32,000 bases of DNA. It comes from Promethearchaeota archaeon (GTDB lineage Archaea; Asgardarchaeota; Lokiarchaeia; Sigyniarchaeales; SOKP01). Made by a program: the position numbers and the translations under genes. The stretch is from contig JAUWGH010000005.1 of assembly GCA_030606485.1 (NCBI GenBank), forward strand, positions 270,001 to 302,000. The letters are read 5' to 3'. Within the stretch, counting starts at the first letter, position 1. Every line of letters begins with the position of its first letter. Positions 1 to 32,000 of the stretch are shown here, one piece after another. The notes under the pieces are model-generated. The model did not search any database and had not been told where the DNA came from. It saw nothing but the letters and a program-made list of their open reading frames with translations.

Positions 1-3
1 CAC

Positions 4-1458
4 ATGACTCAATTTGATGACATATTTAAAGGTGCTCTCAATGAAATTCTTCCTACAAAGCAAGAAATAGAAAAGCATAAAGAAATTATTGATTTTTTGA
101 CCAAATTACTAACACAAAAGGCAAAAGAATTGGGAATTACCTTTAAATTTATTGAGCCTCAAGGTTCAACAGGAATTAAACAAACTCAATTGAGAAACAC
201 ATCTGATATTGATTTGTTTATTGGAATGGATTTTAAATCGTTTATGGAAGAAAAAATAAGTAAAACTAAATTAAAACAAAAATTGAAAAGTAAATTTAGA
301 GAACTCTGTGAAACTTGGATAATTAAAGCTATAGAAAAGCACGATTTTAAGAATATTATATTACTTTATGCAGAACATCCTTATGTCTCTGCGGAATATA
401 TTGATTCAGAAGGAATAACTGAAATTGATATTGTTCTCTGCTTTGCTTTATCTAAGGAATACTTATTGGAAAATGGTCCAATAACGGCTGTTGATAGAAC
501 TCCTTGGCATACTCGATTTGTTAGAGATAATTTAACTAAGGAACAAAAGAATGAAGTAAGATTATTAAAACAATTTTTTAAATGCTGTTATTCCTATGGA
601 GATAAAAGTCCTGTTGGAAGGATAGGGTTCATAGGATACAGTTCAGAATTATTAATTTATCATTTCAGAAATTTATTAAATTTATTTGAGTATTTTGATG
701 AATTGGAATATCAATCCATCGATTTTTTTAGTAGAAATACTAAAGAATTAAAAAAAAAGCCTCGATTTATTAATGATTTTCTAATTATAATTGATCCCAC
801 AGACAAAAACAGAAATGTAGCAGCTGCAATATCAAAAAAAGCATATTATTATTGTAAAGATAAAGTTAAGCAATTTTTAAAAGATCCAGACATTTCATAT
901 TTTCAAATTAAATCCTTACCAATTGTTGATTTTAATTTGGTAAAGAAAGAAGCGATATTTGACCATCTTTTTTTAATTGAATTCAAAAATGAAAATTTAG
1001 AGGTTCATTATACAGAATTACGAGATAAATTATATTCTTTTGGAGAAAAGGTAAAAAGTAGTGGCGAAATAGAAAAATCTAAAGACCCTAGATTTGGAAA
1101 AATTACTTTTGAAGTTTATTTCGAAACTGATAAAAGTTTTTATGCAATCTCATTTTTTTGCGAAAATCCAAAAATTTCAGAGAAATTTCTTAGGCGTGGT
1201 CCACCAGTTAAGGAAAAATTACATGCGAAGCAATTTAAAAAGAAAAACCCTAATTATCTTCTAAAAGAAAACTTTCTTTATATAGAAGAGAAGCGAAGAT
1301 TCATTAAATTTTTAGACTTTTTAAATGATATTTCAATAAATAAAGCACCGAAAGAATTTGATATAATTAACGTTTCAAATTGTTATCATGCAAAGACTGA
1401 TGTTGGAAAGAGATGTGTTTATGTTCTAAAGGAAATGGTACTTCCTTACATCAAATAA
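4..1458 (+). CDS. cca: Archaeal (class I) CCA-adding enzyme / tRNA nucleotidyltransferase
   Basis: Nucleotidyltransferase motif QGSTGIKQTQLRNTSDIDLF, plus AEHPYV, DRTPWHTRFV, VRLLKQFFK, GFIGYSSELLI, IIDPTDKNRNVAAA and the C-terminal RGPP..HAKQF motif typical of archaeal CCA enzymes. Confidence 0.93.
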   Translation: MTQFDDIFKGALNEILPTKQEIEKHKEIIDFLTKLLTQKAKELGITFKFIEPQGSTGIKQTQLRNTSDIDLFIGMDFKSFMEEKISKTKLKQKLKSKFRELCETWIIKAIEKHDFKNIILLYAEHPYVSAEYIDSEGITEIDIVLCFALSKEYLLENGPITAVDRTPWHTRFVRDNLTKEQKNEVRLLKQFFKCCYSYGDKSPVGRIGFIGYSSELLIYHFRNLLNLFEYFDELEYQSIDFFSRNTKELKKKPRFINDFLIIIDPTDKNRNVAAAISKKAYYYCKDKVKQFLKDPDISYFQIKSLPIVDFNLVKKEAIFDHLFLIEFKNENLEVHYTELRDKLYSFGEKVKSSGEIEKSKDPRFGKITFEVYFETDKSFYAISFFCENPKISEKFLRRGPPVKEKLHAKQFKKKNPNYLLKENFLYIEEKRRFIKFLDFLNDISINKAPKEFDIINVSNCYHAKTDVGKRCVYVLKEMVLPYIK

Positions 1459-1756
1459 TTAATTTAACTTGTTTTTTCTAAAGTTTTTACCTAACTAATA
1501 TTTAAGAAATATTTTTTTGAATTCTTACTTGGTAATCAATTTACATGGATTTTACCTACAAATTATAAATTGTTTAAATATCATATCTAAATAATTTTTA
1601 CTTTAATTTTTTAATTGTTATTTTGGAATACTCGCGTTGATATAAAAGTATAGCATTATTTGAGTGTTCTTATTTTTAAAAATCGCAAAATTTTTATTTT
1701 TCTTCATATTTAAAAATGTAATTAGATGAACGAATAAATAAGTTGAAAAAATTACA

Positions 1757-4000
1757 ATGGTAAAAGTAAAAAATCCCGAAGAAATCCGGAGTCTAGTGAT
1801 TAGCGGACCTTATGAGAAGAAAAGGATCTTCTCAATTGTTGCGCATATCGACCATGGGAAAACAACAACTACAGATTATCTTTTAGAAAGAGCGGGGCTT
1901 ATGCGAGAAGAAGATGCAGGTCTACTCCTTGCGACCGACTCGGATGAAGAAGAACAAGAAAGGGGTATTACGATATTTACAAGCGTTGTATTACTTGCTT
2001 TTACTGATTCAAGAACCTCAGACGATGAGGAACCTTATATATTTATGATTAATGACACTCCTGGACATATTTCATTTACTGGTGAAGTATCACGTGCATT
2101 AAGGGCTTCAGATGGTTGTATAATCTTGGTAGATGCCTTGGAAGGAGTAATGACTCAAACTGAAACGAATATTAGATTAAGCGTTGGAGAAGAATTATGT
2201 AAGCCCGTTTTATTCATTAATAAAGTTGACAGATTAATTAACGAATTAAAACTCAGTCCCAAGCAGGTTTATGAGAGAATAGATAAGATTCAAAATGAGG
2301 TTAATGAATTAATAAAAAAGATCGCCCCGAAAGGAATTGATTGGAGAGTTTCATTTCCAAATAATAGTGTTGCAATTGGTTCCGCGAAGGATGGTTGGGG
2401 CTTCACCCTTGCAATTCTTAATGAAAAAAATATTAAACCAACCTTTGTTTTTGAGAAATATAACGAAGGAGATATTGCATATTTGAGAAAGAATCTCAGA
2501 TTAGATGAGGCTCTATTAAGAATGGTTGTAGATCATCTTCCAGATCCATTAACAGCATCAAAATATCGAATTCCAAAAATCTGGTCTGAAGGTGATTTAG
2601 ATTCAGAACTAGGCCAAGCATTATTAAATTGTGATCCAAATGGGCCGTTATATGGAATGATAACGAAAATATTTATTGATCCTAAGTCTTTTCGTGCAAC
2701 TTTAATAGGTAGAGTATTTTCTGGGACGCTAAATGCTTCAGATTCAATATATTTATTAGGCAAAAAAGAAAAAGTACGGATAAAACGTTTAGGTGTTATG
2801 GAAATAACCGATATTTTAGATACTGGAAAAATCCCCGCAGGTAATCTTTTCGCAATATATGGTTTTATTTGTCCTACTGGAGAAACTTTCGTTGCAGCAA
2901 ATATGGCACCAGCTAAGGGGGAATATTTCCCATCATTTGAGCAAATTAAATATGCTTGTGAACCTGTAGTATCACGAAGTATAAAACCAAAGGATCATCA
3001 AGATTTAGCAAAATTAGGAGAGGTTGTGCAAAAATGGTTAATGGCTGATACTACTGCCGAATTTAGATTAGATGAAGAATCTGGCGAATATATATTGTCT
3101 GGTATTGACCCTCTTCAGATAGATATTTTAACAAAACGTATTAATAAACAAGTACCAATTGAAGTTGGAGATCCGATTATTGTATATCGTGAGAAAATCG
3201 AAAAGTCAACCTCCAACGTTCATACAAAATCTGCAAATGTTCACAACAAATTTCTTATGCATATTGAATCTCTTGATGATACTTCCTTAGAACTAATCAT
3301 GTCGGGGAGAATTGGACAATATATGCCTGAGAAAGAGAGAGCAAAAATTCTTAGAGAAGAGGCTGGTTGGGATACAAAAGAAGCTAGAAGGATTGTAGAT
3401 ATATATAAAGGAAATGTTCTAATCAATGGAACGATGGGATTGCAAAGATTTAACAGAGTTAAATCTTATTTAGTTGCGGCGTTTCGCGATTGGACTCAAA
3501 GTTGCGTTTTAGCTAAAGAACCTGCTTTAGGTTTAAAAATAATTTTTACTGATATGGTTATTCACGAGGATCCAAGGCATACTCAATATAATCAAATAGC
3601 TGGGATGGTTTTTTCAGGTTTTTCCTTAGCATTTCTAAAAGGTGATCCACAAATGTATGAACCTATTCAGAGGGTCGATATTAAAACTCCCGCAGGGACG
3701 GAATCGGGTATCATTTCGATTTTAAACCAACATCGAGGAAAAGTTGTGAATGTTAGTTCTGATGCCGATTATGTGACAGTTCATGGTGAAATTCCTGCTT
3801 CGGAAACGCTAGGAATTGATGACGATTTTAGAGGTGCTACACAAGGTCGTGCCTTTTTTGGTTATGAATTTAAAGCGTTTGAAAGAGTTCCAACTAAAAT
3901 GCAGGAAGAATTAATCTTGGATATTAGAAAGAGAAAAGGTATGAAGGTTGAATTACCGAATCCTAAGCCATGGGAACGTTTTATCTACAAACGAACTTAA
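1757..4000 (+). CDS. fusA: Translation elongation factor EF-2 family GTPase, probably the divergent Asgard paralog (aEF-2p-like)
   Basis: G1 AHIDHGKTT, G2 RGITI, G3 DTPGH, G4 NKVD; 747 aa with EF-2 domains II-V (GRVFSG, YRE, EPIQRV, TQGRA). The diphthamide loop reads HEDPRHTQ instead of HxDxxHRG. Confidence 0.92.
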   Translation: MVKVKNPEEIRSLVISGPYEKKRIFSIVAHIDHGKTTTTDYLLERAGLMREEDAGLLLATDSDEEEQERGITIFTSVVLLAFTDSRTSDDEEPYIFMINDTPGHISFTGEVSRALRASDGCIILVDALEGVMTQTETNIRLSVGEELCKPVLFINKVDRLINELKLSPKQVYERIDKIQNEVNELIKKIAPKGIDWRVSFPNNSVAIGSAKDGWGFTLAILNEKNIKPTFVFEKYNEGDIAYLRKNLRLDEALLRMVVDHLPDPLTASKYRIPKIWSEGDLDSELGQALLNCDPNGPLYGMITKIFIDPKSFRATLIGRVFSGTLNASDSIYLLGKKEKVRIKRLGVMEITDILDTGKIPAGNLFAIYGFICPTGETFVAANMAPAKGEYFPSFEQIKYACEPVVSRSIKPKDHQDLAKLGEVVQKWLMADTTAEFRLDEESGEYILSGIDPLQIDILTKRINKQVPIEVGDPIIVYREKIEKSTSNVHTKSANVHNKFLMHIESLDDTSLELIMSGRIGQYMPEKERAKILREEAGWDTKEARRIVDIYKGNVLINGTMGLQRFNRVKSYLVAAFRDWTQSCVLAKEPALGLKIIFTDMVIHEDPRHTQYNQIAGMVFSGFSLAFLKGDPQMYEPIQRVDIKTPAGTESGIISILNQHRGKVVNVSSDADYVTVHGEIPASETLGIDDDFRGATQGRAFFGYEFKAFERVPTKMQEELILDIRKRKGMKVELPNPKPWERFIYKRT

Positions 4001-4017
4001 TTTTTTTATCATTTTTT
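4001..4017 (+). terminator. Oligo-T archaeal-type terminator after EF-2
   Basis: TTTTTTTATCATTTTTT immediately after the TAA stop; AT-rich background lowers specificity. Confidence 0.45.
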
Positions 4018-4219
4018 AATTTATCTTATTTCTAAATTCCAGTAATTTATCAAAATTTGACCGATTAATATAAATTATTCCTATTGATTACTTATTTATA
4101 AGGATTTTACTATTTTTCATTCTCAATAAGGAAAATTTCAATAGGAAAATAAATTTAAAATTATATTATTCAAAATATAGATTAATTCTCTATTAAATAA
4201 AAATAAAGGTAATAAAGAT

Positions 4220-5116
4220 ATGCAAGATGGCGAACGAGAAGAGGAAATTGATGAGAAAATTGACAAATCTGAAAATGAGGAAGATCAAAATATAGCTCTT
4301 GAAACTTATATGAAAGAAATGGATATGCTTTCTGAGGATTTTTCAGATTTAAGTGATTTCGATATTGAAGAATTACAGGATATTAAAGAAGCCATTGAAG
4401 AAGTTAGGAGAGGAAAAATGAAAGAAGAAATCTCAGAAGATCAAACAGAGGAAGCAGCAGTCTCTGAGGAAATATCCATTGAAGATTCAGAGTTAATAGC
4501 ATATTTAGATGAAAGAGAACAATTATCCCAAGACTTTACAGATATTCAAGAACTTGATTTAGATGAATTAAGGGACATGAAAGAGGCAATAGCAACGATA
4601 AAAAGTGAGACTGAAAATATAGAATCTATAGAGAAATCAGAACATCCTATTTCAGAAGGATTAGAACAAAAAATACGATTAGAATTAGAAAAAAGGAAAG
4701 AAATTCAAAAAAAGAAGGAAGTAACAGTTGAGGATTTTCAAAACTATATTAAAGATAAACGTGAAAAAATTTGGTATCATTCTTTATATCATCTGGTGTT
4801 CGGGACGGAAGATCACAGTGCCTTAAAAGAAGGATTATATGATATCTTAAAGGAGACTACAAGTAGAAGCCCATTTGATGATATACCTCAACAACAATTT
4901 TATTTTGGGTTAGGTTATCTCCTTAGATTAAAATTACATGATAAAGATATTATAAGATATAAAGGAGGAAAATTCAAAATAAATGTTAATGTAGATACTT
5001 TAAAGAGAATTTTAGAAGAAAATGGAGAACCTATAAGCCGACGCCCAATTATACCAAAAGATGAACAAGATAAAATGATCTCAGATTTTTTAAAAGATGA
5101 TTTTGAAGATATTTAA
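4220..5116 (+). CDS. Hypothetical protein: very acidic N-terminal half with a 37-aa internal duplication, globular C-terminal domain
   Basis: 298-aa ORF with a D/E-rich N-terminus and repeats at aa 27-63 and 92-128; function not recognised. Confidence 0.8.
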   Translation: MQDGEREEEIDEKIDKSENEEDQNIALETYMKEMDMLSEDFSDLSDFDIEELQDIKEAIEEVRRGKMKEEISEDQTEEAAVSEEISIEDSELIAYLDEREQLSQDFTDIQELDLDELRDMKEAIATIKSETENIESIEKSEHPISEGLEQKIRLELEKRKEIQKKKEVTVEDFQNYIKDKREKIWYHSLYHLVFGTEDHSALKEGLYDILKETTSRSPFDDIPQQQFYFGLGYLLRLKLHDKDIIRYKGGKFKINVNVDTLKRILEENGEPISRRPIIPKDEQDKMISDFLKDDFEDI

Positions 5117-5164
5117 TTAAAAATCTAATTAATAAAACAAACACTTTTTATGTGAAAATAATTT

Positions 5165-5815
5165 ATGACTTCTGAGGAACAATTAAAGCCTGTTTTGATA
5201 ATTATTGGAAATTCTAATGTTGGGAAGACTAGTATCACACGTTATTTAGTTAGTAATCCCAAAAAATTTAAGGGGAAAACTGGAAAAATCCCCGGCACTA
5301 CTTTATTATTAAAAAAAATTCAAGACCCCTTGATGCCCTTTGATATTTTGGATTTACCAGGTTTCGGGTTTATGAAGAGGTCGAGTAGAAGAAGAACAGA
5401 ACATATAAAGAAAATGATTATAATCCATATAGAAAAACATTTTAAAGAATTCTTTTTAGGAATAGTTGTAGTAAATGCCCTCAGGATTAGGGATGAGTTG
5501 GAAAAGTGGTTTTATAAAAGTGAGGAGACCATACCACTTACATTTGAATTCATTAATTTATTCAAAGAATTCAATACACCAGTATTAGTTGTATTAAATA
5601 AAATTGATAAATTAAATTTAATTGATAGAAAAAAAATAGAAACATTCTTTTTTGATAGTGCTACAAAATTTGGTCTAAAACTAGTAAAATTTAATGAGTT
5701 TAAAGGTTTTGATAGTAGTGCTTTTCCAGTTCTTATGACTTCTGCTCTTAAAAAAATTGGCATTAAAGAATTGAAAGAAATAGTTGAGTCTCAGTTTAAA
5801 AAAATAACTCCATAA
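5165..5815 (+). CDS. engB: Ribosome-biogenesis GTPase EngB/YihA/YsxC family
   Basis: G1 GNSNVGKTS, G2 GKIPGTT, G3 DLPGFGFM, G4 NKID, G5 TSALK; 216 aa. Confidence 0.85.
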   Translation: MTSEEQLKPVLIIIGNSNVGKTSITRYLVSNPKKFKGKTGKIPGTTLLLKKIQDPLMPFDILDLPGFGFMKRSSRRRTEHIKKMIIIHIEKHFKEFFLGIVVVNALRIRDELEKWFYKSEETIPLTFEFINLFKEFNTPVLVVLNKIDKLNLIDRKKIETFFFDSATKFGLKLVKFNEFKGFDSSAFPVLMTSALKKIGIKELKEIVESQFKKITP

Positions 5816-5915
5816 TAGTCGTGATAATAAGTCTTTTGTTTGAAAAAATCATTTAATTAGAAATAAGTAAAATTTCATTTATTTGATCAACCAATTGATC
5901 ACAAGTAAAAGTAAA

Positions 5916-7196
5916 TTAATTACTTATTTCTAATTTTTTTTTATCCCAATTAACTCCAAGAAGTACATCTCGACTTCTCTCGTTCTTATATAGAATAGGG
6001 AAATTTCCTAAATTACTTATTTTTTCTGCGAATTCTTTTATATCTTCAAATTCTGGGAAATAGAAATCTAGATCTTCAGAAGATTTTAGGCGTTCTTTAA
6101 TTAATAATGCTTTAGCTTGAAGTGTAAATCCTTTAATATCTAAGAAGTTAGGTTTTGCCCGTTTTATTATGTCTAAATATTCTTTAACAAATATTTCCTT
6201 TAGATTTAAATTTTTAACTGCAGTTATTCGGATAACTGTTCTACATGATAATGAGCCTAATAAATCCATAGTCTTCATTAATTTTTCCCAGCTATTTTTA
6301 AGCATAGGTCTGCAAATTTTTTTATAAGTTTTTTCATTAGAGGCTGATAGAGAAATATATAATTGAGAAGGAAAATACTCTATTGATTCGATTCTCTCAG
6401 GGAATGTGCCATTTGAAACAATAAAAGTCGTCATTTTTCGCTTTTTAAATTCTGCAACAAAATCAGAGAGTAAAGGATATAAAAAAGGTTCCCCATCAAG
6501 TGATATTGCCGCATGTTTTGGTTTCATTGATTCTTCATGAACCTTTTCAATTTCTCTTAAAGTCGTGATATTTTTATTTACTAAAGGTTCAATATCCACG
6601 TCAGACTTTATTTGTCTTTTGATGCTTTTCTTTATAAAATAATGGTTAATATCACCCTCAATATAATCCAAAAACCCCATATTTTTTAGAAATACTATAG
6701 CCCGATCTATTTTGGTTTTACTGGCATCTATTATTCTTGATATTGATTGAATTGATTCAGATTTATTATTTTTCAATATATATTTCAGAATTTTAATTAT
6801 AATATGATAATTATCAATGTATCTCTTTAATGGTAAATGATTTTGAATAAGATTTTTTTGATGTCGAATCATTTCATTAACCAATTGCTTGGGTTCATCT
6901 GGTACAACATTAAAGGTAGCACCCAATGAACTCTGAAGATCTCGCCAACAAAATACACATTGATGATTACAAAAAGGAACAGATGGCGTATTTTGCAGAC
7001 ATAAATTACTTTTTACACCAAAAATACCTTTATAACAATTTTGATTATCTCTTCCGGTCATTAACCGCTGTTCTAACCAGTGACATGGTTTTATCGCCGA
7101 ATGTTTATTTTTCCCAACAATACGATAATTAGATTTTAGGTAATCTTGTATAAATTGCTCCGTTATTTCATTTTTCCACTTTTTTTCTGTGCTCAT
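5916..7196 (-). CDS. taw1: 4-demethylwyosine synthase Taw1/TYW1 (radical SAM, tRNA-Phe G37 modification) with an internal insertion
   Basis: YRIVGKNKHSAIKPCHW, CYK (catalytic Lys), CLQNTP, CNHQCVFCWR (CxxxCxxC), HAAISLDGEP, FIVSNGT, QLYISLSA, RTVIRIT. Confidence 0.92.
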   Translation of the reverse strand: MSTEKKWKNEITEQFIQDYLKSNYRIVGKNKHSAIKPCHWLEQRLMTGRDNQNCYKGIFGVKSNLCLQNTPSVPFCNHQCVFCWRDLQSSLGATFNVVPDEPKQLVNEMIRHQKNLIQNHLPLKRYIDNYHIIIKILKYILKNNKSESIQSISRIIDASKTKIDRAIVFLKNMGFLDYIEGDINHYFIKKSIKRQIKSDVDIEPLVNKNITTLREIEKVHEESMKPKHAAISLDGEPFLYPLLSDFVAEFKKRKMTTFIVSNGTFPERIESIEYFPSQLYISLSASNEKTYKKICRPMLKNSWEKLMKTMDLLGSLSCRTVIRITAVKNLNLKEIFVKEYLDIIKRAKPNFLDIKGFTLQAKALLIKERLKSSEDLDFYFPEFEDIKEFAEKISNLGNFPILYKNERSRDVLLGVNWDKKKLEISN

Positions 7197-7293
7197 CTAA
7201 TTTAATTTAAGTATTTTAATTAATATAAATTAAGTATTTTAGAGGAAAAAATGAATATTTAATACTAGCCTTAAAATTAAAATCTAATCAAAT

Positions 7294-8178
7294 GTGATTA
7301 TAATGGTTGAAAAAATCAAATCCGGCTTACTTAATCTGGGATTAAAATTCATCTCTATTGAAGAGAAATTATTCCGAATGTTTTTGGAGACTTCACCAAC
7401 TAAGGTTAATGAAATTGTTATTTTACCCGCAGTAAAGCTTGTAATGGAAAAAGTCGTTAAAAGATTAAAAAATAAAATAAAACATGGAAATGTCTATAAT
7501 GGTAAATTAGGTGACATAGAAGTCAGTGTAATTCAGAGTTTAGTTGGCACACCCTATATTGCTGAAAAATTGGAGTGTTTAAAATTTACAAAATGTAAGG
7601 TGATTATTCGAACAGATTTTTGTGGTGGGTTAAATATTCCTAGCCGATCAATTGAGCCGGGAGAAATAATAATTCCTGAGAGTGCGTTCTGCGGAGATGG
7701 TGTGTCCCCCTATTATATTCTGAAATATTATGAAGAACTTAAGAATTTAGAATTTATAAAAAATCCTATTGAAGGAATAAGTAAAATTAAAGCAGGAAAC
7801 GAGAGGATATATAAAATATCTCCATCAAATGAGCTGAATGAAATTTTATTAAATACTGCTAGAAGTTTATATTCAAATAAGATATTAACCGGACCAATCT
7901 GGACTACCGGTGCTTTATTTTTGGAAACGGAAGATGTTGCAAAATCCTGGATAAAAGAGGGGATAATTGGAGTTGATATGGAAAGCTCTTTATTGTTTTT
8001 ACTGGGTCAATTATTTAATATTAAAACGGCTTCTGTAATCTCAGTCTCAGATGTAGTAGGACATGAAAAATATGATATATTTAAATCAAATTATATACAT
8101 CCAGAAATATTCACTGGAATCGATAGGACTATTGAGATTGTAATTAATTCTTTAAAAAAAATCAAAAATATTCTTTAA
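7294..8178 (+). CDS. Nucleoside phosphorylase-like protein (PNP/UDP family 1); start may be ATG 7303
   Basis: IIRTDFCGGL, GEIIIPESAFCGDGVS, GPIWTTGALFLET, GVDMESSLLF, SVISVSD follow the PNP/UDP motif order. Confidence 0.8.
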   Translation: MIIMVEKIKSGLLNLGLKFISIEEKLFRMFLETSPTKVNEIVILPAVKLVMEKVVKRLKNKIKHGNVYNGKLGDIEVSVIQSLVGTPYIAEKLECLKFTKCKVIIRTDFCGGLNIPSRSIEPGEIIIPESAFCGDGVSPYYILKYYEELKNLEFIKNPIEGISKIKAGNERIYKISPSNELNEILLNTARSLYSNKILTGPIWTTGALFLETEDVAKSWIKEGIIGVDMESSLLFLLGQLFNIKTASVISVSDVVGHEKYDIFKSNYIHPEIFTGIDRTIEIVINSLKKIKNIL

Positions 8179-8202
8179 TTTAAACTAAAATTTAAAAAAA
8201 AT

Positions 8203-9057
8203 TTAAGCTTCAATAAATTTTGGCTCTTGAAAATTTTGATTATATTGTTTTAAAAGATTTAAGTTTACATTATATATATTTTTCCCCTTCCCTTCCACCG
8301 ACTTGAGGAGATCGAAATTTAACAAGCGTTTAATATGATATTGAATTGTCCCATGGAAAACTTCTAAATCATTAGCAATTGCAGTAATTTTTTTAGAAGG
8401 TTCTTGGATAAAGGCTTTTAGAATCGCAGGTATTAAATTATTCTGGAATAATATTACTAAAACTTCGTATTCTTCAGGAAAGTCCTTTAGAAAGTAATAT
8501 AATGTTTTTCCAAATTTTCTTGATCTTACAATTTCAAATTTTTCAAGAACAATCAAATATTTTATAAAAGGATTTCTTGTAATTTTGAGTTCTGATTCTA
8601 TCTTTTTACTTCTACCATGAATACCTGGATTAGATTCTATAAATTTAATAATTTCTTGATATTTTGGATTATTCAAAATCTCTTCTTTTGTTCTTCTCTC
8701 ATTAGTCACAATCCATTTTTTCTGTTCTAATGACCGAATCGCTAAAAATAATTCTTCCTTACTATAGCCCCTTGAATATGATAATTTTGCAATACAATCT
8801 GCATATAGCTTTTCTACCAATGGAGGTAAAGTCTCAACTCTTTCAACAGAGATTTTTGAATCAAATTTTTTTAATTTCAATGTTTTTTTGGCAATCTTTA
8901 GAACATCCTTCTCAATTTGAGATAATTCTTCAAAATCAGAAATCTTTTCAATAATATCAACTTTTTCTTTAATTATTTGAACTCTATTAGTTGATTTTTC
9001 TTCTATTTCTGATTTTTCTTTATCTCTTCTTTCTTGTAACGACATTTTTTTCACCAT
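8203..9057 (-). CDS. Multi-winged-helix transcriptional regulator (ArsR-like/COG3398-type)
   Basis: Two clear wHTH units (IIKFIESNPGIH...LIVLEKFEIVRS and ILKAFIQEP..ITAIANDLEVFHGTIQYHIKRLLNFDLL) and a possible third upstream (YSKEELFLAIRSLEQKKWI). Confidence 0.75.
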   Translation of the reverse strand: MVKKMSLQERRDKEKSEIEEKSTNRVQIIKEKVDIIEKISDFEELSQIEKDVLKIAKKTLKLKKFDSKISVERVETLPPLVEKLYADCIAKLSYSRGYSKEELFLAIRSLEQKKWIVTNERRTKEEILNNPKYQEIIKFIESNPGIHGRSKKIESELKITRNPFIKYLIVLEKFEIVRSRKFGKTLYYFLKDFPEEYEVLVILFQNNLIPAILKAFIQEPSKKITAIANDLEVFHGTIQYHIKRLLNFDLLKSVEGKGKNIYNVNLNLLKQYNQNFQEPKFIEA

Positions 9058-9071
9058 ATTCTTATGAAAAT

Positions 9072-10811
9072 CTAAGTTGCTTCCTCTAAAAATCTCAAGT
9101 ATGTCTCTTGTTCGCTAACGGGCATATATCTCAACTGTTCAATGATTTGTTGTAGATATTTAGGATTTAAATTTAACTTTTTAACTCGTAAAATCAGTTT
9201 CTCTGATAATTCTCGATTAAGTTCAAATAGTTCATTAAGATATTTTTCCTGTTCCTCTTCTGTTAAATACACAAATTCTTTCAAAATTTCTTTTTTATCT
9301 TTCTCTGGAATATTCAAATCAAGTATTTTCCTTCGAATTTTTTCTGATAAAACATTAAAGATCTTTAAAAAATATCTTTCAACAATCTCTCTATCAGATT
9401 CCTTAGAAATAGGTAATAATGAATCGTGTAATTTTAATTTTAATGGTTGTTTTTTGAATTTTTTCTCGATTTTCCCATCCATCTTCCTTTGTTTCTTGGC
9501 TTCCTTTTCTAATTGCTTTTCTGATCTTTTTTCAATAGGTTTCTTTACTGTCTCAAAGAAAGGAATTTCCTCTAATCTTTTATCCTTTTTTTGAGCTTCA
9601 CTTTCAATATCCTTTTTCTCTTCTATTGGAAAAGGTTTTAAAGGTGGTTCTTTTTTAGCGGCTAAAGGAACCGAGATATATTTTTGATCTTTTCCTTTTT
9701 CATCGCTTTTTATTTCATAAGGTGATTTTGGAGGTTTTTGCCGATAAGTTGATGGTTGTATAGGCATTAATTCTTCGGAAATTGATAATTTTCGAGAAGG
9801 ATCATAAAAAATTCTATCTGGTCGTCCTTTTTGAGCTAAAATTATTATCGTAATTGCTTTTAGCAAAATAAAAACTCCAGAGGCATAAAAAAAGCATCCA
9901 ATAATCCCTGCAACGAGAAATGACCCGGCGTCATTTTCCTCAAAAACTTTCTTGGATGATATTGTAGGAGATCTCTTCTTGTCAATAGAAACACCTATTA
10001 TTGATAATATCAACGAAACAAAACCAAAAATTAAAAGACTAAAAAAACGGAAATTGGAAGGAATTAAAATACTTGAAACAGCCATATATGCAAAAGATGC
10101 AAATCCTAAAATTATAATTGATGCACCCGCATAACTTGATATTGAATTTAACGAGTCTTTTATTAACAATCCCCAGTCATAGCCTTGAAATTCTTGATTC
10201 TTCTCATCTTGTGAAATGTAAATTATTAATAGAATACCTTTTATTAACAATACAACTCCTGCACCATATACTATGCATCCTAAAATTCCCAAAGCAATAG
10301 CTGAAACACTAACTTTATTATATTCTCCCTTCTTAATTAAAGGTGCTAGATAATTTTTATCAAAATGCGCAATTCTAAGCCCAAAAATAAAGAGTGCTAC
10401 TGATTCAAAAATTATAATTAAAAATTGAAGATCATTTCCAATCCAATTTAATTGAAATATTCTTAGTAAAGAAAGTATAGAAACAATGATTAAGATAATG
10501 TAAGATAATTTATTGATATCTTGAATTACATTATTAATATTAACCATTCCCCGTTGTGAGATCTTTCGTTCTTTTGGTTTCCGAGGGACTGGCTCTTTTA
10601 TTTCTTTAAGCTCCTTTTTTTCTTTAACCTTTAAATCTTTTTCTTTTAATTCACGGAATTTAACTCCCTCTAAAAGAAACTTGTATCCACAATTTTCACA
10701 AAAAATTTGGATTCCTTTCTCGATTCTTTTAACTAATTCTTTGGGAAATTGATGGCCACATTCCCGACAAAAGTATTTTGAACTTTTAACATTTTTTTGT
10801 TCATCATTCAT
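9072..10811 (-). CDS. Membrane protein: N-terminal zinc ribbon, duplicated TM module, charged linker, tandem C-terminal helical repeats
   Basis: CRECG...CENCG; about 8 hydrophobic segments; repeated GI.GC..Y..GV..L.K.I; repeated LSEK...Y....EQE.YL. Confidence 0.8.
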   Translation of the reverse strand: MNDEQKNVKSSKYFCRECGHQFPKELVKRIEKGIQIFCENCGYKFLLEGVKFRELKEKDLKVKEKKELKEIKEPVPRKPKERKISQRGMVNINNVIQDINKLSYIILIIVSILSLLRIFQLNWIGNDLQFLIIIFESVALFIFGLRIAHFDKNYLAPLIKKGEYNKVSVSAIALGILGCIVYGAGVVLLIKGILLIIYISQDEKNQEFQGYDWGLLIKDSLNSISSYAGASIIILGFASFAYMAVSSILIPSNFRFFSLLIFGFVSLILSIIGVSIDKKRSPTISSKKVFEENDAGSFLVAGIIGCFFYASGVFILLKAITIIILAQKGRPDRIFYDPSRKLSISEELMPIQPSTYRQKPPKSPYEIKSDEKGKDQKYISVPLAAKKEPPLKPFPIEEKKDIESEAQKKDKRLEEIPFFETVKKPIEKRSEKQLEKEAKKQRKMDGKIEKKFKKQPLKLKLHDSLLPISKESDREIVERYFLKIFNVLSEKIRRKILDLNIPEKDKKEILKEFVYLTEEEQEKYLNELFELNRELSEKLILRVKKLNLNPKYLQQIIEQLRYMPVSEQETYLRFLEEAT

Positions 10812-10877
10812 TTCTAATATTCCTCTCTGAGTTATATTTTAATAACAAATAATAAAAAAATATTTTGGAAATTTTTT

Positions 10878-11423
10878 TTAAGTATATGATTCTGTTATTG
10901 ATTGATTTATTGGTTGTATATCTAATTTATTTAGCATATCTATTCTGAAGCATTGTCCGCAATGAATACAAAAAGTCATACCATTTGAATCCAAATGTTC
11001 GTGCATTTTATCAGTAAATTTCATTCCACACTCAGTACAGTAGCAATATTCAAGATCTTGTTCATTTTTTAATGATTTATCAATCATTCTTGGTAATTCT
11101 ACAACGGACTTTTGAGAATTCTCTCTTTTATCGGTTATTTTATCTGTCAAGGGAACTTTATGGTCTCCTGAATTTAATATTTTATCTATTAAATCAACTA
11201 TTTTATTTATAACAAATTTAAAACCCTTAAAAATTCCCTTTAATATGTAGAAAATCCCCAAGCAAAGATATTTTATCAAATAATAGACCCCAATACACAC
11301 AATCACTATAACACTGACAGCAAATGCTATTATTAAGCTAGTAAAAATGATCTGTTCAACCATACTTAGCCCGTTAAACCAATTAGTCCAACCAATTATT
11401 ATATCTAATATCATTTTCCTCAT
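10878..11423 (-). CDS. Small membrane-anchored protein with C-terminal zinc ribbon
   Basis: N-terminal hydrophobic stretch (aa ~25-65) and CTECG...CIHCG. Confidence 0.78.
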   Translation of the reverse strand: MRKMILDIIIGWTNWFNGLSMVEQIIFTSLIIAFAVSVIVIVCIGVYYLIKYLCLGIFYILKGIFKGFKFVINKIVDLIDKILNSGDHKVPLTDKITDKRENSQKSVVELPRMIDKSLKNEQDLEYCYCTECGMKFTDKMHEHLDSNGMTFCIHCGQCFRIDMLNKLDIQPINQSITESYT

Positions 11424-11534
11424 TTTTTTATTTTTTTTTCTTGATTAGAATATTAGATAAATAATATTTAATTGATTTTTAGACCAATTGTTATCAGAAT
11501 ATTTAATTGATTTTTGAATTATTTAAGCGAAGAA

Positions 11535-12575
11535 TTATTCAAGCGAAGAATCTTTCAGTTGATCAATGGATCTTTTATATTCTTTTAATTCTTTTTTATA
11601 ACCGACATAATAAATTAAGAAGAATATAGAAAAGTATATTATTATAATAATAGACATTAACATTAGATAATCTCTAGTGAAAGCTAATAAATAAAGAGAT
11701 ATCCCTAAAATAAAGCCGGTCAGTAATCTAAGATTTGTATTAGATTTTCGATATCTCAATTTTTGAGTTCCCCAATCAATTAATGGAATAATTGGAAGTA
11801 AAATACATAAAAAGAAAGCAAGTTCCTGATTGAATGGAAGTTTGGTAATATTTTCATACAAATAAACCATAAATGATGAAAAAACAAGTGAAACAATCAT
11901 TCCACTACATCTGGAACAGAAATATACATTCGTACGTCCAAATTTTATTTTAAATGTATGATCAATTTCTAAATATGAATGATGAGTTAATAACACATTA
12001 TAAATTTCTCTCTCAGTCGAAGAAAATAACATGTCAATTATGAAGATAAGAATTGGAACTAAAAATACAGCCGATATAATTATCTCCATAAATAATTTAA
12101 AACCAACATTTAATAAAATAAATTCTAACTCGAGGTCAGAATTAAGCGCAGTAAAAAATACGGATAAAATTAATATAATAAAGGAGGAAATAATGAAAAA
12201 AAGAAAATTGTTAAAAATTTTAGTTGTCCCTTTTTGATATTTTAGTGGTTTATATTCATATATCCCAAATAATATTCCCATTACTCCTACAAGAAATACC
12301 CATTCAAAATAAATTGTATGCTCCGGAAAAAAGCTTAGTTGATATAAAAACTCTCCCAAAAAACCACTAATAAAACCAATTTTCCATCCAAAAAGGTTTG
12401 AAAAAATTGCGAAAATAAACAATGATAAATTAAATTGAATAAAAAAGGTTTGATTCTCAATAAAAGGTCTGGATATAGAATTAAAATTAATAGAACAGTA
12501 ATAATAAATAATTATAAAAACAAATACTCTAAACAAAAATAAAAAAATTGCTCTTAAATTATTTAAAAGTTTCAT
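11535..12575 (-). CDS. Membrane protein: ECF S-component-like N-terminus fused to a DUF2085-like C-terminus
   Basis: LFGWKIGFISGFLGEFLYQL resembles ECF S-components; YFCSRCSG, PLIDWGTQ and SNTNLRLLTGFILG match DUF2085 motifs. Confidence 0.65.
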   Translation of the reverse strand: MKLLNNLRAIFLFLFRVFVFIIIYYYCSINFNSISRPFIENQTFFIQFNLSLFIFAIFSNLFGWKIGFISGFLGEFLYQLSFFPEHTIYFEWVFLVGVMGILFGIYEYKPLKYQKGTTKIFNNFLFFIISSFIILILSVFFTALNSDLELEFILLNVGFKLFMEIIISAVFLVPILIFIIDMLFSSTEREIYNVLLTHHSYLEIDHTFKIKFGRTNVYFCSRCSGMIVSLVFSSFMVYLYENITKLPFNQELAFFLCILLPIIPLIDWGTQKLRYRKSNTNLRLLTGFILGISLYLLAFTRDYLMLMSIIIIIYFSIFFLIYYVGYKKELKEYKRSIDQLKDSSLE

Positions 12576-13245
12576 CTAAATCTCTATTTAGGTTTAGTTT
12601 TGTTTGCTCAAAACCTTTTCTTAAAACTTTAAGGATTAAATTTTTAGCTGTAGGGACAGTTAATATTGAGGAATCCCCCTCTACTATTTTAATACATTGA
12701 TTAGTAAATTCTAATTGTTCAAAAAGAGATTTATAAGCCGTCTCTCGATCCTTGAATGCAAATCTTACCAAATCATCATAATTCTGAACATTTCCTGTTA
12801 TTTTTAACATCTCTACTGCTCCTCTAACTTGAGCAATATAAGCCTTTTTATTGATTTCTTTCAATTTAGAGTAATTTTTATGATTCTTTTTGCATTGTAG
12901 ATCTGTCTGATCTCCCGATAAATAAATTGGAAAACTCTCCTCGATTATTTTGTTAAAATATTCTGGAGTATTTCCATTTAAAATCAAGAGTTTAGCTGAA
13001 TTTAAAGTAATTTCAATTTGTTTTAAAGTTCCTTTTTTTAATTCATAGTTGGACCAATATTTATAAAAAATTTGGATAAATGGTTTAGTAATAAAATTAA
13101 ATATTCCCATATTTAGCTCTTTATTAATTAAATTTTTCCCTCTACGAATTGCATCTTCCATTTGTGCAATCATTCGATGTTTAATGATCTTGTAATTTCT
13201 TTCAATGCTTTCTATGCTTGGTTCAGAATTAATCAAAATATTCAA
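12559..13245 (-). CDS. Hypothetical all-helical protein (TTG start uncertain); overlaps the downstream gene by 17 nt
   Basis: 228-aa ORF with no competing long ORF and typical composition; no recognisable motif. Confidence 0.7.
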   Translation of the reverse strand: MNILINSEPSIESIERNYKIIKHRMIAQMEDAIRRGKNLINKELNMGIFNFITKPFIQIFYKYWSNYELKKGTLKQIEITLNSAKLLILNGNTPEYFNKIIEESFPIYLSGDQTDLQCKKNHKNYSKLKEINKKAYIAQVRGAVEMLKITGNVQNYDDLVRFAFKDRETAYKSLFEQLEFTNQCIKIVEGDSSILTVPTAKNLILKVLRKGFEQTKLNLNRDLDETFK

Positions 13246-13384
13246 TCCTCGAATTAAAAAATAAAATATATGATTAAATTTAAAAATTTAGAAATCAAAA
13301 AAAGTATTAAAGGTATTGAAGATCTCATAATATTTTTCTACTTGTTAATATTGCTCAGATAATAGGTGATAAAAAATTCGATAT

Positions 13385-16300
13385 ATGTTCCGCGTTCTTG
13401 TCCTAGGTAAACCAGAAAGTTCAATACCATATATAATGAATACGGGTGTCGAAGACGGAGAAGACCAGGAAGATATTTATGAGTGTTATAAAGAAATTAA
13501 AGTTTTTGATAATATATGTAATTTAGAAATTGATGTTGTTGCAAAACTTACAGCGGATTTTGATGAAATTATTCCTAATGTTGATGGAATAATTTATTTT
13601 CTTAACCCGATGGAAAAAAGGGAGTGGGATTTATTTGAACTTTTATCAGAAATTATTTCAGATGTAAGAAGAGGCATCCCCATAATTATTTTTTTTAATA
13701 GTCCTGGTCGAATTATATCAATCCCTTCTAATATCTTGTTAGAAGGAGTTTGGAAAAATTATCCCACGTATGAAAGTTTTATTAATTTACCCCCAAATCA
13801 ATTTTACAAGGTGCTTAGTACACTTACAGAATCAATGATTACAAGTAAAATACCAATCAATGTGGAAAATGCTTGGATGCGGCTTTCTATTTTTATATCT
13901 CAAGCAAATACTTTTTATCAAGAAGGTAAATATTATGAATCTGCAAGAGCTACAGAGTGTGCATCCAGAGTTGCAAATATATATAATATGGATGATTTCT
14001 TTATATACGGGGAGCAAGCATCTTTCTTATATTCAAAAGCATATAGATATTTAGAGGCGTCAGATGTTCTACAAGAGATTGATAAAGAGAAAAATCTCTT
14101 ATTTAAAAGATATTACGTTGATAATATGATTGCATATGGAAATCGACTTTTTAATAAAAATAATTTCGATGAAGCTGCAAAACAATATGAAACTGCTGGA
14201 AATTGGGCTTCTCTAGAATTAGAGGATAAAGAAATTATTCAACAAGCGTATAAATATGCCATTCATTCATGGATTTCAGCAACGAAAGTCGAAAATGCCT
14301 TTATTATTTGCCAAAAAATGAATAGGATAGATAAAAAAGATATATTGCATGAAATAACTGATAAAATTAATGCGTCTATAGACTATTTAATCTCGGTAAA
14401 TAAGTTAATTACTGCAAGAGAACAATTATACTTATCAACAAATATGTATCAAAAAGAAGGGTTGTTCGAAGATCTTAAGAAAATTGCAAAAAAACTTGCA
14501 GAAGTATTAATCCTAATCTTTAAAGATAAAATTAAAAAAAATGATATTTATAGTGCTAAAGAGACATATGATGAGATTGTGAATATTTGGAATACATTTA
14601 TTGTTGAAAGAGTTAATTTAGATAATCAATTAGAAAAAATAATACGTTCATTTGCAGAAGTTCTTAATTTCAATATGGTTAGTCTTTTAATTAATGAATT
14701 AAATTCTTTAGATTTGAAGAAAAAATTGACGGAATTCGTTTCTGAAGTTGAAGATAGTGATAGAGCACGGAAAAAAAAGGAACAAGAAGAATTTATTGAA
14801 CATGGAGTTGAAATCCTAAAGGAATATATTAAAGCAGAAAAAAATATCTTTTTAAATACTAGTAAAGAAGCAATTGATTTAGCAAATCATCATGTTTCTA
14901 AAGGAAAAATAATCCAAGGAGCTAGTATATTAATAGAGCAATCTCAATTGTTAAAGCATCTTGGAGAAGATGATTTATCTGATGATGTTAATATGCAAGC
15001 TTTAAATATTTTAATTGAGGGTAATTTTTTACCCGAATTTATTTATCATTCTAAGTTTTTAAAAAGAATCACAAAGAAAAGATATTTCCAAGGAAAATTA
15101 CTTCAAATTATCAATTCAATAGAGTCAATTTATAATAAGGACGGATATTCAAAAATTGAGAATTATATTGATAAATTACTAAGAATATATAGGTCTCTAA
15201 TGATTTATGAGGGTTCAACAAAATTTTCTGAATTTTGTATCGAATTAATAAAAAAATACGCATTAAAAATAATTGAAAATAACGAAAACATAAAAGGCAT
15301 AAAATCATCGCTTGCTCTAATCCAACAGGCATTATATATCTCATCATCATATTTGGATAATAAAATAATAAATTTTGACGAGATATATAAAAAAATAGCT
15401 GAAACTTATATTCTTTTAGAAGATTTAAGTCTTGCAAATACTTACAATCAAAGAATTGAGAATAAAAGATATTCAAAAATCATTAGCAAAAAAATCCATA
15501 AACTAGAATCAAAAAGAAGTGCATTAAAAGCTGAAAAAGCTGAAAAAGCAGTTAAAGGAGAGCTCTTAAAAGAAAAATTATCAATATTAAAACAAAAAGC
15601 TAAAGAAGCTTTAAGTGAACTTGAGGGGCAATTCAAATCGAGAAAAGGATTAAAAAGAACATATTTTCAAACACCTCTTATGTTACTTAATAAGAGAGAA
15701 TATGAAGATTCAATTGCTGCTTATAAAGATGTTGCTATTAGATTAACGAAAATTAACCAATATAATTTAAGTGCTATATCCATCGCAGTTGCATGTTTAA
15801 TTTTATTAAAAGAAAATCAATTTGAAAAAATTCCAATTTTTATAAATTCTATTAGAAAAGAATTGAAAGACTATGCAAAAATACTATTCGAAACATTTCC
15901 TGTGAAAATTATTGAATATATTATAGAAATGAGGAAATATGAAGATGAAAAAAGAGTTAAAGAAGCTATTGGTTTCATGAAAACTCTCCCACTCTTCGAA
16001 ATAGAAAAATTAGTATTAAGTTTATATCTAGGAGAAGATATTGATATAGCAGCTCCAGAAATGAAAGTAGAAAGAAAAATAATAGAAATTCCTGAGGGAA
16101 AAATTAGACAACCTTCTATTCAAGAGGGAAAAGAGATAAAAGCTGGTATTATACGTAAAGAAAAAGCAGAAATAGTCAAAAAGAAGATTCTATTAGAACA
16201 AAATTTAGCAAAGTTAAAACAAAAACAAATAGATTTAAGAAGAACCGTAAAAGAAGTCCTTAAAAAAAGAAGTGCTTTAAGAAGAAGATACTATAATGAG

Positions 16301-16660
16301 ATCTTAGATTTATTAAATAAAAACGATTTTAGAGAAGCGGCAAACAAGTATCTCCACGTTGCTACAATACTGATTAAACGAAAAGATTTTGAAAATGCAA
16401 GTTTTATTATACTCTTATGGGGACTATGCTTATTTAAAACAGACCAATCTCTTCAATCAATCAAAACAAAATTGGATGAAATTCTTGATACATTAGGAAT
16501 TTCGAAAGAGTTATTAAAAGATACATTCTATAATCTAATGCTATCTTTTTTAATTGAAGCAAATTTAGCAGGAGAAAATGAGTTATATGAATTGGGTAAA
16601 AAAATATTGAGTAGAGATGTCCTACCTCTATTTGATGAGGAAATTATTCTCATTTCTTAG
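13385..16660 (+). CDS. Large protein: degenerate small-GTPase-like N-terminal domain plus TPR/SNAP-like helical solenoid with duplicated C-terminal domain
   Basis: 1091 aa. The N-terminus follows G-domain strand order (RVLVLG, NLEID, VDGIIYFLN, IPIIIFFN) without intact G motifs. TPR-like helices such as YGNRLFNKNNFDEAAKQYETA. Confidence 0.75.
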   Translation: MFRVLVLGKPESSIPYIMNTGVEDGEDQEDIYECYKEIKVFDNICNLEIDVVAKLTADFDEIIPNVDGIIYFLNPMEKREWDLFELLSEIISDVRRGIPIIIFFNSPGRIISIPSNILLEGVWKNYPTYESFINLPPNQFYKVLSTLTESMITSKIPINVENAWMRLSIFISQANTFYQEGKYYESARATECASRVANIYNMDDFFIYGEQASFLYSKAYRYLEASDVLQEIDKEKNLLFKRYYVDNMIAYGNRLFNKNNFDEAAKQYETAGNWASLELEDKEIIQQAYKYAIHSWISATKVENAFIICQKMNRIDKKDILHEITDKINASIDYLISVNKLITAREQLYLSTNMYQKEGLFEDLKKIAKKLAEVLILIFKDKIKKNDIYSAKETYDEIVNIWNTFIVERVNLDNQLEKIIRSFAEVLNFNMVSLLINELNSLDLKKKLTEFVSEVEDSDRARKKKEQEEFIEHGVEILKEYIKAEKNIFLNTSKEAIDLANHHVSKGKIIQGASILIEQSQLLKHLGEDDLSDDVNMQALNILIEGNFLPEFIYHSKFLKRITKKRYFQGKLLQIINSIESIYNKDGYSKIENYIDKLLRIYRSLMIYEGSTKFSEFCIELIKKYALKIIENNENIKGIKSSLALIQQALYISSSYLDNKIINFDEIYKKIAETYILLEDLSLANTYNQRIENKRYSKIISKKIHKLESKRSALKAEKAEKAVKGELLKEKLSILKQKAKEALSELEGQFKSRKGLKRTYFQTPLMLLNKREYEDSIAAYKDVAIRLTKINQYNLSAISIAVACLILLKENQFEKIPIFINSIRKELKDYAKILFETFPVKIIEYIIEMRKYEDEKRVKEAIGFMKTLPLFEIEKLVLSLYLGEDIDIAAPEMKVERKIIEIPEGKIRQPSIQEGKEIKAGIIRKEKAEIVKKKILLEQNLAKLKQKQIDLRRTVKEVLKKRSALRRRYYNEILDLLNKNDFREAANKYLHVATILIKRKDFENASFIILLWGLCLFKTDQSLQSIKTKLDEILDTLGISKELLKDTFYNLMLSFLIEANLAGENELYELGKKILSRDVLPLFDEEIILIS

Positions 16661-16698
16661 GTTATAGATAATAATATCTAATTAATGTGTAAGACTGC

Positions 16699-17661
16699 TC
16701 AACTTTTTGAATTTAATACCGAAAATGCAAATTTGAGCAGGTCCTTGCATCTCATACGCAAAGTAACTTCGGTAATGTTAGATAAGTCTGCAATCTCTTT
16801 TTGAGTGCGAGGCTCATTATATTTCTTTGCTCCAAGGTAGATAGCTGCACATGATATTCCTTTAGGATCTTTTCCAGCAATTCTAAATCCATTCTTTTTA
16901 GCCCTTTCAATTATATCAATTGCATAATTCCTTACTTTCATGGATAAATGTAGGTCTTCAATGAATTTATCTACATATCGCTCAGGATCGAAATATTGAA
17001 CTTTTAAATTTAATTTAGGCAGTACTTCCATAAATATGAGACGATAAGCTTTCACAACCTTTTTCTTGGGCAATTGTGCAATTTTTACAATTTCATCAAT
17101 CGTTCTAGGAATCCCATGAACACGAAGCGCTGCAAAAATTGAAGCAGTAAGTAATGTATCTATACTACGGCCCATAGTAAGCTTTTCTTTAACGGTGTAG
17201 GTGTAGATCCTAAGACTGTCCTCTGCTACTGTGTCTGGAATGCCTAATACTTTTTGGAGTCTTTGTAAATTAGGCAATGCTATCCATAAATTTCTTTCAA
17301 AGCTAGTAGTAAGAGAACGATGTATTTTAGCAAGTCTATTAAACTGTGATTTGTATTTAGGCGTTAATAATATGCCTCGTGCATCTCTCTGACCTTTTAT
17401 GACTGTACGTGGGCCAATGGGACTATAAACTGGTTCATTCTTCTTACGTTTTCTTACTTCTTCTTGAGTAAACGCTCTTCGAGGAGAATCATCAAAAATT
17501 TGATAATACACACATCCACAGTTTAAACACACAACATAACCATTCTCCTCAATTAATTTAACTGAATCGCAACAAGGTTCTTCGTCCTGGCTAAAATATT
17601 GGTCATTTTGCTTGAAATCTTTTTTACTCATAGAAATATTAAATTTTATTGGGGGTTTCAC
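16699..17661 (-). CDS. tfb: Transcription initiation factor IIB (TFB); start GTG 17661 or ATG 17631
   Basis: Zn ribbon CC...CLNCG, RRAF, ERNL, two cyclin folds (MGRSID...ASIFAALR...PRTIDEI; GKDPKGI..AAIY...RTQKEIA...ITEVTLR). Confidence 0.93.
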   Translation of the reverse strand: MKPPIKFNISMSKKDFKQNDQYFSQDEEPCCDSVKLIEENGYVVCLNCGCVYYQIFDDSPRRAFTQEEVRKRKKNEPVYSPIGPRTVIKGQRDARGILLTPKYKSQFNRLAKIHRSLTTSFERNLWIALPNLQRLQKVLGIPDTVAEDSLRIYTYTVKEKLTMGRSIDTLLTASIFAALRVHGIPRTIDEIVKIAQLPKKKVVKAYRLIFMEVLPKLNLKVQYFDPERYVDKFIEDLHLSMKVRNYAIDIIERAKKNGFRIAGKDPKGISCAAIYLGAKKYNEPRTQKEIADLSNITEVTLRMRCKDLLKFAFSVLNSKS

Positions 17662-17944
17662 TAGAAATAAAATGAGAGTTTAAATATTTATAATTTTAGA
17701 AAAAAATGTTAATAATTTACTTAAAAAACTAATTATAAAAATAATTTTATGTTTAATCTTTTATCTTTAATCCCAAGAACTTCTTTTTTTACTGATCAAT
17801 TGTCTCAATTATTATTAATATCTTTTAAAGAGTGATTAAAATATATTAATATCATTATATAATATAATCAGAAAAAATTTAGTTTTAAAATTAGTATAAA
17901 AATTAAATAACATTAAAAAAATATTAAAAATATTAAAAAAATGA

Positions 17945-19183
17945 TTGTATATTATGAGTAAAGTGTCCAAAGAGTCTATTGCACCATTTTTAAAATATTT
18001 TGATAAAAAATTTCTTAATCTCAAAGAAATTAAAACAATTGGGGATTTAGCAAAATTACCAATATTTGCGTATAAATTTTTCACTAAAAATGATACAAAA
18101 ATCATTTCAAAACTATTTGACATTAATGTTATTGAAGATTTAAGTAAATTAGATAAAGAAAAACCATTTGACCAATTCTTTTCTCTTGATGCCACCGAAG
18201 ATCCAATTAAACAAGCTAAAATCGTTGAAAAAATGAGAAAACAAATTGATATACTTACTGCAAAAATCCCTAACCTTGATATAAAATTAAAGAAAGGGAT
18301 AATAATAAGTGATGTTATTGTTCGAGTAGCGAAAAAGAAAGAACCGATTAAGAAGAAAGAAACTAAAATTATTTGCGTGGGACTAGAAAATGCAGGTAAG
18401 ACGGCTATATTGAGTAGATTTGGAGGACGTTTAGGAATCCAAGAATTAAGTAAATTAAAACCTACAAAAAAAGTGAAGAGAAGAGTAGTAGAGACGAAAG
18501 ATCTCACCCTTCTCATATGGGATTTCGGAGGCCAGGAAATATATCGAAAGATGTATTTAAAAGAACCCGAGAAATATTTTTTCCAAACACAACTTGTATT
18601 ATATGTGATAGATGTACAAGACCCGGATAAATTTGACGAATCTTTTGAATATTTCTCCCAAATTTTAGAAATATTTAAGATTTTTGAGGAAAAACCGTAT
18701 TTTTTGATTTTCATTCATAAAAGCGACCCGGATTTACGCGAAACTCCTGAATTTCAATTAAATGTTGGTATAGCCAAGGTAGGGATAAATGATCTATTTA
18801 AAGAGCGATATATGGAGTATGAAGTTTTTACAAGTTCAATTTACGATCTTATTAGTTCAGAACCAAAATTTGCAAGATTTCTCAAAGACGTACTAAGAGA
18901 CCAACAATCTTTAACAAATCCAACCTTAGAAAAGGTAGAAGGTCTTGGGAAAATACTGGACAGCACTCTAACCGCAGTTATTCGGCTCTCTGAAAATGTA
19001 ATGGTTGAATTTGATGGAATATATAAGAGATTTGAAACTCTAGAAAATCAATTCAAGGCGGGTTTGTCAGCTCCACCACCAGAACAACCCAAAGCCACCG
19101 AAACTGATTCCCAAAGTACTCGAACGACAGTATTAAATGAATTAAAGGAATTATTTCAAAAAAGAAAGAAAGTAAATTATTAA
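17945..19183 (+). CDS. Asgard-type Rag/Arf-like small GTPase with N-terminal helical extension and C-terminal coiled/Pro-rich tail; likely start ATG 17954
   Basis: G1 GLENAGKT, G2 KPT, G3 WDFGGQ, G4 HKSD, G5 TSSIYD. Confidence 0.88.
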   Translation: MYIMSKVSKESIAPFLKYFDKKFLNLKEIKTIGDLAKLPIFAYKFFTKNDTKIISKLFDINVIEDLSKLDKEKPFDQFFSLDATEDPIKQAKIVEKMRKQIDILTAKIPNLDIKLKKGIIISDVIVRVAKKKEPIKKKETKIICVGLENAGKTAILSRFGGRLGIQELSKLKPTKKVKRRVVETKDLTLLIWDFGGQEIYRKMYLKEPEKYFFQTQLVLYVIDVQDPDKFDESFEYFSQILEIFKIFEEKPYFLIFIHKSDPDLRETPEFQLNVGIAKVGINDLFKERYMEYEVFTSSIYDLISSEPKFARFLKDVLRDQQSLTNPTLEKVEGLGKILDSTLTAVIRLSENVMVEFDGIYKRFETLENQFKAGLSAPPPEQPKATETDSQSTRTTVLNELKELFQKRKKVNY

Positions 19184-19310
19184 TTCTTAATCTTCTTTTT
19201 CAAAATACAAATATTTTATTATTCAAGAAATTTTTTTTATTTTATTTTGAATCATTTTTTAATTGTATAAAAATAATAGGTATTTATCTAAAAATTAAGG
19301 TTATCAGAAC

Positions 19311-20711
19311 GTGTCTAATAGTATTAATTTAAAAAATATTCGAAATCAAATTCAGGAAGAAAACGCTCTATTCATAACTAATGATTTACAAGAATTTTTA
19401 CGAATTCCAAGTTATTCTTTAAATTCAAATGGGATTGAGCAAGCAAAAAAATTCATCATTAATTATATTTCTGAGTTTTGTGAAGAGATAAATATTTTTG
19501 AGCATAAAATTAATCCTACTATTTTTACTGAAGTAAAGGGAAATCGTCCTGAAAAACTTTTAATCTTTATGATGTATGACACGCAACCAGTAAGTAAGGA
19601 AAAGGATTGGATATCACCCCCCTTTCGAGCCGAAATTTCAAAATTAAATCCTCCTTTAAAAAAATTAGGTGACTGTATAATTGCGCGAGGCGCATACAAT
19701 TCGAAGACATCTTTAATGGCATTTCTAAACGTTGTAAAAATATTAAAAAGAGAAAATATATTGCCAATTTCATTAATACTGGTATTCGATGGAGAAGAAG
19801 AGATTGGTTCTCCCACATTTCGTGAATTTCTGAATCAAAATAAAGAAAACCTAAAGCAATGTATTGATTGTTATTACCCTTCTGCAAAACAAAATTTAGA
19901 TAAGACACCAGTGATTAAAATGGGATATAAAGGTATTATTTCTTTATCAATAAAGGCTTATTCAGAAAATGAGGAACCCCACTCTGCGTTTAGTAATATA
20001 ATTGCAAATCCAGCGAGGGACTTGAATATATTTCTAAATAAATTATATGATGAGACAGGTTTTAAAATTAAAGTATTAGCTGAACCTTATAGGTATAGCA
20101 ACTCAGAGAAGGTTATTTTTGAAAATCTAATTAAAAAAATCAATGTGGATGATATTATTAATAAAGCGGGTATAAGTCAAATTATTGATACTGATATCAA
20201 ATCAACTTTTTTAAAATATCTTTTTCAGCCTACTTTTAATATTTCCTCGTTAAAATCCGGATATTTAGAAACTGGTTATAAAAATATGGTCGCTAATTCT
20301 GCATTGGCAAATATCGATATTAGATGGGCCCATAATATATCCCCTGAACAGATTTTTAACGAAATTAAGAAGAAATTACAAAATTTTATTAAAAAATCAG
20401 CTTCAAAATTCGATTTAAAATACAATATGGGGTATTCAGGTTCTCGAGTTCCATTAGATTCCATAATTAGCAAAACATTTTTAAAGACTTGTAAAGATAT
20501 GAATTTGGAACCTGATATCTGGCCTTTAAGCCCCGCAGCAGCCCCTTTAAGTATTATAAAATCTAAATTTAATTTGAATTTTATTGCAGGAGGTTTAGGA
20601 ATAGGTGGTTTTGCTCATACTTCGAATGAGTTCATTCAGGTTTCTTCAATTTTAAATTCTAGAATATTTAATTTGAATTTTCTCAATAATTATAATAGAT
20701 TATTGAAGTAA
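19311..20711 (+). CDS. M20/M25/M40 family metallo-hydrolase (dipeptidase-like) with atypical metal ligands
   Basis: YDTQPV, W.SPPF, ARGA, DGEEEIGSP, dimerisation domain, AHTSNEFI; GTG start. Confidence 0.82.
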   Translation: MSNSINLKNIRNQIQEENALFITNDLQEFLRIPSYSLNSNGIEQAKKFIINYISEFCEEINIFEHKINPTIFTEVKGNRPEKLLIFMMYDTQPVSKEKDWISPPFRAEISKLNPPLKKLGDCIIARGAYNSKTSLMAFLNVVKILKRENILPISLILVFDGEEEIGSPTFREFLNQNKENLKQCIDCYYPSAKQNLDKTPVIKMGYKGIISLSIKAYSENEEPHSAFSNIIANPARDLNIFLNKLYDETGFKIKVLAEPYRYSNSEKVIFENLIKKINVDDIINKAGISQIIDTDIKSTFLKYLFQPTFNISSLKSGYLETGYKNMVANSALANIDIRWAHNISPEQIFNEIKKKLQNFIKKSASKFDLKYNMGYSGSRVPLDSIISKTFLKTCKDMNLEPDIWPLSPAAAPLSIIKSKFNLNFIAGGLGIGGFAHTSNEFIQVSSILNSRIFNLNFLNNYNRLLK

Positions 20712-20726
20712 ATATTGGGAGAAAAT

Positions 20727-21266
20727 TTATTTATAAAAAATTATTTCTTCTTCACAAACGTCCTTTTCAACATTATTATCTAAAAAATTAATTTCTACGC
20801 GTTTAATCGTTTCACCAAGCATTTCTTTCAAAGCCTTTTCAAAATATCCTTTATTTACTCTGCAAAAGGCTTTCCCGGGCTTTAATCTCTTTCGTATTTT
20901 ATAGGAATCTCGAAGGAAGCATTTATTTTCGATAATAAACCTAATTTTTTCCTCATCTTCTTCTATATCTTTGATTTGAACAGAATAGAATTGTTTCAAT
21001 TCTCCAAGTAGAAGTTCAAAGGATTCCAGTATACCAAATACTTCCTTGTTATATTTCTCTTTTAATCTTTTTGCAATTGTCAATCCTGGAACTGTTCCGA
21101 CTTGGTATAATAAACTAAGAAGAGCGTTGCGCCCGAATACATCATACATTTTAAAAATTAAGGATTCAGTAATAATTTCATATCCTCTTAAAACGTTTAA
21201 TTTTACTCCATTGTTTCTAATTTTTTCATTAGTTTTTTCAATTTCAAATTTAGAAATTAAATTCAA
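20727..21266 (-). CDS. V4R (4-vinyl reductase)/Bet3-like domain protein
   Basis: LLYQVG..G..IA helix, FIIENKCFLR, FCRVNKGYFEKAL...LG, DVCEEEI: three-Cys V4R pattern. Confidence 0.65.
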   Translation of the reverse strand: MNLISKFEIEKTNEKIRNNGVKLNVLRGYEIITESLIFKMYDVFGRNALLSLLYQVGTVPGLTIAKRLKEKYNKEVFGILESFELLLGELKQFYSVQIKDIEEDEEKIRFIIENKCFLRDSYKIRKRLKPGKAFCRVNKGYFEKALKEMLGETIKRVEINFLDNNVEKDVCEEEIIFYK

Positions 21267-21396
21267 TTATCCCCAACCCGATTAAATCATAATTATTTTT
21301 ATAATTATTACTGTTACCTTTAACTATATAAAAACTATCATTATCGGAGATTTCCGTATCATTTCCAATATTTTTTTTAAAGAAAAAAATTAGAAA

Positions 21397-22233
21397 TTAG
21401 AGCTTTTTATTAATAAATATTTCGTTCAATGTATTGATTACAATATCTGGAGTACTCAGTTCGCCGCTAATGTTTTTCAACATTTCTTCGTTAGTCACTC
21501 CAGTAAGGACTAAAATCGTTTTTAACTGTGCTCGATTACCAGCAACAATATCCGTATTTAATCTATCACCTACAAATACTGCTTTATCCGGAGACGTATC
21601 ATACTTCTCTAATATCAACTCAATTCCCGTAATCTGGGGTTTTCCAAAGATATCTAAAGGCTTATGACCTGTCGCGATCTCAACTGCCTTAACCATAACT
21701 CCAGCTCCAGGTAAGATTCCCTGTTTTGTTGGAAGTGTAGCATCTGAATTGGTTGCATAAAATTTTGCTCCGTAATTCAATATACATTTTTGAGCAATAC
21801 TCACTTTTTCATAAGTTAAATGTCTATCTAAACCAACAACTACAAAATCAATCTCATCTGAGAGAGAATTATCAGTAAAAACATTATGTCCTTGAGCTTC
21901 TAACTCTAGTTTAAGCCCAATTTCACCTACAATGAAAATATTTGAATTAGGTTTTATTTGAGACAATTTTTGAGCAGTAATATAAGCACTTGTATAAATA
22001 TCTTCTCTCATGGTTTGAATTCCAAAGTTTTTAAGTTTTTTAACATACATATCCCGTGTGGCTGTGGAATTATTTGTATTAAAAACTACATCAATACCTT
22101 TATTACGTAGAATCTTTATGATTAAATTTGAATGGTTTATCAAGACATCTCCTCGATAAATGACTCCATCTAAATCAAAAATAAATAAAGCAATATCATT
22201 TAATTCTTCAATAATATCTAAATCTTCAAACAT
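21397..22233 (-). CDS. HAD-superfamily subfamily IIA hydrolase (NagD-like phosphatase)
   Basis: FIFDLDGVIYRG, FNTNNS, GKP, FVGDRLNTDI, LVLTGV. ATG 22233 is preferred over 22266 because it overlaps the upstream stop (TAATG). Confidence 0.9.
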   Translation of the reverse strand: MFEDLDIIEELNDIALFIFDLDGVIYRGDVLINHSNLIIKILRNKGIDVVFNTNNSTATRDMYVKKLKNFGIQTMREDIYTSAYITAQKLSQIKPNSNIFIVGEIGLKLELEAQGHNVFTDNSLSDEIDFVVVGLDRHLTYEKVSIAQKCILNYGAKFYATNSDATLPTKQGILPGAGVMVKAVEIATGHKPLDIFGKPQITGIELILEKYDTSPDKAVFVGDRLNTDIVAGNRAQLKTILVLTGVTNEEMLKNISGELSTPDIVINTLNEIFINKKL

Positions 22234-23330
22234 TAAGCCCACTCCGGGTAAAACATTGCATACCACTCATTAAATTGCCCAAAAATATCTGCAACAGGTG
22301 CCTGAATTTGATAACCAAAAATTACAACTATTAAGTACAAGATGATGCCAGCTAATAATGGATATAATAAATTATCAGATATCTTTAGTAAATTGGGCGT
22401 AAATATATCAAAAATACCAAAAATTAGAGTTAATATAATTGCTAATTCCCAGCCAACGAAGAAGTAAGAAGTAATAAATGTTATTATGGAGCCACCTATA
22501 GTTCCCTCCCACGATTTTTCAGATTCCCATTTTATCTTATGCTTCCCAATCTTTTTACCAATTATAGAGGCAAATGTATCGCCAAAACATAGGAGACAGA
22601 GTATTCCAAATGTACAAGCAATTGGTAGAAAAATAGATGCCATAAAAATACCAAATATGAAGTAATAATAGTGCCCAACGTTGTGTTGTTCTGAAGGTCT
22701 TAAACTTTTGATAAATAACCGATAAAATGGGATACCCATATTTGGACTTAACCTAAAAAATTCTAAAATTATCGCAAAAGGTACACCAATCATAAAAAAT
22801 ACCATTACACTGATATCAACTAGGGTTGGTGAGATATATTTTGGTGTAATTATGTAATCAAAACCTGGCCAAAATGGATTTATCTTGCAAAATTCTGCAA
22901 AACCTGGAATATTTTCTAATAGAGTAATAGTTATTGTGTTAAAAATGAAAACTTCTAATAAAACCCCTCCAAAAAAGAAGAAATGAAAAAATTTTCTTAT
23001 ATACTCATGTGTATTGGCTCTTAATTCTTGAAATTCCTTGTCGATTTCGATTATTTCTTGTTGTCTATGAAGGAATTTAATATTTATCAAATTATAAAGA
23101 CCAAAATAACCAAGTATTATCCCCATACCTAACCATATTGCAAAACCTGCTGGAAATTTGTAATCTACATTTAAGAAAAAGGTAAAAACTATAATAATAT
23201 AGAGCCCTAATAGTATTCTGCAATAAAATTTTGCGTTTTTATCAAGTGAATATTTTATAATTTTTACTTGAAAGTAAATTAAAAGAGCAATAAATGGTAA
23301 AATTATGAATAAATCAATTAATGAAGCCAT
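22233..23330 (-). CDS. CTP-dependent polyprenol/dolichol/diacylglycerol kinase family membrane protein (SEC59/DGK1/VTE5-like)
   Basis: RKFFH, GDTFASIIGKKIG, KSWEGTIGG, DNLLYP; multiple TM helices. Confidence 0.85.
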   Translation of the reverse strand: MASLIDLFIILPFIALLIYFQVKIIKYSLDKNAKFYCRILLGLYIIIVFTFFLNVDYKFPAGFAIWLGMGIILGYFGLYNLINIKFLHRQQEIIEIDKEFQELRANTHEYIRKFFHFFFFGGVLLEVFIFNTITITLLENIPGFAEFCKINPFWPGFDYIITPKYISPTLVDISVMVFFMIGVPFAIILEFFRLSPNMGIPFYRLFIKSLRPSEQHNVGHYYYFIFGIFMASIFLPIACTFGILCLLCFGDTFASIIGKKIGKHKIKWESEKSWEGTIGGSIITFITSYFFVGWELAIILTLIFGIFDIFTPNLLKISDNLLYPLLAGIILYLIVVIFGYQIQAPVADIFGQFNEWYAMFYPEWA

Positions 23331-23350
23331 TGATCATTGAAGCCATTGAT
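23322..23350. repeat. 13-bp direct repeat TGAAGCCATTGAT (16-nt period) spanning the kinase start codon
   Basis: Exact copies at 23322-23334 and 23338-23350. Confidence 0.85.
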
Positions 23351-23532
23351 TTATAAAAAATCTTTTGTAATTGTTAGTATTATTGACTAATTCACTCATC
23401 TAAGTTATTAATAATAATAAAAATGTCTTTTTGACAAAATTTTTAAATACTTTTAAGTTTAAATAAAATCACTAAAAAATATGCTATAGAGATTCTTACA
23501 CAAAAATAAGATCTTAAAATTAAAAAAAGTTT

Positions 23533-24390
23533 ATGATTATGAAAAAGAAATGGTACAAAGGAAAGGTATTTGTAATAACTGGAGCAAGTGGAGACATTGG
23601 TAGTGAGGTCTGCCGTCTTTTTGCACCATTAGGAATGCGAATTTATTTGTTAGATCTACCAGGTCCAGCGCTTGATGAATTAGTGAAAGAAATAAAAGAA
23701 CTAGGAGCTGAGTATGTGGAAGCATTTGCATTTGATGTTACAAATCGTGAGCAGATAGAATCGGTTATAAAAAGTATTGGTGAAAAGGAAAAGTATATAG
23801 ATATTTTATATAATAATGCTGGAATTGGTAATATTTGTTCAATAACAAATGGTGGAACATTTAAAGAATATCGAAGAATAATGTCCGTAAATGTTGATGG
23901 TATCTGGCTCGTTCTTCAAGCAGCATTTCCATATATCGGGCGTCCTTCTCCAACTGAGGAGTTTCCTGAGAGACGGAAGGGACAACTAATTTTCACATCA
24001 AGCTCAGCTGGAAAAACAGGTATTCCTAATATGGCAGCATACTCAATGAGCAAACACGCAATCGTTGGAATGGCAGATTCAATTCGATTAGAATTTAAAA
24101 TGCAAAATCATAATATTCAAGTAATCACTATTTGTCCCGCGCCGGCGAGTACGAAGTTTTGGGACCAATCTCCAGAATTGAAAGAGTGGGTCGAAAAATA
24201 TCAAAAACAAGGTCTTTTATACAAATATGTTGAAACTAAAGATATTGCAAAATGTGTTCTAAAGGCATCACGTAAATATAAGAGAGAGGTGTTTGTACCT
24301 CGTTGGTGGTGGTTATTGTCTTTCCTGCAAGTGATAAGTCATCGACTTGTAGGAAATCTATTAATTAAAATCGAAAAAAGCAAAAAATGA
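23533..24390 (+). CDS. Classical short-chain dehydrogenase/reductase (SDR)
   Basis: ITGASGDIG, YNNAG, TSS, YSMSK catalytic YxxxK. Confidence 0.92.
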   Translation: MIMKKKWYKGKVFVITGASGDIGSEVCRLFAPLGMRIYLLDLPGPALDELVKEIKELGAEYVEAFAFDVTNREQIESVIKSIGEKEKYIDILYNNAGIGNICSITNGGTFKEYRRIMSVNVDGIWLVLQAAFPYIGRPSPTEEFPERRKGQLIFTSSSAGKTGIPNMAAYSMSKHAIVGMADSIRLEFKMQNHNIQVITICPAPASTKFWDQSPELKEWVEKYQKQGLLYKYVETKDIAKCVLKASRKYKREVFVPRWWWLLSFLQVISHRLVGNLLIKIEKSKK

Positions 24391-24513
24391 TTTACCTAAA
24401 AGTTAAAACTTTATTTTTACATTTTCTAAAAATTACTTTTTGAAATAATCATTTTGTTGACAAAAATATTAAATAAAAGATATACAAAAAAGATATATAC
24501 AAATTAATTTTAA

Positions 24514-26166
24514 ATGAGAATAATGAATAAAGATTCCATCAAGTACTGGCTAAGAAAAACATTTATAAGAGACATAAACTTGCCAAAGAATTCATTTATT
24601 TATTTATTGCTCTCTTTTTTTGCAATTATAATAATCACCGAAGTTCTTCTATTCAAATATGTTGTGTTAACTGGGGAGGAATTTGCTTTAGATCTTGAGA
24701 GAATCACTATATTAATTGTGGTCTCTCTCAGTTTTCTTGCTTCTGGTTGTCTTGTTGATAAAATAAAGAATAAAACAAGGTTTTATAATATAACCTTACT
24801 AATTTGCATAATAGGACTGTTCTTAACTAATTTTACTGGAACCATTTTTGATTATATTGGTTTATTTATTATACTTCTTTCATTACCACAACTGGTCGTA
24901 CTATGGTTTACAACATTAATTCATGAAACAAATATCCTTAATAGAGGAAGAATAACGGCTTTCCTGATAATATCATGTTCCATTTTAGGTTTGATTGGAA
25001 TTGCTTTTATATTCTTTGAGTTCCTTTATCCCTATCTTTTCATTGTAGAAACTGTTCTTTTAATCATTATTGCCTTATATTCAAGATCTTATAAGTACAT
25101 AGAAACTGAAGAAAGACTCATATCTGATGAAAAATATATGAAAATTATTTTTGAGAAACATTTTTTTCGATATTCTTCAAGTTTTACTGTATTAAGTTTT
25201 ATTTTAGGTGATTTACTCGCACGTTATGGTTTTGACTTGGATATCATAGCATTCTCAATCACTTCTTTTTTTTATTTACTGGCGGCTGGCTGGTTTTTAG
25301 ATAACATTGGTCGAAAATATGCAATTGTCTTGGGAATTTTAGTTACTTCATTTTTCCTTATATCCTATGGTTCATTTGTTGAAGCAGAAGTAATATATGG
25401 CATACCAAAAAAAATCTATCTCTCAATACATTATGGCTTCTCAATTACACCCCTTTTGCTTGCCATTTTTACAGTGTCCGGAGATTTTTCAACAGAAAGA
25501 GGGAACTTAAAATATAGAGGGCGAATTAATGGACTTCTAATATCTTTAATGTTCATTGGCATTGTCATTGGATATGTTTTTAGTAAATGGATAAATGGAT
25601 TATATAACGCCAACCCCGATTTGAATCTGATAATACCTGAGTTCCCTGACCGGATAAATTCATTTCTTCTAGTTATTCTTCTCGTTTGGATGATGGGAAT
25701 GAAAGAATTCTTAGTCTCTAAAGAACTTCAATGGGCTTCCACTATTAAAAATCTTTATTTATTCAACTATGATGGCATTTGTCTTTATTTTCATAACTTA
25801 GAAAAGGATGAAAAATCCAAAATAAAAATTGAAAAATTTGAATTGGACGAAGATCTAATTTCTGGCGGTCTTACTGGAGTAATCACCATAATCTCTGAAA
25901 TAACAAAGAGTAAAAAACAACTTAGAAAAATTGAAAAAGAAGGAGTAAATCTATTTTTTTCTTATGGAAAATATCATATCGCCGCTTTAATCTCAAGCAT
26001 GGATTTACCAATTTTACTGAAAAAACTCGATGATTTTTCAAAAGAATTTGAACAAAAATTTGAGAAAGAACTGAAAAATTTTAAAGGACATATTAATCCT
26101 TTTAATCCAACTAACTATCTTGTAAAAAAATATTTTGTCCAAAAATATTCAGTTTTTATGGAATAA
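24514..26166 (+). CDS. MFS-like 12-TM membrane protein with C-terminal longin-like domain
   Basis: About 12 TM segments; MFS motif-A-like GCLVDKIKNK and GWFLDNIGRK; soluble C-terminus NLYLFNYDGICLY...DLISGGLTGV..IISEI...FSKEFEQKF. Confidence 0.75.
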   Translation: MRIMNKDSIKYWLRKTFIRDINLPKNSFIYLLLSFFAIIIITEVLLFKYVVLTGEEFALDLERITILIVVSLSFLASGCLVDKIKNKTRFYNITLLICIIGLFLTNFTGTIFDYIGLFIILLSLPQLVVLWFTTLIHETNILNRGRITAFLIISCSILGLIGIAFIFFEFLYPYLFIVETVLLIIIALYSRSYKYIETEERLISDEKYMKIIFEKHFFRYSSSFTVLSFILGDLLARYGFDLDIIAFSITSFFYLLAAGWFLDNIGRKYAIVLGILVTSFFLISYGSFVEAEVIYGIPKKIYLSIHYGFSITPLLLAIFTVSGDFSTERGNLKYRGRINGLLISLMFIGIVIGYVFSKWINGLYNANPDLNLIIPEFPDRINSFLLVILLVWMMGMKEFLVSKELQWASTIKNLYLFNYDGICLYFHNLEKDEKSKIKIEKFELDEDLISGGLTGVITIISEITKSKKQLRKIEKEGVNLFFSYGKYHIAALISSMDLPILLKKLDDFSKEFEQKFEKELKNFKGHINPFNPTNYLVKKYFVQKYSVFME

Positions 26167-26182
26167 CTCTTACATCACTTAC

Positions 26183-27301
26183 TTAAATCATCCACTTTCC
26201 TTCTTCATAGATTAGTTTATCATCAGCAAAGATTTGAGAACCAGGAATTCGCATATCTTTTAAGATATCCCAGTGCAAAGCACACATATTTTTCGAACCT
26301 GTTTGCTTAAATCCCAATCCAATCGCACAATGCAATGTGCCTCCTATCTTCTCATCAAAGAGTATATTTTTAGTAAATTGTGTTATTCCATAATTAGTTC
26401 CTACTGCGAATTCTCCTAATCTTCTAGCATTCTCAATATCAAGTAATTCATTAAGCAATTCTTCTCCCTTATCAGCAGTAGCGCGCACTACATCTCCATC
26501 TTTAAATTCAAAATAGATATTTTCAATCTCATTTCCAGCATAAATCCCGGGAAAAGTAAAACGGATGTGCCCATTTACAGAATCTTCTACTGGACCCGTA
26601 AAAACCTCCCCATCAGGTAAATTAAGGCGCCCACAACAATTTATCCATGTTCTTCCCTTAACTGATAGAGTTAAATCGGTATCCTCGCCAATTACATGTA
26701 TTTCCTCAACTTTATTCAAATAATCCACGATTTTCTCTTGTTCCTTCTCTACTTTTCTCCACTCCTCAACCGGGTTTTCTTTGTCTAATAATAATGCTTT
26801 TTCTACAAATTCTGAATATGAAAATAAATCCATATTTGCCTCTTGAGCATAAGCATGACATGGAAATGGAATTAAAGTCCACTTCAACTCCCCTTTTGCT
26901 ACTCTAGACTCAAAAATATCTCTTAATTCTTTTCTTGCTGGTGCTCCTTTATATGTCGCAATCAATTTTGGATCAATAGTACTCAATTTACGGGTATTAT
27001 AATCTGAACGTATTACAATGAAACCATCAAATTCTTTCCTTACCAATCTTTCAAGATTATCTACATATAACAACTGCTCCTCAGAAGCATATTTTAAGAA
27101 AAGTTCTTGAGCACCTTCAAGTTCTACCTCAAGCATTGGATGAGCCCCCGCCTTAACAACCTCCATATAAATCGCACGTAAGAGCTCTTCTGCATTACTT
27201 GGCCCCATTATAATAATTCTCTGACCTTTTTCCACCTCTAATGAATACTCGATAACCAATTTGGCCAATTTTTCATGTAAAGGATTAATCATATTTTCCA
27301 A
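26183..27301 (-). CDS. Aminopeptidase, M29 family (AmpS/PepS/aminopeptidase T)
   Basis: NLPDGEVFTGP, LGEFAVGTN, LFDEKIGGTLHCAIG, HWDIL. Confidence 0.92.
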   Translation of the reverse strand: MENMINPLHEKLAKLVIEYSLEVEKGQRIIIMGPSNAEELLRAIYMEVVKAGAHPMLEVELEGAQELFLKYASEEQLLYVDNLERLVRKEFDGFIVIRSDYNTRKLSTIDPKLIATYKGAPARKELRDIFESRVAKGELKWTLIPFPCHAYAQEANMDLFSYSEFVEKALLLDKENPVEEWRKVEKEQEKIVDYLNKVEEIHVIGEDTDLTLSVKGRTWINCCGRLNLPDGEVFTGPVEDSVNGHIRFTFPGIYAGNEIENIYFEFKDGDVVRATADKGEELLNELLDIENARRLGEFAVGTNYGITQFTKNILFDEKIGGTLHCAIGLGFKQTGSKNMCALHWDILKDMRIPGSQIFADDKLIYEEGKWMI

Positions 27302-27360
27302 TAAAGATAAATGATTCTTATAGTTACTTATCTTAAGTTCTTAACAGAATATGTAATTTT

Positions 27361-27969
27361 TCAAGGAGGAATTTGGACTCTACTTTCATAATCTCTTTTG
27401 ATTATGCTTGCAAGTCCAGATCGTAGAGTGAGAATACTCGTATCTATTCTTTCTGAACCTTTAAAAAGTGTAGGACATTGTGGATTATTTTTGTGTTTTT
27501 CCATGTGATTTTCAAAAATAAAATTTTGTTCTCTTTCCGAAGCAAATATAATATCTAAAAGTGCGCTAAGTTCATATTCTTGAATTGTATCTTTAAATAT
27601 ATCCCTTAAAATTTTGTTATACTTGAGAAAGAAGGAAGAAATAAAATAGTCAATTACAAGATTTGAGTTATTACTAGGAAAATGCGTTTTAATTAAATGT
27701 AACATATATCTACTCCTAATCTTTTGCGCTCTAATCCATTCAAGAGCAAAATCTAAAAGAGTTTTATCTTTCTTTAAATATTTACTATAATAATTAATTA
27801 TTTCTACATTACTTTCTTGAGAAGGTCCTACTGATTGATTATCAACTAACCATTGTGCAATTATTTTAACTTTATTTTTTTCTGTACTCTTTAAAATGTT
27901 TTCAGTAACCCGATAATTATCCAAAAATCTCTCTCTGTTAATTTTATAAAGATCATTCATTTTTTCCAT
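27361..27969 (-). CDS. Hypothetical protein
   Basis: 202-aa ORF co-oriented with its neighbours; no recognised motif. Confidence 0.7.
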   Translation of the reverse strand: MEKMNDLYKINRERFLDNYRVTENILKSTEKNKVKIIAQWLVDNQSVGPSQESNVEIINYYSKYLKKDKTLLDFALEWIRAQKIRSRYMLHLIKTHFPSNNSNLVIDYFISSFFLKYNKILRDIFKDTIQEYELSALLDIIFASEREQNFIFENHMEKHKNNPQCPTLFKGSERIDTSILTLRSGLASIIKRDYESRVQIPP

Positions 27970-27982
27970 TTTTTAACTTCTC

Positions 27983-29026
27983 TTAATCTTTTTTATCAAG
28001 AATTTCTTGAATTTTTTCAAGTTCGATGTTTGAAGTCGCTGCCCAATTTTTTAAGATAAAATGTGGATTAATAATTTTTATAAAATTTTCAAAAGAAATA
28101 TTTCCATCCAACATTTTTCTTAAATTCTTCTTATAAAAGGATCTATTTTTTACATGTTCGGATTCATCTTCCATTGGAATTAAAATCACGCCATAACTCT
28201 TTTTAATATCATCATCTTCAGAATATTCTTCTAAATAGAGCACCTTTTTATCTTTTGCCCCTAATTCGATTTGTCTTATGTTGGAATTCACATTTACCAT
28301 CTCAAAAATATCCAGTGTAATGTTTGTCATCTTTTCATAGTATTCTGTTAAAATAACCATAACATAATAGGATGGAATATCTTCCAAATGTTCCCTTCTT
28401 AACGGATCATCTTTACTAAATGTATAAATGTTCAATTCCTTTATACTCAAATCCCGAGATCTCTTTCTTTCTATAACACCAACACAATAATACTTTAATT
28501 GCTCTTTCCAATATATTTTTCGTGTGGAACCAAGAGAATATTCAATTAAATTAATACCACGCTCTAACTCTTTTTCTAATAATTGTTGAACTTTAATTTC
28601 CGAATCTACTACTTGTCGATACATAGATCTTACTTGAAGCAAACTAGGATGAATGTAATTCATCATTTTTTTGTAAATAAAATTAATATCTTCAGTATAG
28701 GGAGAAGCAATAATTGCAAAAAGATTTGTAACCCCTTTATCCGTAATAATTGAGGAGTTAAGGTTAAACATTGATTGAATAATCGAAGTGTCTTCAGTAT
28801 CTTGCGTTTTAAAAGATAGTGTGGATTCTATAAATTTAATTACCCAATTAAAAGATCTTGAATATGCCTTAGTTAAAAAAACTGGTCCAAAAAATTTTAA
28901 TGGAAGTACCATTAACTCTTGTTTTTTTAACTCAGTAAGTTCTTTAGAGAATTTAATATTTTCATAAATTATATTATTCTCATCTGCAAAGAATAAACCG
29001 AGAATGAAATCATTTAATTCGTGCAA
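27983..29026 (-). CDS. Hypothetical alpha/beta protein (possible tandem longin-like domains); TTG start
   Basis: 347-aa ORF with two alternating strand/helix blocks; the fold call is tentative. Confidence 0.65.
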   Translation of the reverse strand: MHELNDFILGLFFADENNIIYENIKFSKELTELKKQELMVLPLKFFGPVFLTKAYSRSFNWVIKFIESTLSFKTQDTEDTSIIQSMFNLNSSIITDKGVTNLFAIIASPYTEDINFIYKKMMNYIHPSLLQVRSMYRQVVDSEIKVQQLLEKELERGINLIEYSLGSTRKIYWKEQLKYYCVGVIERKRSRDLSIKELNIYTFSKDDPLRREHLEDIPSYYVMVILTEYYEKMTNITLDIFEMVNVNSNIRQIELGAKDKKVLYLEEYSEDDDIKKSYGVILIPMEDESEHVKNRSFYKKNLRKMLDGNISFENFIKIINPHFILKNWAATSNIELEKIQEILDKKD

Positions 29027-29206
29027 AATACTTTAAGTTTTTACTTTTCTATAAACTCATAATAAAATTATTGATTTTTATTTGTTTACTCCAAAATCTA
29101 TATATAGTCAATATAAAATTATTCAAAACTAAAAGAAGTAGGTATATTAAAAATTCAAGGAGAAGAATATTAGTTTACATAATAAGTGGATTTTTCTAAG
29201 AGAAAT

Positions 29207-29572
29207 TTAAATTAATAGGGCAATCTTCTGAGCAGATCGTTTACAATCTAACATTATTAGTCCGAGTTTCACATCAACCGTTGTTGAGACCGTTAGAACG
29301 GCGTTTTCCCCACAGTACATAACTAATAAAATGCCATTTGTCCCCCTTACAAGGATATGTTCAAGGATACCCTTGTTTAACTCCATTGCGGCACGCTCGC
29401 CAAGTGAAATAATAGCTGCCGTCATTGCGGCTATGCGTGTTTCATCAATCCCTGCCTCTAAAGCCGAAGCGATTGGAAGTCCCTCCGCACTAACGATAGC
29501 TGCAGCTTTAATCTCAGGAATGGATGAAAGCAATTGTCTCAGAATAGAATCTAATGTTTCGATACTGTCCAT
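29207..29572 (-). CDS. Roadblock/LC7 (MglB-like) domain protein
   Basis: IKAAAIVSAEGLPIAS, DETRIAAMTAAIISLGERAAMEL, ILVRGTNG, AVLTV, KLGLI. Confidence 0.92.
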   Translation of the reverse strand: MDSIETLDSILRQLLSSIPEIKAAAIVSAEGLPIASALEAGIDETRIAAMTAAIISLGERAAMELNKGILEHILVRGTNGILLVMYCGENAVLTVSTTVDVKLGLIMLDCKRSAQKIALLI

Positions 29573-29595
29573 ATTTCAATCTTGATTTTTTTTGG

Positions 29596-29603
29596 TATAT
29601 ATT
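29596..29603 (-). promoter_or_regulatory. Putative TATA box for the roadblock gene
   Basis: AATATATA on the minus strand, 24-31 nt upstream of ATG 29572, consistent with a leaderless or short-leader archaeal promoter. Confidence 0.4.
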
Positions 29604-29671
29604 GAAATTAAGAGTATTAATGTGAGTATTCTTTTAATATATAATTGTTTTATTATTTTAAAAATATATTT

Positions 29672-29696
29672 TTTTGTTATTAAACTAATAACAAAA
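29672..29696. promoter_or_regulatory. Perfect 11-bp inverted repeat (TTTTGTTATTA-aac-TAATAACAAAA), candidate operator
   Basis: Seen directly in the divergent intergenic region between the roadblock gene and rpoE'. Confidence 0.4.
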
Positions 29697-29855
29697 TTTA
29701 GATGTGTTATAGTAGGTGTGGGGATTAAGTTTTACATTGCAATCTTATAAGTAATTATTTTGTAAAATGATTATTTTGCATGTATGATTTCTCTAATATA
29801 ATAAAATATTTATTTTATTGTGCTTTAAGCTTATAAAATAAGAGAAAATAAAAAC

Positions 29856-30488
29856 ATGTTTAAGCTCATAACGCTTGAATCAACCTTGGAAATCCCGCCC
29901 TTTCTTTACTCGCAAGATAAAAAGATTTCAGCAAGAATAATTCTCAGCGATGATTATGAAGGCACGGTTACCAAAGAATTTGGTTTTATCATTGCAGTTG
30001 TTGATGTATTAGACGTTGGGTTAGGAATGGTTATCCCTAGTTCAGCTAATACATTTCATAAAGTAAGTTTTAGAATATTAACATTTAGGCCTTCAATCTC
30101 GGAGGTTGTGCGAGGTGCATGCGTTGAGATTGTGGATTTTGGTGCATTTATTCGGCTTGGTCCTTTAGATGCGCTTGTGCATGTAAGTCAGATATGTGAT
30201 GATTATATTGTGTATGAAGAAAGTGCGTATAGATTTTTAGGGAAAGAGACCGGAAAGATCTTAGAGGTAAATGATATAGTGCGCGCACGTATAATAGCCG
30301 TCTCTTTAGGTGGTGGTCGCACAGCAAAATTGGGATTAACAATGAGACAACCATTTTTAGGTAAAGACGATTGGATTGAGCGAGATCTTGCAGAATATTA
30401 TAAAGATGCGGAGGAGACGGAGGCTCCCGAAGAAGAGGCGGAGAAAATGGAGAAGAAACCAGCATCCAAAAAGAAAAAAAAGAAATAA
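29856..30488 (+). CDS. rpoE1: DNA-directed RNA polymerase subunit E' (Rpo7)
   Basis: GFIIAVVDV, FGAFIRLGPLDALVHVSQI, VRARIIAVS, KLGLTMRQPFLGK.DWI. Confidence 0.96.
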   Translation: MFKLITLESTLEIPPFLYSQDKKISARIILSDDYEGTVTKEFGFIIAVVDVLDVGLGMVIPSSANTFHKVSFRILTFRPSISEVVRGACVEIVDFGAFIRLGPLDALVHVSQICDDYIVYEESAYRFLGKETGKILEVNDIVRARIIAVSLGGGRTAKLGLTMRQPFLGKDDWIERDLAEYYKDAEETEAPEEEAEKMEKKPASKKKKKK

Positions 30489-30538
30489 ATTGATAAATTT
30501 ATATTAACTATATTAAAAATTGAGTTGATTGCTAAAAA

Positions 30539-30736
30539 ATGGTATCTGATGAGAAGGCGTGTAAAAACTGCCATTTAATTACCAGAAAAGATAAATCAAT
30601 GTGTCCAAAATGTAAAACTCACACACTTAGCGATGATTTTTCGGGTGAAGTAATTATTTTAGATCCTCCTAATTCAAAAATTGCTCGTTACATGAATATC
30701 AACATAAAGGGAAAGTACGCTCTTCGCGTAAGATAG
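30539..30736 (+). CDS. spt4: Transcription elongation factor Spt4 (RpoE'')
   Basis: KACKNCHLI...CPKC...LSDDFSGEVIILDP..SKIA...GKYALRVR, directly after rpoE'. Confidence 0.95.
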   Translation: MVSDEKACKNCHLITRKDKSMCPKCKTHTLSDDFSGEVIILDPPNSKIARYMNINIKGKYALRVR

Positions 30737-30859
30737 GTATAGTATCCCTCCTGCACTCAATTCCACTTTTTGGCAAACTTCTGAAGACTTTACAGATTTG
30801 GTTTTTCATGCCTTATTTTTCTTAAAGATTTATTTTTAATTAAAGTCATATTTATAATA

Positions 30860-31450
30860 ATGAAAGATCTTCGGCTCCCTCTAAATCAACGTAGAAGATT
30901 CACACAACCCTTAGGTAAATTAATATCGGGAAGACGGGAGGATACAATTGCAGAGGTTGTTTCATTTTTTAAGCAAGAGAGGGAGTTAAATGAAGGATTG
31001 GATTATAAGATTTATTGTGTAGGGGATATTGTCACTCAAGATTTTTTGGAAAATGCATATTTGAGGGAAATGATAAAGATTTGTATTATTGATGAAAAGA
31101 CTAAAAGACAAAGAATTGATACCCCTTTCAAGGAATTTTTTGAGCAGATAATTGAATTAAAAAATCCCACGGGAACAATTTCTAAGGATATGTGGTCAAA
31201 ATTAAAGGAGTTAATCGAAAATAATCGAAGAGTATTAGTAAAAATTGTTGATGGAGAAGAGGATTTATTAGTAATCCCATTAATTTCCGGATTTTCACTT
31301 TCTGAAAGTATTAAATCCTATGTTTTTTATGGACAACCTCCTGTTACAGATTCCGAAAAACCTATTCCTGAAGGTCTGGTTATGCTTGAGGTGACTAAAC
31401 AAATTCAGAGAATAGTAACTGAGCTTACCAAGCTAATGGAAAAATATTAA
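30860..31450 (+). CDS. dpck: GTP-dependent dephospho-CoA kinase (DUF359)
   Basis: VGDIVT, IIDEKTKR, NPTGTIS, VDGEEDLLVIP, YGQP; conserved position after spt4. Confidence 0.9.
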   Translation: MKDLRLPLNQRRRFTQPLGKLISGRREDTIAEVVSFFKQERELNEGLDYKIYCVGDIVTQDFLENAYLREMIKICIIDEKTKRQRIDTPFKEFFEQIIELKNPTGTISKDMWSKLKELIENNRRVLVKIVDGEEDLLVIPLISGFSLSESIKSYVFYGQPPVTDSEKPIPEGLVMLEVTKQIQRIVTELTKLMEKY

Positions 31451-31707
31451 GAGAGGAGTGATTCTTCCCGAATTAAAGACTCTAATTCTTGTTTCTTCCA
31501 TCTGTATATACGAAATACATATTTTATGGTTATTTCAATTCCAATTAAATAAGGAATCACTATACCCAGGATAAATAGAAGCATCCATCCTCCAGTTAAT
31601 ATATTTTTAATATTCAAGAAAAAGATAAAAAGTAATATAAAGATGATGATTTCACAAATAATAAAAATTATCAACTTCTTTAGATTTTTTTTATAAATAT
31701 ATTTCAT
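31447..31707 (-). CDS. Small two-TM membrane protein of unknown function
   Basis: 86-aa ORF with two hydrophobic helices; fills the gap between dpck and rps24e with no competing ORF; 4-nt 3' overlap with dpck. Confidence 0.5.
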   Translation of the reverse strand: MKYIYKKNLKKLIIFIICEIIIFILLFIFFLNIKNILTGGWMLLFILGIVIPYLIGIEITIKYVFRIYRWKKQELESLIREESLLS

Positions 31708-31783
31708 AGACCAAAAATGTTTTATTTTATTCTTTATTTTAACTAATATTAATAGAGTAGATAAAAAGATTTAGATTTTAGAT

Positions 31784-32000
31784 ATGGTTCTCGGTATTGA
31801 AATAATTGAAGAAAAGAAAAATGAGCTTGTCAATCGACTTGAATTAAAATTCAAATTAGATAATAAAGGAAAAGGAACTCCAAACCGTATAGATTTCAAA
31901 AAGGAGATCGCGGCTCAAAAAACAGTAGATGAAAATTTAACGATTATTAGGAATATAAAAACTCATTTTGGGACGTCTTCAATATCTGGGCTTGCTCATA
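31784..32000 (+). CDS. rps24e: 30S ribosomal protein S24e (truncated by the window end; absent from the ORF track)
   Basis: Hand translation MVLGIEIIEEKKNELVNRLELKFKLDNKGKGTPNRIDFKKEIAAQKTVDENLTIIRNIKTHFGTSSISGLAH matches the S24e pattern (N.L..R, TP.R, T.FG...G.A); expected position after dpck. Confidence 0.92.
   Translation, partial: MVLGIEIIEEKKNELVNRLELKFKLDNKGKGTPNRIDFKKEIAAQKTVDENLTIIRNIKTHFGTSSISGLAH

Follow-up and report, generated by a model that had tools for sequence, protein, structure and literature searches.

Taw1/TYW1 is the radical-SAM 4-demethylwyosine synthase, which condenses pyruvate with m1G37 of tRNA-Phe. The closest described systems are the solved archaeal enzymes, namely P. 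horikoshii PH1705 (2yx0) and M. jannaschii MJ0257 (2z2u, 6djt), whose radical-SAM core, two [4Fe-4S] cysteine triads, Schiff-base lysine and GGE motif are common to the protein described here. The solved proteins are single-domain and have a length of 311-342 residues; over the two aligned blocks, identity is 37-49% in Asgard relatives. Two differences can be distinguished: (i) they have a loop of ~10-24 residues where the present protein carries a 98-residue insert; and (ii) they bear the canonical C-terminal motif K-x-Y-M-x-V-G-Y-S, without extension.

Radical-SAM tRNA enzymes commonly bear an RNA-binding module, such as the TRAM domain of MiaB/MtaB. In this respect, the MiaB/MtaB/RimO enzymes, i.e. 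auxiliary-cluster radical-SAM enzymes which act at tRNA position 37 and possess an RNA-binding module (MiaB/MtaB/RimO-type cluster arrangement: PMC5352715), offer a working analogy for the role proposed below. Nevertheless, TRAM is a C-terminal beta-barrel that has no homology with the insert, and the open reading frame (ORF) studied here gives no TRAM match. Eukaryotic TYW1 likewise combines a Taw1 core with an accessory domain (PMC8941971), but this is an N-terminal FMN-binding flavodoxin instead of an internal winged helix. The archaeal TYW1 homologues, in turn, were stated to be single-domain proteins in a 2021 paper (PMC8941971), and full-text searches on Taw1/TYW1 in combination with Asgard, Lokiarchaeota, winged helix or insertion brought up no description of the architecture reported here.

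The taw1 gene and its catalytic core

The gene is located in a stretch of 32,000 nucleotides from a Promethearchaeota archaeon (hereafter, the window), and its features are collected in Table 1. When the ORF was compared by phmmer with all PDB chains, the only matches were Taw1/TYW1 proteins (2yx0, E 7.7e-58; 6djt and 2z2u, E ~2.5e-41), and its top NCBIfam model was TIGR03972 (TYW1; E 1.5e-80, 270.5 bits). The curated equivalog cut-off of this model (317.95) is not reached, since the insert splits the profile match in two. A Pfam scan of the ORF returned Radical_SAM and, over aa 135-186, HTH_5 and TrmB, both weakly. Wyosine_form (PF08608) was also weak (E 0.02; 15.6 bits vs a cut-off of 22) and restricted to profile positions 28-61; the variant, extended C-terminal segment takes the place of its first half. 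In the phylogenetic tree, the ORF falls within the archaeal Taw1 radiation.

Table 1. Features of the taw1 gene, with positions counted from the first nucleotide of the window
Feature	Amino acids	Position	Strand	Basis
taw1 gene	426 aa	5916..7196	(-)	span including stop; sole Taw1/TYW1 homologue of the genome
Auxiliary [4Fe-4S] cluster region: C38, C54, C66 and pyruvate Schiff-base lysine K56 (CYK)	38-66	6999..7085	(-)	aligned to M. jannaschii TYW1; invariant
Radical SAM CxxxCxxC motif: C76, C80, C83	76-83	6948..6971	(-)	aligned to 2yx0 and 2z2u; invariant
Core helix alpha1, last element ahead of the insert	102-118	6843..6893	(-)	AF2 secondary structure; end of first HMMER block
Whole insert, alpha1-beta2 loop	119-216	6549..6842	(-)	gap between HMMER blocks; length comparison
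Predicted winged-helix core: H1 121-143, H2 149-155, H3 160-172, beta-hairpin wing 176-188	121-188	6633..6836	(-)	AF2, Foldseek, VIA
Predicted recognition helix H3 with conserved S159, K160, K162, R165, K171, N172		6681..6722	(-)	per-column conservation, 24 diverse insert sequences
Predicted acidic helical linker back into the barrel; conserved D201, E203, E215	189-216	6549..6632	(-)	insert-only AF2 model, conservation
Strand beta2 with SAM-binding GGE-type motif HAAISLDGEP	228-237	6486..6515	(-)	alignment; invariant
Variant, extended C-terminal segment (KGFTLQAKALLIKERL...FP), goes with insert	355-382	6051..6134	(-)	length comparison

None of the six cluster cysteines, K56 or the GGE motif varies among 16 relatives, and when the ORF is aligned to 6djt/2z2u, C38, C54, C66 and K56 coincide with the corresponding cysteines and lysine of M. 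jannaschii. An earlier reading of the sequence alone (the sequence-only reading) had described all Fe-S cysteines and the CYK lysine as intact, and so they proved to be.

The source genome (3.75 Mb in 13 contigs, scored as 100% complete) contains this single Taw1 homologue, and the runners-up to the family profile are generic radical-SAM proteins (E 4e-9 or weaker). It also encodes (i) two Trm5/Taw2-family proteins; and (ii) a tRNA-Phe(GAA) with G37, whose gene (contig C2, ~150314-150416) has a D-loop intron and is miscalled by ARAGORN as tRNA-Ser. The substrate tRNA-Phe and the preceding enzyme are thus both present, and the ORF is the sole candidate for the Taw1 step. Taw3 (PF02676) was not found in the source genome; as it is missing from 40 of the 42 Asgard genomes checked, irrespective of their Taw1 type, it is uninformative for co-distribution. 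The taw1 gene has a GTPase, a nucleoside phosphorylase and an HTH protein as neighbours.

Most likely, the ORF is the organism's only 4-demethylwyosine synthase, and synthesis of imG-14 has been retained, given that all the catalytic parts are intact. A new function, i.e. the use of another substrate RNA or a reaction other than imG-14 synthesis, could be argued from the TIGR03972 score under the cut-off, the weak Wyosine_form match and the altered C-terminal motif. But the low score stems from the split of the profile match by the insert, the catalytic residues are all invariant, and this sole Taw1 coexists with its tRNA-Phe and the two Trm5/Taw2-family genes. In consequence, we regard a new function as scarcely credible.

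A predicted winged-helix domain in the alpha1-beta2 loop

Each PDB match of the ORF consists of two blocks, which cover query residues 16-118 and 217-413. In 2yx0 (P. horikoshii Taw1), the first block stops at residue 123 and the second one begins at residue 133, so that about 90 residues are extra in the ORF. In an alignment of 81 sequences, the two anchors are separated by 92-115 aa in 30 insert forms, and all 49 sequences of canonical or eukaryote type have 10-15 aa there; intermediate inserts of 74 and 82 aa occur in two sequences, P0128 (366 aa) and P0137 (392 aa), respectively. The sequence-only reading had placed an insertion of ~95 aa in the radical SAM domain of Taw1, at 6552-6836 (aa 121-215). 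These coordinates are correct, the whole insert being slightly wider (aa 119-216), and the Pyrococcus and Methanocaldococcus Taw1 proteins align in two blocks with a gap, not across the insert.

The same reading had recognized a winged helix-turn-helix (wHTH) pattern in the insert, and structure prediction agrees with it: the insert is predicted to be neither disordered nor of another fold. An AF2 model of the insert alone, obtained with an alignment of 24 diverse sequences that are 22-55% identical to the present insert, is confident (pLDDT 92.1, pTM 0.83). The full-length model is moderate (pLDDT 71.6; 73-91 for the insert part); it predicts wing strands at 176-179 and 182-188, followed by further helices at 190-193, 199-209 and 213-223. 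When the insert model was compared by VIA-align with 48,161 PDB representatives, winged-helix domains accounted for the 50 best matches without exception, with ZBP1 Zalpha (Z 9.4, rmsd 1.2 over 64/64 residues) at the top, followed by ADAR1 Zbeta (9.3), TtgV/IclR (9.0), P. abyssi Rpa2 WH (8.9) and cullin WHB (8.3-8.8). Foldseek assigned the insert model a probability of ~1 to IclR, SarA, MarR and Rrf2 regulators, with E-values of ~0.01, as expected for a short domain.

Sequence profiles point weakly but consistently in the same direction. For the present insert, the best winged-helix matches, i.e. HTH_5 (15.3 bits, cut-off 22) and TrmB (14.8 bits, cut-off 25.6), remain below the Pfam cut-offs. 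Searched singly at E up to 0.1, the 24 inserts matched TrmB (9/24), HTH_11 (6) and HTH_24 (5), as well as HTH_5, Rrf2 and ArsR, the best match being to TrmB (E 9.9e-06), and a search of PDB sequences with the insert profile retrieved IclR, TFE, Lrp and ArsR proteins. That the insert is a winged-helix domain is, hence, a well-supported prediction. Zalpha/Zbeta, TtgV, Rpa2 and cullin domains have the fold that is predicted for the insert (Z 8.3-9.4, rmsd 1.2-2.9 over 63-78 residues), and the SelB winged helix is somewhat further away (Z 7.7, rmsd 3.3 over 66 residues). The known winged helices differ from the insert in that they are only 8-18% identical to it and in that the insert lies within a loop of an enzyme. 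The predicted architecture would then be a winged helix of ~70 residues plus an acidic helical linker of ~28 residues, inserted between helix alpha1 and strand beta2 of the barrel, with a short extension after the last core strand as its companion.

Regarding this extension, the canonical C-terminal motif of the family is K-x-[YF]-x-x-[VL]-G-x-[SA]-x-x-R-L. In the present protein, KGFTLQAKALLIKERL stands in place of K-x-[YF]-x-x-[VL]-G-x-[SA], and this exact form is found only in the organism's order, where the VG-x-S part has turned into a helix (KGFTLQAKALLIKERL; helix 360-369 in the AF2 model). Baldr- and Wukongarchaeia keep a canonical-looking motif, with ~14 residues added behind it. The segment from K355 to the conserved proline (P381) measures 25-39 aa in proteins with the insert vs 19-25 aa in those without it. 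Judging from these alignments, the feature tied to the insert throughout the clade is the C-terminal extension, not the exact motif. The alteration of the C-terminal motif claimed by the sequence-only reading is, therefore, real; as for its link with the insert, the extension follows the insert clade-wide, whereas the exact motif is specific to the order.

Conservation within the insert was evaluated in the 24 diverse sequences. The conserved non-hydrophobic columns are (i) H120, R125 and N129, at the start of H1; (ii) S159, K160, K162, R165, K171 and N172, in H3; and (iii) D201, E203 and E215, in the linker. For the H2-H3 segment, net charges lie between 0 and +8 in 23 of the 24 inserts, and 22 of the 24 are positive there. 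Over its whole length, the insert varies in net charge from -8 to +7, without a consistent basic character; the wing is variable, and it is not basic either. Four species of the genus were compared in pairs, and in those whose dS exceeded 0.1, dN/dS was 0.22-0.41 for the insert (98 codons) vs 0.16-0.20 for the core (303 codons), and at larger distances the dN of the insert was about twice that of the core (0.30 vs 0.15). By these ratios, the insert is a constrained coding sequence under purifying selection, less constrained than the catalytic core.

It could be thought that the insert is a tolerated structural addition without a ligand, kept as part of the fold (e.g., by packing on the C-terminal extension). 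The presence of this extension together with the insert, the approximately twofold faster evolution of the insert at larger distances and the fact that searches found no sequence relatives outside Taw1 are all consistent with such an addition. But H120, R125, N129, S159, K160, K162, R165 and K171 are polar residues of surface type which have been conserved at an insert identity of 22-30%, and dN/dS lies well below 1; we consider this possibility unlikely.

Inteins are recognized by an N-terminal Cys/Ser, a C-terminal His-Asn followed by Cys/Ser/Thr, and a size of ~130 aa or more. The insert, with ~98 aa, starts with N-H-L-P-L and ends in an acidic helix; it has no splicing motifs and matches no Pfam intein family. 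An intein or intron origin was rejected on account of the lack of splicing motifs, the in-frame domain with a good predicted fold and the purifying selection.

Distribution, origin and annotation

The Asgard survey proposed by the sequence-only reading was carried out with the entire protein as the query against 400 genomes of the phylum. The insert form, recognized as a single full-length match in an open frame of ~410-480 aa, is present in all four families of this order (Lokiarchaeales), as well as in two families of Baldrarchaeota and in that of Ca. Wukongarchaeum yapensis. The insert was absent from the other 26 Asgard families sampled, including three of the same class, which gave two blocks in frames of 302-374 aa. 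Among the carriers are Promethearchaeum syntrophicum MK-D1 (QEE17802.1, 442 aa), Ca. Lokiarchaeum ossiferum (UYP45136.1, 452 aa), Ca. Harpocratesius repetitus and many 'Promethearchaeota' MAGs and, outside the order, Ca. Baldrarchaeum yapensis and other Baldrarchaeota, and Ca. Wukongarchaeum yapensis. The insert was confirmed in all three named cultured or enriched Lokiarchaeales.

In a collection of 1.8 billion proteins clustered at 50%, only about a dozen representatives aligned across the insert in one stretch, P0128 and P0137 being two of these. Furthermore, the gene and its insert occur in metagenome assemblies from eight studies (cold seeps, vents, sediments) and, hence, are not an assembly artefact; no RNA dataset figured among the listed datasets that contain the gene. 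Eukaryote-type TYW1 has 12-13 residues at the site and no insert. Due to its absence from eukaryote-type TYW1 and from 26 Asgard families, the insert says nothing direct about the origins of eukaryotes. In any case, a large Asgard clade, including the cultured P. syntrophicum MK-D1 and Ca. L. ossiferum, possesses what appears to be a two-domain form of the well-studied Taw1/TYW1.

A maximum-likelihood tree was built from the 81 sequences after removal of the insert columns and the variable C-terminal columns. All 32 insert-bearing forms constitute one clade (SH-aLRT 90, below the 95 star threshold), whose sister is P0133, a canonical metagenomic sequence of 316 aa, and a single change suffices to explain the insert trait on this tree. 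An AU test rejects a tree in which the Lokiarchaeales sequences join the canonical Taw1 found elsewhere in their class (p 1.2e-5), with the proviso that this group was named only after the tree had been seen and that the tree came from a quick search.

Lokiarchaeales, Baldrarchaeia and Wukongarchaeia each fall in a class of their own, and every genome sampled has one type of Taw1 gene. One insert clade across three classes implies gene transfer or ancient paralogy. The simplest reading of the tree is a single origin of the insert, after which either transfer led to gene replacement or ancient paralogues were sorted. This conflict between gene tree and taxonomy would point to a core tRNA-modification gene having been replaced among Asgard classes.

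The donor of the winged-helix domain was not found in the organism's own genome, among proteins under 234 aa or in the ESM Atlas. Specifically, (i) a search of the six-frame ORFs of the genome with an HMM of the insert revealed no paralogue, the best non-self match (E 7.7e-4) being generic winged-helix similarity; (ii) a word-indexed search with aa 117-218 against proteins under 234 aa found no stand-alone relatives at E up to 0.01; and (iii) a search of the ESM Atlas with the insert gave no usable match.

In GenBank/RefSeq, the orthologues of P. syntrophicum, Ca. Harpocratesius repetitus and L. ossiferum are named 'radical SAM protein' or 'hypothetical protein'. These labels are a consequence of the insert, which brings the score under the TIGR03972 cut-off. 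Automated surveys could then score the wyosine pathway as missing in Lokiarchaeales, i.e. an annotation gap.

Candidate roles of the insert

The N-terminal half of the recognition helix, with its Ser/Lys/Arg face, is the usual phosphate-contacting surface of winged helices. RNA-binding winged helices do exist, as exemplified by SelB and the Zalpha domains. From the conserved S159, K160, K162, R165 and K171, binding of nucleic acid by the insert is plausible. Its most likely role, in which we have moderate confidence, is that of an accessory tRNA-binding module, favoured by the conserved Ser/Lys/Arg face and by the RNA-binding modules of other radical-SAM tRNA enzymes. The winged helix would then be a built-in RNA-binding module whose recognition-helix face may grip the backbone of the tRNA body; this grip would raise the affinity for tRNA-Phe or orient it, leaving the choice of tRNA unchanged. 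For experimental purposes, the protein offers a clean natural case of a domain inserted in a loop of a radical-SAM barrel, in which the wild type and a loop replacement are directly comparable.

Several observations count against the tRNA reading: (i) as deduced from radical-SAM barrel topology, the alpha1-beta2 loop would lie opposite the face of the cluster and active site; (ii) the wing is not basic and the entire insert is not consistently so; (iii) several of the top structural matches are winged helices that bind proteins (cullin WHB, Rpa2 WH); (iv) nothing in tRNA-Phe was seen to co-vary with the insert (see below); and (v) the full-length model, with its pLDDT of 71.6, is only moderate.

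A somewhat unlikely alternative is that the winged helix acts as a protein-protein module, responsible for dimerization, for docking of a Trm5/Taw2 partner or for docking of an electron donor. It would fit with the cullin WHB and Rpa2 WH matches (Z 8.3-8.9), with an insertion point that barrel topology would turn away from the active site, and with a basic helix face that could equally dock an acidic ferredoxin. The full-length model also matches, through its winged helix plus alpha/beta domain, plant-type (COMT-like) O-methyltransferases, in which a winged helix lies beside a SAM-binding alpha/beta domain (Foldseek E ~1e-4); these differ in having an N-terminal dimerization winged helix and a Rossmann methyltransferase fold, and the TM-scores are low (0.16-0.20). 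By contrast, the recognition helix opens with a conserved S-K-x-K-x-x-R pattern, of the kind that typically contacts the phosphate backbone, and the genes that adjoin taw1 encode no partner. To our knowledge, no partner protein of archaeal Taw1 has been reported. Besides, archaeal Taw1 has been described as single-domain (PMC8941971). A more specific variant, i.e. the winged helix and the C-terminal extension together as a docking platform for the electron donor or Trm5/Taw2, instead of an RNA clamp, appears improbable to us; if true, it would be an independent, Asgard-specific counterpart of the eukaryotic flavodoxin-TYW1 fusion.

The majority of winged helices of this kind (IclR, MarR, TrmB, ArsR) bind DNA, and Taw1 might double as a transcription regulator (e.g., of its own gene); DNA binding and a regulatory function were among the possibilities raised by the sequence-only reading. 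Nevertheless, operator binding usually needs a dimer, and this domain is embedded in an enzyme loop. The 97-bp region upstream of taw1 is AT-rich, of low complexity and with weak palindromes only, and its repeated AAAATACTTAA element is not preserved in the genus's most distant species; when five upstream regions from the genus were aligned, overall conservation was too high for any one site to stand out as an operator. With no convincing conserved operator upstream, a regulatory DNA-binding role is very unlikely.

Returning to the accessory tRNA-binding module, its effect on the substrate was approached by comparing the tRNA-Phe genes of 7 genomes with the insert and 5 without it. Across these 7 and 5 genomes, no tRNA-Phe feature tracks the insert in all three lineages, and a change in specificity is thus without support. 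The proposal that the insert changes substrate recognition was not supported, then, and higher affinity or better positioning of the tRNA is a possible effect. Genomes with the insert and those lacking it have equivalent anticodon arms. Lokiarchaeales have core nucleotides of their own (G9, variable loop GYATC), which are not common to Baldr- and Wukongarchaeia, and D-loop introns occur in both groups of genomes but are lacking in MK-D1.

Annotation and predicted end point of the wyosine pathway

The NCBIfam TYW1 model TIGR03972 gives the window's Taw1 a score of 270.5 bits versus a cut-off of 317.95, and its match is divided by the winged-helix insert. Because the insert splits this match, Taw1 orthologues carry uninformative names in GenBank/RefSeq: QEE17802.1 (Promethearchaeum syntrophicum MK-D1), UYP45136.1 (Ca. 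Lokiarchaeum ossiferum) and MCF2139859.1 are labelled just as "radical SAM protein" or "hypothetical protein". In consequence, automated pathway surveys could score the Lokiarchaeales as lacking wyosine synthesis.

Taw1 is near-universal across the sampled Asgard genomes; in contrast, Taw3 (PF02676) was not found in 40 of 42. Hence wyosine-type modification would in most Asgard archaea have an imG-14, imG2 or yW-86-type product as its end point.

The tRNA-Phe gene and its D-loop intron

In the window's own genome, the D-loop of the tRNA-Phe(GAA) gene is interrupted by an intron of approximately 29 nt. ARAGORN mistakes this gene for tRNA-Ser(cga), and a match to the Rfam tRNA model (31 bits) is confined to its 3' part. 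Such introns occur in most of the sampled Asgard genomes (Loki-, Baldr- and Wukongarchaeia, together with three families without the insert), but P. syntrophicum MK-D1 has a tRNA-Phe without a D-loop intron.

Neighbourhood and duplication of taw1

The 284-aa protein encoded two genes from taw1 matches the HVO_0163 N-terminal HTH domain weakly (28.9 bits, below the cut-off of 31), and no link between it and taw1 was seen. Upstream of taw1, a 97-bp divergent intergenic region, which separates it from a nucleoside-phosphorylase-like gene, contains two copies of AAAATACTTAA about 26 bp apart; the species of the genus that has diverged most does not retain the distal copy.

Coordinates of the features
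Feature	Location	Strand
taw1	window 5916-7196	-
284-aa protein gene	window 8203-9057	-
AAAATACTTAA, two copies	window 7206-7243	read on minus
tRNA-Phe(GAA) gene	G000 (own genome) contig C2, about 150314-150416, outside window	+
Two canonical Taw1 genes	G015 contig C1, 169251-170138 and 172661-173488	same strand

Among the sampled Asgard genomes, a tandem duplication of Taw1 was observed solely in G015, of family f13, where the open frames of the two genes (324 and 302 aa) are spaced by about 2.5 kb.

Follow-up and report, generated by a model that had tools for sequence, protein, structure and literature searches.

What kind of GTPase is encoded at positions 17945-19183 of this DNA, and what could the regions flanking its G domain be for? 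The window, that is the whole stretch of 32,000 nucleotides that was analysed, is AT-rich (G+C about 28%), and belongs to a genome of 3.75 Mb, 100% complete, in which at least 10 Rag-like paralogues reside. Nutrient sensing in eukaryotes depends centrally on Rag GTPases, whose Asgard relatives inform on the origin of eukaryotic signalling. The sequence-only reading of the locus had proposed a Rag/Arf hybrid, in which two helix-hairpin-helix (HhH)-like units precede the G domain, and a proline-rich stretch and a terminal helix take the place of the roadblock domain. The overall architecture has been recovered as described: a helical N-terminus containing two HhH-like units precedes the G domain, the roadblock domain is lacking, and the terminal helix is conserved. 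The additional residues on either side of the GTPase number about 130 at the N-terminus and 110 at the C-terminus. The meaning attached to the single parts is discussed below.

The gene and its family

The gene, with all the parts of it described in this work, is carried by the forward strand. The open reading frame as listed (17945-19183, 412 codons) begins with a TTG at 17945. Homologues of 95-97% identity are 409 aa long, have MSK as first residues, and start at the methionine encoded at 17954. The ATG found there is thus probably the true start, the TTG lying 9 nt too early, and the gene would span 17954..19183 and encode 409 aa. Residues are numbered throughout from the TTG at 17945. In this numbering, all the motifs quoted in the earlier reading are in place: GLENAGKT at residues 146-153, HKSD at 258-261, TSSIYD at 296-301, the proline-rich APPPEQP at 376-382 and the terminal tail at 393-412; DFGGQ corresponds to residues 193-197. 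The gene is real, intact and conserved. Nothing supports an overlapping antisense reading frame (17836-18714), which the AT-richness of the sequence explains.

Searched against 5.8 billion proteins, the sequence yielded 544 matches. The best 120 of the 544, which stem from metagenome bins of Promethearchaeota/Lokiarchaeia, are 320-431 aa long with a query coverage of 77-99% (92% or more in all cases but one), and identity drops among them to about 45% past the closest relatives. The layout is kept in more than 500 full-length homologues, the coverage figures being those of the best 120 of the 544. By exhaustive HMMER searches, 60 cluster representatives were retrieved at E <1e-30, and 644 at E <1e-10. 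When 24 diverse members are aligned, conservation extends over the N-terminal region, the G domain, the segment which follows the latter, and the tail.

The distribution of the family is narrow. Within a survey of 201 Asgard genomes, in which orthologues were called at E <1e-60, the gene was found in 43 of the 45 genomes of the same GTDB family and in one of the four of the sister family; none of the about 150 other Asgard genomes of the survey contains an orthologue passing this threshold, nor does the cultured-type complete genome of the sister family. Most genomes host one copy, and a tandem triplet occurs in one of them. The architecture is therefore lineage-restricted, being essentially the property of one lokiarchaeal GTDB family.

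The G domain is of the RagGtr type

The G domain extends from residue 136 to residue 320 (18350..18904), as delimited by Pfam, invariant columns and structural matches. All five G motifs are found in order, namely G1 GLENAGKT (18380-18403), the P-T-K of switch I (18461-18469), G3 DFGGQ (18521-18535), G4 HKSD (18716-18727) and G5 TSSIYD (18830-18847), and are invariant across the 24 diverse homologues, in which the switch I Thr, the Gln of DxGGQ, H258, K259, D261 and S298 never change. The invariance of the catalytic Gln, of the switch I Thr and of the G4/G5 residues leads one to expect an active switch; the domain which binds and hydrolyses GTP is predicted to be intact, and activity is expected. 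Six small-GTPase families of Pfam score above their own cut-offs in the protein, and, by profile, the identity of the G domain is far above the chance level.

The sequence-only reading had stressed that Arf-like G1 and G3 motifs are combined with Rag-like G4 and G5 motifs. The combination is there, but it is not a special trait of this protein. The set GLxNAGKT, WDxGGQ, HKxD and TSIY is, by sequence comparison, the normal signature of Asgard RagGtr proteins: 23 paralogues of about 300 aa, made of a G domain and a long C-terminal domain, share GLDNAGKT, WDxGGQ, HKxDPD and TSIY, and 23 of 23 match both the Gtr1_RagA and the Arf profile. Moreover, the protein TKJ20485.1, plainly an orthologue because it features the same N-terminus, G motifs and tail, had already been classed as RagGtr by tree (Vargova et al. 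Table S3, bioRxiv 10.1101/2024.02.28.582541). The RagGtr clade unites Asgard relatives with the eukaryotic Rags (Vargova et al., 10.1101/2024.02.28.582541), and an Asgard Rag-like class has been described as near to Arf too (Tran et al. 2024).

Could the protein be a true member of the Arf family, and be better placed in ArfR? Its homologues are annotated at NCBI as 'ADP-ribosylation factor-like protein', G1 (GLxxAGKT) and G3 (WDxGGQ) are of Arf type, and the Pfam Arf profile slightly outscores Gtr1_RagA (79.9 bits, E 2e-22, versus 65.1 bits, E 8e-18). Yet, the Arf match (residues 135-262) involves only the G1-G3 half of the profile, whereas the match to Gtr1_RagA (residues 141-301) spans G1 to G5. 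G4 is HKSD, not NKxD, and G5 is of the TSIY type; a folded domain of 130 aa precedes the G domain, which lacks the amphipathic helix that would be found directly ahead of it in an Arf protein. Structural neighbours of the model rank in the same sense. First comes 8yl2 (Z 18.2, rmsd 2.9, 170 residues), followed by eleven Gtr1/RagA entries (Z 15.7-16.6), and only then by Arl2, Arl6, Arl3 and Arf (Z 13-15, with Arl2, Arl3 and Arl6 at Z 14-15). Among PDB sequences the closest is again 8yl2 (E 1e-31, query residues 112-354, HMMER), next are 8zla/9m28 (4e-23), and Arl3/Arf proteins follow at 1e-14 and weaker. Finally, the published tree sets the orthologue in RagGtr, outside both ArfR and ArfL, and the ArfL proteins listed in the same source (Vargova et al. 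Table S3, 10.1101/2024.02.28.582541) carry NKQD and a different P-loop. The Arf assignment has hardly any probability left. The protein is a RagGtr member, as indicated by the HKxD and TSI[YW]D motifs, by a structure nearer to Rag/Gtr than to Arf, and by the published label of its orthologue. In the monomer model, the switch I region has a pLDDT <50.

The N-terminal domain and the neighbouring genes

Modelled alone from 28 sequences, the N-terminal domain reaches a pLDDT of 84. In the model, an N-terminal helix leads into two short-helix/turn/helix units, after which come two long helices. Unit 1 (residues 28-58, 18026..18118) is made of a short helix, an L-P turn in which L38 and P39 are invariant, and a helix; unit 2 (residues 59-81, 18119..18187) of a short helix, a turn and a P-F helix, with I63, L69, P74 and F75 conserved. 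The two long helices (residues 87-133, 18203..18343) complete the domain in the model, and the second of them is common to LokiRagO, since the HMMER alignment to 8yl2 begins at residue 112.

The repeat spaced by 31 residues, on which the proposal of an HhH-like N-terminus was founded, deserves some comment. The two motifs of 11 aa (18026-18058 and 18119-18151) are positioned and spaced as reported and are kept as a pair across the family, and in the confident model each coincides with the first short helix and the turn of its unit. A profile-profile comparison matches the two units over 11 columns in the same register (E 0.0025). As a sequence repeat the signal is weak: the offset of 31 gives the best self-match of the protein, but 8% of shuffles score equally high. 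The fold is in a similar position. An exhaustive structural scan of the model returned HhH2/SAM-like structures for 13 of the top 16 matches, among which thumbs of Y-family polymerases, SAM domains, the Rad51 N-terminal domain and the alpha-CTD of RNA polymerase (1z3e_B, Z 5.1, rmsd 2.8, 63 of 67 residues), though at no more than Z 4-6, where arrangements arising by chance are frequent. With the same model Foldseek gave no match below E 1, Pfam none, HhH included, with the N-terminal part alone at E up to 10, and the ESM Atlas no usable match with residues 4-135. Two HhH-like units are seen in the model, and a weak resemblance of the fold to HhH2/SAM-like modules is likely on structural grounds, though unproven. 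The sole match of the N-terminal profile to PDB sequences, the BAR domain of APPL1 (E 0.03), was judged coiled-coil noise.

The domain does not seem to travel. A word-based homologue search with residues 4-112 retrieved close orthologues only, and no other domain context; an HMM of the domain identified no second gene carrying it in the genome under study. Beyond the home family, the only occurrence seen is in a single genus of the sister family.

Conserved gene order might offer a clue to function. Upstream of the GTPase gene are found, in this order, an ECF-S/DUF2085 fusion gene, a gene of 228 aa, a gene on the forward strand encoding a TPR/solenoid protein of 1091 aa (13385..16660; assigned by TPR clusters of the Atlas), and a divergently transcribed TFB paralogue on the reverse strand (16699..17661; Pfam TFIIB), one of five in the genome. 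Order and orientation of the block are kept in about 95% of the loci with enough flank; the TFB paralogue adjoins the GTPase gene in 69 of 72 such loci, the solenoid gene is present in 55 of 58. Downstream, however, PAP2, PHP and acetyl-CoA hydrolase genes are equally syntenic in relatives (64 of 69 loci). Since unrelated metabolic genes are kept in place to the same extent, all the syntenic loci come from one GTDB family, and the solenoid and GTPase genes are 90 kb apart in the sister family, synteny is weak functional evidence: the gene order reflects kinship, and a functional link to TFB or to the solenoid protein is unproven. Two further suggestions about the surroundings were dismissed. 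The supposed 'pseudo-GTPase' head of the 1091-aa neighbour has no similarity to RagGtr profiles (hhalign) or to PDB sequences. A 'nutrient-sensing neighbourhood' does not hold either, as the M20 peptidase gene is adjacent in only 7 of 80 loci, the V4R-like, MFS-longin and other downstream genes in only 2 of 80; the M20 peptidase, V4R-like and MFS-longin genes found downstream in the window are common only to the closest relatives.

These data bear on the idea that the HhH-like N-terminus binds nucleic acids or the transcription machinery, the GTPase acting together with the divergent TFB paralogue. The structural matches to the RNA polymerase alpha-CTD, polymerase thumbs and Rad51 could be read in this sense, as could the constant adjacency of one specific TFB out of five. 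Against it, the domain is acidic to neutral (mean net charge -2.8), its hairpins read K-L-P-I and L-D-K-E-x-P-F and lack the glycines of the G-h-G type, there is no HhH profile match in Pfam, and the neighbourhood, as said, is explained by kinship. Folds of the SAM/HhH type are, in turn, often protein-binding. The association with nucleic acids put forward in the sequence-only reading is thus not borne out; DNA binding is unsupported because of the L-P/P-F hairpins, the charge and the missing profile match, and the idea as a whole is very improbable. Still less probable is its boldest version, in which a Rag-type switch talks to the transcription machinery through an alpha-CTD/HhH-like domain engaging DNA or the dedicated divergent TFB. 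If true, it would mean a GTP-gated input, sensing nutrients or energy, into promoter selection in a lokiarchaeal lineage, that is a prokaryotic counterpart of Rag-to-transcription signalling. Most likely, the N-terminal 130 residues serve for protein-protein interaction or regulation, not for DNA binding.

The C-terminal region and the comparison with known systems

The canonical C-terminal roadblock domain of Rag proteins is absent, as judged from sequence. Past the G domain the protein has no more than about 90 residues; against the paralogues of about 300 aa, which are endowed with a long C-terminal domain, the hhalign comparison does not go beyond residue 317; and Pfam gives no match, roadblock included, with residues 301-412 at E up to 10. 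Similarly, no solved relative of the C-terminal region (residues 297-412) was found among PDB sequences. The absence of the roadblock domain, anticipated in the earlier reading, is confirmed, and implies that heterodimers of the Rag style, or docking to Ragulator, are not to be assumed.

In place of the roadblock domain there is a helical segment (residues 326-371, 18920..19057), better conserved than any other part of the protein. Its mean column identity over 75 orthologues from genomes is 0.86, compared with 0.75 for the G domain, 0.75 for the tail, 0.65 for the HhH-like part and 0.50 for the linker. The best-conserved region is hence a helix located after the G domain, and not the GTPase core. 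The C-terminal half has a pLDDT of 31-60 in the monomer model, which is what an interface formed upon oligomerisation would give, and residues 326-371 are probably an oligomerisation or effector interface. A relation with the C-terminal domain of LokiRagO is a lead only: HMMER extends the alignment to residue 354, matching residues 314-354 to residues 216-252 of 8yl2, and the conserved helix may correspond to the start of that domain, and be a roadblock remnant. The halt at residue 317 of the profile comparison with the paralogues of about 300 aa speaks against this lead.

The segment is followed by a stretch (residues 372-391, 19058..19117) which shows the lowest conservation in the protein, and carries APPPEQP in this lineage. 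The distance between its anchor points ranges from 40 to 54 residues. The proline-rich element is better described as a variable linker than as a motif. Beyond it, the extreme C-terminus (19118..19180) forms a near-invariant helical motif, R-x-x-V-L-[ND]-E-L-K-x-L-F-x-K-[KR]-[KR]-x-L-[ND]-L. Across 79 sequences or loci there is almost no variation in the R, the E, the two K positions or the spacing to the C-terminus. The tail is thus conserved among homologues, so that an unconserved tail, named in the earlier reading as a refuting condition, is not what is observed. Nor is the tail confined to them: the same motif ends many paralogous GTPase families of 370-500 aa, as well as the product of a second gene of the same genome (C8:37627-39054). 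The near-invariance of polar residues, the fixed distance to the C-terminus and the sharing among paralogues argue for specific recognition, and the occurrence in several GTPases implies a common receptor. On these sequence features, a helix docking on a protein receptor common to these GTPases is preferred to one that binds lipids.

The main rival to a docking tail is a membrane anchor. The tail would be an amphipathic helix that ends in a polybasic stretch and is attached through the flexible linker, and the protein a membrane-anchored GTP switch. C-terminal anchors of MinD and FtsA, and the polybasic tail of K-Ras, would be the analogues. The helix has a hydrophobic face (V, L, L, L, F, L), with lysines at the borders between polar and non-polar sides and a K/R cluster; its best 11-mer has a hydrophobic moment of 0.64, and the last 24 residues carry a net charge of +2.6 in a protein otherwise acidic. 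The eukaryotic relatives Arf, Rag and Rab are all known to act at membranes, which also counts in favour. Amphipathicity, however, is modest when taken over 18 residues (moment 0.36), the mean hydrophobicity of -0.31 is low, the helix includes a Glu that never varies and a conserved Asp/Asn, and both the polar residues and the register relative to the C-terminus are near-invariant. Those Asgard GTPases which were examined as GFP fusions in HeLa cells, the present family not being among them, were moreover diffuse (Tran et al. 2024). Membrane anchoring is possible, though unlikely. Far less room is left for the earlier suggestion of a WH2-like actin-binding tail, linking the GTPase to lokiactin. 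An amphipathic helix followed by basic residues at the C-terminus, behind a linker containing prolines, creates a resemblance only. Pfam detects no WH2 at E up to 10, the basic part reads K-[KR]-[KR]-x-L-x-L rather than LKK[TV], and the proline-rich stretch is not conserved. This suggestion is highly improbable.

Taken together, the data are best accounted for by an oligomeric RagGtr GTP switch, specific to the lineage, which has lost the roadblock domain and docks by its tail on a protein partner, a reading to which we assign a probability of about 0.55. According to this view, the switch domain would bind and hydrolyse GTP; the conserved helical segment would mediate, in place of the roadblock domain, homo-oligomerisation, by analogy with homotetrameric LokiRagO; a flexible linker of variable length would join this segment to the C-terminal helix, and the latter would dock on a protein partner common to several paralogous GTPases. 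The HhH2/SAM-like N-terminal domain would contribute protein-protein interaction or regulation. The family assignment, the intact G motifs, the layout of the domains and the pattern of conservation are directly observed, whereas oligomerisation and the roles of tail and N-terminal domain are inferred; oligomerisation is extrapolated from the paralogue LokiRagO, which is 32-34% identical.

In Lokiarchaeia, recombination has thus joined a Rag-type G domain to partners that are neither roadblock nor longin domains, namely a head resembling SAM/HhH folds, a helical segment of very high conservation, and a short motif at the C-terminus with a putative role in docking. Identification of the receptor would expose a wiring of Asgard GTPases having no described eukaryotic counterpart. 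The restriction to one lokiarchaeal family limits the direct bearing on eukaryogenesis. The architecture is not described in the literature searched; part of it may be treated in the publication belonging to the related PDB entries.

Different known systems can be set beside the protein. HhH2/SAM five-helix modules would be similar, going by the model, in having two short-helix/turn/helix units, here 31 residues apart, but differ from the N-terminal domain, which has no sequence-profile match to them, has hairpins devoid of glycines, is acidic, and possesses in addition an N-terminal helix and two long helices. The layout of Arl13b, where a G domain is followed by a helical region and by a tail containing prolines, is loosely similar. 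Arf/Arl proteins and Asgard ArfR share the G1 and G3 motifs and account for the Pfam Arf match at 2e-22; the protein differs in having HKxD instead of NKxD and no N-terminal amphipathic helix, and is assigned to neither ArfR nor ArfL by the published census. Eukaryotic RagA/Gtr1 (PF04670) are closer. HKxD, TSI[YW]D and the WDxGGQ of switch II are in common, and the fold of the G domain ranks just behind LokiRagO. Identity is in turn only about 20%, G1 (GLxNAGKT) is not of the eukaryotic Rag type, the roadblock domain is missing, and an N-terminal domain and a putative C-terminal docking helix are added.

The nearest relatives are two lokiarchaeal proteins of solved structure. LokiRagM (8ZLA/9M28), titled in PDB as monomeric and Rag-like, is the weaker match (E 4e-23, Z 13-14). 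LokiRagO (8YL2), titled as a homotetrameric RagA-like small GTPase of Lokiarchaeota, is the best match both in sequence and in structure, and carries the same G motifs; the alignment includes the helix preceding the G domain and about 35 residues beyond it. LokiRagO measures 342 aa, is without the HhH-like N-terminal domain of about 110 aa, and has about 90 further C-terminal residues which do not align to the protein. The RagGtr class of Asgard archaea was known, and what is described here is a variant of it, with a conserved helix, a linker and a putative docking tail where the roadblock domain would be, and with a SAM/HhH-like head in addition.

The conserved upstream neighbours

The RagGtr-type small GTPase gene (window 17954-19183, + strand) is adjoined, in divergent orientation, by a gene encoding a paralogue of transcription factor B (TFB; window 16699-17661, - strand), and the same TFB paralogue adjoins the GTPase, divergently oriented, at 69 of 72 loci whose flank is long enough. 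Five TFB paralogues, sharing 36-39% identity with each other, reside in the genome of the window; the one next to the GTPase is 72-74% identical across the family. Further upstream lies the gene of a 1091-aa TPR/solenoid protein (window 13385-16660, + strand). The protein is restricted to the order to which the window's genome belongs, having been identified in 44/45 genomes of the home family, the GTDB family of the window's own genome, and in 4/4 genomes of the sister family. Strong conservation (column identity 68%) marks the 180-aa head of the protein. No similarity was found between this head and either GTPase profiles or PDB sequences, and the label "pseudo-GTPase" therefore has no sequence support. 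A 292-aa antisense ORF (window 17836-18714, - strand), which overlaps the GTPase gene, is supported by no homologue and seems to be a mere by-product of AT-rich sequence.

The downstream breakpoint

Most relatives have, downstream of the GTPase and on the opposite strand, a block of genes for PAP2 phosphatase, PHP-domain and acetyl-CoA hydrolase/GNAT proteins (as at locus L003, 9272-12760; equivalents at 57-64 of 69 loci). In the lineage of the window an M20 peptidase and other genes stand in place of this block, and the replacement marks a local rearrangement breakpoint directly after the GTPase.

Taxon labels of related contigs

The same Asgard block of solenoid, TFB and GTPase genes is found in contig DATKTW010000124.1 (locus L060), labelled "Candidatus Nanopelagicaceae bacterium" and probably mis-binned or mislabelled, and also in several bins that bear the names Hodarchaeota, Hermodarchaeota or Odinarchaeota. 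The latter names, too, are probably erroneous, since in the GTDB sample the GTPase is confined to a single lokiarchaeal family plus a single genus of the sister family.

Copies and paralogues

Three full-length GTPase copies lie in tandem beside the solenoid gene in one related genome (G190:C10:626917-630996), and several other genomes host a second copy elsewhere, with a divergent tail (as at loci L073 and L077). The window's own genome also encodes a 469-aa paralogue (G000:C8:37627-39054), which has NKVD as its G4 motif and an N-terminal extension unlike that of the window's GTPase, but shares with it the C-terminal tail motif E-L-K-x-[IL]-F-K-K.

Follow-up and report, generated by a model that had tools for sequence, protein, structure and literature searches.

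A conserved Asgard archaeal MFS transporter fused to a cytoplasmic longin domain with predicted tail-to-tail pairing

Within a window of 32,000 nucleotides from a Promethearchaeota contig, we identified a gene whose product joins an MFS transporter to a longin domain, a fusion that is real, conserved and without annotation. The longin tail is also a member of a large, unnamed Asgard family of membrane-tethered longins that occur on very different membrane proteins. The explanation that we favor, and that we rate as slightly better than even when taken as a whole, is that the transporter works as a dimer whose paired longin tails form a docking or regulatory platform for a soluble partner. The features on which this proposal is built are listed in Table 1.

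Table 1. Positions of the fusion gene, its parts and the neighboring genes discussed in the text (window coordinates)
Feature	Residues	Position	Strand	Basis
MFS transporter-longin fusion gene (550 aa)	1-550	24514..26166	+	ORF list and translation
N-terminal cytoplasmic helix, conserved; K10 and F17 nearly invariant, D20 (just after) invariant	6-17	24529..24564	+	alignment, model
12-helix MFS core, 6+6, DHA1-like	25-401	24586..25716	+	model helices and pLDDT, Foldseek, Pfam MFS_1
E43, nearly invariant acidic residue within TM1 (helix 25-51)	43	24640..24642	+	alignment, model
Motif A-like TM2-TM3 loop GCLVDKIKNK, D82 invariant; between helices 57-81 and 87-104	78-87	24745..24774	+	alignment, model
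TM4-TM5 cytoplasmic loop HETNILNRGR; T139, L142, N143, R144 and R146 invariant	137-146	24922..24951	+	alignment
Central cytoplasmic loop, unusually conserved; between helices 169-190 and 215-238	191-220	25084..25173	+	alignment, model
TM8-TM9 motif A GWFLDNIGRK (G-x3-D-x2-G-R-K)	259-268	25288..25317	+	alignment
TM10-TM11 cytoplasmic loop GDFSTERGNLKYRGR, nearly invariant all along	323-337	25480..25524	+	alignment
Cytoplasmic longin domain, continuous with TM12; folded core 411-541	403-550	25720..26163	+	tail model, Foldseek, VIA-align, Pfam, PDB profile
Predicted longin-longin pairing surface, helix α1 and strand β3	449-478	25858..25947	+	homodimer prediction, conservation
178-aa cysteine-rich ORF without annotation		20727..21266	-	only recurring neighbor of the fusion gene
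Arf/RagA-like GTPase gene		17945-19183		window gene list
Roadblock gene		29207-29572		window gene list

A conserved transporter-longin fusion

A homologue search returned 131 homologues of the fusion protein, nearly all of them 530-560 aa long, and more than 100 full-length orthologues with 51-66% identity occur within the Asgard family to which the window belongs. In the alignments, the mean column identity was 68% for the tail and 63% for the whole protein, indicating that the tail is at least equally conserved; together with the number of full-length orthologues, this places the fusion well beyond chance. Divergent proteins of the same architecture were found in at least four other families, and several genomes carry tandem paralogue pairs. 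The gene is entirely absent from five sister-genus genomes that are 92-99% complete, and this patchy distribution marks it as an accessory gene rather than core machinery. The DNA recurs in cold-seep and marine-sediment metagenomes, and a look-up of sequence sources listed no RNA dataset as containing the gene. An NCBIfam search gave no family for the fusion protein or for the tail, and as database entries call such proteins nothing more than "MFS transporter" or "hypothetical protein", surveys of eukaryotic signature proteins that rely on annotation miss the tail. The initial annotation of this DNA did not know the fusion as a characterized system, and we likewise found no published description in the literature searched on Asgard longin, MFS, transmembrane, fusion and asCOG, although the architecture may have an entry among the asCOGs tabulated in the supplement of Liu et al.

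The same annotation had proposed about 12 transmembrane helices in two halves, with motif A-like loops at TM2-3 and TM8-9, joined to a longin-like tail. Models and structure searches confirmed the ORF, both folds and their fusion. Hydropathy and AlphaFold2 (pLDDT 80-97 in the transmembrane helices) gave two sets of six helices (6+6), with the central loop between them, at about residues 191-214, on the cytoplasmic side. In a Foldseek search of the MFS body against the PDB, each of the top 50 matches was an MFS transporter, VMAT2, NorA, YajR, FucP and MdfA among them, with E from 1.6e-7 to 8e-6 and TM (by target) of 0.53-0.72. Pfam MFS_1 (PF07690) matched the fusion protein with an E of 1.6e-5 and 24.5 bits, which is below the 33.4-bit cut-off, and divergent relatives with the same tail scored 35-58 bits. 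Both motif A loops lie where they had been placed: that at TM8-9 is a full match with invariant G259, D263, G266, R267 and K268, and that at TM2-3 is a partial form in which G78, D82 and K85 fit the pattern G-x3-D-R/K-x-G-R-R/K.

The transporter shares the 12-helix 6+6 fold, motif A and the acidic residue of TM1 with the DHA1-type proteins VMAT2, NorA and MdfA and with YajR (PDB 8THR, 9B3K, 6EUQ, 3WDO). Identity to these proteins is only 11-17%, however, and unlike them the fusion protein has unusually conserved central, TM4-5 and TM10-11 loops, with seven invariant residues in the central loop (Y195, E197, R201, S204, E214, R219 and Y220) and conserved E/D-x5-RGR loops in the body. The gene product would be a DHA1-like MFS secondary transporter that is probably proton-coupled, with E43 as a candidate site for coupling to protons or cations.

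The longin tail and its predicted pairing

Modeled alone, the tail (pLDDT 76.7, pTM 0.75) folded with the element order β-β-α-β-β-β-α-α, the longin-like layout that had been proposed for this soluble C-terminal domain. DSSP placed the elements at E16-22, E28-33, H51-69, E77-80, E83-89, E94-99, H104-126 and H136-146 (tail numbering), which is the order of longins: no N-terminal helix forms part of the domain, and a pair of helices closes it at the C-terminus. The best Foldseek matches were TRAPP Trs23 (E 1.2e-5) and TRAPPC1 (E 2.7e-5), with TM scores of 0.6-0.69, and VIA-align returned the Fuzzy longin, Bet5, VAMP7, synbindin and Sec22 at Z 10.7-11.7 over 98-130 aligned residues. At the sequence level, Pfam Sybindin (PF04099) matched 38 of 44 tails (best E 2.6e-5) and Fuz_longin_1 (PF19036) weakly matched 23 of the 44; the window's own tail scored 14.4 bits for Sybindin against a cut-off of 25 bits and is sub-threshold, and a PDB profile search matched it to Trs23 with an E of 0.017. 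On the strength of its model and these matches, the tail is a longin domain closest to TRAPP Bet5/Trs23.

Several known systems resemble the tail. The TRAPP longins Bet5/TRAPPC1 and Trs23/TRAPPC4 (PDB 3CUE, 2J3T, 7B6D, 7E8T) are its best matches in both sequence and structure and have the same fold, and its predicted α1/β3 pairing resembles the Bet5-Trs23 pair. The TRAPP longins, however, are soluble subunits flanked by Bet3-family proteins in a Rab GEF, whereas here the longin is a covalent tail of a transporter. A Pfam-level search found the Bet3 family (PF04051) in all 26 genomes of f9 but neither in the window's genome nor in 25 genomes of its family. Fuzzy was the top VIA-align match (Z 11.7), but Fuzzy-Inturned (CPLANE) and Mon1-Ccz1 (PDB 5LDD, 7Q3D) are soluble heterodimers with three longins per protein, whereas here a membrane protein carries just one. 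The longin SNAREs VAMP7, Sec22b and Ykt6 are likewise membrane-tethered, yet they run in the reverse order, from an N-terminal longin through a SNARE helix to a single C-terminal anchor, while the fusion protein has no SNARE motif and a 12-helix transporter; VAMP7, Sec22 and a synaptobrevin-like protein matched the tail at Z 10.3-11.1 and Ykt6 lower, at Z 7.2-7.3. Finally, MglB and roadblock proteins, among them Asgard roadblocks of solved structure and a longin dimer from a Lokiarchaeon (PDB 1J3W, 9JUE, 7F8M, 8YQG), are related to the tail in fold and share its predicted dimer geometry (Z 9.1-10.3). Roadblock structures came within about 1 Z of the longins, but over fewer residues (about 100 aligned versus 120-130 for longins), and unlike the tail a roadblock has an N-terminal helix and is missing the second C-terminal helix.

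Two copies of the tail are predicted to pair, and to do so by way of the α1/β3 interface that is canonical for longins. The homodimer prediction reached an ipSAE of 0.63 against 0.00 for the best of three controls, with symmetric contacts through α1/β3 (61:61 and 78:78, tail numbering), a contact agreement of at least 97% among runs and a partner pLDDT of at least 81. In calibration, 20 of 30 proteins solved as pairs attained the ipSAE mark, as did 1 of 23 solved as single chains, and the pass of the tail may reflect its likeness to many solved longin/roadblock dimers rather than binding. Among the elements of the tail, helix α1 shows the highest conservation, and conservation was weakly enriched in the interface (0.77 versus 0.68 elsewhere, one-sided p 0.047). 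The last transmembrane helix passes without a break into the cytoplasmic longin domain. In the arrangement that we propose, the longin tails of two molecules would most likely pair through α1/β3, giving a parallel transporter dimer with a two-fold longin platform beneath the membrane; where a lineage has tandem paralogues, two different ones may join as a heterodimer. This platform would most likely offer a soluble partner a surface for docking or regulation, to which the MFS body would add its unusually conserved cytoplasmic loops.

The tail extends far beyond the fusion gene. The window's genome encodes seven tail-type domains on ORFs of 251-1567 aa, and a tail profile matched 1056 clusters at 50% identity (E up to 0.001), which include dozens of full-length MFS+tail proteins as well as proteins of about 350, 770 and 1550-2638 aa, some of them giant single-pass membrane proteins. 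In a tail tree, grouping follows the attached membrane module and the window protein falls in an all-MFS clade (99/89 support); because the base of the tree lacks resolution, a single origin of the MFS-tail fusion is not demonstrable from it.

This distribution bears on another reading, in which the tail is only an intrinsic dimerization or autoregulatory (gating) domain that acts without an external partner and would be comparable to the YAM domain of E. coli YajR. YajR is among the structural matches of the MFS body and is itself an MFS transporter with a folded cytoplasmic C-terminal domain, although that domain is ferredoxin-like and not a longin; in addition, self-pairing is predicted, the highly conserved MFS loops could contact the tail, and no neighbor is universally linked across loci. 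Nevertheless, the full-length model has a low-confidence tail (pLDDT about 40-60) that neither docks on the MFS body nor makes confident contact with it, and the presence of the same tail on unrelated membrane proteins is better explained by a common external function than by the gating of one transporter type. We consider a purely intrinsic role unlikely.

A tail type common to many unrelated membrane proteins would also suit a sorting tag, recognized by a factor of the adaptor or coat kind that would direct the tagged proteins to a particular membrane region or keep them there. The longin domains of VAMP7 and Sec22 are read in this way by AP-3, Hrb and Sec23/24, and these two longins are among the best structural matches of the tail (Z 10.7-11.1). 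However, no adaptor or coat gene was linked to the fusion gene in any of eight MFS-longin loci, and internal membrane compartments were not observed in the two cultured Loki-type Asgard archaea (PMC10933270). This reading appears very improbable.

Candidate partners in the gene neighborhood

The initial annotation had gone on to propose a direct coupling of GTPase signaling to transport or to the binding of substrate. In such a protein, for which "transceptor" would be a hypothetical name, the longin platform would bind or activate a small Arf/Rag/Rab-like GTPase, possibly with a roadblock protein, and relay the substrate or conformational state to GTPase signaling. Parallels exist in eukaryotes, in which SLC38A9 works with Rag-Ragulator and in which TRAPP and Mon1-Ccz1 act as GEFs. 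Yeast Snf3/Rgt2 are MFS glucose sensors with signaling C-terminal tails, but as motifs these tails are unstructured; SLC38A9 falls outside the MFS and has no longin of its own, the roadblock/longin-type platforms being provided by Ragulator and the Rag C-terminal domains. The likeness to both is that of a transporter-fold protein whose cytoplasmic extension could engage signaling proteins. The closest relatives of the tail are GEF-type longins (Trs23/Bet5, Fuzzy and Mon1-Ccz1), its predicted dimer geometry is that of GEF longin platforms, and the window itself contains an Arf/RagA-like GTPase gene and a roadblock gene. Asgard genomes, moreover, encode many GTPases fused to longin or roadblock domains (PMC10933270), an abundance that is consistent with such a role.

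The comparison of loci did not bear out this direct coupling. When the 26 ORFs of the window were compared with seven other long MFS-longin loci, only the fusion gene and a 178-aa ORF recurred; neither the GTPase gene nor the roadblock gene did. Across the eight loci mentioned above, no GTPase or roadblock neighbor was conserved. Because such genes number in the dozens per genome, one of them within 32 kb is expected by chance. Ten sampled tail-type proteins also gave no GTPase domain in a Rosetta-stone check, which returned MFS_1, one CN_hydrolase and one weak wHTH match. In these loci and sampled proteins, neither neighbors nor fusions thus associate the tail with a small GTPase as would be expected of a longin-type GTPase regulator, and many longin domains, such as those of SNAREs and adaptor sigma/mu subunits, work without GTPases. 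GTPase signaling through the tail is, in our estimation, improbable.

Other genes near the fusion were also considered. LMWPc (PF01451) genes lie on both sides of the fusion gene in three assemblies and one short Logan contig, but an arsenate-reductase/phosphatase link was rejected as a general feature: the flanked loci have wider synteny in common, LMWPc lies on other contigs in the window's genome and in G128, G285 and G294, and G026 has none. In L031 and L032, a divergent MFS+tail gene is followed immediately by a gene of about 350 aa that has no homology to the tail; these genes are not matched by the window's 347-aa ORF, and their homologues lie elsewhere in the window's genome. This 347-aa ORF (27983-29026), a neighbor earlier called "longin-like", gave only weak leads of about 0.8 in an Atlas search, below the recognition mark, and a 508-aa neighbor in L029 was rejected as a second MFS+tail gene. 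Two genes of the Arf/Ras type also lie at a distance of 4-5 kb in L031, nothing unusual for Asgard genomes rich in GTPases.

The recurring 178-aa ORF encodes a candidate, non-obligate partner of the fusion protein. It lies head to head with the fusion gene on the same contig, 0.9-6.4 kb apart, in 17 genomes of three genera, and L025 has a 59% identical counterpart near its fusion gene. An obligate partnership was rejected, as ten genomes have the 178-aa gene without a tail-bearing gene within 7 kb, and five of these ten also have no close fusion gene once every candidate is scored. The linkage is restricted to one taxonomic family and absent from the sister family f2, so that it may be inherited synteny.

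We also weighed whether this protein could be a distant V4R/Bet3 type that flanks a sybindin-like longin dimer in a TRAPP-core-like assembly, as TRAPPC3 flanks TRAPPC1/C4 in the TRAPP core. Its standing as the only recurring neighbor, in the 17 genomes and at one divergent locus, fits this idea, and weak matches point in the same direction: V4R (PF02830) and ATC_hydrolase each matched 6 of 26 members (best E 0.047 and 0.0019, respectively), its Atlas feature neighbors include V4R and TRAPP clusters at 0.90-0.91, and a local alignment of profiles pairs three invariant Cys and two Gly of the family with those of Asgard Bet3 proteins. The ORF was not, however, among the PF02830 matches of the window's genome at E up to 0.01, and a PDB profile search found no match. 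Identity as Bet3/TRAPPC3 was not borne out by hhalign, which gave no significant match to Asgard Bet3 (probability <1%, E 0.17-0.23). The persistence of the 178-aa gene where the fusion gene is absent, and the confinement of the linkage to one family, also argue against such an assembly, which we regard as highly doubtful.

Longin tails and the membranes of Asgard archaea

Eukaryotes use the longin fold as a paired docking platform for small GTPases. Asgard archaea have many eukaryote-type small GTPases and longin/roadblock regulators, which raises the question of how these are linked to membranes. In Asgard archaea, no canonical machinery for lipid anchoring of the eukaryotic kind has been found (Table 1 of PMC4917890). 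Some Asgard Arf-like proteins use an amphipathic helix instead.

If the tail is only a dimerization domain, it would be a modest addition to the known MFS accessory domains. The MFS member is a tractable one: its fold is defined, its short soluble tail can be produced by itself, and the predicted dimer interface is accessible to mutation. At its furthest, the MFS-longin dimer would be a membrane-anchored platform of the TRAPP/Mon1-Ccz1 type that recruits one of the many Asgard small GTPases without a lipid anchor, or the 178-aa, possibly V4R/Bet3-like, protein, to a working transporter. We hold this specific form to be distinctly unlikely, but if true, transporter-coupled nutrient sensing and the TRAPP core would have a forerunner in prokaryotes, and the membrane-tethered longin family would be an Asgard means of connecting GTPase modules to membranes. 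This large unannotated family of longins, tethered to transporters and other membrane proteins, offers concrete candidates for the membrane-side docking sites of Asgard archaea.

Fold of the fusion protein

The initial annotation had described a transporter of the MFS fold running into a longin-like C-terminal domain, and its account of the membrane region was borne out by hydropathy, an AlphaFold2 model, and Foldseek. The protein has 12 hydrophobic segments in a 6+6 pattern, and the model, built with 44 homologues, contains 12 long helices (pLDDT 80-97), with the central loop on the cytoplasmic side. When the body was compared with the PDB by Foldseek, all 50 top matches were MFS transporters (E 1.6e-7 to 8e-6; TM by target 0.53-0.72), led by VMAT2, NorA, 6G9X (an archaeal or bacterial MFS), FucP, YajR, and MdfA. 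YajR likewise carries a folded cytoplasmic C-terminal domain. The Pfam MFS_1 match (E 1.6e-5, 24.5 bits) lay under the 33.4-bit cut-off. The two motif-A-like loops correspond to residues 78-87 and 259-268, beginning at nucleotides 24745 and 25288 exactly as annotated. In the family alignment, motif A is full in the TM8-9 loop and partial in the TM2-3 loop, the loops after TM4 and TM10 are both of a nearly invariant E/D-x5-RGR type, and conservation is unusually high for an MFS in the N-terminal helix, central loop, and TM10-11 loop. A glutamate within TM1, E43, is also nearly invariant; an acidic residue embedded in the membrane at TM1 is typical of proton-coupled DHA1 transporters, and E43 may provide proton coupling here. 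As modeled, the body passes the fold and motif tests for a DHA1-type MFS transporter and would work as one.

Residues 396-550, modeled alone with 44 homologues (pLDDT 76.7, pTM 0.75), adopted the element order β-β-α-β-β-β-α-α, which is the longin and not the roadblock order. Foldseek ranked TRAPP Trs23 (3CUE_A, E 1.2e-5) and TRAPPC1 (2J3T_C, TM 0.63/0.69) first, followed by AP-2 sigma, MglB, LAMTOR, and Mon1-Ccz1. A Foldseek-independent aligner gave Z-scores of 11.7 for Fuzzy (CPLANE), 11.2 for Bet5, 11.1 for VAMP7, 10.9 for TRAPPC1, and 10.7 for synbindin and Sec22, the longin alignments spanning 98-130 residues; Asgard roadblocks reached 9.3-10.3, yet aligned over only ~100 residues. Weak sequence signals were concordant: Pfam Sybindin matched 38 of 44 tails (best E 2.6e-5) and Fuz_longin_1 23 of 44, matches not shown to reach the curated cut-off, and the tail profile placed Trs23 (E 0.017) and TRAPPC1 (E 0.21) at the top of the PDB sequences. 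These results identify the tail as a longin domain, most akin to the sybindin/TRAPPC1-C4 type, in agreement with the earlier proposal.

The tail most resembles the longins of TRAPP, Fuzzy, and Mon1, but does not qualify as a true TRAPP subunit: it is covalently joined to a transporter, and searches of the window's genome and family revealed no Bet3 partner at the Pfam level. At the Pfam level, TRAPP/Bet3 genes were present in 26 of 26 genomes searched from family f9 versus 0 of 25 from f1, the window's family, and many f9 genomes have two same-strand Bet3 paralogues separated by ~2.5-3 kb, suggesting that a locus with a Bet3 pair is conserved there. Snf3 and Rgt2 are transporter-like sensors with signaling tails, and SLC38A9 is a transporter that engages roadblock or longin platforms. 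The literature searched, whose reach stopped short of the most relevant survey tables, contained no description of an MFS-longin fusion.

Distribution and predicted pairing of the tail

A word-indexed search returned 131 homologues, nearly all of 530-560 aa, with 98-100% query cover and 51-66% identity. Their named sources were Lokiarchaeota/Promethearchaeota-type and other Asgard MAGs, and they were labeled "MFS transporter", "MFS family permease", or "hypothetical protein" and nothing else. Column identity averaged 63% over the full length and 68% over the tail. The MFS-longin fusion itself is confirmed. Across the phylum (301 genomes), orthologues that were both full-length and close (E < 1e-200) occurred only in f1 (genera g1, g2, g4, and g5), often as tandem pairs, and f1 also holds a more divergent full-length subgroup (E ~1e-100). 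The same tail is found on ~525-555-aa proteins of families f2, f4, f7, and f9, with an MFS_1 match in five of five and the cut-off reached in four. The distribution is patchy; five g2 genomes, 92-99% complete, lacked the fusion gene when every candidate was scored.

An exhaustive search of 1.84 billion representatives with the tail profile yielded 1056 clusters with E ≤ 0.001, 411 of which had E ≤ 1e-10, including dozens of full-length MFS+tail proteins (508-632 aa) and other tail-bearing proteins of ~350, ~770, and 1550-2638 aa. Half of ten sampled divergent members of 450-700 aa matched MFS_1 on their own sequence. The window's genome encodes seven tail-type domains, in ORFs of 550, 380, 378, 251, 751, 1461, and 1567 aa; besides the fusion, the carriers are polytopic proteins of ~250-750 aa and the two giant ORFs. 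At L002, a locus of this genome, a 365-aa gene (the 380-aa open frame) adjoins a 283-aa gene that resembles, by eye only, a TM+tail protein. In a maximum likelihood tree of 109 tails, the tails grouped by attached membrane module (29 label changes versus 53.8 with shuffled labels, a descriptive comparison, as relatives share labels). The window protein belonged to a 14-row clade (support 99/89) made up entirely of MFS-linked tails, and such tails formed at least three large clades; with its base unresolved, the tree is compatible with either a single fusion event or several.

Controlled complex prediction with two tail copies gave ipSAE values of 0.63, 0.64, and 0.63, versus 0.00 in three controls in which one partner was swapped for an unrelated protein, with between-run contact agreement of at least 97% and partner pLDDT of at least 81. 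When the tool was calibrated, 20 of 30 proteins solved as pairs reached the mark, as against 1 of 23 solved as single chains. The predicted interface is symmetric, α1 on α1 and β3 with β3 (tail residues 54-85, full-length 449-480), an arrangement canonical for longin/roadblock dimers, so likeness to solved dimers may account for part of the pass. Helix α1 is the most conserved tail element (0.84), and conservation is slightly higher within the interface than outside it (0.77 vs 0.68; one-sided p 0.047). Tandem paralogues in several genomes are compatible with a heterodimeric variant; since the window's genome has one fusion copy, the tail there would pair with itself or with that of another tail-bearing protein.

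Genomic context

The initial annotation had also coupled the fusion to GTPase signaling. No conserved GTPase or roadblock neighbor of MFS+tail genes was found in eight loci (seven look-ups in other assemblies), only the fusion gene and the 178-aa ORF recurred when the 26 window ORFs were compared with seven long loci, and none of ten proteins with this tail type had a GTPase domain. Since loci, recurrence search (in which neither the window's GTPase gene nor its roadblock gene recurred), and tail relatives gave no such link, the context does not support GTPase coupling, which is a hypothesis, whereas the MFS body, the longin tail, and their fusion stand. In the window's Arf/Gtr1-RagA-like GTPase, the domain covers residues ~135-301; the ~134 N-terminal and ~110 C-terminal residues beyond it may be longin or roadblock extensions such as have been described in Asgard Rag-like GTPases. 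The remaining window genes are housekeeping (CCA-adding enzyme, EF-2, TFB, Rpb7-like subunit, peptidases, SDR, HAD hydrolase). The HAD-family hydrolase gene shares 34 bases with the end of the upstream gene, which encodes a membrane protein with a weak CTP_transf_1 match (E 0.05), and the two genes are possibly co-transcribed. The 347-aa ORF gave weak Atlas leads only (~0.8), one being a cluster with NPR2 in 19% of members.

Coordinates of the features discussed (G000, the window's genome; other G, other genomes; L, loci of assemblies; C, contigs)
Feature	Location	Position	Strand	Remark
Fusion gene	window	24514-26166	+	550 residues (ORF listing, translation)
178-aa ORF	window	20727-21266	-	three invariant cysteines; only recurring neighbor of fusion gene
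Arf/RagA-like GTPase	window	17945-19183	+	412 aa
Roadblock gene	window	29207-29572		
HAD-family hydrolase	window	21397-22266	-	
Polytopic membrane protein	window	22233-23330	-	365 aa
ORF	window	13385-16660	+	1091 aa; no Pfam family
ORF	window	9072-10811	-	579 aa; no Pfam family
ORF	window	27361-27969	-	202 aa; no Pfam family
ORF	window	27983-29026	-	347 aa; no Pfam family
Tail-type proteins	G000, C13 (L002)	1495-2592 (365 aa), 2604-3455 (283 aa; TM+tail-like by eye only)	-	
Tail-type protein	G000, C8 (L003)	13-1887	+	
Tail-type proteins	G000, C8	139832-140215, 354812-355150		
Tail-type protein	G000, C10	909399-909773		
Tail-type protein	G000, C6	120618-120932		
~350-aa soluble protein	L031	8830-9891	+	
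~350-aa soluble protein	L032	8985-10040	+	
Homologues of these	G000	C1:175094, C10:184069, C4:138252		
LMWPc pair	L025	7396-7878, 11533-12027		
LMWPc pair	L026	7373-7861, 11588-12088		
LMWPc pair	L028	7401-7865, 9631-10122		
Bet3 pair (f9)	G005, C81	53728-57050		
Bet3 pair (f9)	G063, C24	24009-27230		
Bet3 pair (f9)	G116, C77	31294-34584		
Bet3 pair (f9)	G075, C1	406334-409643		

The 178-aa gene, which has no Pfam family, is effectively single-copy per genome. In L025, the fusion gene has an unannotated, 59%-identical counterpart of this ORF ~3.9 kb upstream, and L026 and L028 contain similar ones. Among genomes with both genes found on a contig long enough, 17 from three genera have it head to head with a close fusion gene at 0.9-6.4 kb, the intervening genes differing across the 17; in L030, only 1.8 kb separates a divergent MFS+tail gene from a copy with 38% identity. 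The family comprises 222 homologues, every one labeled "hypothetical", and occurs in no families other than f1 (44 of 68 genomes) and f2 (7 of 7); in f2, linkage with an MFS+tail gene is absent. Ten genomes have the 178-aa gene and no tail-bearing gene within 7 kb, five of them lacking a close fusion gene altogether. Because the gene occurs where the fusion is absent, it is ruled out as an obligate partner, and inherited synteny within one family is a sufficient explanation of the linkage. V4R and ATC_hydrolase each matched 6 of 26 family members below threshold, and the Atlas feature neighbors of the ORF include V4R and TRAPP clusters. A PDB profile search with the family gave no match; its three invariant cysteines and two glycines align with Asgard Bet3 in the C-terminal halves, in a profile comparison that was not significant overall.

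In L031 and L032, two otherwise unrelated contigs, a ~350-aa soluble protein gene directly follows a divergent 610-632-aa MFS+tail gene on the same strand. The two soluble proteins, homologues of each other (28% identity, E 4e-46) without a Pfam family, begin with a GP-containing strand recalling NPRL2/folliculin-type longin heads; three homologues are encoded elsewhere in the window's genome. In one lineage, the MFS-longin genes, whether single or in tandem, sit between two LMWPc (low-molecular-weight phosphatase/ArsC-type) genes, and L026 has an adjacent macro-domain gene as well; such bracketing was not seen in the window's genome or distant genomes.

Taking these results together, the best reading of the fusion is an accessory MFS transporter that would dimerize via its C-terminal longin platform and that belongs to a large Asgard family of membrane-tethered longins.
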